The notes below the pieces were generated by a model. The model was not told the origin of the DNA, did no database searches, and worked only from the letters and a program-made list of their open reading frames with translations. Made by a program: the position numbers and the translations under genes. Positions 1-64,000 of a stretch of DNA of 64,000 nt are shown here, piece after piece. Each line of letters begins with the position of its first letter. Within the stretch, counting starts at the first letter, position 1. The stretch lies in NCBI RefSeq assembly GCF_037042905.1, contig NC_087259.1, forward strand, positions 30,566,001 through 30,630,000. The letters are read 5' to 3'. The stretch comes from Lytechinus pictus (Eukaryota).

Positions 1-401
1 GGGATATATCCCCCCCACTTTTCGAGGAGGGGGGGATGGCCTGTACAAACATCCCCCCCCCCCCAATTTTTACGAAAGAAATGAAGAAAAAAAAACATCA
101 CAAGAGATAATTGTTTTATTGGTGAAAATTCTTCCTGAAATACCGCTTAACAAATAAAACAATATTATTGAATCATAACATGCAAAGAGCCAGTTCACCA
201 TTTCCAAACGAAATACTTCTGTCCTTATCATAACATTGAAGAGAAACTCCCGTTTCTTCCAATTCATCAATGTTGGTGTCTTTGGGAAGGGATTAAGATG
301 GAATGTCAATTCTTTTTTAATGTAATCTCTAATAAAACCATTAAACCATCATGGGGTAAAAAAGATGATAATATTGGAGGGGTATTTGCCATATGGACAT
401 A

Positions 402-1436
402 CAGTGGTGTAACTACGGGGGGGGGGGGCATTGGGGCACGTGCCCTCCCAATCGGCTGACCAAAAAAAAAAACGGGGAAAAGGAGAAAAGAGGGAGAAAG
501 GAAAAGAAGCGTATAGTGGGAAAGAAGAAAATATTATTCATTATAATGTAATATTATAATTATGTTATGTTGCATTACATAAGAATTTTTTTTATCATAA
601 CTTCATGAAACATAATTTGCCCAGGGCCTACGTCTTCATTGTTCCTGGTGCTTGTATTGTCTGCTAACGAGATATATAATCCTGTTGTCTTATATATGAA
701 ACATTTCCTGTCCGTGATTACGTTCGCATTAGTGATTGGTGAAATATGTCTGCTCTTCATGAATTCCTAAAATCAGCCCTTAAAATGTCCCTTCTGATCT
801 GAATATCAAAAATTTTCAGCTCGCGCTTCGCGCTCGCATCATTTGGATATTGAATTACGGATGGTCCTAGTTAATTCCTACAAAGAAACCTTAGAATGCC
901 CCACTTCAGGTCTGAATTATCTAAATTTTCAGCTCGCGCTTTGCGCTCGCAATATTTGATTAGTGAGATGCGTATGATAATCATGATTGCAATTACTACA
1001 AAAAGTGTTTCATGTGTTCAGATGTAATTCTTATAAACCAGCAAGCGCTTGGCACTCGCATTAGATGACTATGGTGAGATATGCATACTCTTAATGGATT
1101 CCTAAAATATATTCCTCAAAATCTCGCTGTTTGGGGTAAAAATATACGAAAACTTCAGCTCGCGCTTCGCGCTCGTATTGATTAGCGAGACAGGTACCTA
1201 TCATGATTACACAAATTTGATTATAATGTCTCTTTTTAGGTGTGAATATAAAAAAAATTCAGCTCGCGCTTCGCGCTCACATTATTTGATCAGTGAGATG
1301 CATATCCGTTTAATGACATTGTCCAGAAAATGTCTCTATTAGGTCAGTATAACTGGCAACTGAGCGCGCTCACTCAGTGATTCAAACATTTTGCTGGTGC
1401 CCCCTCCCCAATGCCGTGACCCACGGTACGCCACTG
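402..1436. mobile_element. Non-autonomous hAT-like DNA transposon nested in an older repeat
   Basis: Ends CAGTGGTGTA.../...TACGCCACTG; identical 8-bp flanks TGGACATA at 394-401 and 1437-1444; internal recurring motif TTCAGCTCGCGCTTCGCGCTC. Confidence 0.85.
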
Positions 1437-1613
1437 TGGACATATCAATGACAATTTCTTGCATATCTAAAAACATGACTGCAAAAAAAAAAGCCAAAAT
1501 ATTTCAGTCATCCCCCCCACCCATCAACACGGATTTACGCCAGTGGTACTGTTCAAACATGAGATTTTTTTTCTTTTTCTTTAGATAAAAAAGGACATTG
1601 CTGGTGATGCTGT

Positions 1614-2015
1614 TTACATGCTGACCCTTGTTACAAATGTGTCAAGGGTTGCAGCATCCATTACCTCAGCTGGTAGCCCGTTCCAGTCCTTCACAGTGCG
1701 AGGCAAGAATGAAGATCCTCTGTACTGAATTCTACAGGTGATCAGCTGGAACTGTCTGTTGTGAGAACGACGCAGGCGAGTTGGTAGTGGGACAAGTTTT
1801 GAGTTAATTATTGGGCAATGTGCAAGGTTGTTGGTTATTTTGAAGAGCATGGAGAGGCGTGTGATCTTTCTTCTCTGCTGAAGAGTCTGCCAGCCGAGGG
1901 TCTTGATCATCTCACTAACACTTGAGGTTTTATGGTACTTGTTCATGACAAAACGTGCAGCACGTCTCTGTATAGACTCCAGCTTATCAATGTGTTTCTT
2001 TGTAGAAGGATCCCA
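1614..2015 (-). mobile_element. 3' fragment of a non-LTR retrotransposon ORF2 (RT C-terminal region)
   Basis: WDP...KLESIQRRAARFV...LGWQTLQQRR...SFLPRTVKDWNGLP, the same motif series as the C-terminus of the LINE at 31569. Confidence 0.85.
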
Positions 2016-2869
2016 AAAGGACCATAAAACTGACATTTTTACAAATCCTTTTAAAAATCAATTTGTAAATCACACAACATAATGAAAGTTCGATTTCCGA
2101 GATAAAATATGTTTTGTATATTGACTTCCAAACTTGATATCTAAACTTCATATTGAACAAGATATGTAAATCACCTTAAAAGGCAATGCGAGCGCGAAGC
2201 GCGAGCGAAAATTTTATATAGTGACATGAAAGATTTTCTTAATTATTTTCCAAGTCTTCCCCCGATCTTATTGTATTACTCATCTTCTTCTTCTTATGTT
2301 TCCCCCTATTTTTCTCCTCTCTCTTCCCTTCTTTTTTTTTCTTTCCTTTTCTTTTTTGCTCCGCCAATAGGGGGGCCCGGGCCCCTCGCCCCCCCCCCCC
2401 TGGATCCGCCTATGGATAGTGAAGACAATGATGATGGTGACAATGATGATGTTTATGATGATGATTATTATTATTATGATAATGTAGCTTGGAGGAGAAA
2501 GAATATGAAGAAGAAAACAACAACAACAACTTAATTGCAGTCTTGGATTGCAGTCCAATTAAAAAAAAAAATGATGGCTGTAAAAAATTCCCTTCATTAT
2601 CTCATCAGTTCATGAAATAAACCATTAACGAATTTCAATGCTGCATGTGTTAACGTCCTCTACGTTCATAGGTCACACAGTTCAATCCAAAACAAACGGG
2701 CGAAAGCCCCCGAATTGAACGAACTGGCCTCAAAATAATTATTTGTTTGGCGTTTTGGATTCGTATTATGTGAGAAATATCACAGGAAGCAGAGGTAATA
2801 CGTGTTGAAAGTTGTTTGTGGTAGTATAATGAGCAAGACCCTGAAATAGTGGTCCATCTGATCAATTTC

Positions 2870-3051
2870 ATTTCGACCTCGGCTAGCTGCAGCTGCTTGA
2901 AGTTGAAGTTGAAGGACTGCGCGTTAGCTGGACGGAGTTTACAACAGAGCTCCCGGTCGCTTGTGTCGGGAAGGGCCGTTGACCCGTTGTCATGTCACAA
3001 GCGAAGCGGCTGGATCTGGATGAGCTAGGAGCTGAGCTGGCCGTGAAGGAC
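2870..3051 (+). other. Probable first exon of the RNF26-like gene, containing a uORF start
   Basis: CpG-rich island about 2650-3060 ending in strong donor GAC|GTGAGT at 3052; matching acceptor TTTTGCAG at 23420-23427 just upstream of the RING ORF. 5' boundary approximate. Confidence 0.55.
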
Positions 3052-3328
3052 GTGAGTATGGAATACTAGTCTTGAGGACTCCATGATGATGTTTTTTTAA
3101 ATAATTAATATTTTGACATATATACTTCTTCATCATGGAGTTTTGACAATCTTCCCATAGACGCATAAGAGACTGACCAAAACAAAGATAGAAATCCATC
3201 CTTTTTATAAGATAAATGTCACGTAAATGTTGGTGATTTTATTTATTTTTACACCTTCCCGACACAAGCGACAAGTGACACAATTGTTAAATAAATCCCC
3301 AGAAACGACGGTGATTCCTGTCTAGATA

Positions 3329-3574
3329 GTCTGACCCTTGAACCGCTTCGTTATGATGTAGGCCCTAGCTACGATTAGCGATGTTACAGAATGCTGTTTT
3401 GAAGAACAATTTATAGATAGAAAGTATTATTTAACAAATACTTATTCATAATCACGTATTAAATTTTAGTATTTGTTGAATAATAATTTTAATCTATAAA
3501 TTGTTCTTCAAAACAGCATTTTGTAACATCGCTAATCGTAGCTACGTCATAACAAAGCGGTTCAAGGGTCAGAC
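3329..3574. mobile_element. Hairpin MITE (~245 bp)
   Basis: GTCTGACCCTTGAACCGCTTCGTTATGA ... TCATAACAAAGCGGTTCAAGGGTCAGAC, with inverted symmetry along almost the whole length. Confidence 0.8.
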
Positions 3575-3604
3575 CTTATGGCCCGAATTCACAAAGGTGG
3601 ATTC

Positions 3605-3792
3605 TACAAAATCCACAGATTTTAGAATCCGCGGATTTTTGAGTCCATGGATTCTGGAAAATCCGCGGATTCTGCAGTTTGTGATTCACCAACGGTGGAC
3701 TCAAAAATCCGCGGATTCCACCAGACCCACGGTTGAGTCCATGGATTCAACCGTGGACTCAACAAAATCCATGGATTCAACCATGGATTTTC
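3605..3792. repeat. Left subterminal array of palindromic motifs (AATCCRYGGATT variants), putative Myb-protein binding sites
   Basis: About 9 copies such as AATCCGCGGATT, AGTCCATGGATT and AATCCATGGATT directly inside the left TIR. Confidence 0.8.
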
Positions 3793-4100
3793 AATCAAAT
3801 CTAGGGATTTCCCCTTTTTTGAGACTGCACTGAGCATGCTCAGTGTCATAAAAGAATAAACATCTGCAGCATATACACAATAAACTAAAAATATATTATT
3901 TCAAAATACATGTTTGCTGGTACAGACCCCCCCCCCCCCCCCATCTCCCAAGAATTCTGTTTGCTGGCATTGGTTGTTGTGTATCATTACACACACACAC
4001 ACACACACACACTGTACACACACAAAATAGAACACATCATCAGCTGGCTGCACTTAATCAACAACCATCATCATCATCATCTGTTAAAGTACAGTCCACA

Positions 4101-7100
4101 ATGGCCTTGAAGTGGCAGAAGGCGGAAATTAATTATTTAATTGAATTAATCGCTGACAGACAACAAAAGATTTGTAATAGAGAAACGCATCACAAGGCCA
4201 ATGAGGCGAAGACTGCCGCGTGGAATGAGGTGGAGGAGCAGTTCTGTGCTCGATTCGGGAGGCGGTGGCCCCTCCACAAAATGAAGGAGCTGTGGAAGCG
4301 CCAAAGAGGGTATGCTAAGAAAGAGTTTAGCAACTTCAAAGCTAAATTGAGGCAGACTGGTGGCGGTCCTCCACCATCCCCACTGTCTGCATCAACCATC
4401 CTAATCAAAGAATTGCTGCCAGGGGATTTTGTGCAACTGCAAAATCCCTTCGACGATGACGTTGTTCTGGCAAACGAGCAGGCGATGACAGCTCTGGACT
4501 TTATTCGAGGGGTTCACAAGTAAGTCCAAAACAGTAACGAAAATTGATTAGAAATGCATTTAATTTTATGATTGTAAACATACTCATGCTGATAAAGTAT
4601 GTAAGATCATTATATTGACCCCTCCCATGCATTACTAATTAATTTCCTTTGAAAAAATAGGATTATATCTCACTTATCCTCATTTAAAAACTTGTCAATT
4701 CTTTTTAATATCGATAATACATTTCAATGTCGTCTGCGCCGCCATCGCACCGCAAAAAGTATTTTTGTAGTCCCATTCGTTCATTTGCGCGTAGTTCAAA
4801 ACCATAGTTTGGCCAAACTCCACAGATTTCAATGTGTGTAGGTCTATCGTCAGATTTAATGTGAAACCGAACGATAAACGAACTCAAGCTAGTCACGTCT
4901 ATCGATGTTAAGAGGTCTATATAGTTCAACCTTCTTTAAATTAACTTTTTATGTGGCTAAATGCAAAACTTACCTCAAATAATCCCTTTATCGGTGCCTA
5001 TATTGATGAAAATTTCCACATTTTGCCGAGCTAACTCCAATTCGTACTCCGTACTCCAACTTTAGTTTAAACTTTTAGATCAGCTGTGCAGTCATGTGAC
5101 TGATTTATGAGACGCCGTTTTTCCACAATTTTATCTTAATTATGAAATGTCTTTTATCATATCAGTTGTAAGGCCCATCCCATGACATTTTTCTCAAAAC
5201 TTTACTGGTCAGCTCGTCTCGTTCTCACTCCATTTTTATGTCTTTTTTAATCCTCAGTTGTGGTAAGATTCTTCTAATTAAATTAGTTTAGCTCACAAAT
5301 TCCAAGCCGTAGGCCTACCGAAAAAGGGCTACTAATTTAGAAACGATGATAAAACAACACAGAGATATATTTCAATTTACAAATCGTTTTGGGTGATTTC
5401 ATTTTTGTTTTTTAAAGGGTTTGTGTAATATGCCTTTAAATATGTTCTAGATATTTTAGCAACTAATTGTCCCTTCTGGGTCCAGACTAATTCAGCTAAC
5501 TAAAAATTAAACAAACATCTCGATTCACTTAATAAATCTTATGATTGCCCGCACAGGACATTTTCAGATATTAGATGAATGAAGCAGGGGCCGCGGAAGC
5601 GGGATATATCCAAAACTGTGTCTAAAAACATTTTTAAATAAATGTAAACAAATTTCCAGATGATTGTGATTTTTGTCTGGTCAGACGTCCCCGGCCACCT
5701 CCCCCCCCCCCTCCCCCATATATAAAGAGAGCCAAAAAAAAAACCTACTCATACTTTTGGAATATTGAGAGGCATTTATTATCCAATACCCCCACCCCCA
5801 TAAAAAATAAACCTTTTTTACAAAATATCGACAGGGCCTATGAATATAAAAAAAGTCTTTAATTAAGAAAGGTATTTTTTAAGAAAATATATTTTTAAAA
5901 ACAAAGAATTTCATTGCTACCAAAATGGTGGAATGTAACCCACAATGGACCTGAACAGGGGCGGATCCAGGATTTCCCCATAGGGGAAGTTTTTAACCAA
6001 AATTTAAGGGAATTAATTCGTCCACGAAAAAAAGTCATAAGCATATTAAGCAAAAATAAAAATTAACAAAAAATTAAGGGTATTTTGTCCACGAAATAAA
6101 TTGACAAGCCGAAGAAAGGGGGTTTTAACCAATAATTAGGGGTACTTCGTCCACAAAAAAATATTGACAAGCAAAAAAAAAAGGTCTTCCCTTTTAAAAT
6201 GGGGAGGGGCACACTTTTGTTTAAACGGAATTTTTACATTATAAATTTTAATTGTGCATATCTCAACAGGGAGGGGACGGCACAGGCCGGCTGTGTCCCC
6301 CTGGATCCGCCAGTCGACCTGAAATTAACTTTCTAAGCAAAATAAAAATAAAAAGAGATTAAGGTCATTAAAAAAAATCCAGTTCAATGTATCTTTATAA
6401 GTTCAATATGTAAAATTTTCTTTGCAGATCATCTTCAACAATCCATACACATGGTTCAGCCGCCCAACATGCCCAAAGAGATCCGAAGAGTAGCACTGAA
6501 GCGTCAAGGTAATTATTCCGTTATTGAAAAGAAAAATATGTAGACCTGAACAAAATTTAAGAGTATTAATTCGTCCACGAAAAAAGTGATAAGCAAAACA
6601 AAAAAAAATTCCAAAATATGTTTGTATACGAAAAAAAATTGACAACCAAAAAAGGGGGTTTTAACCAAATATTAGGGGTACTTCGTCCACAAAAAATATT
6701 GACAAGCAAAAAAAAACGTCTTTACTTTTAAAATGGGGAGGGGCACACTTTTGTTTAAACGGAATTTTTACATTATAAATTTTAATTGTGCATCTCAACA
6801 GGGAGGGGACGGCACAGGCCGGCTGTGTCCCCCTGGATCCGCCAGTGGACCTGAAATTAACTTTCTAAGCAAAATAAAAATAAAAAGAGATAAAGGTCAT
6901 TTAAAAAAATCCAGTTCAATGTATCTTTATAAGTTCAATATGTAAAATTTTCTTTGCAGATCATCTTCAACAATCCATACACATGGTTCAGCCGCCCAAC
7001 ATGCCCAAAGAGATCCGAAGAGTAGCACTGAAGCGTCAAGGTAATTATTCCGTTATTGAAAAGAAAAATATATAGACCTGAACAAAATTTAAGAGTATTA

Positions 7101-10100
7101 ATTCGTCCACGAAAAAAGTGATAAGCAAAAAAAAAAAAAATTCCAAAATATGTTTGTATACGAAAAAAAATTGACAACCAAAAAAGGGGGTTTTAACCAA
7201 ATATTAGGGGTACTTCGTCCACAAAAAATATTGACAAGCAAAAAAAAAACGTCTTCACTTTTAAAATGGGGAGGGGCACACTTTTGTTTAAACGGAATTT
7301 TTACATTATAAATTTTAATTGTGCATCTCAACAGGGAGGGGACGGCACAGGCCGGCTGTGTCCCCCTGGATCCGCCAGTCGACCTGAAATTAACTTTCTA
7401 AGCAAAATAAAAATAAAAAGAGATTAAGGTCATTAAAAAAAATCCAGTTCAATGTATCTTTATAAGTTCAATATGTAAAATTTTCTTTGCAGATCATCTT
7501 CAACAATCCATACACATGGTTCAGCCGCCCAACATGCCCAAAGAGATCCGAAGAGTAGCACTGAAGCGTCAAGGTAATTATTCCGTTATTGAAAAGAAAA
7601 ATATGTAGACCTGAACTTATATTTTCCAATGCATTAGCCAAAGAATCGAACATATTGTTTTACTTAAATCTTTTTTGGGGGGGATGGGGTTAAATGGCTA
7701 TGCGCTTTTTTTTTTAAATATAATTTTTTATGTATTGCCTAAGCATGATCGAACTGATACTGAACTAATGAAACAATAAATATTTAGGCTATTCTTAAGT
7801 GTTTCCTTTGTCAGTGTTGAAATATGACAAATATTTTCATGCACTTCAGTCATCAAATATTCAACTGATGTTCATTTCTACTCTAGTTCAATTTAATTGT
7901 TTCCCTTTTATTACAGCAGTCAATCCAACATTCTGGCTTCTTCGTTGTTAGCAACATCATCATCTTTCGCAGTAAGGTAATTATTACCAACATTCTCCAT
8001 TAAGTGTTCATTCAAATTATCATGATTCGTATGCAGTAGAAAATCATTATTGTCATATCCCTCTTATTAATATTATCATCATGGTCGTTGTTATTATTAT
8101 CATCACCATCACGGTTATCGTTATTATTATCATCATCATCATTATTGTCACTATTATTATCATCACCATCATCATCATATTATTATTATTATTACTATTA
8201 TTAATATTCCTACAGCAAGAAACTGATCCACAATGTGCCGCACTCAACCCAGGTGAGGTAAATGGGTACCGGTAGGAAGTAATTCCTTAAAAAGCTGTGT
8301 GCGCTATGAACGCCTAGCTTAGCCGGGTAATTATAGGAGCGCCTTGAGCACCTAACAAGGTGGATATGTGGGCAATATAAATACCCTATATTATTATTAT
8401 TATCGTCATTATGACCTTACACATGCCTATTTTACATATTTATCTACATTTCTAGAATAGGTATCCACATGGAAAATTACAAATCGCACTGCTAGAAAAC
8501 ATGTATCGCATAGGTACAGGTATTATGGTATTGCATTTATGACCTTAACAAGAGTAGTGGTCTATACTGATTGACTTGGGACAGGAGGCTTTATCCCACA
8601 GTAATTAAGTTAACTTTGGTGTCCCAATGAAACGGTTGATATTTGTATTATCTATTCTAAAATGTATTTATGTATTATTTGCCGAATAAATAGTAATAAT
8701 AATAATAATAACAAATTTAATAACATGAATTATCTTTACAGACCCATTTCCGGAGTTGAGACACCCCAGTGCCATACACCTGTTTCCAACACGGCCTCTA
8801 TCCCTATTGACCTGACAAGTGACATTGACGCTTCAAGGTATGAAACGTTTAAATTTAGATCATGGTCACATGACAAAGTTGACAAAATTGAATCCATGTT
8901 TTATTAATACCGTACGCAATCATCATTCTCTGAATACCATGGCGGCACCGTGGTGGGGGGGGGGCGCATTTCCCCACCCCCCCCCCCACATCCACCTAAA
9001 ATTTTGTAAACCGAAAAACCAAAAACGTGTATTAAATGTTGTTTCTGTCCGCTTCTGCATGCTCCACCCAAAATGTTCTTGGCCTGACCTATGTATTATG
9101 TATTGGTATATCTTGTTTCTTCATTACAGCAACCATCCTTCCAGCAGTTCTCGACCATATGCATCATCTTCATTTCTCTCTTGTCCTAGGTAAATACCAC
9201 ATAAAATATTATAATTGTTTCAATTATCTGTATTTATTCATGAATGTAATTATTCAATATATATAATTGTGTTTTTCCCCAGGGATTGCTTAGATTGTTT
9301 ATTCCCCATGCTCCGGCCTCCATTTCGAAACAAACAAACAATTGATATCTATGATTTTTATATGGAGTCTAAAATTTTTTGAAACGCGCTCATTTGCCAG
9401 GTATACTGAGAAAAGGGGACATTTTAAGGACTGATTTTAGGAATTCATTAAGAGCAGACATATCTCACTAATCCACTAATGCGAACGTAAGCATGGACGG
9501 GAAATGATTTACATTAATACCTTAAAATGGGGCAATCACTTTAAGTAGTCATGAAAAAGAAGCATATGTCACAAAAGAAAACAATAACTCGCCACTGGAT
9601 GTCATATTATACTTTGCTTCGTTACAGATCAGCATCATTGTCAAAAGAAGTCGTTAATGAATGTGATAAGCCAGGAGACGAAACAGATGACTTCCCCAAA
9701 ACAAGGTATTAAATTGCAAATATTATCAACCTAATTTGTTGATAAAGCATGCATATTTTTGTCATTTCTATCTTTGGTGGGCTACTTTGACCATCAATAG
9801 GAGAGATGAAACTTAAACTGGTAATAAACAGGAATGATAATTGGTAGAATGGAGGTTATTTCAGAGAAGTATTTCTGTGGTCATTTATCATTGAAACATA
9901 GGCCTATATATAAATGAAGATAAGATAATTAAAATTAAGAGTGGAAAGAAGTATCATTTGCCATTTGCAATGTCATTCATAAGGACAAAGGAACTTCTTA
10001 TATAAATGTATTATCAACATGTTCAAATTTCTTTTGAGGGTAACCATCCTTTTGCTTCTCTTCTACAGCAATCAGTCTTCAAGCGTTGGAAGACCATTCG

Positions 10101-11134
10101 CACCGTCCCTTTCCTCTACATGGTAATTATTGCTCATGTTTCTACTTTGCAAAGGTTGCCATTAAATATCAATCCATGTTTTAAACTTCCAAAGAAAAAT
10201 CAGGCAAAGCAATGAAATCAAGTGGATAAAAGTTCTCTGTATTACAGCGCAATGTAAAGTTGTCCATCACAATACATATATATTTTTTTAAGATTAAAAT
10301 GTAGAATGATTTAGAATTTTGAAAATTATGCTTTATTCATGTCCTTTTTGCCAACCTACTCTTATAATTCTATTATCTCTGAATATTTCAAATAATTTTG
10401 AATTTGGGGGGGGGGGGGGGCAGTCTGCCCCCTGACGAGCCACAACCCATGCAAAGGACGTATCCCTGCCCCCCCCCCCCCCTGATGAGCTTGAAAGACC
10501 TTATTTGCCCCCCCCCCCCTGACGAGCTTGAAAGACCATGATCACTCTTATCAATGGAAATAATACCTGAAATAATTCAAAGCAAAATCAATTCAATTTG
10601 ATAACAGACAACAATTTAATATATTATTTTGTCACATTTTCCACCCATTAATAACCACAATTTACATTATTATTTAACTATGATTAAATAGATTATGACT
10701 GTTAAAACTATTTTTCTGCAAGTCAAGTGATATGCATGTAAAAACTAATTTGTTGAAATTCAAATACATCATACTATCATGGAATACCATTAAATCTTAA
10801 TTAAATAAATTTTTTATTTTGGTCAATAATTTTTAACAGCAATGCATCACCTCGAAAGAGGAACTTGGAAAATCGTCGCCAAGGCACCAAGAGAGCTCGT
10901 GTGACAACAGAGGAAGCCATTCTAGAGCTGGACAAAAAAGAGCACGAGCTCAGAATGAGGCTTATGCTCAAAGAGCACGAAATCAAAATGAAGTTGATCA
11001 ACGCTGAATATGAAAATAAAATGAAAATTGCCAATGCTGAACATGCCATCAAGATGGACATTTTTTCTTTACAGAAATGTACTGAAGCAGCAAAGAACAG
11101 AGAAGCCCTTGGCTACCCTAATTCCGAGGATTAA
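4101..11134 (+). CDS. Harbinger Myb/SANT-like DNA-binding protein (MSANTD/NAIF1-like), multi-exon, ~434-448 aa
   Basis: Exon 1 4101-4519 encodes a trihelix Myb/SANT domain (KWQKAE..LIELI..AWNEV..F..KELWKR..TGGGPPP). GT-AG phase-2 exons follow at 6428-6508, 6960-7040, 7493-7573, 7917-7976, (8216-8257 optional), 8742-8837, 9130-9189, 9628-9705 and 10069-10122. Terminal exon 10840-11134 encodes a basic patch plus coiled coil (EHELRMRLMLKEHEIKMK). All join in frame with no stops. Confidence 0.85.
5956..6315. mobile_element. hAT-like MITE in intron 1 of the Myb gene
   Basis: CAGGGGCGGATCCAGG ... CCTGGATCCGCCAGTC with 8-bp flanks GACCTGAA at 5948-5955 and 6316-6323. Confidence 0.75.
5998..7616 (+). 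repeat. Tandem triplication, ~532-bp unit, each containing an 81-nt coding exon
   Basis: Near-identical units with exon starts at 6428, 6960 and 7493 (periods 532 and 533). Confidence 0.95.
8216..8402 (+). mobile_element. 5'-truncated SINE body and tail
   Basis: GCACTCAACCCAGGTGAGGTAAATGGGTACC core and GAGCGCCTTGAGCACC...ATAAATACCCTA(TAT)n tail, typical of marine-invertebrate SINEs. Confidence 0.6.
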
Positions 11135-12741
11135 GAATTGAAATCATCAATTATGGTCTATCCATGCATGTACACATATTCTGTTAATAATTGAATTTAA
11201 TTAAAATTATAATATCCAATAATATATATTATATAAACAGTACTGCAGATTATATCAAATACTTATAGCTAAAGAAATTACAGAAGTTCTTGATTTGCTG
11301 ATGTGGTTGGGAGAATTCATTTGAATATTTATATCATAAAAACTGTATATAGACATTATCTATTCATAAATTAGGAATTATGTTGTAATGGATGACAATG
11401 TACTAGAAAGACTGAGAAAAACAAATATAGTATACAGTACCTGACTCATTATCAATATTCATGAAAACTAGGGCAATAAAGTTTAAAATGTCCAGCTCAG
11501 ATGTCAGATATGGGTAATTATATTTCATATTTATGTTATTAATGTACATATATTCTTCACTCTCTATGATGATTAAGTATTTATTGAATATTGATATATG
11601 ACTTCGGCATTATCAATTGAAAAATACACGAAGAGCATGACAGTAAGAAAGTGAGTATTTATTTTTTAAAGTAAACCTAGTTAGAAGGATCTGGTCTTTG
11701 TCTGAATGATTTTCACACTTCTCTAACTTAAAGAAATACAATGGAATTATAAGATTTTGTATATATGTTCATATATCAAACACAAGTATCGAAAGACTCA
11801 CTTAAAACCAGTCTTCTTAATATCTAAGAATTGGACCACGACAATGTCAGTTGTTGGGATGTTAGACGTAGAAATATAAGATATCAATAAATAAACGCTA
11901 TGTTTCTTGAAAAATGAATATATGCTGTGATATATTCAATAAAAATGTATATAAATCACAGTAATATTTACACCATGTGCCATTAGAATTATAATGTTCA
12001 TTGAAATAAAACACATGTGATATGTTTCTTTCAATTCATATTCCAATGCCTTACATGTATATATCCGACAATGGAAAGGCCATCAATTCAATTTGATGAG
12101 AGAAGTAAATGAATGGATAGTTTGCAAATAAACTGCATTTCCTGAAATTGCAATCACTCAATTTAATATTGTTCTGTATCATTCTTTCATTGTATGGCAA
12201 CAATAACATACACATTGCACAATATTTATCCATTCATTAACTGTAGGCCCAGTAGATGCATTATCAGAGATTATTGTTGTTGACAGAAAAAAGAAATCAT
12301 TGGAAACCAACTTCTGCAATTGGGGCATAAAAAGAGTTGACATTATTTCTAAATACAAAACAAGAACAGTATTGCCTGCAGCAGAGTCTCAAAGAGTGCT
12401 GTAATTTCACAGGACACTTCTTACCAGCATTCACAATTAATCTGTTTCATAATGCAATAAGTGATTTATTCTCTTGAAATGATATAAAGAATTGTCTCAA
12501 TTTTCTCATCAATAACATATAAAGTGGCATTTCACATATATAATACCAGGAAGTGATTTTTTTTAGTCCTTTTTTTTATAGAGTCTGCAGCAAAAAGATT
12601 CACACGGCAAAAAACACATTCATCAATAAAAGATGAGTACTTTCTGAATTAATGAAAATGGGAATGTGGGATCATGAAGCTTACAAATTTTCCAGTTAAT
12701 ACCACAATTTACAGAATGATTCTTTTTATCAAAAATATTTT

Positions 12742-13390
12742 AAGACAGAAATTAGAATCCATTTGAATTGTACGGGATGAAGCAATTGACTTCATCAACA
12801 TGCTTGTTGAAATGAGAAGGAACACAGTGAACAATAATAAAAAACAAGGTAAACAGGAGTAAATTACAAAGAGGTACTTGCAATGGAGACATGGCATTAA
12901 CGTTCCAATCATTTGTTGTTAAGAGTCATCAGGGATGGTTCAAGCGATACTGCAGGCCAAAAATAATTATATTTAAAGAAATAAGAGTAAAAATTAACAG
13001 AGCAAAACTCTGAAAGTTTTATCAAAATCTGATAAAACAAAATAAGTTATTGAATTTTAAAGTTTGACAACATTTTGCAAAAACGTTTAAAATGTCATAA
13101 CTTTATTTGTTGTCCAAATTTAATGAAATTTCCAGTGTTTTGTTTGTCTGATTTTACTTTATCTGTTCAAATCATACTGTTTTCAGCCTGGAGTATCCCT
13201 TTTAATCCCAACACAAGAAGGAAGATCGAATCCAGAAGTTTTCCAACATTGAGTGAAGAAGTTGAAGCTACTTAACAAAGAATTCTAAGAGTAATGCAGG
13301 TAACCTGATGTGCTGGGTGCATCGATGGAAACTGTTTACATTAGGAGTGAGTGATGGGAAACCATTCCAATCAAGTGTAATAGTTGATTG
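12742..13390 (+). pseudogene. Decayed inverted copy of Harbinger transposase coding exons 2-3, interrupted by a MITE remnant (~12955-13205)
   Basis: AAGACAGAAATTAGAATCCATTTGAATTGTACGGGATGAAGC, TTCCAATCATTTGTTGTTAAGAGTCATCAGGGATG and AGAAGGAAGATCGAATCC...GAAGAAGTTGAAGCTAC...GGTGCATCGATGG...TACATTAGGAGT align to the reverse complement of 17391-17610 and 16337-16623, with stops and indels. Confidence 0.8.
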
Positions 13391-14170
13391 CAAAAAAGAG
13401 TTTCATGCAGCTAACCTTACATCCTTAGTTACATTCACTGGTAGTACAAATATTTTTTTTAAGTAATTAACCATCCTGACTACACTCAACAATAACTCCA
13501 AAATAAAGATTTTCTGAATATTTTTCTATAACTTGTCACATCCCAAATTGAGAAATAATTTCAATTGAATGAAAATTTTAACTTGTGTAAAATAATTTTA
13601 AAACAGCACAAGAATATGTAAATTTTGCCATAGAGTAACTGATATAATAGAACTGTGACAGCTTGCATGAAATGCTATTGAATAGAAAATCAATAATTCT
13701 CTAATAATGTTGTAATTCTTAAGTGGCTAGTAATGACAGTAGTAGCTTTTACTAGGACGTAATGGCAGAGGTATAAAATATTACAGAATGTATATGATCT
13801 TTTAAAACATAAATTTCAGCTGCGGTTATGATGTCAAGATGGTTCAAAAAGAATTCAATAAAATGACAACCGAGGATTTGTAAACTGGCCATCTTCATTG
13901 TATTATATTTCATCTGAGATTTAATTTAGGGTATTATTATCTTGTTAGGTGCTCTCTATTACCCCGGTTAGGCTCGGCTGCTGATTCTGATGCTCACAGC
14001 TTTTTCATGTATTTAAGAACATAATTAAAAATATAAATGTAGTTGCATAAAACTCTTGTTTGCTGGAATGATAACAAGTACCTTGACAGCATCAGCATTC
14101 ACAGATTTTCTCTGAAGTGACTGAAAAAACAGCAAGGGCTTGAGCAGATTGTTCTGAGTGGTTACCTGGA

Positions 14171-17100
14171 TTAGCGGGTGAAGTGATCCTCAATGATCTG
14201 TTCTCTCCTGAGCCTACCAGCGACTGCATCGCGGTGGCCAGGAGGAAGGTGATCCAGTGGCATATCATTATCAGGCTCAGGTCCTTGAAATTCTTCCTCG
14301 CGCCACTCCAAAGATATATTCCAAAGGACCGAGCATGCCACTATAACTATGAATGCAGTGTCCACCTTCACACGCAAATCATTGAGGCAAGGGAATCTCC
14401 TCTTCCAACGGCCAAAGGTGCGCTCAATAACACAGCGGCCTCTCTTGTGGGCATGATTGTAGCGCATCTCTGGCCGTTGGAGAGGGTTTTGGAGGGGAGT
14501 CATCAAAAAGGGGAGGCACGCGTACCTGCAAAATAATGAGAAAGAAACAAAATAATAAGTGAACATAGATAATATTGAACAAAACTTGCCAAATAAAAAT
14601 GCAAAGGACTTCTGTAAGTATTCTGTTGCATTTTCAAGATGACAAAAAGACCTAAAATAAATATTCAAAAAACCCCATAATATCCAAAGTATATAAAATG
14701 TCAATGAATTTGTTTATAATTATCATGGTTAAGGTTTGATTATCTTGAAACATGTTCTGTAAATCAAAGTTACATGTTATTTTCGTTAATTTTGTGTGTG
14801 GTCTATATCCATTTTGAAACTGAAATGCATATTTCTTCTTCCTTTCATCACCCTTAGTTTTAGTTTACTATTTGAAAAATCATGGGGAGGAGCAGCCACT
14901 CCACCACCCCTCCCCCTAGCTATGTAGCAGTTATAATTCATGAAATTTAAAAATTACTTTGACATACAAATATATAAGGCCACGCATCTTGAACTCACCC
15001 CATTTGTGTTATGTCACAATTGAATAGTGCACCTATCGGTAATCAAATGGTCATAACTTAAATAAAAATTATCCTATCCTTACAAAACTATATTTTTTCA
15101 GAAGAAAATTTCATGAGGATTCCATAAATGGCATTAAGTGAAGTAGAAAAATTGCTAACATATTATGAGTGAAAATCTTTGACATTTTACAACCCCCAAT
15201 ATACTTTATTTCAAACATCCATAATTTTTTCCTCTTTGCCCATATCATTAATTACTTAACATTTTTGTATTGCTTATTATTTACATGATATATAACTTCA
15301 AGGGATTCATTCATTTCATACAGATCATATTGATATGTAAATTTTGAATATCCAATACTGACATTTCTTTTCTGTCATTGCTTTACTTTCTAAAAAAATC
15401 ATAATAAATGAAGGACTCTGTGATGTGTACAGAGGTGTATTTTTATGCCCATTATATCAAAGGACAAGTCCATCCCAACAAAAATTTGATTTGACTAAAA
15501 AGAGAAAAATCCATTAAGCATGACACTGAAAATTTCATCCAAATTGTTAGAAGCAGTATTTTATATTTCATGCATTGTTTTACGGGAAGCAAGTGAAGGT
15601 TTTTTTAAGTACATGTAGTTGGTTACATTTTTTTTTTAATCGACATACCCACTATCTCCAAGCAACAACCCAGAACCATCTGCTCTTGCCTCTAGCTGCA
15701 ATTTCAGTGCACTCTCATTGAAAATCCGTGAATCATGAGTGCTGCCAGGCCACCTTGCCACGATACTTGTTATCTTTCCAGCATTATCACAAACAACCTA
15801 ATCATGGTACACAGAGAAACATCAATAGGAGAAAGAAAAAAACACATGATAAATTGAATTCGTTCATCATCTTCTTTTCATCTTCTTAACACCTTCTTCA
15901 TCATCTTTTCATATTAATATATATGCTAACTTCTTAAAATAAAACAAATCAATTAAAGGGGAAAAACATTTTATGAGAAACATATAAATGAAAATCAATA
16001 TCAAAGTATATCAAAAGTACCTGAAAATAAATTCTTAGACTGTAGCATCTAATTAATATCTAAATAAATAAATTTCTAATGAAAATGCTCAAGAGCATAT
16101 TTAAAGGAAAAATAAGAAAAATACAGTACATTACAAAGAGAGGGTGCTAAATAAAACAATCTAAATTTCAATGTTTAAAAAAGAAATCAATGACCGCTAT
16201 TATACTTTAGTGACATTGGAATTATGATAGGAGTACAAGTCACATTATCGACCCTTTACCAAAACTTCAGACTGGCATAACAGAGTATACGTTTATGAAG
16301 ATAAGTACCGGTAATATATTAAAAATGCAATCTAACCTGCACATTGATGGAATACCTGTTCTTCCGGTTAAGAAAGTACAGGGCTTGTTCCCCACCAGGA
16401 CTCCTAATGTATACATGAGTCCCATCGATGGCACCTATGACGCCAGGAAACCCGCAGTACTCGTAGAATCTCTGCTGGGTAGATTCAACCTCTTCTCTCA
16501 TAGTTGGAAATCTTATGAATTCTCTCTTCCTTCTTGCAATAGCCTCAGAAACATCTCTGATGACTCTGCAAACAGATGATTGGGACATTGATGCTTCGTC
16601 CCCATGCATCCTCTGGAATGAACCTGAATTAGAAAAAGAAATTCTAATGTATAAAATTTGAACTGGATAATTTTCCTAATAAAACCAAAACAATTATAAA
16701 TAGAACATAGATAAAGAAAATAACAAATGAATATTGAAAAATATAATGGGATGAAACATATTGAGCGTAGTGAAACATGGTGTTTGGTGTTAGAAAAATC
16801 AATACGCAAATGCATTTGTTACACCGATCCTTGTAATGACAATGATTACTTGAATTATGGTCAAACATCCAGAAATTCAATTTTTTTTTTCGTTTCAAGA
16901 GGGGGGGGGGGGGGACAGAATATTACATATTTAGTTTGATGTTGTTGATTAAAGGTTTTTAGACAATTCTGATATCAGTGTTAACTAGGGTTCTGTCTAC
17001 ATTAGCTAATCAATATTATTATAAATGGATTACTTTGCACAAAAACTTTTACACCAGTTACTAGTAATGTAATGAGTTGCTTTAATGTAACCTAAATTCA

Positions 17101-18142
17101 TGCACTGGTGTACAGATGAAAGGGGGATCTTGGGGGGGCTATGCCACTTCTCTCTCTCTCTCTCTCTTGTTGACATTTATAAATTTAAGTAATGTCATGG
17201 AAAGTTGTGTGGATGTATAATGAAAATAACAATGACATCTTTTGTGGTTTATTAAACAAATTATTTTCACCAGCATTGAGTCATAGACTAGTGCAATAAT
17301 CAGAGACTGATGAATGCAATATATACATGTATGATATACCCCTCAAGCGCATCCAATATCATACATATTTGGTGGATAATATGAACTCACCAACTGCATA
17401 AAATCGCAAAGTTGTCAGAACCTGCAAAAAAACAGGTAGTGGTTCATTACGTTCTGTATTCCTCCTCAGATCACCCTCAAGCATGTTGATGAGATGGAGC
17501 GCAGTCTCTTTTGACAAGCGATACCGCATTCGAAAGGCTTCATCCACGTACAACTCAAAAGGATTCATTCTGTCTTGTAATCCCCTTTGAGGTCTGGGCC
17601 TATTGGCTATCTGTGTGTACATGGAAAAATTATTTAGAGTAAACATGAAAAAAGTGGTAATTCAAGATTCCCTGAACAATAGGCAAGGTTTGTAAACATT
17701 TAGCCACCCCCCCCCTCCTAGTCTTCTTAGGTATCATATGGAAATAGCCATGTCTATTTAGGATTAAGTTTGTTTTTCTTTTCCTAATTTTTTTACTAAT
17801 ACATACATTGCAATTTGCATACATCAAGTCACGTTTCAAGTAATCTGGTGCTTTAATTGCCGTACTTTCGTTCATTTTGGCTCAATCCATTTTTTATACC
17901 TTGGAGGAAAATTGTCACTGCTTGTGCAAGTAGGAACGAATATTTGCCATGTTGGTTTCATCACTAGTGCTTCAACAAATATCTCCTCCACATTTAGAAA
18001 CAATTTTGACAGTTATAAAAAAAGGAAATATTTTGTGATAAGCACTGCATCAGTATGTTTTTCAATAGAAACAAAAGCTTACCTCTCTGACCCTGTCGAC
18101 GCGATCAAGGTGCATCAAATGAGCACGGTGATTTTCTGCCAT
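14171..18142 (-). CDS. Harbinger DDE transposase (HARBI1-like, DDE_Tnp_4), 356 aa, intact
   Basis: Coding exons (minus strand) 18142-18083, 17610-17391, 16623-16337, 15797-15649 and 14525-14171; GT-AG, phases 0/1/0/2 compatible, 1071 nt in total. Motifs LRFYAVG, SQSSVCR, GAIDGTHV, SINVQVVCD, WPGSTHDSRIF, LLGDSGY and VIERTFGRWKRRFPCL are present. Confidence 0.93.
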
Positions 18143-19475
18143 ACCAGTATTTGTTCTGCATAGAAAATGAAAATGACAGAGGGTAAAGTTTCAATGGCAA
18201 AGAAAATACATATTAGATGAGCATGAGACTAGAATGAGGTTCAGTATTTATCTATTAACTCATTGAGATAACAGTTTGCCAAACTTCTCTCAAATCTGTA
18301 TTCTGAAAATTGTCTTACTCATTTTACTGTATCTCTGTAAGGACGTCCCCTATTTTATCTCTGAAAAGGCCCATTTTTTTTCCTTTGCTAAAAATACATG
18401 TGACTGCTCTCCCAAATTTAATTTCTTATGCTTCTGATTTCTATGATGTGCAATCAATGATAAAATTCAATCCTACAGATCAATCACAAGTTATTGGGAC
18501 AAGGACGAGTGTTACCTTCAATGGGAGAATGATATCAACAGCGTACTCCACCCGTTCTGAGAAACTATTCGCTGGCAAGTAACAGTATTACTCTGGCTGG
18601 TGGTAGACTGGTAGCTCTAATAACGTCACTGTGATCACACTGGCTAGAGACTGTACAGAATGATACATATTGACAATAGGCAATCAAATCATAGCTAAAG
18701 AAATACATAGGTCTATCTATAGTCTGCATGTCAGATCGATTCTTTCATGAACCAACATAAACAAATATGTTAATTTCAGACCCAATGTCAATTTTAGACT
18801 CAACAAATATGTCATTCACGATAAATAATATTGGAAAAGGGGGTTGACATTGGCGTGGAAAACTAGAAATTCAAGAAAAATAGAGGAAATGTATTTAAAG
18901 AAAATTCATCATACATACATGTTAGCAATCAACACTCTGTTTGGTTTGCTGAGCATTTACGTGATTTAGAATTTGCACATACCGGTAATTCTAGACTAGA
19001 CCCCCCCCCCCCAAAAAAAAACTTATGCACAAATACAAATAAAAAACAACATCTTATACAGGTCTCAGCACAGCCTTCCGAGAAAAAACTCCCTACTTAC
19101 CCCCCCCCCCCCCTCATACCCTCTCCATAAACACAGACTGCCATCATAAGCCATTGCATACATGTACATGTAGATCTGTTTATCCATACTTCTTTCTTAA
19201 TTAGGATAAAATGATTTTATGAAGTTCTAAAGAGCAATTTTGCATGTATAGACTGTAACATTTATTATTTTTAGACCACTGACCATTCGTTTACAATGTT
19301 TGTCATTTCGGCCAAGTTGTCATTGTTCCATCTCTAGCTTTGAAAAGGTGTGTGCATTGTCCTCATAAATTATCACCAAGCACTCTCTTAACATTTATTT
19401 TCATTAATGTCACAAGTTTCATAATCACAGACAATTAGCAAATTAAAAAAAAATATTCAGTTCCATATAGTCCAG

Positions 19476-20296
19476 GGGCGGTATTTTGAGGTCATTTTAT
19501 CTTTAAAATATTTTATTTTATCTCTTAAAATGAAATTGGTATTCTGAGATGACATTTTATCTCTCAGTTAAAATTTGAAATTTTATCTTGCGAATAATTT
19601 TATCTTGCGTATCTATGACGATACGCAATACAGAGCAGTGGCTGCGTAGACATACCCATCACGTATCTGGGTATTGCAACGCGCATGATGTGCTTGCGCC
19701 CAAGTTACTTTGAAAAAAAAAAAAAAAACTTAAAAGAGGGTAGGGGCTATTTTATCTCCGCGACGTTGATTTCACCAATATTTCTAGGTGAATTAACCCC
19801 AAATATTGACGCGAAAATGAAGAAAAATTAAATATTTATTGAGAATACCAGCTTAACGTTATTCCTGTACAATCAGAAAGTATTTCATAAGGCTTGTCTT
19901 GACTAATATTGTCTTTGAAATGATGCTTGAAAAGATGGGATATAGACTTCGAAAAAAGATGAGAGTATTGTCCTTTTTGTCAAAAAGAAATCTCTATAAA
20001 GACGCGTAAGCGTATAGTGTAAGCGTATTTGAAGTCAATAAATTGACGCAATCTCACTCCTTTGCCACACCTCCTCGCGGAATGGATTTCAATTGGTTGA
20101 GTGACACAAGAGAGCTATAAAAGCGCGTTTCTAATTGGATATTGATTAAAAAGTAGGTGTTTCTTATAAAATGAAGATAAAATTGTACTCAGAAAACCAA
20201 TTTTGAGAGATTTTAAGGGTATTTTATCTCACTGATTTTAACGGAGATAAAATATTTTATTTTATCTGAGATAAAATGGATCTCAGAATACCACCC
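19476..20296. mobile_element. Non-autonomous Harbinger-type MITE nested in the transposase 5'UTR intron
   Basis: TIRs GGGCGGTATTTTGAG / CTCAGAATACCACCC; CAG duplicated at 19473-19475 and 20297-20299; subterminal TTTTATCT repeats. Confidence 0.8.
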
Positions 20297-20377
20297 CAGA
20301 TCTAGATCTCTAGACTAAGGAATTATATTTTTTAAGTCACAGGCATATTTTTGGTGAGGACCTCTATTAAGTGGAAA

Positions 20378-21166
20378 GTTGGCGAAGAACAATAGGAAAC
20401 AAGATGGCGGCGTAAACATCGGGCAAGTCTCTTCCGTCTTTTCATAATATTTTTCTCATTTTTTAAAATGAATTCTTGTTTTAAAAAAAATCGATGGCGT
20501 AGAAATGTCGGAAATGAAGTTGTATCCCATGTACATGATTTAGGGCTAGATCTTTTAGAAGGAAATTAGAAATCTCGGGGGCGAAAGTTTCAGGTTTTTT
20601 GGCGGTACACACAGATGAATGGGAAGGAATACCTATTACCTGGCTTCATTGAGAGTAAGCACACATCAGCCGCCTGGCTAGTACAGGGGACTCAACAGCC
20701 ATATGTTTATGTATTTAACTTAAGTTGTTGTTGTTGTTAAGTTCGGATAAAACCGTGAAGTGAAGTCGCACGACAGCCGAAGACGAAGTAAGTCACTGTT
20801 TTTCCCCCTTTCTTTCAACTTTCAAGTTTATTTTCCCCGTGTTGATGCAAACCGTGCATGAAATTCAGGCCAAAACGGAATAATCTTTTATAATAGTATT
20901 AGTTAGGCCTAGGCCTAACTTTTTAGTAGGCCTAGCCCTAGGCCTATGACATGTTATAATTTATATTTTTATGAAATAAAAAAAAATTAAAGACAAAGAT
21001 CGGTGAGCACGTCGGGGAGATTTTTCATTGTCAATCCCCAGTATGGTGGCTGCACAATAATGAACCGTCTGTGTACGAGGAAACATTAAAAAAAAGAATT
21101 TAAAATGTTAAAAAAATCCTCGAAACAGACATGACTGACACTGACAGACGGCTGACAGCTGTCTAG
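20378..21166 (+). repeat. Dispersed repeat shared with 37463-38157 plus 39187-39194; carries a YY1-type motif and a splice donor
   Basis: AAACAAGATGGCGGCGTAAACATCGGGCAAGTCTCTTCCGTCTTTTCA ... CCTCGAAACAGAC ... CTGTCTAG is collinear in both places. Confidence 0.85.
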
Positions 21167-21661
21167 ATTATTTAGAGTAGGCCTAGGCCTAGACTGATTT
21201 TTATTCTCCAGGATCAGGAGCCTAAGTTCAGGCTAGAGTAGGATAGACCATGTAGATCTAAGAAAATCCAGCGACAGGGTCAGGAGGAATCAGAAATTTC
21301 GGAAGAACTGAGAGAAAAAGGGAACAAGTCAAGGGTCTAATCGTCTGACGGCCGACGGGTCCGTAACGGAACTCTAGCAGGTTCCGGGACAGCCCGACCA
21401 CCGGGGTCGGGCTGTCCGGTGGTCGGGCTGTCCGGACCCCCTCTAGCAGTGTCACAGAGCTCGCGAAAGACCAACACAGAAATGCACTTATGGGGCTACG
21501 CAAAACCATTTCCGCAGGAGAATTATTCACTCACTCGACTCTCATGACCGCACCTAAGATACATGCATTTTATGACATAAATTCGTACATTACTTCACAA
21601 ATCAATGCATAAAAAGTTACGAAAAATATTGCTCATCAAAACAAAATGTCAAATTACTCAC

Positions 21662-21805
21662 AATTTTCTCGGAGCTCGGTCCAGCAAGTATTTTATATCA
21701 CGGTGCTTTCACGTCCAGTGTTCCACTTTTTTAGCTGCAAAATTGCCGCCCAGCGATCGTCTGCATAAAATGTACCCAAATGCTGCGCTGTGATTGGCCA
21801 ATTAC
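21662..21805 (-). promoter_or_regulatory. Putative transposase promoter and non-coding first exon
   Basis: Minus-strand donor GTGAGTAA at 21661-21654; double CCAAT box GATTGGCCAAT at 21792-21802 just inside the right subterminal repeats; the ATG exon has its acceptor at 18157-18156, so an upstream exon is needed. Confidence 0.45.
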
Positions 21806-21811
21806 GCCTAA

Positions 21812-21990
21812 AATCCACGGATTCTGTGGAGTCCACTGTTCAGACCACCCCAAACAGTTGACTCGAAATCGTGACGTAATAGGCTTGGTCGAATCCGTGG
21901 ATTCGGTCGAGTCCACCTTTGTGAATCACAAAAGCGAATCAGTGGACTGTGGATCTTGCAAAATCCGTGGATTCGTCCGTGGATTTTGCA
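21812..21990. repeat. Right subterminal array of AATCCRYGGATT-type palindromes
   Basis: AATCCACGGATT, AATCCGTGGATT (twice), AATCAGTGGACT and GTCCGTGGATT inside the right TIR. Confidence 0.8.
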
Positions 21991-22315
21991 GAATCCACCT
22001 TTGTGAATTCGGGCCATTGTATTTGCTTTGTTGACAAACGAATCAAGGGATCTGCATGAGATTGGTCTGGTAAGAAACCTTCCATTTTTTACATTTTTAT
22101 CAACCAATTTTTTAAACCTTCATACGCATTAGGCGTAGGAAGGAAGGTGTAAAAATAAATAACATCACCACCATTTACGTGATTTTTACTTTAAAAGATG
22201 GATTTCTATCTTTGTTTTGGTCAGTCTCTTATGCGTCTATGAAAAGAGTGTCAAGACTCCATGATGAAGAAGTATGTCAAAATATTTAAAAAAACATCAT
22301 AGAGTCCTCAAGACT

Positions 22316-22385
22316 AAGTATGGAAGCTGGCGTCATCGTAACCCAGGGAGCTCCCTGGGTTACGATGACGCCAGCTTCCATACTT
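22316..22385. repeat. Perfect 70-bp spacerless palindrome
   Basis: AAGTATGGAAGCTGGCGTCATCGTAACCCAGGGAG|CTCCCTGGGTTACGATGACGCCAGCTTCCATACTT, followed by a partial copy CAGGGAGCTCCCTGGGTTA. Confidence 0.97.
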
Positions 22386-23496
22386 CAGGGAGCTCCCTGG
22401 GTTAGCGTCATTGTAGTTTCGCACCTGTATTAATTAGAAATGTTAGATTTAATCCGTCTAATTTGCATATTAATAAGCCATAAATATTTTGGGCTTATCC
22501 TGAAATAAGTCACCTCTCTTCTTGTGTGTGTCAGTGTATGTGCGCTCGTTGTGTACAAAGTCAATGGGAGAGGAAAGAAGTCACCGCCGCTGACGAAATG
22601 AACGGCAGTGAATGAAGTGATGACTTAAACCAGGATAATGCCAATATTTTTGTCAGGCCAGCCAGCGCTGGGTGGTCTTATTTGCCCCACCGCAATGAGG
22701 CAAATGAGGCCGCCTGACCCTTTTTTTAATGAAATTATGTTGTTGTACTATTCAAAATTAAAATTAGTTCAGTTGGTTTGACTTTGATACAAATACAATC
22801 ACTTTACTAAAACACCCCCATTTGAGGATTAATTTATTAATCCTATCTAATATTATGAAGAAAAAACTTTGGATTGTGTTTTCTACTGTCACAGAACTAG
22901 TAATGTGTTTCTATGAATGTGTTTTATTGGTAGTGGACGCATACTCAAATGTGGTGATGTCTACACTGCATTTAGATGTAACCATAGTCCATAGAATTTT
23001 AATTATGTATTCATCTGGGTGGCCTCATTTGCCCTGTCGGACATCTTTAGTTCACAGGCATCGTGTCAGAAAAAAAAAAGGGAAAGTGGTGAAATTTACT
23101 ACAGTTCTGGCATGCTCAATAATACCTTAAGAAAGTAAACTAAGATAAAAGTTAATACACATTACTGGGTAGTTTACTTGCATCTCAGTCTAAAGTGGCA
23201 ATGCTACTTTCAAAATTTTGATTTTGAGGTGCTGCTGCGTTTTTGCTCCCTCTGGCCATGTGCACTTGGCTGTGAGACATTATCTATGCTCAAACAGTAA
23301 TCCATTTTACCATACCATTCTTGAGCAGTGAGCTAAAAACTAATAGGTGGCCTTATTTACCCCACCCTCCCCTATAGTCTGCCAAGTTGAAACAATTTTT
23401 TATGTATTTTCTCTTTATGTTTTGCAGGTCATGAAGCTATGAAGATAGGTTTGTGAATGAATGAGATGCTGAGTGAATACTGACTCAAGAATCAAG

Positions 23497-25011
23497 ATGG
23501 CTAACTCTTTCTCCATCCTGTTGTCATACATTGACAACCTTCTATGGGGTTGCACACAAATATTCTATGGGATTGTGTTCATCATCAATTTCAACTACCA
23601 GCTTGTGACGAGTCTATATAGATGCATCATTCAACTATGGGCACTGTTAATACAAACTGTGCTGTATACTGCCAAAGCTTTTGTGTTCAGCATTGAGTTC
23701 CTTGCCGAGTTACCGGTCTGGAGTTACCACATGGGAAAGTACCTGATTGATCTAGTCCAGAACCTGATGAGCAATGCAATTCAAGGTTGTATGTCATGGT
23801 CCTGGGAAGCTCTTGTGTACACTGGGGAGTTGCTGGGAAACATCGTTAAGAATCTACTGTTAGCATTCATGAGTGTTTGGACTCAGTTTTTAAATCTAGT
23901 CGTCTTCCAGTTTACCCTGTTTGCTGAACTTTTCACTTCACTGATTGGATCTACCTACAGTCATATGAAAGAAGCTAAAGGAAACACTGTACAGCTCATG
24001 CACAGTGTTGGAAGTGATACCAGAGAATTTGTGCACGGTGTCTGCAGCCTAATCTATGAGTTCTTCATCACTGGAGTAGCCTACCCTATTTCATTTGTAA
24101 ATGCTTGCACCCAAAATATGATTGATGGACTGTATATCTTTATGAGCATGTTGAAGGCTATAGAAGATTTTGTTATTGGAATTTTTGAAGTAGTGATCGA
24201 GTTATTGTATTCAAGCATCAGCATCATTATGAATGTTTTTTATGATATCGTGAACGCTTTCAAAGAAATATCCACATTCTTTATCAATGCGATAGACTAT
24301 GTTGGCCAAGCTTTGATTGACTGTTTTGATAGTGCTGCGGAAGGATACTCGTCACTTAATTTGTTTGTTGGAAAGAATTGGGGCGCCCTCTTGGCTCTAG
24401 CTCTCTGTGTAACCCTGGTGTGGGTTACTATCAATATGAACGGACAACACGAGAGAAATATCCAACACATCATCCAGGATCTCACTCGGCTAGTGAATAA
24501 CTTCACAACTTCTAGATCACGCAATGTCAACAGAGAACCCTTGAGACCTGAAGGTCATCTTCACCAGGATGTCCTTCCTGAAGATCAGCAGCAAGGTGAC
24601 CTTGATGTTCTTAATGAAGGAGAAGAGAATGGAGATGATGGCATGGACCAGGATGTACCAGCAGGTGAAGTAGGAGGTGTAGGAGACCAGCCTGGTCCAA
24701 GCCGATCGACCCACCACACACCATACTCATTTCGATCACGACCATTCACACCGTCAGGTGAGCCCGCTGAAGGAAGTGGCTCGGTTGAATATCTTGTGAG
24801 TAAACTTAAGAACAGATTAAGCGAGGAACAGGAAAGACAAGCATGTGTGGTATGTCTGGATGCAGTAAAGAATACACTCTTCATGCCATGTCGTCACCTG
24901 TGTGTCTGCGTACCCTGTGCAGACAGGATAGTCAGTAATGATGACATATATATGCGGATCTGTCCTCTATGTAGATCTAGGATTGGATCGATTGTTGAGG
25001 TTTATAGTTGA
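23497..25011 (+). CDS. RNF26: Multi-pass membrane C3HC4-type RING E3 ubiquitin ligase, RNF26-like, 504 aa, single main coding exon
   Basis: Long hydrophobic N-terminal half, acidic/disordered linker, and C-terminal RING CVVC..PCRHLCVCVPCA..CPLCR ending IVEVYS; ATG in AAGATGG context; this architecture matches RNF26. Confidence 0.8.
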   Translation: MANSFSILLSYIDNLLWGCTQIFYGIVFIINFNYQLVTSLYRCIIQLWALLIQTVLYTAKAFVFSIEFLAELPVWSYHMGKYLIDLVQNLMSNAIQGCMSWSWEALVYTGELLGNIVKNLLLAFMSVWTQFLNLVVFQFTLFAELFTSLIGSTYSHMKEAKGNTVQLMHSVGSDTREFVHGVCSLIYEFFITGVAYPISFVNACTQNMIDGLYIFMSMLKAIEDFVIGIFEVVIELLYSSISIIMNVFYDIVNAFKEISTFFINAIDYVGQALIDCFDSAAEGYSSLNLFVGKNWGALLALALCVTLVWVTINMNGQHERNIQHIIQDLTRLVNNFTTSRSRNVNREPLRPEGHLHQDVLPEDQQQGDLDVLNEGEENGDDGMDQDVPAGEVGGVGDQPGPSRSTHHTPYSFRSRPFTPSGEPAEGSGSVEYLVSKLKNRLSEEQERQACVVCLDAVKNTLFMPCRHLCVCVPCADRIVSNDDIYMRICPLCRSRIGSIVEVYS

Positions 25012-28000
25012 ATAAAAAAGACATCTTGCAAGGTCATTTAAAATGAGCTTCCTTGCTGCTAATTATTTGTGTGATGATCATTCAAAATGATCTTTCATTG
25101 CAAGAATTTTTAGGTAAACCAAAGCAGCTTTAAATTAGGTCTACATGAATATGTTTCTTGCTTAATGATACCAAATATATGAAAGTCTTAATAGGTATAT
25201 GGACAATTGTACTGTCATCCTACATGTACATAATGATAACAGTAGAGGGAATGGTTGAAATCAATGTTCATGTTCCCTGATTCAAGTTTACATTGTGTAT
25301 GGAGCCACACAAAGTTCCCTAGTCTGAGCAGGAATCCCTTGAGGTGCTGTGCATTATTGACAGTGACTTTTCTTGCATTCTCCATTTTTTAATTCTATGA
25401 TGAGGATTTGAAATGAAAGGACTCCCACTGATGTCATTTGTAGAGACATTTCAATTTGCATGTTCACTAGTGGACGACTATGTAAGAATGTCATAATAGT
25501 CTGTTTTGTGTTCATGGCATACAAACAAAGTTGAGCGAAGCAACACACTGAGCATACCCAAAAAGTCCACTGATGTTGCCTGACATATCAATTATTTGTG
25601 ACATCAACAGGGATCCCCTAGATAACAGGAAGTGGACAGTGTACTGGCAAATGCTGTGTATTGCCACCAGCTAAAGCAAACTCTTTGCACTCACCTAGCA
25701 AATCAAAAAGTTCTATGCTTAGAAGTTGGAACAAAAGCTTGAGTCTCTGTACCATCGGTTGTTCCGCTAAACTATGTTAGGTATACTTTCGTAGTATACA
25801 TGTAAGTGTCTGGAGTATTGAAATGGTAGTCAAATGTCAGAAATTTTTAATCCCCAGAAAAGACTTTGATTCCTGTCTGTTACAAGCTGTGTTCTAGTAA
25901 CTATGGACTGTGCAACATAGTCATTTATTGTTAATTCATTCCTATGTGTATTTCCATTCTGAATCTTCAGTACTTTGATTTTATTTCTAAGCTTGCCAAT
26001 GCCAAATGTGGAAATTTTTTGTTTTGTTTCTTGTGTTTACAAGTTCTAGTAAGTGAATTGCTCTATTTGACTATCATTCTAATTTTTAAATCTTACAAAA
26101 GTGTATATAGTATGTGGAGTGGACTTTAATATTGTCATTAACTGATTTCTTGTGAAATTTTGAAGTTGACCATTCAGGCCTCAAATTTCTATGTTTTTAG
26201 GGCAAGGCCAATTTTCAAAAGGGCACATTTGTATTTCACATCAATGTAGGAAAATAGAAAAAAGGGGACAAAATACATCAATTGGCCAGCAAAATAGGCA
26301 TTGTGGCCAACAATGCCCATCCAAGGTCATTGCCTGAGATTAATTTAAGGTAGGTTTTAAGCCATGACCATTATTGTGATATAGCACCCTCTAATGTTAT
26401 TATTAAAAAAACAGGTATTCCAAACTCTTTTCTTGGTAAAACATTTGTGTACATTGCATATTGTATATATATGAACATTTATATTGAAATGTCCCCTTGC
26501 ATGCTTGAAAGTGTTTTTATCAAAAAATTAAGAAAATAGCAAATTATTAGGGTCCATTATTTTTGTTTATTTTTTCATTCAATTGTAGCAGTTAGACTGT
26601 ATGTTTCAAACAAAAACATACATGTGTTTATATGAGATAGTTGCTCATTTGATCTATGAATGAATTTGAAAATTAATAATCTGTACATGGTATACATACA
26701 CATGTAGATGATCCCTAGATACCAACATTTGATATACATGTATAATAAACTTTAAGAGGAAAAATATGCCATATAGGGCTGCTATACATACATTAAGTAC
26801 TAAATTAGGCCTACTGTTAACAGCACTAAATTCTTTGTGTTCATATTACAGACTGTACTATACTTCTAATCCATATATGATTTTCACAATTTACAACATC
26901 ATTTTTGGCAAGCAAATTGTTTTAAAAAGGCAGGTATATATTTTATTTTTATTTCATTTTCATCATTGTTGAATGTAATCATACCTGATTGTCATTTTAT
27001 TTAAGACATGTAAGATTTTTTGTTAAACTTTATTTGAAATTACATTTTTATCATTTGGAAATATCATGCTTGGTACATTTACCTGATTGTTAATCAAATC
27101 CACCAGAGATTTACATCATGTCATATTAATATAGTGTGTAAAAATATCATAATACATTGCAAGTTACCTCATAATTTTTAAAGATTGAAAATTGTCTGAT
27201 GCTACAAGGTACATGTATGACAACCCCCTTCCTATACCCCCCCCCCCCCATCCTGAGACCCACAACCTTTGTGTTCAAAGGTTTGTTTTAATAATTCACT
27301 GTCAATTTGGGGGATAATTTGGAAAGACGTTTTTTAAGTATGCTAGCTCATCTACGTATATGTAATGTGTGTAGTTTTTCTTTTTAATAGAGATTTTTAA
27401 AGTAAGATCTGTGTACTGGCACTGTAGAAATATGAATTATATTTGCCGGTTGAGAGTGAATTTCAATTGTGTAATTCAAACTGAATTGTGGCAGATGATT
27501 ATTCACTGTGCTATTTACATGCATTGCAGCTCAATTCTATTCATGGTAATTTATCATTTATACTCCAAGTTGTCTTGGTTTTTCCCCATGATTCTGTTGG
27601 ATGGAGAAGGAGATTTGACCTTAATTTACCTCCAAGTTGAATACTGAAATTGCAAACTTAAATGCTTATTTTTGTGACAATTGACTTTTGTACTACTATC
27701 AATCATTTTGTTAAAAAATTATCTTACATTGGAAGTTTATTTGTGGTTTCCCCATATCTGATTAATTGATGAGGAAAGTTATGAACCTACCAGTTGAATG
27801 TGAATTACAAGCTGTTTGTTTTATAACATCGAACTTTTGTATCACCTGCATTGTGTGTCATACTCAAAGAATTTGTGTAAATAAAAGAAATGATCTAATG
27901 CATGTGAAGGAAAATGATATTGTTGGTATTCTTCCTATTCAAATTAATCTTGAGTATGATTACATCCTATGGGGAAATTTGGTGAACTGAATTGAAATGC

Positions 28001-28449
28001 ATTTTCATTAGATTCCACAAATTTGCATATACCTACATGTAGAAAGGGTGATGATGTATATGTTTTTATTAATAATCATAACTTATGATGTGTATTCTTC
28101 TTTGCTTTTAAATCATTCATTGTGGTATGTGGGCTGAGATCATTATGTATGTGTACATAAGGCATGTAAACATTGTTATTCTGCTTAATAAAATATTTAC
28201 ATGTATACTTACTGTCACAATGTACTCTTGTACTTTGATTTTCTGATGATATACAATACCCAGACCTATGTTAATACTTTTAATGAGAGGTGAATGGTAA
28301 TTTCTGAAATATTAAATCTGTTTGAATTGTTCTTACTACATTTTGAGTAGTGTATTATTGATATCATGTATAACTCCTACCCTTAGCATGGTGTAAACTT
28401 GAATTTTGATGGGTGAGTCAGGGTGACCCCCACCCTGTTCATTTTTTAA

Positions 28450-29031
28450 AGGAGAATGAAACCCTTGAAACCAGCTGAATCCATATCAAAGAGAAAAATC
28501 AAAGAAACATATTGTTGAAAGTTTGAGGAAGATTGAATGAATAATAAGAAAGTTATGAGCATTTGAATATTGAGATCACTAATGCCATGTAGATCCTCCT
28601 ATTGGCAATGCGACCAAGATCTGTGATGTCACACACGTACAACTCCCTCATTACTTTAGTACTCATTTCACTTATATTCTAATTTTTATAGAGTCTATCA
28701 CAAGGTGAGGTGTTCTCTTTATGAGAGGACAAGTACAGAGGTTTCACAACATTATATCATTGATGAATCGTTTGTCATATGATTAGAATGAGCAAAAAGA
28801 TGTTTTGGGGTATATTTTCAGTGTCCAAAAGGGGAGAGTTGTTCATCTGTGACATCATAGATCTTGGTCGCATTGCCAATGGGATGATCTCCATAGCATT
28901 AGTGATCTCGACATTCAAATGCTCATAACTCTTCTATTGCTAGTCCTATTTTACTCAAACTTTTGTTGATCTTATTCTTTGATTTTTCTGCTTTCACAAA
29001 AGCTAACTTGCTCCAAGAGTTTCATTCTCCT
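28450..29031. mobile_element. Kolobok-like (TTAA) MITE
   Basis: TTAA|AGGAGAATGAAAC ... GTTTCATTCTCCT|TTAA with long imperfect inverted arms. Confidence 0.8.
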
Positions 29032-30218
29032 TTAAGCACATGTAGAAAGAAGAAGACTGAAGAAAATGAGAAGAAAAAGAAGGAGATGAAAGAATAGCAT
29101 GAAAAGAGAGGCACATGTATAGTTGTGTAACTCTATATTATCCTTGCAGTTCACTTGAGAAAGAATTAGGTCCCCTAGACTAGAGTCCTATCACCCGTAT
29201 CAAAATACATGTATATCGGCACTGCCCCTCAACTTATTTATGTGTTTTCACATGCTTTCTTTGTAAATGTTACACCTATATGCTTTCAGCCACTTTTTTC
29301 TTTGTTGCATGAGCACCCGGAAAATATGAGAAAAAGATACCCTAAACAGGATTTGGTGAAGGAAACTAAAATTGTAACCAGTGCCAATGTTTGAGGAAGA
29401 TGGATAGAGAAAAAACAGTCTGGAAGTGAGAATATTATAGCATTTTAAATTTAGTATACATGTAGGCCCTACATTCAATTCATTTTATTAAACCATTATA
29501 AAATATAGATCAATTGCATCCAAGCAAAATTGTTGTCAGTTTGACTGAGAATGAACACCAGGTCCTTTCATAAGGACTTGATTTTGCTATGGCTCCTAAG
29601 CAAGTTAACCGTAAAGATTGTTAGATATATTTGATGGCACAGAAAATTCTACCATTTGGTTCATTTCAAAGAACTGAATAATCTAAGATTTAAATATAGT
29701 GTTAATTCATATTTAATTAGCTTGATGTAAAACCTTGTACTTTTAATTTACTTATGGTTTTACATGTCAGTCATGGGCCACTTTTAATCATTTTATGATG
29801 GCAACATCAGGCCCAAAGAACAATCTAAAAAGAAAAAATTATGATGCATGAAGATCGTTTTCTGACAATTTTAGACGTGTATCCTGAGTCGGACTGGAAC
29901 TGTTGCGAATTTGCCTGAAAATTTTGATAAGCCAAAAAAAAAGGTCATTGCTCATTTTATAATTCTACATGCTACACATAAATTGTCTAAATTTACGCGG
30001 CACTCCCCCCCCCCCCCCTTATCCGCGCCTGAATCTAAAGACACCAAAGTACAAGAGTCATGATAAAGAACAAAAGAGCTTCTGTATCATGACGGAACCC
30101 CTTTCATTATCTGTGAAACCAGGGAATTGTGAACTATTTCAGATGAAACTCCATTCGCTGCACTACATCGCAGGCAGCTTCACTATAATTTTTAGCAGAC
30201 ACAACACAGATAGAAATT

Positions 30219-30229
30219 GGGGAATCCCC
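30219..30229. promoter_or_regulatory. Candidate NF-kB site GGGGAATCCCC
   Basis: Matches the p50-type kB consensus and lies 55 nt upstream of the ATG at 30284, in a CpG-rich segment. Confidence 0.4.
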
Positions 30230-30283
30230 GGATCCGGGCATGAAGATGCGCGCGCACTACCGTGCTTAGAAACCAAAATAAAG

Positions 30284-33200
30284 ATGGGCGGTTCGCAATC
30301 GCGTCTCGATCCTCGGATCCTCGACAGTAGCTCAAATTATTGGCCGGAGTTAGAGCTTGAGAAGCAAATTTCAGTTTTTACTTACGATGAGAATAAACCA
30401 GAAGTGAAGGTATGTATGTTTATACAATATTGCTTAGCTGTCATGGTGTATTTTTTTAGTGTAATTCGTCATGCCTAGCCCTAGCCTTCCCGTCCGCTTC
30501 ATCACTCATTCTCAGTCCCGAATACTCGAGACTGTGTGTGTGGGCCTGTCTTGATCTTGGGTGGTTGGCCTGGGCGCACTCACACTAATACGAGGTTCGT
30601 ATATATAGCCTTATAGTCCTACAGTCTATACGAACCTCGCACACCGGACCGTGTTTGACCGTAGATTTCGAAGTAGTCGGCAAACAGTGCTTCATTGCTG
30701 AAGTAATATTTGCCGAAACTCCTTCTCGCTACGCACCGGGGCTCTTTCCGGTAAGTAGCAATAGTAATACATAACAAAATTATACATACCGGGGGTATGA
30801 TATTTAATTTAACTCATTTCATTTAAAAAGAGCAAATTTCGCTTACCTCGGCCTAGCAAGTGACTTCGTTTGTCTCTTCTACGGAAATACAAGGAAGCCC
30901 GTTGGTGGCGCTAATAAATTTCACAACCTTGATTCAGCTCCTCGGTAATTTTATAACTGTGTCTAAATTCTTTGAATGCGCAATTCTTATGATTAATTTA
31001 CTAATTATGGGCACCAATAAATAAGATACCTTCAAAAACATAATTCAGGATTATTATTGGCGATGATAACACTTTTGTTGCAATTAATTTAAAACGATGA
31101 CTAATATAATTTTTTTTTTTTTAATACACATGCCTGGAACGAAACCAGCAGTACAAGCAGTATTAACGAACGTCACGGTATACCAAAGTCTATACAATGA
31201 AAAGATTGGACACTTCACGGACTTCGCGTAATGCCTTGCGTCGATTTGCGTGTAAAATAGTGTAGGTTTCTAATCTTTCCCTTGTCGTGTCTTTGATATG
31301 AATATAAATCGCGCGCCCTCTTTAGGCGAAAATTGATATCTACGCTGACCAAATTTTATCTCCGTGAAATCTTCACTAAAGATCAAGAAAATATACATAT
31401 TTTTAAGAAAAAACTTCAAGGAGAAGTCACGGAAGGATCTTCTTCTTCTTCCTGTAAAGTACAGACTGCCGTTGGCATATTATCGTACTTGTGCTTGTCA
31501 AGTGCCCAGATGAATAGTGCGAGTAAAAATCTCTACAAAACTATGTGCGGCTAAAAACAGAAGAGGCCTTAACGAAGCCTCCTTTGCTGCACCTCCTGCT
31601 TGAAAGATGCGAGGGAGGTGCTGTGAACTATCTTTGCTGGGAGTGAGTTCCATATTCTGATAGCATCAGGAAAGAATGTCTTTTGATATATTTGTGTTCT
31701 GGCATATGGAATTTGTAACTTATCAGGATTTCCACGTGTACATGGTCCAGTTGATGGAATGAAGTGGTCATCCGGGATGTCAATAAGCTTGTTGATGATG
31801 CAGTAGACCATGCTAGCTCGCTGTTGTGCCCTTCTTTCCTGAAGAGTAGCCCACTGGAGTTGCTTTAGCATATCTGATACACTGCTGGTACGTCGAAAGT
31901 CTCCTAAAGCAAAGCGGGCGTAACGGCGTTGTACCATTTCCAGTTTTGAGATGTTCCTCTGGGTAAATGGGTCCCACACCACAGCAGCATACTCCAGTAC
32001 TGGAAGGACAAATGCTTTGTAGCACAACACTTTCGTCTTGAGAGGACAGTCCCTGATATTTCTCTGCAGGAAGCTGCTGACTGAGTTGGCAGACTTAGTT
32101 GTTTTGTCTACATGGTGATTCCACTTAAGGTTTTCCTGGAAGTTTACACCAAGGTATTTTGCTTTATCAGTCTCCACCAGGGGTATTCCATGAATGCAAT
32201 ATGGTGTCGAACTCTTGATAACTACCCTCTTATTGGTAACATGCATAACTTGGCATTTTTGCGGGTGAAATTGCATGAGCCAGTCATCTTCCCATACTTG
32301 AAGAGCATCCAGGTCCCTCTGAAGCTGTTTAGTGTCCTCCTCTGTCTTGACCTTTCTGTACAAGATGCAATCATCAGCAAAGAGGCGCACCGTAGACTGT
32401 GATGATACATATTCGGGGAGGTCATTAATGAAGAGGATGAAGAGCAGAGGTCCGACCACGCTACCTTGCGGCACTCCTGAGAGAACGGGGGCTTCATGAG
32501 AAGTAACTCCTTCAATAAGAACCCTCTGGGAGCGGTTGCTGAGTAGATGTTCAATCCATGAGTGAATATTGCCTCTGACTCCATAATAGTTGACTTTGTA
32601 CATCAATCTACCATGGGGAACCTTGTCAAAGGCTTTAGACAAGTCCAGTAGAATCACATCATGCTGATCGCCATCATCAATACCCTGGGAAAGGTCCTGA
32701 ACAGCATGTAAGAGCTGAGATGTACAGGAGCGCTTCTTGCGAAAGCCATGCTGGGCGTCACATAAGATGTTATGGCTATCCAAGTGGTCAAGAATGCTAC
32801 TGCAGACAATGTGTTCCAGGGTCTTGCACATAATAGAGGTCAGCGAGATTGGCCTGTAGTTTTCTGCTCTGTTTCTCTCTCCCTTCTTGAAGACAGGAAC
32901 TACATTAGCTCTTTTCCAGTCATCCGGAATAATGCCTTGGTCAACAGATGCTTGAAAGAGAATAGTGAGGATAGGCGTGAGTTCTGTCGCAAGTTCCTTC
33001 AAAAGTCTTCCTTGCAAGCCGTCTGGACCTGTTGCTTTGTGTATCTGCAGTGTTGATAGCAGCTTGTACACTCCATCAGGACTAATGTTGATTTGTTCCA
33101 TGTCTGGATACGGGCTTTGTCCCTTGTCTTTGATGGTGGTCATGTTTTCATCCTTGTTGAAGACAGAAGTAAACTGATCATTCAAGATATGAGCCTTCCT

Positions 33201-36200
33201 CGTGCTGTCTGTAATAGTCCTTCCACTTTGAGCTTTCAGAGGTGCTACTCCAGTGTTATCATTCCTCTTGCTGTTAATAAAGCTCCAAAAGCGCTTGGGA
33301 TTTGAGGACAAGTCTGGATTTATCATGTGATTAATGTAATCACTGTATGCTTGTTTACATGCCACCTGTGAAGACTTTTTAAGTTTTTGATATTTATGGA
33401 AATCTTTCTGCTGCCCGGTACACCGTGCCCGTTTGAAGGCGCGTTTCTTCCTTCTGGAAAGCTGCTTGACTAAAGAATTGATCCATGGCTGATTAAACCG
33501 ACTGGAGGTCATCTTAGATGGTACATGCTTTTGTAGCAAGTCCTGCAAGAAGGTCTTGATTTCCTCCCACATGTTGATGACTGAACTCTTTTCGTCGTGC
33601 ATCTTTATGAAGCGCTGTTGGTACAAGCCACATTCTCTCTTCATTTCACTCAGGTTAGCATTCTTCCATATATGCATTAACCTCTTCACTGGTTTTCGCC
33701 TCTTAGCTGTTACATCTGTGTCAACACCAACAATATCATGGTCTCCGAGCCCTGGTAGTGGAGAGCATTTGTTGACCAGAGATGGTCGGTTAGTCAGAAA
33801 CAAGTCCAAAGTGCTCTGTAAACGTGTGGGAAAAGTCACCATCTGTTGAAGAGTGCAGTCATGAGTCATGTTTAACAATCTGTTGTTCATGCTGGCTGGG
33901 TAGTTATGACCGCTGACGCTGAGGTTCGTCCAATCAATATCTGGAAGATTCAGATCACCACCAATCCACAAAGCTGCTTTCTTGTTTTTGGATGCAACAT
34001 TCTCGACAGTAGAACAAAGATCATTGAGATAATTAATGTCGCTGTTTGGGGGACGATACAAAGCTCCAATTATCAGCTTGACGTTAGCCCCAAATGAGAG
34101 CTTCACAAAGACTTGTTCACCAGTCCCTGTAGTATCTATGATATCGTATATGAGATCATTCCTTATTGCCAGCAGAACTCCGCCTAATCTAAATGATTCG
34201 GTAAGTGTCATAGCAGAATGTGAAATACCAGATTATTGGTGATATTTTATGTGGGCAAAAGCCCACTATCTTTTTGACTTGTCGTGTGTGTCGCGTGCAT
34301 ATGACTGATATTCCTTCGCACGCGAGATGATATGAACCCATGGGTGGCCTGGGCGCGCGTTTCCGTTTTACACCCTGGCGAAGGCATTTTCCGGAAAAAT
34401 AGCCACAAAGCGACTAGTGAAGAGTCTACGTCTACGTTTGTTTACATAATCAGCTGGGTGCGCGATCCAAAAGTCCGCACCGAAGATATCCGCAAAACAT
34501 ACGTGCAAATGCAGCTGAGCTTATAGACCAAAAGATTCAGTCTCTGTATTTTGGTTGTTCCGCTGAACTATATATGTTGGCTGCGCGATTTTTTTTTTAC
34601 TTTATCGTACATGATCATTTATATGAATGAAAACGAAGAAAAGCTAAAATATTGAAAAATAAAACACATAATTACCTTTTTTCATATTATATCTATCCTT
34701 ATATCTATCATATCTGTCTATCCACTATCTATCTTATAAATCAATCTATGGAACTACATGATATATCTATCTGTTAATTTGTCTATCTACTCTGTCTCTC
34801 TCATTCTCTATCTACCTATCTATCTGTCTATCTATCTATCCATCTAACATCTATCTCTCAAATTCTCTATCTATCCATCTGTCTCTCTTTTATTTCTCTC
34901 TATCCATCTATTAATCTACTCATGTGCAATATCAACACTGCCTCGACTTCCTTCGGGAGTCTATTTCCTCAGCTCTACTTTTCCCTTTTTTGTGCTCGAT
35001 TCGATTCAATTACTACTTTATTTACTTGTTACCATTGTTAAATGTCTTGTATTGCATAATGAGTTTTTTTTCTGAAGGTTGCCTCCTATTCTCTTTCAAA
35101 TTCCCCCTCTTGCTTTCCCTTCTCTTTGTCTTATCCCAATTTCTTTCCCTTCTCTCACCTCTTTCTTCTTAATCTTTCATTCCGCTTTTTTCTTCTTTGG
35201 TGACACTTTGTATTACTTTTGGCCCTTTGTATTTATTTATGATACATTTCTTTTTCATCTGTATGAATTTGTATTGTATTTGATATTTATTTATAATGTT
35301 TACTTTATATTTTGTTATGATTCTATTTGTATGTAAACATTCACTTATTTCAGTCTTTGATCTCGAATTCTCTCTATCTATCCATCTGTCTGTCTTTTTC
35401 TCTCTATCCGTCTATATATCTATCTCTCAAATTATATCTATATAGATCTATCTATCTATCTATCTATCTATCTATGTAACTACAGTATCTATCTATCTGT
35501 TAATCTTCTCTGTCCCTCATTCTTTATCTATCTAACATCTATCTATCTCTCTCTCTATCTATCCATCTGTCTTTCTCTGGTTCTCTCTCTATCAATCTAT
35601 CTATCTTCTATCTATCTATATGTAACTGCAGTATCTATCTATCTGTTAATTTGTCGCTCTTCTCTGTCTCTCTCATTCTTTATCTATCTATCTATCTATC
35701 CATCTGTCTTGTTTTCTCTCTTTCTCTATTTCTCTTTTTCCATCCATATATATATCTATCTATCTATAACATCTCTCCCTNNNNNNNNNNNNNNNNNNNN
35801 NNNNNNNNNNNNNNNNNNNNNNNNNNNNNNNNNNNNNNNNNNNNNNNNNNNNNNNNNNNNNNNNNNNNNNNNNNNNNNNNNNNNNNNNNNNNNNNNNNNN
35901 NNNNNNNNNNNNNNNNNNNNNNNNNNNNNNNNNNNNNNNNNNNNNNNNNNNNNNNNNNNNNNNNNNNATCTATCTATCTGTTAATTTGTCTATCTTCTCT
36001 GTCTCTCTCATTCTTTATCTATCTATCTATCTATCTAACATCTACCTATCTCTCAAATTCTCTATCTCTCTCTCCCCCCTCTCTCTATCTATCTATCCAT
36101 CTGTCTGTCTTTCTCTATTTCTCTCTATCTATATATCTATCTATCTATGTAACTACAGTATCTATCTATCTGTTAATTTGCCCATCTTCTCTGTCTCTCT

Positions 36201-39200
36201 CATTCTTTATCTATCTATCTAATATCTATCTCTCAGATTCTCTCTCTCTCTCTCTCTATCTATCCATCTGTCTGTCTTTTTTTTTCTCTCTCTCTATTTC
36301 TCTTTATCCGTCCATATGTACTTCTATCAATCTATCTATCTATCTATCTATAACATCTCTCCATCTCTCAAGTTCTCTCCCCCCCATCTATCTATCTATC
36401 TATCTATCTATCCATCTCTCTGTCTTTCTCTCTCTCTCTCTACTTCTATCTATCTATCTATGTCTCTATCTATTTATCAGTCTTATATCTATCTTTCGGC
36501 ATCTAAGTGTATCAATCCATCAAACTTCAATTTTCTTTCCGATTGTATGTATCTGTTTATTTTTATTTTGTCTGTCATTAATAATAATAATAATAATAGT
36601 GGTATATTTACCCAGGGTAGCCGCTTCAGTTCCGAAGACTGTTCTCCCAGCGGGCCCTGCTATTATTACTCCGGCTTTAGCTGGGCTGCCTAGGCGCTCA
36701 AGCATTCTATTCATTTAGTTAATAATTCATATTAAAAAAAAAACTTTTTCTTAACTTTTCATAAAAAAACCTAACTGCAAAAGCATGTTCGGATTTCACT
36801 CATATGACTGCTCTCTGTACATGAAATGCTCTGATCAGTAACTGTGCAGATTGCATGCGGTGGTGTGGGACTCACCTGTGTCGCACGCTGCAACCAGCGA
36901 CGTGTGTAGACTCTTCACTAGTCGCTTTGTGGCTATTTTTGCGGAAAATGCCTTCGCCAGGGTGTAAAACGGAAACGCGCGGCCTGGGCTTGGCTTGGGC
37001 ACTCATTCATTTCAATGACAATGAACAAGGTTATGGGCTTGGTCCAATCAGAATCCAGGTTCAATCAGTGGCCATGTGAATTTATACAAGTGAAAGAGTA
37101 GACCAAAAGCTTCAGTCTCTGTTATATTGGTTCCACTGAACTCCATTTTATAAATTAATATTATTGGCTCCACTCACCAATTACTAGCCAGGCGGCTTCT
37201 AGAGAGTAAAAATCATTTACTAACGTAAGGTTACTCTCATACGAAGCCATAGACCCACACAGAGCCAGCCAAAACCTGAAACTTTCACCCCCGAGATTTC
37301 TACTTTCCTTCTAAAAGATCTAGCTCTAAATCATGTACATGGGACAAAACTTCATTTCCGACATTTCTACGCTCTCGTTGTTATTTTTAAAACAAGAATT
37401 CATCAAAAAAATGAAAAAAATATTGTACTTCCCCAACGTTACGCGACGCTCGCGTCCGTAATGTTGGGGAAGTACAATAAGAAACAAGATGGCGGCGTAA
37501 ACATCGGGCAAGTCTCTTCCGTCTTTTCACAATATTTGTTCATTTTTTTGATGAATTCTTGTTTTAAAAATAACAACGAGAGCGTAGAAATGTCGGAAAT
37601 TAAGTTTTATCCCATGTACATGATTTAGAGCTAGATCTTTTAGAAGGAAAGTAGAAATCTCGGGGGTGAAAGTTTCAGGTTTTGGCTGGCTCTGTGTGGG
37701 TCTATGAGATAGAAGGCCTGGCTTCGTATGAGAGTAACCTTACGTTAGTAAATGATTTTTACTCTCTAGAAGCCGCCTGGCTACCAATTACAGAGACCGA
37801 AGTTTTAACTCGATCTGTACAGGGACTCAAAAGACAATGGCCATATGTTTATGTATTAAGTTCAGATAAACCAGGTCCAGGGAGTGGGAGTTGCGCGACA
37901 GCCGAAGTAGTAAGTCACTGTTTTTTTGTTTTTTTTCCCCGTTTTGGTGCATTTCAGGCCAAAACAATAATAATCTTGATTTTGGTCCAGTTATTTTAAT
38001 ATATTTTTATGAATTAAAGACAAAAATTGATGAGCCCCGTCGGGGGGATTTTGCATTGTGAACCCCCTAATGGCGGCTGCACGATAGCAAGCTGTCTGTG
38101 TACGAGGAGAAATTTTTAAAAAATGTTTAAAAACTCCTCGAAACAGACGGCTGCCAGGGGCCCGTTTCTCAACACCGTCATAAGTCTAACTTCTTGACTA
38201 AATTCGAGATAGTGAGCTACTTGTCCACTACCGTTTCACGAAGCCCTCTTTACCAAGATCGGGTACAACAACCTCACTAAATATTTATGACACCTCCGAA
38301 CCTGTCATAACTTCTTTCTTAATGACGTACTTGGCATCACGTGGGTAGACTATGACATGCAAAAGTGCCTAGAAATTTTAAAATTATAATCTTACGTAAT
38401 CAATCATAGAGGTTGAAATTACATCACAAAACAAGTGGGTTAATGCATTCAATGATAATCGTAATACAAAGAAACTATAAAAACTTGGTAAAACGCCACA
38501 AACCCATTCATTTTGAAATAGTAAAATGATTTAATTGATAAAGATTCTACCACATCAGGCCATCCATAACTGAACTCGTATTTGTTGTTCTCAGACCCCT
38601 ATTAACAGTTGGATAAATTCTATCTCTAATTTATGCACATAATTTGTCAAATATCGTATATTTCGGTATCAATGATTAAAAATGTTTCGTTAAACTGTAT
38701 TTTGATGACGTTTGGAATCGTAAAAGACCGTATAATTATCATCATTTTACAAAGAAAACCATTGTGGTTTACTTTCGTAAACTATTAAAATTGGATATCC
38801 CGGGGGTACCCATCTCAACGTCCACAAGTGATTTTTTAGTCATGAAATTAATTATTCATAATTTGATTTTCTCTGCAATTGAATGCTCCAGTCTTCATGG
38901 TCTAAGTATGTATGATGCATAATTCACCTGTGCTATTATTTTGAAAAGATTTATTTCCCAATTCATCACAATATTTGCAATATTGTCATAATTTTTCTTT
39001 TTGAAAATTATGCTATTTTGTGACTAAGGCTACGTCTCGTCTGCTCTTTTTACCGATAGTATCGATATCAAGGTATTCTACTTAGGAAGCCTTTCGAGAA
39101 ACATGTTTAGTAAGATTGGAACTAACTCCATGGTTGGTGGATAAAGATATGACTAACTTGTCCATGTGTTGAGAAACGGGCCCCAGCTGTCTAGTGAAAG

Positions 39201-42200
39201 AGATGCCTGGCACTTGCTATACCAAATGCTTCAGTCTCTGTATTTGGTTGTTCCGCTGAACTGCGTTGCCGTTGACTGCACTCACCAATAGTACACAGAC
39301 TGAATTGTTTTTGGCCCGTTTGTATAAGCAGTAGGCCTAACGTTAGATCTAACTTTCGGCAGAAACCCAATTTTCGGATCGATTTTTTGTAAATTGAAAT
39401 GTCTCAAAAAAGAAATTAGGTCTACATCCAACTTGACAAGAAAATATATAAGATTCAGAAATATTGTACCTTAGGCCGCAGTTACTGGTTATTCCTTTCA
39501 AATGGATGCGAGAATTTTTGACAGGAAGGGTTCACCATGTACAAGTAAACAGAGAACTATCTCCATGGTCTCCAGTATCAAGCGGAATACCACAAGGGAG
39601 CGTTCTCGGACCTGTTCTCTTCCTAGTCTTTATCAATGATCTATCATCTGCTGTCAACAAGAGTAATGTTGCTTTATTTGCCGACGATACCAAACTTTAC
39701 AATATAGTGAGTGACTTATCAGAGATCAAAGATCTTCAAGAGGACCTGGATAGACTACAATTATGGTCAGAGAAATGGCAGTTACCGTTCAATAGCAGTA
39801 AATGTAAAGTCCTACACATTGGAAGGAATAATCCAGAAGCAAAATTTTATATGCTGGAACAAGAAGTGAAGTCAGTAGCTGCTGAAAAGGATCTTGGGGT
39901 AACAGTCGATAACCAATTGAAATTTCATCAGCATGTGTCTCTAGCTGTATCAACTGCTGGAATTGTAAAGAGAACTTTCACTCATCTAAACAAATCTACC
40001 TTGCCAATTCTCTTCAAGACGTTAATTAGGCCTCATCTGGAATATGGGAGCGTCATCTAGAACGGTAGATTTACAGAACATGCCAAGAAGGTTGAGAGAG
40101 TACAGAGGCGAGCAACAAAACTAGTGAAGGATTTGAGAGACTTACCATATGAAAGGAGACTCAGGGAACTTAACATGTACTTACTCTATTATAGGAGGAG
40201 AGGAGATATATGATAATGGTCCACCAGATTATGCATGGATTGGTCAACATTTCTCCAGACCATTTCTTCTCCAAGTCTGGTAGTAACTCTACAAGAGGTC
40301 ACTCCATGAAATTATTGAAATCCCATAGCAAACTGGATGTGAGAAATAAGTCTTTCAGTAGAAGAGTAATCAATGACTGGAATAGTCTTCCTGAAAACCT
40401 AATACAAATGCCAACAACAGACAAACTTAAAAGAAATATTGATATATTTTGGCAAAATAAGCACTGAGCTTCCATGACTCCTCACGCAAGCTCATGAAGT
40501 AGTAGTTTTCAGTGATCAATCCTACAAGAAGCGACCAGGAGTTACAGGCTCGCGCCTTTATCCCGTACCAGATGATGATGATCAGAACAAATTCATCCTC
40601 GATCCTTTCTTTGGTCATCGTAAGTTGCCATCTTGGATGACGTCATCGTCCTTACAGACGTCTTTGCTAGTCGCCACATATCGCGATTCGTGCCGCTGCG
40701 TTGTGCTTGTCTATGTGCGTGCGTTAGAACTTGTCGCTCGCATTGATTCTAATAAAAAAGCCTTCACAAAAGCCTTACTCAACGAACGTAGAGGGCAGCA
40801 ACACAAGTCTGCCAGTTTTTCCTCTCCAGCAAAAAAATTTGAAAAATAAGGAATAAATCATCGATTAAGTATATTTTCTGTATTTTTTACTCTAATATGT
40901 AGTATCAAAATAAAGCGTAGAGTTTAAAGAAAAATGTGGGCCATCGTTAAAGATGATATTATGTCATTTAGACCTAAACAAATAAATAAAAATCTAGACA
41001 AAACACTATAGGCCCGAATTGGGCAACATGATTACACATGCAAGCTCGCACTAACACACTACCGTCGATGAATGGGGATGATAGTAAAATTATTGAATAA
41101 ATCCCCAGAAACAACGGTTATTCCTGTCTAGGCTCTTGCTTGCTATTTAGGCCTAGTTAGGATCTACATCGCAAAAACCTTAATGATTAATCTAAATGTT
41201 ATTGTAAAAAGCCGGTATAACATTGTAACAACAATGTGACTTTTTTGTTGTTGACAAAATGATTTAAAAATATGAATTTTCTTTGTGAAATGCTAAGTTA
41301 GACCAAAGGTTTTTCACGGAACCAAAAATGTTTGCCATTACTGCACCATTTTTGCTTTTGTCATGGAAAACAATTGCACAATTGTTTGGCTGATTTGGGT
41401 ATTACTAATATACCAGAAGGATGTATTTTTAAAGCACTTTACAGAGATGCAGGAATGAAAATTGTTGTTTGATTTTAAACCATTGTTTGAGGGAGTATTT
41501 AAAACAAAAATCATCTACTGATCATTTGTTTTATTAAATACATGTAGGTGTTGGTGAGAGGTGACACAGTCTCTGCAGATCAGTTGTTGAAGAAGGTTGC
41601 TAAAGCTCTTGGTAAGTATTAGTAATTCCAATGTGTCTAGGATTATAAAGGAACAAGCCAGCTTGTGTGAAAACAGAAACATTGAATAGGGAATGAGATC
41701 AATGAAAGTTTTGGAATAATTGTACAAACAATAAAGAAGTTGTGAGCATTTGACCTCAAGATCACTAAGTAATGCCGTTGAGATCCTTGTATATCTATTT
41801 ATTTATATTTTCCTTACACAGGGTGGTCTATTCAATATTCAGAACATAAATGTTTTCCGAGAGAGCACTGTATACATACAAAAATCATGATACAGTAATG
41901 AACAGTGAAAGTAATAGAATAGAATTCAGTTGAAAAAAAAATAACATGCTATGTAAAAAAAAGGAAATTAAAAATCAAATGTGTAGTACACATTCATAAA
42001 AATTTAACAATACATTATATTGATAGATATACATTGAGTGATCAAAAAGTGATTACATTTAAACTGAAAGAGATGATAATATGAAAATAAAGACGTATGA
42101 AATAAACTGAGATACAAACAATCAAACAATAGTAGAATATATTTATACAAATAAAATAACAATTAGTTAATTAAAGGGATGCTCCAGGCTGAAGATATTT

Positions 42201-45200
42201 ATATCTAAATACATAGAGTAAAATTCATGGTGCAAAATGCTGTAAATTTCATCAAAATTGGATAACAAATAACAAAGTTTATATTGAATTTTAAAGTTTA
42301 GCAATATTTTATGAAAACAGTTATATGCATTTCGTCATGAATATTCATTAAGTGGGCTGATGATGTCACATCCCCACATTCATTTTTCTTATGTTATTAC
42401 ATTGAAATCATAATTGTTTCATTTTATTCATACATGTGTAAATGATGTGTCTCCATTATAGGTTGCAGCAATAAATAACTAATGCACTTAATCAGTTGAC
42501 AATCCAATTGTTTTAGTTCTTGGTAGAAAAAATATGAATAAACCTAATTTCATATAATAAAATACAAAAGAACAAGTAGGGATATCACACCAGCCCACCT
42601 AATGTTCACCGGAATAATGCAAATCTCTAAAATTCAATTACTTCGTTATTTGTTATCCAAATTTTCAGTATTTTGCTCTGTGAATTTTACTTTATTTATT
42701 GAAATATGAATATCTTCAGTCTGGAGCATCCCTTTAAAGAAGAGACTATATTGCACAAAGCAATTGGCAATGCAACCAAGGTTCATAGTATCACACATGT
42801 GCAACTTTCCCCTTTGGACAGGGGAAATATACCTCAAGATATCTAGTTTTGCTCAGTCTAATGACAGTACAAACTCTTTATCCTTGATATATTTTGTGAA
42901 ACCTACATATCATAAGAGTTGGAAACTTGATCCACAGATAGACTTGATACAAGTAATGTATGTGTACAAAAGTAATCAGTTCAGTTCAATTTCATTTATT
43001 TCCAATTAAAAATCACAATATAAAAATTCATAAAAGTACATAATCGAGTAAATGTAAACCATATTCATGTACATGTATTACAAAAGTCTTCCACATAAAA
43101 TATATATGTATACAATAAGTTAACATTTTAAACAGAGGAAATAGGGAAATTATAAAAACCCCAAAATAGAGTTTGTCAAGATAACCTCCCTTTAAAGAAT
43201 TAGATAAAATATAATTAACAAAATAAGATATAAGAAACTTATTTGCCCACAATAAAACACAAGATCAAACAATAAAGGGGAACAAAACAAAAAAAAAAAA
43301 AAAAAAAACCAAACAAACCCTACACAAAGGTAAAAGGTGGAAAATAAATCTACACAAGTTGAAGATTGATTAGATGCTGCTTTATACTTATTTTAAATGC
43401 ATTATAATTATTTATTGATGCTATATTACTTGGCAGGTCGTTCCAAACTGTTGGTGCTTTATGACTGAATGAAAATAAAAGATAGGATTTTTCGACTGCC
43501 CATAAATGATATTTATTTTTATTCCTTGTATTATAGTTATGTACTGACATATTTAATGAAAGCATATTATTAAGTAAACAAGGTAAAAACCCAATTTTAT
43601 GTTTGAAACATAAAATCAAGATGCAATATCTATTCAACTGATAAATGTCAAGAATTTTGAGTGATCCGAACAGAGGCCTACTATGGGCATAATATGAATT
43701 CAAAGAACATATTCTAACAGCTTTCTTTTGTAATAAGAAAAGGGACTTCAACTTAGATTTGTAAGTGTTTGCCCAAACAGTATTACAGTAAGTCAAAAAT
43801 GGTAAAATAAATGGTTAGTGTCACCATAGCATTAGTGATTTAAAAATACAGATGCTCATAACTTTCCTATTAACATTTTCTTAGGTTACAAGGGATTCAT
43901 TCTAATTTTAGTTGATTGTATGAATGTTCAGACAGAGTGACAATATTGGATCAGGATAGGATGGGGTGTTGGGGGAGGGGGGTTCCAAACCAGATGGAGG
44001 GACTCTGGGGAAGTGTCCAGACTCTTTATTTAATTGATTATGCATTCTACCCCCCCCCCTTTTTTTTTTTTATTAATCTTGCATCTATGAATGTTATCAA
44101 ATTTTAGATATGAAGATGGTTGGTATGAAGAACTTTGGTATTTTTGAAGGACTACACACGCCTATCAAGAAATTCAAATGTTCAGATAAGGTCAAGACAA
44201 GTTCAAAAGGTGAGTTTCCATTGATAATGAGTCATATTGCAGTTTAAAAAGTTCATTAGGGCAATAGACAATTTTGCCCTTATCACATTCAAGAGCACCC
44301 CTTAAATTTCCAAAATAGAATGCTTTTGGGTAACCATCTTCGTTCTCATCTAGAGTTGCCCCAGTTCTCCCACACAATATTCAAGAATATTTAAGAAAAT
44401 CAGTGATGTACATAAGGCAGAAGGACAATGATAACATAATTACATGTTGAGGAAAAATAGGCCTTCAATTAACAGAAATAGCTCAGAAATTCCAACATTC
44501 GCCCCCATGTGAAAAAAGAATTGCCCATAAAAAAATGAACAAAATAAATATTTCCTACCCTATGTCTTATTAATCTAGTTACAGACGACCAGCGTATTCA
44601 TATGCTGGCAATTTACCACAGAGTGTATATTTCTTGTGAGTTTCAAAGAACCTCCATCAATGGCTCTTTAGCTAGTAGGACGAAATGGTGAGGAAAATGA
44701 ACTGATTGTAGATAAAATGAAAGCACATAGCATTTGTTTAATTGATTATTGATAATAAAAGATAAACTGCAATTGGCCAGCTCCCCCTCCATCCCTTGTG
44801 GGGAATGAATAAAGAAAATTGTTGAAATGAAAATGAATGAATGAAAACATGAAATGCTAAATGATTTAATGAATGAATTAATAGTTTTGCATTCATTAAT
44901 AAGTGAATAGATAAATGAATTTATAAATAGATTTATGTGTTAGAAAATAAATCAAAAGATATTAAAATCTTTAAATAACACACAAAATACTTTGAAAGAT
45001 TATATTTTAGTCTAAGATATCGTTCCTGTTATTTTTCATTTTAGACCAAAAGCTATAAAATGAATGACATTTCCTTTTTATGGCTTTGAATTTTATTGAT
45101 GGTATAATTTTATACAGGACTGAGTCTACAAAAATGGTGCTTTGACCTTCGTAAAGAGAAGAAAGAGATAGTGAAAGATCCGGTAGCGTTGTACTTAACA

Positions 45201-48200
45201 TGTCTCCAAGCCAGATCACAGATTATGCAAGGTAAATTTTATTGCTCAATACTTTATGAGATGAAAGGTTATAAGTTGGGCTATTTGGAGGAAAGTTTCT
45301 GATTTGACAATATTGCTACATGTTGATAAATCATCCTAACCATACATAACACCAATTTTACACTTGTAGACCAGTATACTGAATAAGCCAGTTCGTAGTT
45401 CCTTTCTGCGCATGATCAAAAGATTCTACGCATGATCAGAGGAAGGTCATTTGTACTAAGTGTGACATGGTGGTTTAAAATCTAATGAGATAAGCACCAA
45501 CTTTGATGTCTTGATTATTCATATATTCTTTTGAATTGTGGTTTTCATTTACATCCACAAAAAACAACAATGCATCCACGAACACTGGTATTTCACAGTT
45601 TGCCAAGTACCTTGTGCAACATGCTATGATATGCATTCAAAGTAGGAATGCAACAAATACCTTCATAAAGTGTTCACTGGTGTGCTATTCTAGTCACCTG
45701 GTCTATTCAATTTCTTCATCCTGCTATGTAAGGCAAGCTTACGTAATATCTTGCTTTGAAATCTGCCTATCATAATGAAAGAAATGAAAGGTCATTTGAC
45801 CAAAATTGTACATGAAGTAACTACGAACTGGTCTATTATCTTCAGTCTGTATATTGTTCCCATGCATGAAATTATCAGCTTATCCATTCTCTTGTATATT
45901 TTTAAAGTGATAGTAGAGATCAGAATACATACTGTGCATTATTCATATTTCATATTACTTCTCTCACTTATGATTTATGATTCAACAATTCTTCTTTGTG
46001 TCACATTACCAAATATAAATATTGATCAATTATGGTTTTTTTTTTTAAATCAGCATCTCGGTGTAATGTTTGTATTTAGTGCTACGTATTATGGTGATAT
46101 GTTTGTAATGCTTTTTATTCTGTGGCTGTGATCATCAGTAACAAGTGTTCTTGTTTGTCCCTGCAATGTAAAATTCATTTATTTTGGGGGGCGGGGTTCC
46201 GTCTGTCCTTCTGACCATTTTTATTCTCACGAAATTAACTAAAGAACAGTTTAACAGATCAACTTCAAACTTGGTCCACATATGCATATAGGCCTAGCAA
46301 TGATCTGATTAGTGTTTGCTCTAAATAGTTTGTCACACTTTCTGGACCTCAAGCCTTTCTTTAAATATCTTATCTTTAGATAATTTCTACACTATATGGG
46401 GTGTCAAATAAATTATGTTTCTATTTTGTTTTGATATTCCAGGTATCCTTACTCCAACTCCAGAACAGATGGCAAAACTAGAAGGTAAAGATGCTGAAAA
46501 TAATCATCATTTATATTTAATCTCTAGCTAAAAGTAAAATAACATTCTTCTTTTGGAAACAATACATTTTCTATTTTATTGAAAGAAAAGTACAGATGAA
46601 AGAAGGAGAGAGTCAAAGAGAGAGATAGAGAGGGAGAGCATAGGGGAGTGGGGGACTAAACAGAAGAAAACAAAAATAGGGGAAAAACATTCTTGTAAGG
46701 TAATGCCTTGCTGTAATTATGTTTTTTTTAATGTCACATTTTTATAATCAATGAATGAAATGAATGATTTCTGTTGTTCTTATGCATGTGGTGCAGATAC
46801 AGTATGTAATTCCAGGCCGCATCAAACTTCAAGAAATTATGGTTGAAAATAATAGCTTGGAATCTTCTTTTAAAATTTCTTTCCTAGACCACAACGAACC
46901 AGCCTTCTTGGATTCCACATCGTATCTTTCAGTGTGTCATTGTATGGAAGATTATATGACAGCCTATATTAAGCATTGTGAACTCAAAATAGAGCTCTGC
47001 ATTGGGTCTCTAAAGGTATATAGGAATTATTATTTATATAATATTGACTGGCCTTGAGGGGAACATCAAATATATTGCCCCAAAAAGAATCATATTGGCC
47101 AGAGTCTTTAGACGAGGGCAATATGGCTCTTTTAAAGGCAATATTTTTGATTTTCTCTGAAAGAAGAGCCAGTCAATATTCTTATTAATCATCCAAATCA
47201 CATATCTAAAGAAAAATCATGAAAATGGAGATATTTCTTTTAGAATAAAGTTCTATTGTATCAGGTTTATCAGGGTCTATAGGCTCTGCACTCATAATGA
47301 CGTACTTGTGAGCCTCCGGTTCCAGTGTTGTCTTTATTATGACGTATATTGTTGGTGCGCGGATCATTATGAAGCCTATCTCTTTATACACATCCCCAAA
47401 TGCCCGGATGTGAGACTAGGGAAAATATAAAGGTATATTTTGCGTCGTCTCTGCATGCAAAGTTATTACGCCCATAGAGACCAAGCAAAATGCAAATAAT
47501 ATTCCTATCCCTTCCTGATATTCAGAAAATCTAGGTCAATATGGTTTTGTAAGTGACCAGTTCAGATGTCTGATACGAGTAATAATTTACATTATTGACT
47601 TCACATATTGTGCTAACTTGTGAAAGCTTAATGCTGTAATTTAACTTAATAATCTGAGATATTTCAATGGTTCCATCACCCTACTAAGGAAGCCAATGGA
47701 TAATTGGTGAAACATCTCAACAGAGAGTCGTTACTTCCAGGTTTTCGATTAAAGTGTTTTCATATCAAGCTAAATCATGATCAACAAAAACAGATTTTTC
47801 TATTACCTTTTTGTATTTTATATTTTGGGGGGTATATTTTTACTTTATTTATTTTTATTATTATTTGATTTGATTTTTTTTTTTTTGGGGGGGGGAAGGG
47901 TATTTACAAAAACTTAACTAAATCACAATGGCATTTTTTTATTTCCCTGAGTAAATAATTCTTGGAAATTAGCTGGTATTCATTAACTGCATGGATGGTT
48001 GATGAAAGTGAATATTTTATTATGTTCTTGTGAATATTTAATTGTGTTCATGATTTAACAGTTACCAGTGGGAGCTGTGTTTTCAATACGAGCAAACAAG
48101 AGAGGGATGAGGCTCCAAGCTGAACATAAAGAGTACTTTATCTCATGGAGGAAGATGAAGAGGTGAAAGAATAATTTTTTTAAAGCATGGATAGGTTAGG

Positions 48201-50068
48201 TATATTATTATCTGTCTTCTTGGGTTTGTTTATTTATTGTTACTATTTTTCCAAACAGTGTTCAACTACCTCAGAAATTATTAATTAATTGCATGATCTA
48301 CAAAACCAATTTAACTTCCATGAATAGCATTACACATGTGAGAAAAATGTCACAAAATTCAATTCAATTTAATTTTCTCAGTTTAAAGACAAAAATATGA
48401 ATAATACAGACAAGACATAAATCACAGTATTATACTGAAAGGGTAGCAGCCAAAAAGAAATTAATCTTACCTACGGCCGACCTAATGGTAGAGGTGGTGG
48501 TAAGTCCTGGTAAAAAGTATACATTTTTTTTTCTTTCCAAAAGACGTCGACTACACTGTCAGAGCTGCCAATTAGTACTGATTTTCAGTACTTATTATTA
48601 CTGAAAAATGAGAATACTGAAGGTTTCATGCAAAGTACTGATTTCAAAATTATTAGTTTTATGTGCTGTCCTATGTTATTTTCTTTGAAAGTACTGATTT
48701 CCGAACCAAAATACTGATTTTCAGCTTTTGAAATAATGAAATTTTTGGGTTCATGCTCGCAGCTCCGCACTGTTTCCTTTGAAATAAGGTATGTGAATAC
48801 ATATATCTGTTTGATTTAAACTTCACAATCTTTTCGTTTTAATTTTTGAAAAGTTTTTGTTTCTTGTCAAAAGAAATAAATTAATGATCAATTGTGTGAA
48901 ATTCAGACAATTTGATTTAATTCTACACAGGTGGACAAGGGCTGAGGATGACCTATACGTGACCTATGACCTTTACTCCTGCACCCATGATACTTACAGC
49001 ACCTTGTCGATAGAGACACCCCAAGCACCTTACCTGGTTGCTGTTACCATAGAGATGATCAAAACATTGCAGGTTTGAAATAAAAAAGGCTTCACTTTGG
49101 TTCTCTTAAAACTTTTATTATAAAATAGTTTTTAGTTCTATGTAGAAATTAAAGTGGTTATGTGGTCTAGATTTATCATTTAGTGTTTGATCAACCTATA
49201 AAATAAGTTATAAGATCTTAGTTATTTTCATTACCGTATACAAACTTTAACTTTTCATGTTTGATTTGCGTAGACCTTTTTACCTATTAGTACCAAACTT
49301 ATATAGATATTGTTCCATCTTTATTTTTGAACTGTTGCTGATATTCCTGGCATACAAGACATGGTTTTCAATTATCACAGACTCATTTAATGCCGTTGAA
49401 ACATGGAAATTATAAATATAAAAAACATCAGGGTTAGTGAAAGTCATTTGTTTTGCCTATGGATTTGGTTTGCTTTGCCTATTTTGTTTTCATGTATGTT
49501 ATAAACTTTATAATGTATTGAAACTCAATAAGTTAACTATATTATACTTTGTCATAACATTAAAATCTTACAAAAAAGATGTATGATGGTTATCTATTCA
49601 TTGATTCTTAATGAAATTTTTTTATATGTTAAGTCAGATTTTGCAATCTCTCTCCTTATATCTTTGATAAGGCTCCTTAAACATGGATTATATAGATTGC
49701 GTTTAATATGCAAATATGCAAGGTTGGAATTTTTCTCTATGCTTTAAAGCCCTTTATAATTATAAAAAAGAAATCCATATATGTTTCTGATGTAATCTTT
49801 CATTTTATGTGATAATTAATTCAAATTAAAGTAACAAATATCTTTCTTAGATTTCTCCAACAGTTTTATTCAGCTTTATTCATAGTTATTATTCTTCCAT
49901 TTCCTTGACCAGGGGGAGATGGATGGAGTAATTTTTCAGACGTCTGACCTGAAGATGGACGAGAATGGAGAGGTGGTGGAGTGGAATAATATAACCTTTG
50001 ACCCTGGGCAATTCAAGGCAGAGACTGAAGCAGGAAATAAGTACATTGACCTTTCAACTTTGACATGA
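30284..50068 (+). CDS. N-myristoylated FERM-like protein related to SNX17/SNX27/SNX31 but lacking PX (and PDZ) domains, 324 aa
   Basis: Exons 30284-30409, 41548-41611, 44108-44209, 45118-45231, 46443-46484, 46888-47015, 48062-48162, 48931-49072 and 49913-50068; all GT-AG with compatible phases, 975 nt in total. Translation: MGGSQS...KQISVFTYDENKPEVKVLVRGDTVSADQLLKKVAKALDM..NFGIFE..LSLQKWCFD..DPVALYLTCLQARSQIMQG..YLSVCHCMEDY..IKHC..ISWRKMKRW..LSIETPQAPYLVAVTIEMIKTLQ, following the F1-F2-F3 pattern of SNX-FERM proteins. Confidence 0.82.
31438..34185 (-). mobile_element. 5'-truncated LINE (partial APE endonuclease plus RT; RTE-X/CR1-type, clade uncertain) with (GAA)n tail
   Basis: Uninterrupted ORF 31569-34211 with YRPP, GDLNLP and DHD endonuclease motifs, NYRPISLT, DLSKAFD, GVPQGS and LFADD; 3'UTR ends in GAAGAAGAAGAAG on the minus strand. 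Confidence 0.95.
34690..36495. repeat. Degenerate (CTAT)n/(CT)n simple-repeat region containing an assembly gap (N, 35781-35967)
   Basis: Seen directly in the sequence. Confidence 0.9.
37185..37783. mobile_element. Foldback MITE with ~240-bp TIRs and 8-bp TSD (hAT-like)
   Basis: TAGCCAGGCGGCTTCTAGAGAG ... CTCTCTAGAAGCCGCCTGGCTA; CCAATTAC at 37177-37184 and 37784-37791; inner hairpin 37422-37478. Confidence 0.88.
38158..39183. mobile_element. Non-autonomous Harbinger element
   Basis: TIRs GGGCCCGTTTCTCAACAC; CAG TSD at 38155-38157 and 39184-39186; the paralogous empty site reads GGCTGACAGCTGTCTAG near 21150-21166. Confidence 0.9.
39490..40583 (+). mobile_element. CR1 LINE 3' fragment, decayed
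   Basis: GIPQGSVLGP, LFADDTK, RPHLEYG then a premature TAG, TRGHSMKL and VINDWNSLP; (GAT)n tail near 40571. Confidence 0.9.
42175..42733. mobile_element. Kolobok-like (TTAA) MITE
   Basis: TTAA|AGGGATGCTCCAGGCTGAAGATAT ... ATATCTTCAGTCTGGAGCATCCCT|TTAA. Confidence 0.85.
42985..43810 (-). mobile_element. L2/Crack-type LINE 3' fragment
   Basis: TYCNTVWANT..LFLLQKKAVRI..HSRPLF..HNYNTR..WNDLP; minus-strand AATAAATGAAATTGAACTGAA tail near 42985. Boundaries approximate. Confidence 0.8.
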
Positions 50069-51071
50069 GGTCATGAGCAACATAACCTTTGACCCTGGAG
50101 AGGTGAAGCCAGAGACTGAGGCATTAAACAGGTGCATTGACCTTGACATGAGGTTGTTCTGCTGTATTTATTGACTATATGATATGGAGACAAAGGATTG
50201 AGAAAGGGAATCTTTTACATGATGTTATTTGTCTCGTGTCTGTAAATTTGAAGATGGAGGTAGACAGTTTGTTGAGTTTTGAATTGAAAATGTTCATAGA
50301 CTTCCTGTGAACATGGGCTGTCCTCAATAGGCCTGAGGCAAGCAAAAAGTTGATATTTTGACCTTTTCAACTTTGATAGTAAGGCACTATAGGATCCTTT
50401 TACCAATTGTGTCTGAATTCTTAAGTCAAAGCAGTATAAAATTTGACTAAAATTCTTTCAACTCTCACTGGAGTGCATTTCATAATAATTGCATGTTCAT
50501 CCATGCACGATATATACACCACAAAGCCTTACTTTATGTTAATCCACATGGCTTTCAAAATTAAATTGCATGTTAAATATCGGAAAGTGTCTTTCAAATA
50601 CTTGATGAATTATATCTTGATATATTTTTATATTTCATCCAAAACCATTTCTAATGAATGAAGCTACCAACTATTTTTTTTTTTAATTCTGAATGATGAA
50701 ATGTTATAGACTTAGTCTTATTTTAGCATGAAAGAGGACTGATTTAATACCAAATTTAAAATAAAGTATGAATTCTATTTTCAGATAAAATAGTTGAAAT
50801 ACATTACTGTTTGTAGAAAACCCAGGAGTTCTATTTTACTTCAATGATCTACTTTTTATTCTATGGTGTCACAATTTACGGGTTTTTTAAATCTCTCTTT
50901 TAATTGTCATAAATAATCATGTTTTATAGTTGGTTGAATAGTTTTTATATTATTTTTCAAATCCATGCATTCATGTGTGCATTTTTTATTTCATTTACCA
51001 CTTTCACACATTCAGGTGATCTGAATATTCAGAGACTGCAAACTTATTATCCATAGTTTATTGCAATTCAG

Positions 51072-51341
51072 GGCCCCGTCTTACAAAGAGTTACGATTGA
51101 TCCAATCAAAGTAACTCTATGGAAATCCATCAGTGTCATAATTTTTTCTACAGGAAATTTGCAAAATGTCCTTTGTAAACAAAGGAGAACACATCAAATT
51201 GTCAAGAAATCAATGAATTAATGGATATACATTCATATCTAGAAATTTTTTGAACAAACATGCATTTCTACATGTTGACTTTGCTGGCTTTCCATAGTTG
51301 CAATTGATCCGATCAATTGTAACTCTTTGTAAGACGGGCCC
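51072..51341. mobile_element. Harbinger-type MITE
   Basis: GGCCCCGTCTTACAAAGAGTTAC ... GTAACTCTTTGTAAGACGGGCCC with CAG TSD. Confidence 0.85.
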
Positions 51342-51870
51342 CAGGAATTACTGTATACATGTATATGTACTGCCTTTCAAATTATACAAAGTTTGCTTAG
51401 AGTATAAATGCTGAAAGAAATATTTTAGCAATGTATTTTAGAACATTTTATGAGACAAAATGTATATTGCTGTAAAGAAGATACTTATCAACAGATGCAT
51501 GTCATATTTATATCTACTTATAAATCTATTTAGTCTTTCATATCTGCCTTTTATATGATCCATCCATGATAACTACATGTATTTTCAATGAATTTTTTTA
51601 TTAAAAAGATGAAGATGTCTTATTACTTTGGATACATAATGATATTTTATAGTTTTAAACATGATAGGTGATGACCGTGATATATTCTGATTGGAAGTTT
51701 GATTCAAACCATGGTTTAATTCTTAAATCATAATGACATACCTTGTTTATGATGTCATGTGCCTTATGTTTACTGGATTATTAGTCTCATGCATTGATAG
51801 CCAAAAACTCACAAATTTTATTTGTTATTCCAAGATAGTACATGTTCATAAATATTTTTGTTATAATCTG

Positions 51871-52026
51871 GGCCCTGTTGCATAATAGTTACCAATATGG
51901 TAACTTTGCCATACAATGGTAACATGTCTGGAATCCTTGATTTTGATTGGTTGTGATCAGCGTAACCATGGTAGTTACCATTTGATGGCAAAGTTGTCAT
52001 AATAGTAATTTTTATATAACGGGGCC
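51871..52026. mobile_element. Short Harbinger-type MITE
   Basis: CTG|GGCCCTGTTGCATAA ... TTATATAACGGGGCC|CTG. Confidence 0.65.
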
Positions 52027-52729
52027 CTGGACCCTGTTGATTGATTGAATAACTATTATTTAACTTTGCTGGCCAGTGGTAACTGCCATGGTAACCGTAC
52101 TTAAAAACCAATCATATTCAAGGATTCCATGGAAGATAACATTGATGGTGAAAAGTACCATGATAGACATTTATTGATAGTCACAAACTTAACCTTTATT
52201 TAGAGTATGGACTAGGGGATGAATCAATATGTGATAAAATCAGTTTTTACTGAAATGAAATGAATTCTTTTACATTTACAATATGATCAACCATCAACAT
52301 TTAAAAAACATTAAGTATAATACTTTAATCACCCCCATTTTTATGGAATATTTTAATATGAAAATGTTTATTGTACACTGGAATATCTGTTTTCTTTTTA
52401 ATGTTGCTTTATTTAAGAGGTTGATTATGTGTGTTTTGTGATTTTGTGAGTCTCTTTTTATATGGTGCTGTGTATATTGGTTTGTAAATTGATAAAGTAA
52501 TTTTTGTTTTTGAGGATGTCTGTACATGCCTATGCTAGCTATTAATAGACGTGCAGAGAAATAATATTAACAGTTTTCTCCTCTAATTTTGAGTGTGCAA
52601 TAAATCATTACTGTACACTGGCCATGTAGGGGAGAGTAGGGCATGCTGAACACCTTTCTTTCCTGACCTATCACATGAAAGATGTTCCTTCAGTATTTAT
52701 TTTAATAGACACAAAATCATAAAGTAGAC

Positions 52730-52944
52730 ACCTGTGCCGGCCACACAGAAACATTGTTAGCCTAACAGAGCGCTAACAGTAAGCCCAGTCACATCTCTCG
52801 GATTGTGAATTTAAAACATTTATTTCAATGTGTTAGTAATGCATTGTTGTAACATTAGGCATTGCTGCCACATTACCGGTTGGAACAGGGTCTCTGTTAG
52901 CGCATTGTTAGTGCTAACAATGTTTCTGTGTGGTCAGTACAGGT
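52730..52944. mobile_element. Hairpin MITE
   Basis: ACCTGTGCCGGCCACACAGAAACATTGTTAGC ... GCTAACAATGTTTCTGTGTGGTCAGTACAGGT. Confidence 0.7.
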
Positions 52945-54078
52945 TGTTACTGGAAAATGTTTTCATTGAATTTCTAAAAATTTAAAGAAAGTTACAATGT
53001 CTAGAATAACACCAATCATTTTATATTTCTTTGCACCCCACAGTCCCCTACATCCATGAGACTAGATAAAAAAGTGATCGGTGTGTTTTTCTAGACTATG
53101 TAACTTTCTATGCAGCAGTTCGCTGTTATGAAATGTCCATTCAAAGATTGAACATTTAGTGTGTTTTTTTGTTTTGTTTTTTAAGCATTGTATATGGAAT
53201 GTTAGTTTCCTGTCAAATTTCATTCTCAGGTTTTGCATGACACCGGTTCAAAAACATTTTAAAATGCATTGCATCTTTTTATTTTAAAATATATGTATTT
53301 ATTCATAGCTCAGTCCTGGCCCTCACAACTAGTTATCAATGGCAAGATATATGCTACTGTTATTAGCTTCTGAAATCAAGCCACCTGAGGTTAAAATTCT
53401 ATTGTAAATTATTAAGAACAAGTTCTGTGAAACAGGTCTTTATTTCATATTTCCTATTGTTGTTATTGGAAGTACACTATTGCTTTAAAAAAAAATCTGT
53501 TCTGTAAATAATACATCATCTGGGAGAACAGTTTTCAGAACTGAAGTGGCTTCCCTGGGTAAATATACCTATATTATTATTATTATTATTATCATCATCT
53601 CTAGTCCAAATATGTCATTTGAACAATGCTATAATATACATATAAAACATTGTTAGAAAAGTCTAATACTGAAATGTTCTTGACTAAATTTATTTTAAAG
53701 TATACTTTCATGTATTTCCTTTATATATATTTTGTTTGAGGTTTAACATTCCATTTTCAAAGAAGCTTTCTCTTTTTATAAGATTTTTATCCTGCTCTGA
53801 TATCTTATTTTACTCATGAATGTTATTTATTATTTACCTTGTAAATGAGGTTAATCACATTTCCCTGGTTGATTACGAGGCTTTACAACTCTCCTCATTT
53901 TCAATGATAACAAAACTCATGGGGAAAAAGGTAAAACACTTTTCCCTTTCCTTTGGGTCTTCTATTGTCCATTTAATTTGCCTGTACCAAGATATAGGTT
54001 ATTCAGGGATGTCTTCCCCCCCCCCCATTTCAACAATGTTATTATTTTTTATGTTTTCACACTATTTTCCCTCTTTAA

Positions 54079-54656
54079 AGGACAAATCCACCCCAACAAA
54101 AAGTTCTTTTGAATAAAAAGAGAAAAATTCAACAAGCATAACTGAAAATTTTGTCAAAATCGGATGTAAAATAAGAATGATATCGTTTAATTTCACAAAA
54201 CAGTTATATACACATCCTGGTGTGTTTGCAAATGAGGGGACTGATGATGTCGTCCACTCACTATTTCTTTTGTATTTTATTATATGAAATATTAGAATTT
54301 TCTAATTTTCCCCTCATTGTCACGGAAAGTTTCATTCCTTTCTGAACATGTGGAATTACCATTTTAAAAACATTTTATGGTTCAGTCAAGTTGGTCCCCT
54401 TTGTCAAATTTGTCAAAATTGAAATATTGTATATTTTAAACAATAAAAAAACAAAAGAAATTGTGACTTCATCGACTCTCATTTGCATATCACTGAGTTG
54501 TACATATAACTATTTTGTGAAAAATAAGTGAACCTTTAAAATGTCATAACTTTCTTATTTTACATCCGATTTTGATGAAATTTTCAGTGTTATGCTTGTT
54601 GTATTTTTCTCTATTGATTAAAATCAACATTTTTCTGGGGTGGGTGGACTTGACCT
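54079..54656. mobile_element. Kolobok-like (TTAA) MITE
   Basis: TTAA|AGGACAAATCCACCCC ... GGTGGACTTGACCT|TTAA. Confidence 0.85.
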
Positions 54657-55113
54657 TTAAGTATTTGAAGGCATTAGGTAAATAATGCACTGGTATCGAT
54701 AATGCCTTTTAGAATTTACTTATGAGAAGCGATGCAGGGGCAATTTTAGGCAGTTGATCTCTGTGTGTGTTTGTCTGGAGATTGTATTAGACAGTTTTTA
54801 ATCTTTATGTTTTGCATGTTTAGTTGATACAGACGATATACCTACATAGTGTTTAGGATCGTCATTACTTTCAGAGTATGTGTGCACTCATTGATCTTTT
54901 TATCGTTCTGTGTGCTACACTATTACCTGTTATTGTTTTTGTATAAACTAAGTAATTATTCAGAGCTGTATACAGTATAGAATGGCTATGAATTTTGAAA
55001 GAGTCAAGATTCATGACAATTTATAATGGTGAATTTCAGACAGACTGTTACTGCCTTAATACATTTATTTGACGATTTTACACAATACATTTCTCGATAT
55101 TTTCAGTACTTAA

Positions 55114-55592
55114 AGGGGAAGTTCACCATGACAATAAAATGGCTTTAATAAATGAAGAAAAATTTGAGAAATATATTGTTGAATATTTGATAAAAATCAA
55201 TCAAAGAATAAGAGAGATAAATGTTTTTACTCTATGATGCCATATGTAAGCAGATCCCGATATATCATTTAATGTGAATTTTATGAATTTCATGAATTAA
55301 ATTTTTTTAATGGAACATGATGAATGAAAATGATTTTCTTATAGAATGGGGTATGAAATAATGTGTACGATGATATATCTCCTGCACAAATAAAATTACT
55401 TTCAACTTTTTGAGAAAATCAAATTTTGGGAATTTATTTTTATCCCACAAAATATGGAGGATCTGCTTGTCTGTGATAAATAGAAAATTCATAACTCTTG
55501 TTATTCATTGACAGATTTTCATTAAACCTTCACCAATCTTTCTCTTTATTCATTCTGTGTTTATTAACTTATTGCCAGGGTGAACTTCTACT
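55114..55592. mobile_element. Kolobok-like MITE
   Basis: TTAA|AGGGGAAGTTCACCATGACAATAA ... TTATTGCCAGGGTGAACTTCTACT|TTGA. Confidence 0.7.
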
Positions 55593-55982
55593 TTGATGTT
55601 TCAGAGAGTTTAGAGTGTTGTAGGTTTCATGAGGTTGAAATTGGTGTGAAATGTTTCTCATTCGCCTTGGCAACTTAAAACTCACTCCCACTTTGAAATA
55701 CCCTCATTCTATGTCACATTTCTATGTACATATTACATTTCAGATATATTTTATAAGATTTCGTATTTCAGAATTAAAGTTTTATTATGATATTGATATA
55801 ATATTGTGCAAGTTAATTTTTTGTTATATTTCTATACCTTTTTTCTCTGATTAAAAAGTTTAGAGCAGAAAATTTGAGAAGTGGCAAGTCAAAATAGGTA
55901 ACTTGATGGCTCGTTCTCAAGATGATTAAAGTGTCGAATTTAACTTGTCACGAGGTCAAAAAGGTTGCTTGATAGATATTAA

Positions 55983-56565
55983 AGGTCAAGTCCACCCCAG
56001 AAAAATGTTAATTTGAATCAATAGAGAAAAATCAAACAAACATAACGCTAAACATTTCATTAAAGTTGGATGTAAAATAAAAAAGTTATGACATTTTAAG
56101 GTTGCACTTATTTTTCAAAAAGTAGTTATATGCACATCTCAGTGATATGCAAATGAGAGAGTCAATGATGTTCCTCACTTAAATAATTTGTTTTTTATTG
56201 TTGAATTATACAAAAAAAAATTTTTCCCAGATTTGACAATAATGACCAACTTGACTGAACCACAAAATGTTAAACAATATCAATTCCACATGATCAGGGA
56301 GGAATACAACTTTATTTCACATGACAATGAGGAGAAAAATTGAAATGTTTCATATTTTGTATATTAAATACAAAAGAAATAGTGAGTGATGTCATCAGTC
56401 CCCTCATTTACATATAAAGACCAGAATGTGCATATAACTGTTTTGTGAAATTAGGTGAAACTTTAAAATGTCATAACTTTCTTATTTTACATCCGATTTT
56501 GATGAAATTATCGGTGTTGTGCCCTTTTTTTATACAAATCAACTTTTTGTTGGGGTGCATGCCCT
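55983..56565. mobile_element. Kolobok-like MITE, same family as 54079-54656 in opposite orientation
   Basis: TTAA|AGGTCAAGTCCACCCCAGAAAAATG ... TTGTTGGGGTGCATGCCCT; the interior is the reverse complement of the 54079 copy. Confidence 0.8.
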
Positions 56566-57339
56566 TTATGATGATGATCTGATAGGATTTTGAAAGTTAT
56601 TGAAAATAAACAATTTGGTAGTCTATTGCTGCTAATGCAGGATTTTAAACTTTTGAATCAGAGAAGAAAGAGAGAGTGGAGAAGAGAGAGGGTGAGAAAG
56701 AGAGAGAGAAAAAGAAAGGGAAGATGAGAAAGCTAGTGAGGAAATTAGAAGTGAAGAGGAGAGTGAGAGATAGAAAAGACATGGATGAAGAGGTTATAAT
56801 AAAGGAGCTAGGGAGATATGAGAGAAAGAAGAGATATAATTATCGACCAGGGGAGGATCCAGGATTTTCAAATTTTCGAAAAGGGGCCAGGGGGAACATT
56901 TTCCCGACGAAAATTTGACATGCAGGCAAAAAAAAAAGGTTTTCACCTAAAATTAAAGGCCATTCCGTCTGCATATGAGAGCTGGCGGGAGTATTGACTT
57001 ATTGGAGATCGATTGACGATAAAGTGAGGAAGTTATAGTTTTTGTATAATATTGGAAATAGTGAAAATTTGATTGAAAAGGGATTTATGCCTATGCATGA
57101 TTACTTCATCTAGATAGGCCTGCCATAAAAACTTTGTACCGGTATTTGAATATATTAAAAAATAAAATGATTAACAGGCTATAATAATTAGGCCCACTAC
57201 ATATAGGAAGTAAATTATCCACATTTCCTGACATGCCAAAAAAAGATAAAAAGACTGAAGGATTTACCACGAGGGGCCGAAAAATTTTCACAATCTTTTC
57301 ATTCTGCCACTATTACAAGATAGACTGATCGACAAGACA

Positions 57340-57427
57340 TATGCCACTCCACGACCACACCCACTTCTTGATGGCGCTGGCGAGAGCGCGACGTCTAATG
57401 GACATATCGACGACGCCGAGTTCGAGG
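57340..57427 (+). promoter_or_regulatory. Probable SARDH promoter and non-coding first exon
   Basis: Local CpG-rich patch ending in GAG|GTAAAC; the ATG exon has an acceptor CATACAG at 61255. Boundaries approximate. Confidence 0.4.
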
Positions 57428-59060
57428 TAAACATTTTGTCGTTTCTAATTATCAGTTTGGAATGATTGTCTGCAATTAATTACAAATATACTATATAGTA
57501 ATCTGAGAATAGACTTTAACCTTCCACTGGTAAACCTTATTTGCTGACTGTGCAGATTCTCTTTAGTGGAGCTGACGTGCATGATTTGCTTTTTACGCCG
57601 TTAGTTAGAACTTAGAGTTAGATAAAGGCGAAGATTACTGGACCCGACTGGACCGTACCATTGTCAGCTCAGTCGGCCGTGGCTCATCCGTACGATCCAA
57701 GGCCAGACATCGCTTTTAATTAGTGCTCCAGAGTCCAATGCACACATAACGTAGAGTCTATGACTATGTGGATATCTGCACTTAGAGTGTTAGACTTACT
57801 TAGTGCAAAGCTGAGCTGAGTGACATCTCAAGATTATTTCATTGACCTACCATACCGGTACTTGTTCAATGCAGTTGCAATACTAAGTATACTGTAGTGT
57901 ATTGACGTGAGTAAATAATGACTGAGTGTAGCTGTAGGCCTATCTCATGATTATGCTGGGTGTTTCATTATTCTGTTTTCATAAACAGTTATCAGCTGGT
58001 CAGAAATTAAGATCATCCCAGTTTACAGGGACTGTCTCACTGAGTTTTGAAGATTTCTCCTCACAAGAAATCTAGGAAAGTTCATTCTCCTGTCAAGTGC
58101 CGACACCTGCACCAATCAAGTGTGCTAGTCAATTAACATATAGATCTAGGACTAGGTCTAACCACTCATTTAATGAACAAGGTTATGGGTCTAACAAGAT
58201 TATTGGAAGATTGCAAATCTTGAAAAATAGACGGGGGGATTGACCATTGAGGTTACTGAATCTATTTTTAGTACTCTCAATCCCCCTAATTTCCTTGTAT
58301 GCGCGGGCGTGTATGTCTCGCAGGGGTAAGTAAAAAAAAAATGTCCCCATAAACAAGGACAATCTCAATTTATCAAGACATGCTTTAATTGTCTTGATTT
58401 ATGAGGATATCCTTGTTTTCTGGAACAATCCCAATTTTTGGACCAGTGCCTCTACTGCATGATAAAGCTGTTCGTAAGGTAAGACTAAGAAGAGCGACTT
58501 TACATTAGAATGACTAGCTGGTGATCCTTTCTTGTGGTAAATCATGGTAATTACCAAAGCATTCATTGGCGATGGTTTAGTGCGTAAGAAAGGATCACTA
58601 GTCGTTCTTAAAGTTGCTCTTAACTTATGTACAGGTTTATGAACGGCCCCCTGTTCGATTTTTAAAACTTATTTGTTTGTTGAAAACTGAAGTAAAGAGT
58701 ATAGATCTAGACCTACATGTAGTCTAGGTCTAGTGATCTAGGTCCATGATTTAACACTATAAATCAATAAACATGTCAGGGCTGCCAACATTGGATACCT
58801 AAACTAGTTGAGAAATTGAATGAGAGTGAGACTTTCATAGGCCAGTGCAGTGATTTGTAAGTATTTATGAAAGGTATTGTTGTTCTTCGAATTATCTTGT
58901 CTTGTCTTTCCATTAATTCCCACAATCATTATATTGATTATTATGGCACATGAACGCCAAGATTGACTTGACCTGAATTTTGCCGGGACCGGCAGGTGCA
59001 ATAGACCGGGTGAACACCCTACTCTTTTACGAATAGTGTATTGTTTTTTATTAACGTTCA

Positions 59061-60780
59061 TAGGTTGTGAGTTGTGACTCTAATAATAAACTAAGTGCGC
59101 ACTTAGGTTGTGACTCTAATAATAAACTAAGTGCGCACTTAAGTTGTGACTCTAATAATAAACTAAGTGCGCACTTAGGTTGTGACCAGGGAAAAAAATA
59201 CTTTTTTTTTTGCAGGAGCCATTTTTCTAACTGGTCACAAATTTATGGGAGCCGTTTTTCAATTTCCGAGAGCCATTTTTGAATTTGCTAGGGCCATTAA
59301 AAAAAAAAAAAAAAATCATTATACATGTTGAATCTTAAGTATTGTTTGTTGTGTTTTAACTTGCCATCCGTACTAATTCTTTAACCAACAAAAGTAAAGA
59401 TTGCCGTAATGCCATTTGTTTAATGTGCCATCTGTACTATTTCTTTTACTATTAAAAGTGTCTAGTCTACATCTATACTAATTATAGTGCAGTCCCAATT
59501 AACAGGGAAATTGTTCCTCATATTCCTACCTGAACCTATGTGTTCGTCTAGCTGACAGTTTTTCACTCATGGTTCATTATTTTTTCACAGAATTGTTCAA
59601 GCAAACAATTCAGAAATCACGAACCAACTCCGAGAAATATCCGATGACCGATGCGATGTGCCACTCAAATGCATTCGTCTATGCAGCTACACACATGCAC
59701 GCGCACGCGGTGTCTATTTCACTACACGTATCGCTATACGTGGGCCTACACAAACAACGAGGGTAAACAAAAAAGGACCCGAGTTCGGACTGATATTGTG
59801 ATAGCAATGCAATTCCAGGACTATGAAAATGAATATCGATATTCGAATAACGGAAAAATATCCACTGGTAATTCATCGAAACTTTTGCAAAGATTGGACA
59901 GGGTTCTTACCAACAGTAATTACTTTGGGACTAAGGATAAATGGCGTTCGAGCTAAAGCCAGTTCTCAGCAGCAGCGCGCCCAGTCCCGAACTGCCAATA
60001 TTTGGCCGTACATGAAGCTGACGTTAGAGTACGGCAATTGCATTATATTGCACATAGCGCAATACAACATGTGCGGTCGTTATCCACCTCTATGTACGCT
60101 GCACAAGGGAAGACAGCGGATGTACGAGCCAGTTTTTTTTAAGGAGCGTTTTTTTTTCCCCCGATCGCTCTCTCTAATGGGTTTGCGAGCACGATTTCAA
60201 AGCTAACGCGAGCGATATCGCTCAGCGCCCCCGTGTATTTTTTTCGCTGGGTTGTGACTCTAATAATAAACTAAGTGCGCACTTAGGTTGTGACTCTAGT
60301 AATAAACTAAGTGCGCACTTAGGTTGTATCTAATAATAAACTAAGTGCGCACTTAGGTTGTATCTAATAATAAACTAAGTGCGCACTTAGGTTGTGACTC
60401 TAATAATAAACTAAGTGCCTACTTAGGTTGTGACTCTAATAATAAACTAAGTGCGCACTTAGGTTGTGACTCTAATAATAAACTAAGTGCGCACTTAGGT
60501 TGTGACTCTAATAATAAACTAAGTGCGCACTTAGGTTGTGACTCTAATAATAAACTAAGTGCGCACTTAGGTTGTATCTAATAATAAACTAAGTGCGCAC
60601 TTAGGTTGTGACTTTAATGATAAACTAAGTGCGTACTTAGGTTGTGACTCTAATAATAAACTAAGTGCGCACTTAGGTTGTGACTCTAATAATAAACTAA
60701 GTGCGCCCTTAGGTTGTGACTCTAATAATAAACTAAGTGCGCACTTAGGTTGCAACTCTAATAATAAACTAAGTGCGCAC
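59061..60780. repeat. 36-bp minisatellite (TTAGGTTGTGACTCTAATAATAAACTAAGTGCGCAC)n, about 3.5 plus 15 copies, split by a transposon
   Basis: Tandem units seen directly; each junction forms the 16-bp palindrome CTAAGTGCGCACTTAG. Confidence 0.95.
59187..60249. mobile_element. Non-autonomous DNA transposon inserted in the minisatellite
   Basis: 15-bp TIRs CAG(G/C)GAAAAAAATAC; GGTTGTGAC duplicated at 59178-59186 and 60250-60258. Confidence 0.88.
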
Positions 60781-60799
60781 TCCCAATTCCTCCTCGGGT

Positions 60800-61054
60800 G
60801 GTTCCTGATACTTTTTTTTGTGATAGGGACATTGAGGAGTATATAAATCAAGAAGAAGTGACTCCTATACACAGGACCAACATTTGCTTCCTTTCTGATG
60901 GACAGTGTTTTCCAACTGCATTCACAGTCACACCTGTTGTGAGGCTAACACACAACGCTACAGCATCAGATTATTTTGTTAAACGCTTTTCGGCATGAGC
61001 GGGACTCAAACTTATCCTAAACATGCACTCTAACCGACTGAGCTACACTGCTTC
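60800..61054 (-). mobile_element. tRNA-derived SINE
   Basis: Minus strand begins GAAGCAGTGTAGCTCAGTCGGTTAGAGTGC (A box) ... GTTTGAGTCCCGC (B-box-like) and continues into a non-tRNA body. Confidence 0.6.
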
Positions 61055-61360
61055 CTATGAAATTATGAAATTATTTAGGTGCATGATTTAATGTTAGGTA
61101 GATCTAGTTCTGGTTTACTACTGCTGAGTGATATTTCCTTTTCAGTAAGGAATGTCCATTTAAAATATCACTGTCAATGCAGTCCTCATGTACTTAAATT
61201 TCAGGGATTTACCTGCATATTTCTTTTTATAACATACTGTTTCTCATTCATACAGGATTTCTCGGATAAACTGGGAGGCTTTTGACACCTTGGTAATCTT
61301 TCCCTGGTAAATTTTTGTGTTGATTTGAACTGAAAAATAAAACGAAAAAAGTATAGGACA

Positions 61361-63773
61361 ATGTGGCGAAGCGTTCATCGTTATGCATCCCGTCTACAAC
61401 ATCATCTAACAACATCCCAGACGGTCCGATGTACAGGACCAAGACACTGCAGCCAGACCACTCAGAGTGGTGTTCCGTACGAGACAAACCTTTCTTCGGT
61501 AAGCACCACAGACAATGTAACAGCGCCATCATCAGCTGATGTGGTGATCATCGGCGGAGGGTCTGTTGGCTGTAGCACTCTCTATCATCTTGCTAAGCTT
61601 GGCATCACCAATACTGTCCTGATTGAGAAAGATCAGCTTACCGCAGGGACAACATGGCATACTGCAGGTAAGGCAACAGAATGTGGCTTAGGTCCCCTCC
61701 CCCTTCTCCCCTTCAGATCTTTGCAGACTGCACAACCAGTGGCGGATCCAGGGTGGCACATCCAGCCCGAGCCACCCCCCTTTTGAGTGTCATAGTCAAT
61801 ATTTTTAATGGGAATATGCAGTCGTTCATACACAAGTGAGGACCATTTTTTTCTTTCTTTTTGCTTGTTATATCAAATTTTTCTAGGAAAAATGTGGCCC
61901 CCCCCCCTTGGAAAATCCTGGGTCTGTCCCTTTGCACAACCTTGCTTCAATACACACACATTATTTCAACATAAGCCTTGATATCGGTTTTTGAGAAAGT
62001 TATTCTCTAAATTAATTAAAAATTTATGGGGAATTTTTTTTTCAAGGCTCCCTATTATTTTTAGGGGCCAAATGTGAGGTTGCGCTTAACAATTAGCTTT
62101 TTTAATTTTTACTTTTGTTAAATGGATCATTAACAATTAACTGTACGATCAATTGTATATTGGTCATATCAAGAACAATTAATATGAAATAATAGCTCTA
62201 GCATTCTGTTCTTTATTGATTGACAGGTCTGGTGTGGGGGCTCCGCCCTTCGGATACAGAAATAGAGCTTCTCTCTTACATGAGACATCTTGTTGGAAAT
62301 GTTCTGGAGGAAGAAACGGGTGTGGTCCCTGGTTGGATCAACAATGGTGGTCTCTTTGTTGCTTCCAATAAAGAAAGGCTTGATGAGTACAAGAGAATGG
62401 GCACGGTATGTGTTCTTGTGAATCTAACCCTGTAAAGTAACTATGCTTTTAAAGCCAATATGCCACAGCCACTTTGAACAGTGCCACATCAAGACCTAAA
62501 CTATACTCATGTAGTTCCTGGATCCTTACCCAGGATGCAACATTCTAATTTTGAAGTCAATGCTAATTAGAAACATTTTCCCACCCCTAAACCAACTCCT
62601 AGTTAATCTTGGGGGGAGGGGCAGAAGGAACAATTGACCCCTCTCCTCTTTTTTGAGGATGTCATGATAAATTTTCTTGTCTTCTATATGCATATGTTTA
62701 AAAATTGCTTTTAATCTTTTATCAATGGGTCAACTGGGGTCAATTAACCCCCCCCCCCTTTTTTTTTTTGGGGGGGGGTGGGGCTTGTGTTAAATCCTGG
62801 TTCTGCAGCTTGATGTCAGCTATATCCGGTTTCATATTGTAGGATGGTCAGGCTTTTGGGGTAGAGTCAAACAAATACTCTTGCCTGAAGATACAATAAA
62901 GCTACATTCTTATAATACAGCTTACATTTATTGTAGGGGTCAAGTTTTCCATGTTAACCCCCCACCTCCCCCTACTATAACCTGATTTCATATTGTAGGT
63001 TGGGAAAGCTTTTGGAGTAGAGTCACATATCCTGTCACCTGAAGAAACCAAGAAGCTGTATCCATTGATGAACTGTGATGATATCTATGGAACATTGTAC
63101 AGTCCTGGTGATGGGACCATAGACCCTGCTGGATTCTGTACTGCTCTTACTAGATCTGCTACCAAGGCTGGTGCAAAGGTAGATCAAAACATTGACTACT
63201 ACATTCCAGAATTTCCTTAAAGATATATAAACTGAATCTGAATAATGATAGAAATTGCCTCAAAGTGATATTGAAAGATTGTTTATAAATGGGTTGTTCT
63301 TAATACACCTGAGAAGTAATATTTGCTGTAAAGTGATGGAATTGTCAAAATGATAACAAATCGACTCAATTCTTTGAAATGTAAAATTACATTGTACACA
63401 GATGTAAGGGACTACACCATTGTCACCACTTGAACAGTTGCAGCTGTTCAATTTCTTATTTGAAGTGAATGTGAAGTTACTGGAAGAGCATTCCTTGGCA
63501 TTTAGCCATTTATACATGGCATTCTTTCTATATATGATTAGAATTTGAAGCTCACATTAATGATGTCCATCTTAACCCCAATAAGATTTGCACTGGATAT
63601 ACCTGTGAAATCTGTCACTGAAAACTAATGTCATTGTGTTTATTTTCAGGTTTTTACATCATGCCATGTGACTGGTATACAAACTGGTGAAGATGATTTT
63701 GGTATTCATAGAGTTCAAGCAGTAGAGACGTCAGGGGGTACCATTAAAACACCTGTTGTTATTAACTGCACAG
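61361..63773 (+). CDS. SARDH: Sarcosine dehydrogenase, mitochondrial (first four coding exons; gene continues past the window)
   Basis: Exons 61361-61667, 62227-62405, 62999-63178 and 63650-63773; Arg-rich presequence, GGGSVG FAD motif, [35 protein letters not shown] and DGTIDPAG. Confidence 0.92.
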
Positions 63774-64000
63774 GTAAGTGCTTCCCCCTATTATTATTAT
63801 TATTATGATAATTATTATTATTATTAATAATAATATCATTATTATCATTATTATTTTTATTATTATTTTTATTATTATCATTATTATTATTATTATTATT
63901 ATTGGTATCATTATTATCATCTTTATTATTGTTTTTGTAGTAGTAGTAGTAGTAGTAGTTTGATATCACCTTTGCCTTGGAGGTGAAAAAGGAACTTTGA

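Follow-up and report, generated by a model that had tools for sequence, protein, structure and literature searches.

An 18.4-kb element of Lytechinus pictus that is probably an autonomous PIF/Harbinger transposon

Positions 3580 to 22015 of the window, the 64-kb stretch of Lytechinus pictus DNA analysed here, are best read as a single autonomous DNA transposon that moves by cut-and-paste and belongs to the PIF/Harbinger (PHIS) superfamily; we put the probability of this reading at about 0.85. The lineage is still coding-competent and transcribed, and the giant unit moved very recently, its copies being only ~1% diverged. It is otherwise an ordinary selfish element and not a gene under domestication. 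The element belongs to a known kind, within which it stands out for its size and for a target duplication of the form A-W-T.

Comparison within the family places the termini at 3580 (GGCCCGAATTC) and 22015 (GAATTCGGGCC), giving a length of 18,436 bp. The initial annotation had recognised an element of ~18.4 kb but, with a span of 3579-22016, had set each end one base too far out. An inverted-repeat search of the window returned arms at 3578-3619 and 21976-22017 (42 nt, 95% complementary). The terminal inverted repeats (TIRs) begin with GGCCC and are near-perfect, as had been noted, with 38 of 40 nt matching and the 26 outermost nt identical. TIRs and a 3-bp target-site duplication, both required of the PHIS superfamily, are thus present. 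The duplication of the window copy is imperfect (TAT and ATT), and this copy has a surplus of 3 nt over its empty sites. Perfect ATT or AAT duplications flank six family copies. The middle position of the family duplications is only ever W (A-W-T), and TAA or TTA was never seen at the family copies or empty sites inspected. The coordinates of all features are given in Table 1.

Table 1. Features of the element and its target site, in window coordinates
Feature	Position	Strand	Basis or remark
Left target duplication	3577-3579		TAT, degenerate; ATT expected
Left TIR	3580-3619	+	Inverted-repeat search and family comparison
Left subterminal array	3610-3780		Palindromic motif (A/G)(A/G)TCCRYGGATT
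Myb exon 1	4101-4519	+	Myb_DNA-bind_5 (PF13873), Pfam E=8.6e-7
Tandem repeat, three 533-bp units	5998-7616	+	Each with one 81-nt phase-2 exon 'A'
Myb exons 'A'	6428-6508, 6960-7040, 7493-7573	+	One per 533-bp unit
Myb mini-exons (7917-10122)	B 7917(7920)-7976, C 8742-8837, D 9130-9189, E 9628-9705, F 10069-10122	+	
Myb last exon	10840-11134	+	Coiled-coil tail and stop
Decayed transposase-gene fragments, inverted orientation (12756-14179)	12756-13329, 14061-14179	+	Inverted-repeat and sequence comparison
Transposase exon 5	14171-14525	-	Catalytic E and stop; DDE_Tnp_4 profile 83-158; joint 14522>15646
Transposase exon 4	15649-15797	-	Second catalytic D, in LLGDSGY; Pfam profile 34-82; contig joints
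Transposase exon 3	16337-16623	-	First catalytic D, in AIDGTH; Pfam and contig joints
Transposase exon 2	17391-17610	-	Joints 16621>17389, 17610>18083
Transposase exon 1	18083-18155	-	ATG at 18142; contig joints
Transposase 5' untranslated exon	18516-19275	-	One contig (run X1), joint 18155>18516; upstream limit undefined
Nested ~840-bp high-copy element	19465-20304		Own inverted ends
Other nested repeats	8202-8412, 9416-9509, 12939-13212, 15454-15546, 20375-20598, 20985-21130		
Right subterminal array	21812-21985		Palindromic motif (A/G)(A/G)TCCRYGGATT
Right TIR	21976-22015	-	Inverted-repeat search and family comparison
Right target duplication	22016-22018		ATT; also in paralogous empty sites

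Inside the TIRs lie the two subterminal arrays described by the initial annotation. The core motif TCCRYGGA has six occurrences in 3628-3768 and four in 21814-21976, with a single further one in the rest of the 64-kb window, and ATCCNNGGAT has nine matches (0.89 expected), seven of them subterminal. These palindromic motifs are presumed to be binding sites for the Myb protein.

The transposase gene is on the minus strand and has five coding exons (18142-18083, 17610-17391, 16623-16337, 15797-15649 and 14525-14171), a total of 1071 nt encoding 356 aa. The DDE_Tnp_4 profile (PF13359) is covered fully and collinearly from 1 to 158 by three consecutive exons (1-34, 34-82 and 83-158). The catalytic triad of this IS5-like transposase, read directly from the sequence, is intact: D in AIDGTH, D in LLGDSGY and E in CVIERTFG. 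In contigs of three public runs (X1, X11 and X9) all of its introns are spliced out exactly at GT-AG, so the predicted splices are used and the intact spliced transposase first proposed is borne out. Read depth is 30-90 in the exons and 0-13 in the introns, and the transposase gene is thus both transcribed and spliced. The kinds assigned to the public runs are guesses ('?', 'RNA?'), and there were few raw stranded RNA reads (X21). A 348-aa model starting at an ATG at 17646 was ruled out by the intron at 17611-18082 and the further coding exon upstream of it.

The second gene, which is convergent with the first, encodes a protein of ~433 aa with a Myb/SANT-like DNA-binding domain, the partner found in PHIS elements. 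It has ten exons, all open and all with AG/GT borders, and this partner gene is intact, as had been claimed. The gene model is that of RefSeq XP_063959730.1, the product of a sister copy on C8, and exon 1 is 100% identical to residues 1-139 of that protein. The mini-exons were placed by tblastn of the RefSeq protein and the AG/GT borders were read from the sequence. Both genes are intact; expression is seen in spliced contigs for the transposase, whereas for the Myb gene it is known from the sister copy's RefSeq model, on which, and not on local reads, the splicing of the window copy is also based. The gene contains a 533-bp exon-bearing unit, present 2, 3 or 6 times depending on the copy. An earlier two-exon model (237 aa) was replaced after the RefSeq protein, of 406 aa, mapped to eight more mini-exons. 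A protein-homologue search with Myb exon 1 returned nothing inside the length limits used. Among the contig records searched, which may lack those of this genome, none encoded the RefSeq Myb protein or the RING-finger ORF downstream of the element.

A genome search found at least three non-allelic full-length loci, together with truncated and deleted derivatives. The sister copy on C8 (16223253-16241572, 18.3 kb) is collinear with the window copy over its whole length. Its flanks are unrelated, its ATT/ATT duplication is perfect, and it sits within a MITE having the same terminus. A 26-kb copy on C22 is likewise collinear. Genome-wide there are 2,243 matches to the 21-nt terminus and 0 to its reversed control. 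These ~2,200 copies are distributed across MITE-like elements; about a thousand such elements begin with this terminus and are probably non-autonomous passengers. So abundant a terminus makes it conceivable that two independent MITEs bracket unrelated genes by chance. This reading is refuted here, as in two other copies these ends and these genes are linked in an unchanged order, and at least eight paralogues of the flanking host repeat run from 3576 straight into 22016. Because these empty sites join the two positions, both ends belong to one insertion, of 3 + 18,436 nt. There are further copies (C29, the 74%-identity family).

The insertion site is an interspersed repeat. The initial annotation placed the element inside a host intron, a setting for which we find no support: when both flanks were scanned for ORFs and Pfam domains, no host exons emerged, only a RING-finger ORF beginning 1.46 kb downstream of the element and an upstream ORF (1614-2036). 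The upstream ORF has no Pfam match and may resemble the end of a protein encoded by non-LTR (LINE-type) retrotransposons.

Full-length copies could also arise from segmental duplication or as haplotigs in the assembly, the giant form never having moved as a unit. The copies on C22 and C5 have their right flank and an adjoining MITE in common, and so do the flanks of the derivatives C8b and C8c, and of C8d and C8e, coincide; the assembly therefore does contain duplications or haplotigs. As an account of the element itself this is nevertheless highly unlikely. The window and C8 copies are homologous precisely up to their termini, with 500-bp flanks that do not align, the C8 copy lies with its perfect duplication inside a MITE, and the window copy has exact paralogous empty sites. 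Independent insertions that have precise ends and 3-bp duplications share this 18-kb architecture together with its nested repeats.

The two intact copies differ at 1 of 1785 nt in their core exons and at 153 of 15457 nt (0.99%) in non-coding DNA (Fisher p=1.6e-6), so that the core exons of the window and C8 copies are ~17-fold less diverged than their non-coding DNA. The transposase coding sequence is 100% identical in these copies. The dN/dS ratio of the Myb gene against the C22 copy is 0.11, and the Myb linker exons, with 1.18% divergence, evolve neutrally. Divergence and dN/dS were summed exon by exon, the exons being searched singly. The contrast between core exons and non-coding DNA is evidence for recent selection on function.

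Strong conservation of the core exons, expression of the genes and the listing of the Myb gene in RefSeq as an ordinary protein-coding locus would each also be expected if the host had kept the two genes for a cellular function, as with HARBI1 and NAIF1, and the ends were leftovers. The initial annotation had offered an element part-way to such domestication as one of two readings. We consider it very improbable, as there are at least three non-allelic full-length loci with truncated and deleted derivatives, copies only ~1% different, precise insertions with 3-bp duplications and ~2,200 termini, both TIRs and both putative binding-site arrays are intact, and the Myb linker exons are neutral. 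The shared 18-kb architecture, the conservation of the core exons and the spliced transposase speak for the other reading, in which the giant lineage would be active and tolerant of cargo.

A recently dead family could look much the same, its members intact in appearance and transcribed but immobile, for instance through silencing or because a unit of 18 kb exceeds what can be excised efficiently. Full-length copies are few (3-4), only two are coding-intact, and frameshifts have already arisen in one subfamily: in the C22 and C5 copies the transposase bears a 19-nt deletion together with a 2-nt insertion. Recent death is nonetheless less likely than not, given a transposase that stays identical in copies ~1% different elsewhere and a giant form that has inserted at least three times. 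Three copies compared from a related family (8.5 kb, ends 68-73% alike) have only decayed transposase remnants.

The length of 18.4 kb is inherited and was not gained at the present site. It is accounted for by 13 introns, a 3-kb spacer between the genes and a 3.9-kb 5' region. Recognisable nested high-copy inserts come to ~1.9 kb of the 18.4 kb (~10%), and the remainder matches only copies of the same family. The earlier description, in which old MITEs and SINEs fill the introns, was therefore overstated; the nested short repeats travel with the element as cargo.

The transposase and its Myb/SANT-like partner would form the machinery of the element. A passage in PMC9710019, citing Sinzelle 2008, states that both Harbinger proteins are required, the Myb protein binding a subterminal motif and co-importing the transposase. 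By analogy with zebrafish Harbinger3_DR, the Myb protein of L. pictus would bind the TCCRYGGA repeats adjoining both ends, import the transposase into the nucleus and recruit it to the 40-nt TIRs, whereupon the transposase would excise the whole 18.4-kb unit and reinsert it at A-W-T, duplicating 3 bp.

Harbingers have already been noted in sea urchins (PMC8437027). Like canonical animal PIF/Harbinger elements such as Harbinger3_DR, the L. pictus element has a DDE_Tnp_4 transposase with a Myb/SANT-like partner, short TIRs, subterminal repeats (putative binding sites here), a 3-bp duplication, and associated Tourist-like MITEs and deletion derivatives. Autonomous Harbinger consensus sequences average ~4.1 kb (PMC4482050), whereas this element is ~4 times the usual size, as unusual as had been supposed. 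It also differs in having 16 exons (ten in the Myb gene; five coding and one 5' untranslated in the transposase gene) and a Myb gene holding an exon-bearing tandem repeat of variable copy number. The TWA duplication that defines PIF/Harbinger sensu stricto is replaced by ATT or AAT.

The Pangu group of PHIS has an ANT duplication and TIRs beginning with GG or AG (Han et al. 2015, PMC4482050). Its autonomous elements average ~3.5 kb and its second ORF is reported to be without known motif (PMC4482050). The L. pictus element is similar in its ANT duplication (ATT/AAT; six perfect pairs and the ATT of the empty sites), its TIR starting with GG and its DDE transposase without extra domains. It differs in that the middle duplication position is W only, and in having a clear Myb_DNA-bind_5 domain where Pangu has a domain-less ORF.

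HARBI1 and NAIF1 are vertebrate genes domesticated from Harbinger. They form a homologous protein pair, with a transposase-like protein of similar length (~350 aa), but are single-copy host genes without TIRs. The L. pictus element is no single-copy syntenic locus with lost ends: it exists in several copies with intact ends, and its insertion is recent.

The element provides a clean natural case of a Harbinger transposase mobilising 18-26 kb, which is relevant to how large a unit cut-and-paste transposition can move. Its A-W-T duplication and Myb partner together blur the division of Pangu from Harbinger by duplication sequence. Its genes, 'uncharacterized' ordinary loci in RefSeq, should be flagged as transposon genes. 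We suggest tentatively that this may be the largest PIF/Harbinger shown moving as a unit (18-26 kb), possibly still active, with a partner whose length shifts through 533-bp units (2, 3, 6). If so, the transposase/Myb pair would tolerate very large cargo and might be used as a native vector for large inserts in a genetically tractable sea urchin. The element is a candidate endogenous large-cargo transposon system for L. pictus, a genetic model.

The window, contig C15:30566001-30630000 of an 812-Mb assembly of the sea urchin Lytechinus pictus, contains a Harbinger-type element with two genes. An inverted-repeat scan of the window pairs 3578-3619 with 21976-22017 (42 nt, 95%), and comparison with other copies shows that the element really begins at 3580 and ends at 22015 (GGCCCGAATTC...GAATTCGGGCC), which gives a length of 18,436 bp. 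The element of the initial annotation is thus real, but each of its ends (3579-22016) lay one base too far out. The palindromic core TCCRYGGA is clustered next to both termini (see table), with one more occurrence in the remaining 45 kb; ATCCNNGGAT has nine matches where 0.89 are expected.

Features of the element, with related loci elsewhere in the assembly (C-prefixed)
Feature	Position	Strand	Detail
Left subterminal TCCRYGGA cluster	3628-3768		n=6
Right subterminal TCCRYGGA cluster	21814-21976		n=4
Myb exon 1	4101-4519	plus	mapping of 406-aa protein
Myb exon A (three times in 533-bp tandem repeat)	6428-6508, 6960-7040, 7493-7573	plus	81 nt
Five further Myb mini-exons	7917/7920-7976, 8742-8837, 9130-9189, 9628-9705, 10069-10122	plus	
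Myb last exon	10840-11134	plus	
Inverted decayed transposase-gene pieces	12756-13329, 14061-14179	plus	between convergent genes
Transposase coding exon 5	14525-14171	minus	
Transposase coding exon 4	15797-15649	minus	
Transposase coding exon 3	16623-16337	minus	
Transposase coding exon 2	17610-17391	minus	
Transposase coding exon 1	18142-18083	minus	
Transposase 5' untranslated exon	one boundary at 18516	minus	spliced contig
Nested ~840-bp element	19465-20304		own ~60-nt inverted ends; upstream of transposase
Nested high-copy repeats	8202-8412, 9416-9509, 12939-13212, 15454-15546, 20375-20598, 20985-21130		
Terminus pairs (examples)	C1:3189419-3189841, C2:19389107-19389529		
Empty-site paralogues (examples)	C8:31802298/31802299, C2:20181236/20181235, C10:29804209/29804208, C15:23734911/23734912		

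A genome-wide search with the left and right ends finds them paired elsewhere. On C8, the sister copy (C8:16223253-16241572) matches the window copy collinearly from end to end, its homology ceases exactly at the termini, and it has ATT on each side. It sits in a ~420-bp MITE that shares this terminus and has an ATT duplication of its own; like the window copy, it landed in a repeat. A copy on C22 (C22:652911-679103, 26.2 kb) is likewise collinear and has additional inserts. A truncated copy on C5 has the private changes, the right flank and the adjoining MITE of the C22 copy in common with it, and therefore represents either a duplicate of that insertion or a haplotig.

The window copy is flanked on both sides by sequence of an interspersed host repeat, and first-look searches gave 739 candidates for the left flank and 858 for the right. 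In at least eight paralogues of this repeat the base for window 3576 directly abuts that for 22016, so the locus is one insertion of 3 + 18,436 nt at ATT. This refutes a bracketing of the genes by the ends of two independent MITEs; on sequence comparison the element is one mobile unit. The left target duplicate is TAT, the duplication of the window copy thus being degenerate. The host repeat at the insertion site (window 3330-3576 and 22016-22265) contains an internal palindrome.

The minus strand encodes a DDE_Tnp_4 transposase, with Pfam profile positions 1-34, 34-82 and 83-158 on three consecutive exons and the whole catalytic triad, D (AIDGTH), D (LLGDSGY) and E (CVIERTFG). Its five coding exons comprise 1071 nt, which bears out the 356 aa first proposed. 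Contigs from three public sequencing runs (X1, X11 and X9, from three studies with two organism labels) were aligned to 13600-19590. In all three runs 14526-15648, 15798-16336 and 16624-17390 are cut out exactly; 17611-18082 is absent from contigs of X1 and X9, which overturned a start codon at 17646, and 18156-18515 is absent from one X1 contig, the X9 joint there being slightly different (18143>18516). All of these introns are GT..AG on the minus strand, the X9 variant joint excepted, and their removal indicates that the predicted splices are in use. Contig depth in this region is 30-90 over exons and 0-13 over introns, which is an RNA pattern, the kinds of run being only guessed.

Depth equals that of the exons over the 570 nt past the transposase stop (within window 13601-14526), and one 1.8-kb contig extends past 13600 toward the 3' end of the Myb gene; the two convergent transcripts may overlap. 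One of the decayed transposase pieces has 47% protein identity with two stops, another has 71-77% DNA identity to exons 3 and 4, and that at 14061-14179 abuts the true stop codon.

The partner gene, on the plus strand, is Myb/SANT-like (PF13873, E=8.6e-7), and both genes were analysed exon by exon. An exhaustive protein search turned up a 406-aa protein that matches Myb exon 1 at 100% identity; RefSeq XP_063959730.1 ('uncharacterized protein LOC129260079 isoform X2 [Lytechinus pictus]') is the Myb-like protein of the C8 copy. A two-exon model was ruled out by the mapping of the 406-aa protein to further mini-exons, each of which is phase-2 symmetric with AG/GT borders. The 533-bp tandem unit (window 5998-7616) bears the symmetric exon A, which encodes 27 aa, SSSTIHTHGSAAQHAQRDPKSSTEAS. 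There are two A units in the C8 copy (RefSeq 406/407-aa isoforms), three in the window copy, for which a protein of 433 aa would be predicted, and six in the C22 copy, two of them altered inside the acceptor AG dinucleotide. Since these features differ among copies, the length of the partner protein would vary by copy.

Non-coding divergence between the window and C8 copies is 0.99% (153/15,457), against a single difference at 1,785 sites in the core exons (Myb exon 1, Myb last exon and the entire transposase CDS; Fisher p=1.6e-6), and the transposase CDS is identical. The Ser-rich Myb mini-exons diverge by 1.18%, a neutral level. Comparison with the C22 copy gives Myb a dN/dS of 0.11. In the C22/C5 transposase there are a 19-nt deletion and a 2-nt insertion, and dN/dS is ~1; both lesions are present in X1 contigs, so this defective subfamily is transcribed too. 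The divergence pattern agrees with a lineage whose copies were, until very recently, filtered for function, and disagrees with host domestication; the suggestion that the element is part-way to that state is rejected. The other reading offered, an active giant lineage, is supported to the limit of sequence data.

Coding sequence accounts for ~2.4 kb of the element. The initial annotation described introns filled with MITEs and SINEs; nested high-copy repeats are indeed present, but those identifiable make up only ~1.9 kb (10%), and the other ~14 kb has matches confined to its own family. All the nested repeats lie within blocks collinear with sister copies, so they are common to the copies and travel as cargo. 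The nested ~840-bp element has at least 36 copies elsewhere (90-96% identity); a first-look count of 3,882 candidates refers to the whole 4.1-kb query 17647-21779, which includes it.

A location inside a host intron is unsupported, as ORF and Pfam scans of both flanks found no host exons. Upstream, an ORF at 1614-2036 has no Pfam match and is presumably similar to the tail of a protein from a non-LTR retrotransposon. A single-exon ORF of 504 aa (window 23497-25008, plus strand), 1.46 kb downstream, has a C-terminal RING domain (zf-C3HC4_3, E=1.3e-12), in a layout that we take to resemble membrane E3 ligases such as RNF26.

About eight internal-deletion derivatives (2.5-7 kb, 80-92% identical) retain the ends and pieces of both genes. 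The 21-nt terminus GGCCCGAATTCACAAAGGTGG has 2,243 genome matches, against none for the reversed control; many form inverted pairs 250-435 bp apart, and these are Tourist-like MITEs. A separate group of 8-14 kb end to end has the same terminus, with subterminal ends only 68-73% identical. In other Harbinger families of the genome transposase exon 5 is 74-79% identical in protein, and Myb exon 1 to the last transposase exon spans 5-10 kb, so long Harbingers are common in L. pictus. An older, more diverged copy (C29:935606-976082; 83-95% identical, one stop in Myb exon 1) seems to span ~40 kb. Under the second organism label, X9 and X11 contain spliced transposase contigs 90-99% identical to the element, and the 16441>17431 junction typical of 5.5-kb deletion derivatives is also found; the family therefore seems common to a close relative.

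By analogy, the element is mechanistically a standard Harbinger. For zebrafish Harbinger3_DR, a summary of Sinzelle et al. 2008 (PMC9710019) states that transposase and Myb-like protein are both needed, and that the latter, which binds a motif in the subterminal region, brings about nuclear co-localisation of the transposase. Harbingers were previously known from sea urchins (PMC8437027); our literature search found no paper on those of Lytechinus. Autonomous consensus sequences average ~4.1 kb for PIF/Harbinger and ~3.5 kb for 'Pangu' (PMC4482050), and this family is 4-6 times longer. Its ATT/AAT target duplication fits the ANT of Pangu and departs from the TWA of Harbinger; its second gene has a Myb domain, which Pangu is said to be without (PMC4482050). 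The initial observation is essentially right overall, and the family stands out for its length, for the exon-rich gene of its partner protein, in which an exon-bearing repeat varies, and for the target sequence.

Follow-up and report, generated by a model that had tools for sequence, protein, structure and literature searches.

Symmetric phase-2 mini-exons, partly in tandem copies, encode a predicted disordered linker in a PIF/Harbinger Myb-like gene of Lytechinus pictus

The window analysed in this study is a stretch of 64,000 nucleotides from Lytechinus pictus chromosome CM073240.1. It contains an 18.4-kb PIF/Harbinger transposon at positions 3580-22015, which carries a Myb-like gene (LOC129278086) and a transposase gene in convergent orientation. 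The features of the element are as follows, with coordinates given for the window:

3580..3604, + strand: left terminal inverted repeat (TIR), a 25-bp perfect core with imperfect likeness to the right end up to ~3720
3627..3776, no strand assigned: four palindromic ATCCRYGGAT subterminal motifs, candidate binding sites of the Myb-like protein
4101..4519, + strand: exon 1 of the Myb-like gene (LOC129278086), Myb/SANT trihelix DNA-binding domain, ending in phase 2; exact RefSeq match
5998..7624, + strand: tandem triplication of a 532-533-bp unit (intron plus 81-nt exon), 98-100% identity
6428..6508, + strand: 81-nt mini-exon, copy 1, phase 2-2; in RefSeq
6960..7040, + strand: 81-nt mini-exon, copy 2, phase 2-2, identical to copy 1; in RefSeq
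7493..7573, + strand: 81-nt mini-exon, copy 3, phase 2-2, identical to copy 1; in RefSeq
7917..7976, + strand: 60-nt mini-exon, phase 2-2, alternative NAGNAG acceptor at 7920; in RefSeq
8742..8837, + strand: 96-nt mini-exon, phase 2-2; in RefSeq
9130..9189, + strand: 60-nt mini-exon, phase 2-2, old paralogue of the 54-nt exon; in RefSeq
9628..9705, + strand: 78-nt acidic mini-exon, phase 2-2; in RefSeq
10069..10122, + strand: 54-nt mini-exon, phase 2-2, conserved in a sister subfamily, where it has 5-6 tandem copies
10840..11135, + strand: last exon, a basic stretch followed by a long helix, stop codon at 11133-11135; in RefSeq
14171..18115, − strand: multi-exon DDE_Tnp_4 transposase gene, convergent with the Myb-like gene; RefSeq 347-aa product (L005:20071-24015)
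21813-21972: three ATCCRYGGAT motifs in the right subterminal region
21991..22015, − strand: right TIR, a 25/25 inverted match to 3580-3604

The element is an autonomous PIF/Harbinger DNA transposon. The Pfam profile DDE_Tnp_4 (PF13359) matched the last-exon ORF of the transposase gene (14171-14704, − strand) with E = 4.8e-9, and the 347-aa RefSeq product gave both DDE_Tnp_4 and DDE_Tnp_1 matches. Exon 1 of the Myb-like gene matched Myb_DNA-bind_5 (PF13873) with E = 8.4e-7 (29.3 bits vs a curated cut-off of 21.7), and the Myb-like protein has 444 homologues at E <= 0.001. The TIR sequence of the element family is GGCCCGAATTCACAAAGGTGG; its 25-bp core has these two sites as its sole matches within the window, with an imperfect extension of ~140 bp, and the same terminus is present in the elements of L. 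variegatus (L001), of a second L. pictus copy (L002) and of a sister L. pictus subfamily (L006). All seven ATCCRYGGAT matches in the 64-kb window lie no more than ~200 bp from the element ends, against a chance expectation of 0.15, and they may be the sites bound by the Myb-like protein. The second copy (LOC129260079), on chromosome CM073233.1, shows 0.9% substitutions relative to the window copy. The two copies are collinear inward from the TIR and their left flanks are unrelated, diverging exactly at the TIR; that they are separate insertions is concluded from this left flank, from their different chromosome records and from each having its own RefSeq gene id. The 3-bp target-site flanks are TAT vs ATT in the window, AAT vs AAG in the L. 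variegatus element and a clean AAT/AAT in the sister element. The transposon is young and probably active.

When the exons of the Myb-like gene were joined, they translated exactly to RefSeq XP_063966629.1 (LOC129278086 isoform X1, 434 aa), giving ten coding exons: exon 1, eight mini-exons and the last exon. Exon usage is taken from NCBI automatic models, which agree at two loci (LOC129278086 and LOC129260079). All eight mini-exons have AG/GT borders, a length divisible by 3 and phase 2-2, generally the rarest of the symmetric phase classes, and each is open in the single required frame with a good polypyrimidine/AG acceptor and a GTAAK or GTAT donor. The mini-exons are real, and they are already in RefSeq as parts of an uncharacterised protein. 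An initial annotation of this DNA had placed 8-9 linker exons of 42-96 nt, all of phase 2-2, between the Myb exon and the last exon; eight of these equal the exons of RefSeq X1, and the 42-nt one (8216..8257, + strand) was rejected and left out of the joined exons, since none of the RefSeq isoforms uses it despite its open frame and AG/GT borders. Part of this candidate lies in a stretch (8231-8291) with a match to a dispersed repeat (L003:1960-2020, 85%).

Isoforms X1, X2 and X3 of LOC129278086 all contain the eight mini-exons and are distinguished solely by a NAGNAG acceptor or the start codon; likewise, X1 and X2 of LOC129260079 include every mini-exon. Loss of any mini-exon would preserve the reading frame, as had been noted from the 2-2 phases and the lengths divisible by 3, but mini-exon skipping is absent from all annotated RefSeq isoforms of LOC129278086, and the combinatorial isoforms that had been envisaged are not among them.

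Residues 1-120 of the protein are helical, with AlphaFold pLDDT values of 80-98 (10-residue block means). Residues 141-350 have neither helix nor strand and values mostly below 50 (block means 41-50). The last exon encodes a basic stretch resembling a nuclear-localisation signal and then a long helix (residues 360-426), whose coding sequence holds an internal 33-nt repeat. Ser, Thr and Pro make up 42% of the linker vs 11% of the rest of the protein, in agreement with the Ser/Pro/Thr-rich peptides described initially. The linker is thus predicted to be a disordered, Ser/Thr/Pro-rich tether of ~200 residues between the trihelix domain and the C-terminal helix, and the early picture of a modular disordered linker, built from symmetric phase-2 mini-exons in a Harbinger Myb-like gene, is borne out by the Pfam, TIR, RefSeq and AlphaFold results. 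When the two copies were compared, 715 nt of structured exon showed a single, synonymous change (P = 0.0075 at the intron rate), and the mini-exons showed six changes in 348 nt, four of them non-synonymous. Between these copies, the linker sequence drifts almost neutrally, at about the intron rate.

The region from 5998 to 7624 consists of three tandem units, and their 81-nt exons are 100% identical. An intronic insert bounded by inverted repeats lies beside the 81-nt exon; it is complete in unit 1, and units 2 and 3 are without its first ~50 bp, the junction being GACCTGAAC followed by AAAATTTAAG. Within the window, this insert has only one weak further match. The second copy carries two units vs three in the window copy, a difference suggesting that the duplication process is ongoing. 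The triplication of the 81-nt exon, which the initial annotation did not mention, agrees with its view that the linker was enlarged by exon duplication. Among the copies compared, the number of single exons varies (the 81-nt exon three vs two times; five to six C exons in the sister subfamily).

The designation C comes from the same source, in which the mini-exons were divided into a longer type A, starting with A and ending in CAAG (81, 96 and 78 nt), and a shorter type C, starting with C. All exon pairs were compared as peptide and as DNA, with shuffles; DNA tests that included the splice flanks were discounted because the shared splice-site consensus inflates them. Significant pairs were found only among the 60-nt exon at 9130, the 54-nt exon and the L. 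variegatus C exon, and between two L. variegatus A exons. The two short exons of the window that had been described as visibly homologous are indeed related (peptide shuffle p ~0.01; DNA z = 5.4), both match the L. variegatus C exon, and they have the motif N-x-x-S-S-x-x-R-P-[YF]-A in common.

Exon duplication is also evident in the relatives of this gene. The L. variegatus gene has mini-exons of 78, 87 and 54 nt, all of phase 2-2, with five intact C exons at 325-bp spacing; the sister L. pictus element, 12.2 kb in size, has six C exons at 312-bp spacing; and another family (L003) has five tandemly duplicated exons. In the relatives, the duplicated exons are grouped in blocks (A A, then five to six C), and adjacent exons of the same phase, with homology extending over the exon and its flanking intron, were found in the window gene and in all three of these elements. 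A Diadema relative has one 84-nt mini-exon of phase 2-2, and an S. purpuratus protein has four 27-aa repeats (seen at the protein level only). Conservation of the 54-nt exon reaches significance both in L. variegatus and in the sister L. pictus subfamily. The 78-nt acidic exon is the positional counterpart of acidic exons in L. variegatus and Diadema, a similarity that is not statistically significant. Only two modules appear to recur in the relatives, the R-P-F-A module, which is significant, and the acidic module, whose recurrence is seen in position and composition but not in significant similarity.

Building on the exon structure and phases, the tandem units, the copy-number difference, the transposon identity and the predicted disorder, we infer the following duplication mechanism and linker function. 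In our view it is likely that the linker of this Harbinger Myb-like protein, a disordered tether, grew mainly by tandem duplication of single exons within a phase-2 intron. In the ancestral gene, the Myb exon would have been followed by a phase-2 intron and the helix exon preceded by a phase-2 acceptor, and any exon surviving within this interval would have to be 2-2 symmetric. Because the ancestral interval would be of phase 2 at both ends, the uniform 2-2 phase would follow from a constraint and does not call for an adaptive explanation. New exons would have arisen mainly when a single exon, plus a few hundred bp of adjoining intron, was duplicated in tandem by unequal crossing-over or replication slippage; among the older exons, the 60-nt exon at 9130 and the 54-nt exon would be duplicates that have since diverged, and the others have an origin that can no longer be traced. 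Several points speak against this account: strictly single-exon duplication does not explain the 78-nt exon lying between two homologous C exons; significant similarity to other exons was found for none of the 81-nt, 60-nt (7917) and 96-nt exons; the target-site duplication of the window copy is not clean; and the difference of three vs two units might in principle stem from misassembly of one locus.

Possibly, though we doubt it on balance, these last three exons were exonised from intronic or transposon-derived sequence, with only open 2-2 candidates being kept. No relative of theirs could be detected in the L. variegatus or Diadema genes or among the remaining exons of the gene, and the introns contain 11 further open in-frame AG...GT candidates vs ~2 expected, a crude count that serves as a rough guide only, since the 81- and 96-nt exons did not pass its filter. 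Such candidates, for example the 42-nt one overlapping the dispersed-repeat match, indicate that raw material for exonisation exists. However, similarity is quickly lost in short low-complexity exons, so these exons may still stem from old duplications; the first mini-exon of the window and that of L. variegatus both start with ATCATCTTC at the same position; and a source sequence for the three exons was searched for and not found.

The model originally put forward, in which an A+C cassette was duplicated repeatedly and combinatorial skipping adjusts the distance from the DNA-binding domain to the coiled coil, is improbable as a whole. An alternating A/C pattern had been described; the exons actually follow one another as A A A C A C A C, which is not strictly alternating. 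Once the 81-nt triplet is collapsed the order does become A C A C A C; however, perfect alternation of three A and three C exons has a chance of ~0.1 by simple arithmetic (2/20 orderings). A weak alignment exists between the peptides of the 96-nt and 78-nt exons (p = 0.09), but the similarity among the 81-, 96- and 78-nt A exons is nowhere significant (p = 0.09-0.8), and neither is that between the 60-nt exon at 7917 and the remaining C exons. Local alignments of intron against intron and of cassette against cassette showed the introns of the three putative cassettes to be unrelated (p = 0.4-0.85). In a duplicated two-exon cassette, both members and the intron between them should be homologous; here similarity is confined to the C members of cassettes 2 and 3. 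The visible duplications are all single-exon tandem units, also in the relatives, where A A is followed by blocks of C. At most, one old two-exon event (96+60 vs 78+54) is possible, because the 78-nt exon separates the homologous C exons (9130 and 54-nt), an arrangement most simply obtained by one two-exon duplication. As for skipping, RefSeq models with 6, 5 and 3 C exons exist at a sister locus (LOC135157799), where the mapping of short reads to identical repeats is ambiguous, but every mini-exon is kept in 3/3 isoforms of LOC129278086 and 2/2 of LOC129260079. There is likewise no sign of adaptive tuning of the spacing, the linker changing at about the neutral rate and mostly non-synonymously.

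It is very unlikely that the difference of three vs two 81-nt units is an assembly artefact with no real difference behind it. Near-identical 533-bp tandem units are easily miscounted by assembly, but units 2 and 3 can be told apart at several positions while having the 5' truncation in common, which fits separate units rather than stutter, and both loci lie on different chromosomes of one assembly. That the mini-exons are prediction artefacts, the real mRNA joining 4519 straight to 10840 (a junction likewise in frame), is almost certainly wrong given the good splice sites and open frames in 8/8 exons, the conservation of the 54-nt exon and the positional counterparts of the 78-nt exon in L. 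variegatus and the sister L. pictus subfamily, the Diadema 2-2 mini-exon and the concordant NCBI models at two loci.

Growth by single-exon tandem duplication is an ordinary example of a known route of gene growth; neither a new mechanism nor a special two-exon mechanism is involved. Described Harbingers are generally a few kb long and have few introns. The window element resembles known PIF/Harbinger systems (Harbinger3_DR; HARBI1/NAIF1; MSANTD genes) in its DDE_Tnp_4 transposase and Myb/SANT trihelix protein, its TIRs with repeated subterminal motifs, its several near-identical copies and the 3-bp target duplication that is clean in the sister element, but differs in its very large size (18.4 kb; 12.2 kb in the sister subfamily) and in a Myb-like gene of ten coding exons with an exon-modular linker of ~200 residues. 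In characterised Harbingers, according to PMC9392472 (citing Sinzelle et al. 2008), the Myb-like protein binds the element ends and binds and imports the transposase, and a protein with a DNA-binding domain, then a linker and then a C-terminal interaction region suits such a role. A paper on teleost Harbingers (PMC9179366) yielded nothing on gene structure. Symmetric exons, disorder and tandem duplication have been linked (Schad, Kalmar and Tompa 2013, PMC3632108), and the present gene shares with such cases the same-phase exons, predicted disorder, exon-plus-intron units and potential frame-preserving skipping; it differs in that the exons lie inside a mobile element, that their copy number varies between two copies of one transposon, and that the phase class is 2-2.

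A textbook route of disordered-linker growth is visible in a young transposon, with copy number differing between insertions that are 99% identical, and an unusually large, intron-rich Harbinger family is added to the record. The work also points to sister loci with annotated variable exon inclusion and host-transposon fusion transcripts; at LOC135157799, mitochondrial-carrier exons are joined in the annotation to the transposon linker and helix exons. Its value lies in a clean, datable example and in the clue it offers to the way in which host genes capture Harbinger Myb-like genes or fuse with them.

As a long shot, the mini-exon array might be more than a passive tether, acting through the dosage of motif copies and as an exon trap for host genes. 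The conserved short motif module N-Q-S...R-P-[FYL]-A has one to two copies here and up to six in the sister subfamily, and its copy number, altered by duplication and variable inclusion, could set the strength with which the transposase or a host partner is recruited. The strong phase-2 acceptors could be a built-in exon trap, with upstream host genes splicing into the transposon, as is annotated for the mitochondrial-carrier exons at LOC135157799; if true, this would be a concrete route to the domestication of Harbinger Myb-like genes.

Within the linker of LOC129278086, alternative splicing is annotated solely as use of a NAGNAG tandem acceptor, which is different from exon skipping: the acceptors 7917 and 7920 lie in a CAGCAG region, X2 uses the 57-nt form of the exon, and X1 and X2 differ by one Ser.

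The gene studied, LOC129278086, is listed in RefSeq as an uncharacterised protein. Positions 1-21134 of the window are identical to the overlapping part of the L. pictus locus L005, so that the window begins at position 30,566,001 of CM073240.1 (GCA_037042905.1).

Exons of LOC129278086 (each an exact fit to the RefSeq product) and the convergent transposase gene
4101-4519, + strand, exon 1 (Myb)
6428-6508, + strand, 81-nt mini-exon
6960-7040, + strand, 81-nt mini-exon
7493-7573, + strand, 81-nt mini-exon
7917-7976, + strand, 60-nt mini-exon
8742-8837, + strand, 96-nt mini-exon
9130-9189, + strand, 60-nt mini-exon
9628-9705, + strand, 78-nt mini-exon
10069-10122, + strand, 54-nt mini-exon
10840-11135, + strand, last exon (helix)
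14171-18115, - strand, multi-exon DDE_Tnp_4 transposase gene, convergent with the Myb-like gene (Pfam and RefSeq annotation)

When joined, the ten exons give exactly XP_063966629.1 (isoform X1, 434 aa), so the mini-exon coordinates that the initial annotation had read from raw sequence are right, except for an optional 42-nt exon (8216-8257) that is in no isoform and overlaps a segment (8231-8291) matching a dispersed repeat. Isoform X2 (433 aa) uses an acceptor at 7920, and isoform X3 (374 aa) is the X1 protein begun at Met61. Long poly-C/poly-G tracts were seen at 10400-10540, and also at 3927 and 8960-8990; within the last intron, a unit of the form C12-TGAYGAGCTTGAAAGACC is present twice, side by side (10471-10537).

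The proposal that this is a transposon gene is borne out. Exon 1 matches Pfam Myb_DNA-bind_5 over threshold, its partner encodes a DDE_Tnp_4 transposase, and both genes are bounded by a perfect 25-bp inverted repeat (3580-3604 and 21991-22015). A second copy, LOC129260079 (CM073233.1), is collinear inward from the repeat terminus; substitutions amount to 0.9%, there are some indels as well, and the flanking sequence turns unrelated precisely at that terminus. These termini also enclose a 12.3-kb L. variegatus element and a 12.2-kb sister L. pictus element. The sister element has a clean 3-bp duplication, AAT/AAT; the window element is flanked by TAT and ATT, with no clean 3-bp duplication. The 18.4-kb unit looks like an autonomous PIF/Harbinger element. 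The ATCCRYGGAT palindrome occurs seven times in the 64-kb window, always within ~200 bp of the element's ends (3627-3776 and 21813-21972; chance expectation, 0.15), and these subterminal palindromes are probably binding sites of the Myb-like protein. At the second copy's locus (L002), a solo element terminal repeat in the same orientation (L002:9258-9278) precedes the left end of that copy by 223 bp and may be what is left of a related element or of a miniature one. In the second copy, the intron separating the 60-nt exon from the 78-nt exon also has a ~455-bp insertion (L002:14750-15205 versus window 9371-9373), part of which matches a dispersed repeat also found at window 696-791.

The eight mini-exons encode 198 residues, of which 27% are Ser and 42% are Ser, Thr or Pro, as compared to 11% Ser+Thr+Pro in the remaining protein. 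In an AlphaFold model built from 39 family members, the N-terminal domain is helical and confident, residues 141-350 lack secondary structure (pLDDT mostly <50; 10-residue block means of 41-50), and residues 360-426 form one helix (block-mean pLDDT of 90-96). The notion of a modular disordered linker joining the Myb domain to a coiled-coil-like helix is upheld. Where Harbingers have been characterised, their Myb-like protein attaches to the ends of the element; it also binds the transposase and imports it (PMC9392472, citing Sinzelle et al. 2008). By analogy, the targets of the trihelix domain here would be the ATCCRYGGAT clusters, the basic residues with which the last exon opens would act in nuclear import, the C-terminal helix would hold the transposase, and the mini-exon region would link these parts flexibly. 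The helix exon contains two adjacent 33-nt repeats (10937-11002), encoding the 11-residue KEHELRMRLML and KEHEIKMKLIN, and homologues show a similar EEH...R/K periodicity.

The three 81-nt exons are identical and are carried by three tandem 532-533-bp units of 98-100% identity (5998-7624). Unit 1 has an intronic insert in full, of which units 2 and 3 have a common truncated form. The sister copy LOC129260079 has two such units, both used by its RefSeq model; as the two copies are only 0.9% apart, the gain or loss of a unit is very recent. This process recurs among relatives: five intact C (shorter-type) exons at 325-bp spacing in the L. variegatus gene, one of which is used by its RefSeq model; six C exons at 312-bp spacing in the sister L. 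pictus element; five exons of 114-134 nt in a different L. pictus Harbinger family; and four 27-residue repeats in an S. purpuratus homologue. In every visible case, there is one exon per duplicated unit.

The complete insert (5958-6315), just upstream of the first 81-nt exon, has inverted GGCGGATCCAGG / CCTGGATCCGCC ends, GACCTGAA flanking both sides and three internal subrepeats of ~60 bp each; its truncated form belongs to the duplicated unit. The 9-mer GACCTGAAC, as at its flanks, is the duplication junction. For the insert itself, one further match, a weak one, was found in the window (61740-61838). In the L. variegatus relative (L001, CM031018.1), four intact tandem 57-nt C exon copies (L001:12887-13916) lie outside the RefSeq model, which takes only the fifth (14184-14237); each of the four offers a good acceptor and a GTAATT donor and is open in a 2-2 phase frame.

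The initial annotation had the linker grow by repeated duplication of a two-exon cassette, pairing a longer A exon (81, 96 or 78 nt) with a shorter C exon (60, 60 or 54 nt). The exons actually run A A A C A C A C; with the triplet collapsed, alternation is perfect, and three A and three C exons would yield this by chance with a probability of ~0.1. By composition-preserving shuffles, a single exon pair within the gene is significantly alike, namely the 60-nt exon at 9130 and the 54-nt exon (peptide p ~0.01; DNA z = 5.4), both of which match the L. variegatus C exon. No significant likeness was detected among the three A exons or between the 60-nt exon at 7917 and the other C exons, and the introns within the three supposed cassettes, compared mutually, have nothing in common. 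In the sister subfamily, two A exons come first and the C exons stand together after them. Together with the single-exon duplicated units, these results argue against the cassette. As the 78-nt exon lies between the two homologous C exons, one old two-exon duplication is a possibility that neatly explains their separation, as a single event rather than a growth rule.

With 419 coding bases in exon 1, the first intron falls in phase 2, and since all eight mini-exon lengths are multiples of three, so does every junction up to the last exon. The L. variegatus mini-exons (78, 87 and 54 nt) are likewise all 2-2. In Diadema, the homologue shows a phase-2 junction following the Myb region, a single 84-nt mini-exon of type 2-2 and a last exon in phase 2, so the phase-2 frame here must be old. 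An exon gained here, by duplication or exonisation, would be tolerated only if it were 2-2 symmetric. Uniform phase is thus a constraint, not evidence of design for skipping. Skipping is not annotated at LOC129278086 or at its second copy, whose five RefSeq products all retain every mini-exon; a homologue search able to list skipped forms returned only clusters of their known products. At the sister locus LOC135157799, the models contain six, five and three of six C exons, which is annotation-level support for variable exon inclusion in this Harbinger family, although short reads that span junctions between identical exons have more than one possible placement. What stands of the original proposal is a modular, frame-neutral linker built by duplication, but neither its alternating cassette form nor the inferred isoform tuning.

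Models X1 and X2 of LOC135157799 (L. pictus, L006:10001-25061, JAZDCF010000020.1) begin in five upstream host exons that encode a mitochondrial-carrier domain and are external to the transposon (left end at 18055). They splice into its first mini-exon at ~20288, continuing via C exons and the helix exon; X1/X2 is an annotated host-transposon chimeric transcript. X3 begins at the transposon's own Myb exon.

Between LOC129278086 and LOC129260079, the Myb and helix exons differ by one change in 715 nt, which is synonymous, versus ~7 expected at the 0.97% intron rate (Poisson P = 0.0075), and in the mini-exons 348 nt hold six changes, of which four are non-synonymous. The structured domains are constrained and the linker sequence is not; this pattern fits a tether whose exact sequence is of little importance and, by extension, probably whose exact length is as well. 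The R-P-[FYL]-A module is the exception: 10 of its 17 residues are shared by the L. variegatus exon, and its recurrence across subfamilies is significant. The L. variegatus and Diadema genes also have an acidic exon at the corresponding position, but its similarity falls short of significance.

It has been described as a general pattern that symmetric exons encode disordered regions, arise from internal tandem duplication and often undergo alternative splicing (PMC3632108). LOC129278086 shares the symmetric exons, disordered linker and tandem duplication. Its linker is a new example of this known pattern, in an unusual host, a very large, intron-rich Harbinger, and with an exon copy number that differs between two young insertions.

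Elsewhere in the window, a 512-aa ORF ending in a C3HC4 RING finger lies just beyond the Harbinger right end (23473-25011, + strand), and a run of 187 N is at 35781-35967. An 880-aa ORF with endonuclease and reverse-transcriptase domains (31569-34211, - strand) indicates a non-LTR retrotransposon, and a second reverse-transcriptase fragment is present at 39464-40060 (+ strand).

Follow-up and report, generated by a model that had tools for sequence, protein, structure and literature searches.

A conserved stand-alone FERM protein of the SNX17/27 type, with a probable lipid-anchor signal, in the sea urchin Lytechinus pictus

The window analysed here, a stretch of 64,000 nucleotides of the Lytechinus pictus genome, contains at 30284-50068 (+ strand) a functional single-copy gene for a 324-aa stand-alone SNX17/27-like FERM protein, which on balance is likely to act as a peripheral-membrane adaptor with a pseudo-ligand tail. 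To our knowledge, only SNX17, SNX27 and SNX31 carry this atypical FERM module, and in them it works alongside a PX domain on PI3P endosomes.

The gene model was rebuilt from the sequence and has nine exons, with AG acceptors and GT donors throughout, which are joined into an ORF of 975 nt (324 codons plus TGA) whose product starts with MGGSQS:

30284-30409, + strand: exon 1, opening with MGGSQS (myristoylation consensus at Gly2 and Ser6), then a linker of ~21 residues predicted as disordered (pLDDT <50) and beta-strand 1 of F1
41548-41611, + strand: exon 2, 64 nt, F1 lobe (VLVRGDTVSADQLLKKVAKAL); contained in P0001, P0005 and P0007
44108-44209, + strand: exon 3, 102 nt, rest of the ubiquitin/RA-like F1 lobe
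45118-45231, + strand: exon 4, 114 nt, completes F1 and opens the helical F2 lobe (QKWCFD...ALYLTCLQARSQIMQG); source of a weak Pfam FERM_M match
46443-46484, + strand: exon 5, 42 nt, F2
46888-47015, + strand: exon 6, 128 nt, last part of F2 and initial F3 strands
48062-48162, + strand: exon 7, 101 nt, F3 strands with W221; the invariant W227 spans the exon 7/8 junction
48931-49072, + strand: exon 8, 142 nt, F3 beta5-7 and C-terminal helix (TPQAPYLVAVTIEMIKTLQ; invariant I269)
49913-50068, + strand: exon 9, 156 nt including TGA, conserved C-terminal tail

The start codon of exon 1 lies in the context AAAG-ATG-G and its donor is AAG/gtatgt; NCBI model P0007 splices this exon to exon 2. Two candidate exons, at 48410-48509 and 48725-48788, were dropped as spurious, exon 7 being taken instead. 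The donor of exon 8 is weak (CAG/gtttga), and reading through it gives an end in ..TLQV*, as seen in the NCBI model XP_054770276.1. All splice junctions are found in NCBI "uncharacterized protein" models, and the rebuilt gene is the union of two of those available for L. pictus, XP_054770276.1 (exons 1-8) and XP_054769715.1 (exons 2-9). One L. pictus model at NCBI has a different start, MP-VLVRGD. An earlier, sequence-only reading had described nine in-frame GT-AG exons, with coordinates for just the first exon and the end; the rebuilt model fits that description exactly and has support from the NCBI models and from L. variegatus. The gene is not "hidden", as that reading had described it, since the locus was already annotated as an uncharacterized protein, though each L. 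pictus model is incomplete.

The same nine exons, with identical boundaries, were found in L. variegatus, where 18 synonymous and only one non-synonymous differences separate the two species in 975 nt. The L. pictus protein differs from residues 12-335 of the L. variegatus protein XP_041482038.1 at a single position (I184K). Intronic and flanking DNA, on the other hand, is only ~82-91% identical, so that the conservation of the coding sequence relative to its surroundings is far beyond chance. Judging from this alignment, the gene is real, conserved and under purifying selection, and the 18:1 ratio excludes a pseudogene. A decaying pseudogene is one form of annotation artefact as which the locus could be read; the other is the 3' fragment of a PX-FERM sorting nexin, with its PX upstream or in an assembly gap. 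The frame that stays open above the L. pictus ATG, the presence of a gap within the locus and the NCBI model starting at MP-VLVRGD would favour the artefact, but we consider it essentially refuted in both forms. As for the gap, it is located in intron 1, inside a species-specific insertion:

35781-35967, no strand: assembly gap in intron 1, within a degenerate (TCTA)n microsatellite
30576-36981, no strand: intron-1 block of 6.4 kb without a counterpart in L. variegatus, holding a LINE ORF, microsatellite arrays and the gap

The LINE ORF is antisense, at 31572-34232. The gap begins 5.4 kb past the exon-1 donor and ends 5.6 kb ahead of the exon-2 acceptor, has the same degenerate TCTA/ATCT microsatellite on both sides and touches no coding sequence. 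Furthermore, the junction of exons 1 and 2 (..PEVK/VLVRGD..) is contiguous in every orthologue, and therefore no coding exon is concealed in it.

The region above the ATG speaks against a truncated sorting nexin as well. The L. pictus frame runs open for 324 nt, as far back as 29960, and contains ATGs at 29969, 30089 and 30143, but six other species or transcripts have in-frame stops 9-69 nt before the conserved ATG, and frame-breaking indels of 17, 1 and 5 bp separate the two Lytechinus species just before the ATG, with none inside exon 1. A RING-finger gene on the same strand ends 5.3 kb upstream in L. pictus, in conserved synteny, and in Patiria a divergently transcribed gene on the opposite strand ends only 300 bp upstream. 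No PX match was obtained from the ORF pieces between the RING-finger gene and exon 1, and no Pfam PX or PDZ domain from the members of the family. Only 25 residues precede F1, whose first beta-strand begins with residue 26 in the two AlphaFold models, confirming the earlier estimate that F1 begins about 25 residues after the Met and leaves no space for a PX or PDZ domain. The protein is, as far as the locus and its orthologues tell, truly PX-less, as had been proposed.

The identity of the FERM was established by profile and by fold. When the profile of the 13-sequence family was compared to all PDB sequences, the SNX27 FERM was matched at 7e-16 across F1-F3 (the alignment covers F1, F2 and most of F3) and the SNX17 FERM at 4e-10, with every other FERM in the PDB at E >0.3; F3 alone has weak sequence similarity to SNX27 (E 0.09). 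Two AlphaFold models (pLDDT 84 and 86, pTM 0.82 and 0.84) gave the secondary structure of an F1-F2-F3 cloverleaf, and with a deeper alignment all five models were concordant. Foldseek returned more than 160 FERM-domain matches at E <=1e-3, of which the best six, for two independent models, were SNX17 and SNX27 FERM structures (E 5e-14 to 2e-10, TM 0.76-0.79), followed by Merlin and the ERM proteins at ~1e-7. SNX17 (PDB 4GXB, 4TKN) is the closest by structure (E 5e-14 to 3e-12, TM 0.77-0.79), whereas SNX27 (PDB 8TTT, 7CT1; E ~2e-10, TM 0.76-0.77) is the closest by sequence and has the same compact three-lobed atypical fold. In addition, sub-threshold Pfam matches to SNX17-27-31_F1_FERM, SNX17-31_F2_FERM and FERM_M recur among the members (FERM_M in 10 of 13), and F1 has weak matches to RA_2 and the SNX F1. 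Profile and predicted fold together bear out that this FERM is the atypical compact module of the SNX17/27 type.

Single-copy FERM-only orthologues of 284-335 aa were found in every echinoderm class sampled and also in hemichordates, amphioxus and a scallop, so the protein is not lineage-specific, contrary to the first suggestion. Expression in relatives is seen from spliced full-length ORFs on Logan contigs of 1.0-1.8 kb, and the gene tree mirrors the species tree. Limited searches gave no member from vertebrates, arthropods or nematodes, and we found no paper mentioning these loci. Four members, those of L. pictus, Diadema, Apostichopus and Holothuria, match the N-terminal pattern G-{EDRKHPFYW}-x(2)-[STAGCN]-{P} (PROSITE PS00008-type); the other nine do not, and begin directly at F1 without Gly2 (an ophiuroid, an ophiuroid-like sequence, asteroids, hemichordates, amphioxus and the scallop). 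The four starts, MGGSQS, MGAFQS, MGLRES and MGMTES, keep Gly2 and Ser6 in two classes, sea urchins and sea cucumbers, while the surrounding linkers have diverged beyond alignment, and all four have the strong start context AAG-ATG-G. They share with N-myristoylated peripheral membrane proteins a Met-Gly, a small uncharged residue 3, Ser6, the absence of Pro7 and a flexible N-terminus. A lipid-anchor signal at the start of the protein is thus probable, which upholds the consensus recognised earlier; a conserved MG..S start in other invertebrates was found in sea urchins and sea cucumbers and in none of the other members examined. On the gene tree MGxxxS maps to one gain on the Echinozoa branch. 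Because the whole family is PX-less and the signal is confined to these two classes, it is a later addition to an already PX-less protein, and the idea that a lipid anchor replaced PI3P binding does not stand.

These data have to be weighed against a reading in which the protein is soluble in the cytosol, as a FERM scaffold or an effector of small GTPases; MGxxxS would then be unused or unimportant and any membrane contact would be made by the FERM only. We regard this as possible, if rather doubtful. The nine of 13 members without Gly2 imply a core function independent of the lipid anchor, and the weak RA_2 and SNX F1 matches fit an effector, since the F1 lobes of SNX27 and SNX17 bind Ras (review PMC8083963). 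The choice of start codon also matters here, as translation from any upstream in-frame ATG would abolish myristoylation. Besides the in-frame ATGs of L. pictus there is a short uORF:

30240-30269, + strand: uORF (MKMRAHYRA*), which in L. pictus does not share the reading frame of the main ORF

Owing to a 5-bp difference, the second ATG of this uORF is in frame in L. variegatus, and the NCBI protein begins 11 codons earlier (MRAHHLETKVK-MGGSQS). However, the two Lytechinus species do not share these upstream ATGs in the same frame, stops interrupt the upstream frame in Diadema, Apostichopus and Holothuria, and the start context is strongest at the conserved ATG. The retention of Gly2 and Ser6 in four species despite the divergence of the linker points in the same direction, toward a signal that is used.

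Candidate residues of a cargo pocket are also retained. W227 is invariant and aligned to SNX27 W477 (W221 to W471), and I269, in the C-terminal helix, is invariant across the family. In the F3 groove of SNX17, W321 and V380 are required for NPxY/NxxY cargo motifs; W227 and I269 are their putative equivalents. Past the FERM there is a strongly conserved tail of ~45 residues, ordered as F281-Q-T-S, a beta-hairpin, W297-N-N299-I-T-F302, a short helix and Y-I-D-L-S. N299 is invariant, W297 and F302 are present in 12 of 13 sequences, residues 291-300 are predicted at pLDDT 87, and the amphioxus proteins stop two residues past W-x-N-x-x-F. By its residues, this motif is of the ligand class of the FERM itself. 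The extreme C-terminus is variable and has no terminal Leu (..LSTLT in Lytechinus). Pseudo-ligand autoinhibition was described recently in SNX17, in 2024. There, the C-terminal NxxF (N459, F462) folds back into the protein's own NPxY pocket (W321, V380) and is autoinhibitory (PMC11772769). Both proteins have an N-x-x-F C-terminal to the FERM, but the urchin tail follows ~8 residues after it and is predicted as a beta-hairpin, whereas that of SNX17 comes after a disordered region of ~70 residues; the two tails may be homologous or convergent. The likeness suggests that pseudo-ligand autoinhibition may be an old property of the SNX17/27-type FERM lineage.

The coupling elements of the sorting nexins are, in contrast, missing. 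SNX27 has PDZ and PX domains and SNX17 a PX, none of which the urchin protein has, and it lacks the ..EDL-COOH end by which SNX17 binds Retriever. The basic surface of SNX27 (R437, R438, K439, K495, K496, R498, K501), the docking site for acidic-DLF motifs in SNX1/2 and FAM21 (PMC9038204), is replaced by E185, L186, C187, H245, D246, Y248 and S252. Compared to SNX27, the urchin protein has an extra conserved tail at its C-terminus and, in echinozoans, a myristoylation signal at the N-terminus. Candidate pocket residues (W227, I269) kept in a protein that is missing each of the known coupling elements, PX, PDZ and SNX27 basic surface, are what would be expected of a dominant-negative competitor, the alternative raised in the earlier reading, one that takes NPxY/NxxY tails from SNX17-Retriever or SNX27-Retromer. 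We think this quite improbable, as a pure decoy is unlikely, over the range from molluscs to echinoderms, to remain single-copy with a gene tree like that of the species, or to evolve a strongly conserved tail of its own. Actually, the loss of the partner-binding surface together with the conserved tail argues for a function of its own over simple competition.

The peripheral-membrane adaptor that we favour could work as follows. In echinozoans, co-translational myristoylation of Gly2 would give a weak and reversible membrane affinity. Unlike myristoylated proteins that rely on a nearby Cys for palmitoylation or on a basic cluster as second signal, this one has neither (residues 1-25 of the L. 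pictus protein contain two basic and four acidic residues), so a second membrane contact would be needed, which would be the FERM domain: by analogy, the F3 groove would bind the N-x-x-Y/F tails of membrane proteins, and F1 might bind a Ras-family GTPase. In the ligand-free state the protein's own W-x-N-x-x-F would occupy the F3 groove as a pseudo-ligand, like the NxxF of SNX17. Without PX, PDZ, the SNX27 basic aDLF surface or an SNX17-type terminal Leu, coupling of cargo to PI3P endosomes, Retromer, ESCPE-1/WASH or Retriever by the known routes is not expected. More tentatively, and rather unlikely as a whole, this could be an unrecognised autoinhibited FERM adaptor that sorts or retains NxxY/F membrane proteins with no need of PI3P, Retromer, ESCPE-1 or Retriever; the echinozoan myristoyl anchor would have moved it to the plasma membrane or Golgi, and cargo would displace W-x-N-x-x-F, exposing the tail to an effector.

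Several marine invertebrate groups thus have a family of FERM-only proteins that has been unstudied so far. A conserved single-copy protein consisting of the FERM alone shows that this module is able to work beyond the sorting-nexin context, and its distribution provides a natural experiment, with the module found together with a myristoylation signal in sea urchins and sea cucumbers and without it in starfish, brittle stars, hemichordates and amphioxus. L. pictus is a sea urchin amenable to genetics, and these predictions are therefore directly testable.

The coding sequence of the FERM gene begins with an ATG at 30284 that opens the sequence MGGSQSRLDPR, and codon 42 is followed by a GTATGT donor that closes exon 1. 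The nine exons, all bounded by AG and GT, add up to 975 nt, i.e. 324 codons and a TGA. Scanning for splice sites and open reading frames, together with the homologues, reproduced the nine exons, the length of 324 aa and the MGGSQS N-terminus that had been proposed from the sequence alone:

30284-30409, + strand, exon 1
41548-41611, + strand, exon 2
44108-44209, + strand, exon 3
45118-45231, + strand, exon 4
46443-46484, + strand, exon 5
46888-47015, + strand, exon 6
48062-48162, + strand, exon 7
48931-49072, + strand, exon 8
49913-50068, + strand, exon 9

Two exons assigned to the third FERM lobe (F3) by the first splice-site scan, at 48410-48509 and 48725-48788, were spurious, the homologues placing the exon at 48062-48162. 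Pfam searches with single exons gave no match except one weak FERM_M, and one exon searched alone against PDB matched nothing. When exon 8 (47 aa) was compared with 1.8 billion representative proteins, its match to a protein of 284 aa was 100% identical, and relatives reached 53-55%. The same peptide matches eight separate stretches of a 2204-aa blowfly protein (Calliphora vicina XP_065358918.1; 37% identity, E 4e-09), possibly a repeat whose unit is F3-like or of low complexity.

Cluster look-up led to two L. pictus entries, the "uncharacterized protein LOC129277583" (XP_054769715.1 and XP_063966386.1) and LOC129278087 (XP_054770276.1), and to LOC121429168 (XP_041482038.1) of L. variegatus. 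XP_054770276.1 is identical to the nine-exon product over exons 1-8 and then ends in TLQV and a stop by read-through of the weak exon-8 donor; XP_054769715.1 is identical to it over exons 2-9. Since these two models cover exons 1-8 and 2-9, the gene is not unannotated, and the description of it as hidden has to be dropped, although no L. pictus model contains all nine exons. Residues 12-335 of the L. variegatus protein differ from the nine-exon product only by I184K. XP_054769715.1 opens with "MP" followed by the exon 2 sequence; the pattern ATGCCNGT (ATGCCN/GT), expected of an alternative first exon with this start, was absent from the window upstream of exon 2.

In L. variegatus the locus shows these nine exons too, again with AG/GT boundaries. 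Introns and flanks of the two Lytechinus species are themselves ~82-91% identical, so that conservation alone cannot tell exons from introns, and for this reason the ratio of synonymous to non-synonymous changes was used as the test of a working gene. Of 19 substitutions in the 975 nt of coding sequence, 18 are synonymous. Furthermore, full-length spliced ORFs were found on Logan contigs of 1.0-1.8 kb from one Holothuria-like and one ophiuroid-like sample, indicating that the orthologues are transcribed there. That the gene is an annotation artefact is essentially excluded.

The 11.1-kb intron 1 includes a run of N (35781-35967) that is bordered on either side by one degenerate TCTA/ATCT microsatellite (35369-35767 and 35968-36494). 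As the junction of exons 1 and 2 is unbroken in every orthologue, this gap is irrelevant to the reading frame. L. variegatus lacks the entire block 30576-36981, the sequences on either side of it being contiguous in that species. Two retrotransposon sequences were found in this intron:

31572-34232, - strand (antisense), stop-free 887-aa non-LTR retrotransposon ORF with endonuclease and reverse-transcriptase domains (Exo_endo_phos_2 and RVT_1)
39452-40057, perhaps also 40195-40464, + strand (sense), degraded second reverse-transcriptase fragment (RVT_1 2.4e-14)

The first of them lies inside the 6.4-kb block absent from L. variegatus and so may have been inserted recently, perhaps as a LINE that is still active.

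Single members of the family (the FERM-only orthologues of the urchin protein, 13 sequences) gave only sub-threshold Pfam matches, to FERM_M (10/13), SNX17-27-31_F1_FERM (6), SNX17-31_F2_FERM (3) and RA_2 (2). The 13-sequence profile compared with all PDB sequences matched the FERM domains of SNX27 (7e-16, profile positions 21-245 of 306) and SNX17 (4e-10), with talin, KRIT1 and FARP2 at E >= 0.38. A profile of F3 and the C-terminal tail alone had no significant match in PDB (SNX27 E 0.09, KRIT1 0.3), so that the homology of F3 rests on the full-length profile and the fold. AlphaFold2 models with 9 and 13 sequences reached pLDDT 84 and 86 and pTM 0.82 and 0.84, and with the deeper alignment all five models agreed with one another. 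Foldseek placed the FERM domains of SNX17 (4TKN, 4GXB) and SNX27 (8TTT, 7CT1) at the top (5e-14 to 2e-10, TM 0.76-0.79), followed by radixin, merlin and 4.1 proteins at ~1e-7. Profile and structure searches both rank SNX17 and SNX27 first, and the assignment to the SNX17/27 type made in the sequence-only reading is correct.

Profile searches recovered orthologues of 284-335 aa from the echinoderms Diadema, Strongylocentrotus (partial), Apostichopus, Holothuria, Amphiura, Patiria and Acanthaster and also from the hemichordates Glandiceps and Ptychodera, three Branchiostoma species and the scallop Pecten, labelled by NCBI as "uncharacterized", "FERM domain-containing" or "sorting nexin-27-like". 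The family is therefore broader and older than the lineage-specific adaptor first envisaged. No vertebrate, arthropod or nematode member appeared among the matches listed in these word-seeded searches. The maximum-likelihood tree reproduced the species tree (Pecten, on a very long branch, then amphioxus, hemichordates and Echinozoa plus Asterozoa), indicating single-copy orthologues. In Glandiceps talaboti, isoform X1 (sequence P0011 against P0004) has 13 additional residues, VYTGKCADSHSSS, inserted exactly where exons 7 and 8 of the urchin gene meet, which points to an alternative splice site within F3, adjoining the invariant Trp.

Two features lie upstream of the start codon in L. pictus:

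23473-25008, + strand, single-exon RING-finger gene of 512 aa with a C-terminal C3HC4 RING (Pfam zf-C3HC4_3 1.4e-12)
30240-30269, + strand, out-of-frame uORF of nine codons (MKMRAHYRA and a stop), ending 14 nt before the main ATG

Four lines of evidence uphold the claim that the protein lacks a PX domain. Followed 5' from the conserved ATG, the frame meets a stop after 9-69 nt in L. variegatus, Diadema, Apostichopus, two Holothuria transcripts, the ophiuroid-like transcript and Patiria. Over the 150 bp that precede the ATG the two Lytechinus species differ by indels of 17, 1 and 5 bp, against zero indels in exon 1. The upstream neighbour on the same strand is the RING-finger gene, which is also found in L. 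variegatus (504 aa) in conserved synteny, and no ORF piece between it and exon 1 matched a PX domain. Finally, in Patiria a divergent acyltransferase gene ends 300 bp upstream of the CDS. As a caveat, L. pictus alone has no in-frame stop from the ATG back to 29960, and this stretch contains in-frame ATGs at 29969, 30089 and 30143. L. variegatus has one upstream ATG in frame with the main ORF; it is the second ATG of the uORF, put in frame by the 5-bp difference, and this explains why the NCBI start of the L. variegatus protein lies 11 residues earlier. The N-terminal part of the 512-aa RING-finger ORF is hydrophobic and multi-helix-looking, and the gene may be RNF26-like.

Other features of the window are:

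3852-4520, + strand, Myb/SANT-like DNA-binding ORF (Myb_DNA-bind_5 2e-06)
14174-14713, - strand, ORF fragment, PIF/Harbinger transposase-like by eye
16322-16675, - strand, ORF fragment, PIF/Harbinger transposase-like by eye, no match in a Pfam search
61334-63805, + strand, first exons of a mitochondrial-type FAD-dependent oxidoreductase (Pfam DAO 7.5e-13)

The first three are probably transposon remnants. The oxidoreductase, presumably similar to sarcosine or dimethylglycine dehydrogenase, is the downstream neighbour of the FERM gene on the same strand.

The N-myristoylation consensus is present in four echinozoan members, L. pictus (MGGSQS), Diadema (MGAFQS), Apostichopus (MGLRES) and Holothuria (MGMTES), and absent from the other nine, which start with ME or MD directly before the first FERM lobe. 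On the tree the motif maps to a single gain on the Echinozoa branch, and Gly2 and Ser6 are kept between urchins and sea cucumbers while the linker that follows them can no longer be aligned. Residues 1-21, disordered in both AlphaFold models, contain no Cys and are net acidic, so the predicted myristate by itself would give only weak membrane affinity, as is established for myristoyl-plus-second-signal proteins. We favour a peripheral-membrane FERM adaptor that would be N-myristoylated in echinozoans; one rival reading is a non-lipidated cytosolic scaffold.

In SNX27, residues R437, R438, K439, K495, K496, R498 and K501 bind the acidic-DLF motifs of SNX1/2 and FAM21 (PMC9038204). In the urchin protein the aligned positions are instead E185, L186, C187, H245, D246, Y248 and S252, and judged by these alignments the SNX27-type acidic-DLF-binding surface is gone. 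Invariant in the family are W227, aligned with SNX27 W477, and I269 in the C-terminal helix. These two may correspond to SNX17 W321 and V380. Both SNX17 residues are required for cargo binding (PMC11772769).

The tail encoded by exon 9 is conserved across the family, with F281-x-T-S, a predicted beta-hairpin and then W297-x-N299-x-x-F302, in which N299 never varies, and W297 and F302 occur in 12/13 sequences; the amphioxus proteins end two residues past this motif. The motif belongs to the NxxY/F ligand class of SNX17/27-type FERM domains. SNX17 likewise has a C-terminal NxxF (N459, F462), which fills its own pocket and autoinhibits Retriever binding (PMC11772769). The high per-residue confidence of segment 291-300 (pLDDT 87) suggests that the urchin tail packs against the domain. 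The last ~66 nt of the CDS (49988-50053, including the NITFDPG codons) are tandemly duplicated past the stop codon (50079-50144, 80% identity), also in L. variegatus; this copy lacks an evident acceptor and is not in frame with the CDS, and so probably represents an old duplication within the 3' UTR.

NxxY/F tails and perhaps a Ras-family GTPase would be the ligands of the favoured adaptor, whose FERM domain would be gated by its own pseudo-ligand tail. Its action would not be coupled to PI3P, Retromer, ESCPE-1/WASH or Retriever. Under a rival reading, the protein would act as a decoy for cargo of SNX17/27. The gene itself, its fold and the missing PX domain are established here; lipidation, ligand binding and autoinhibition are inferences. 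In our literature search, none of the six LOC identifiers occurred in any paper, and no published description of PX-less SNX-FERM proteins came to light. The family represents a new architectural variant of a known FERM module.
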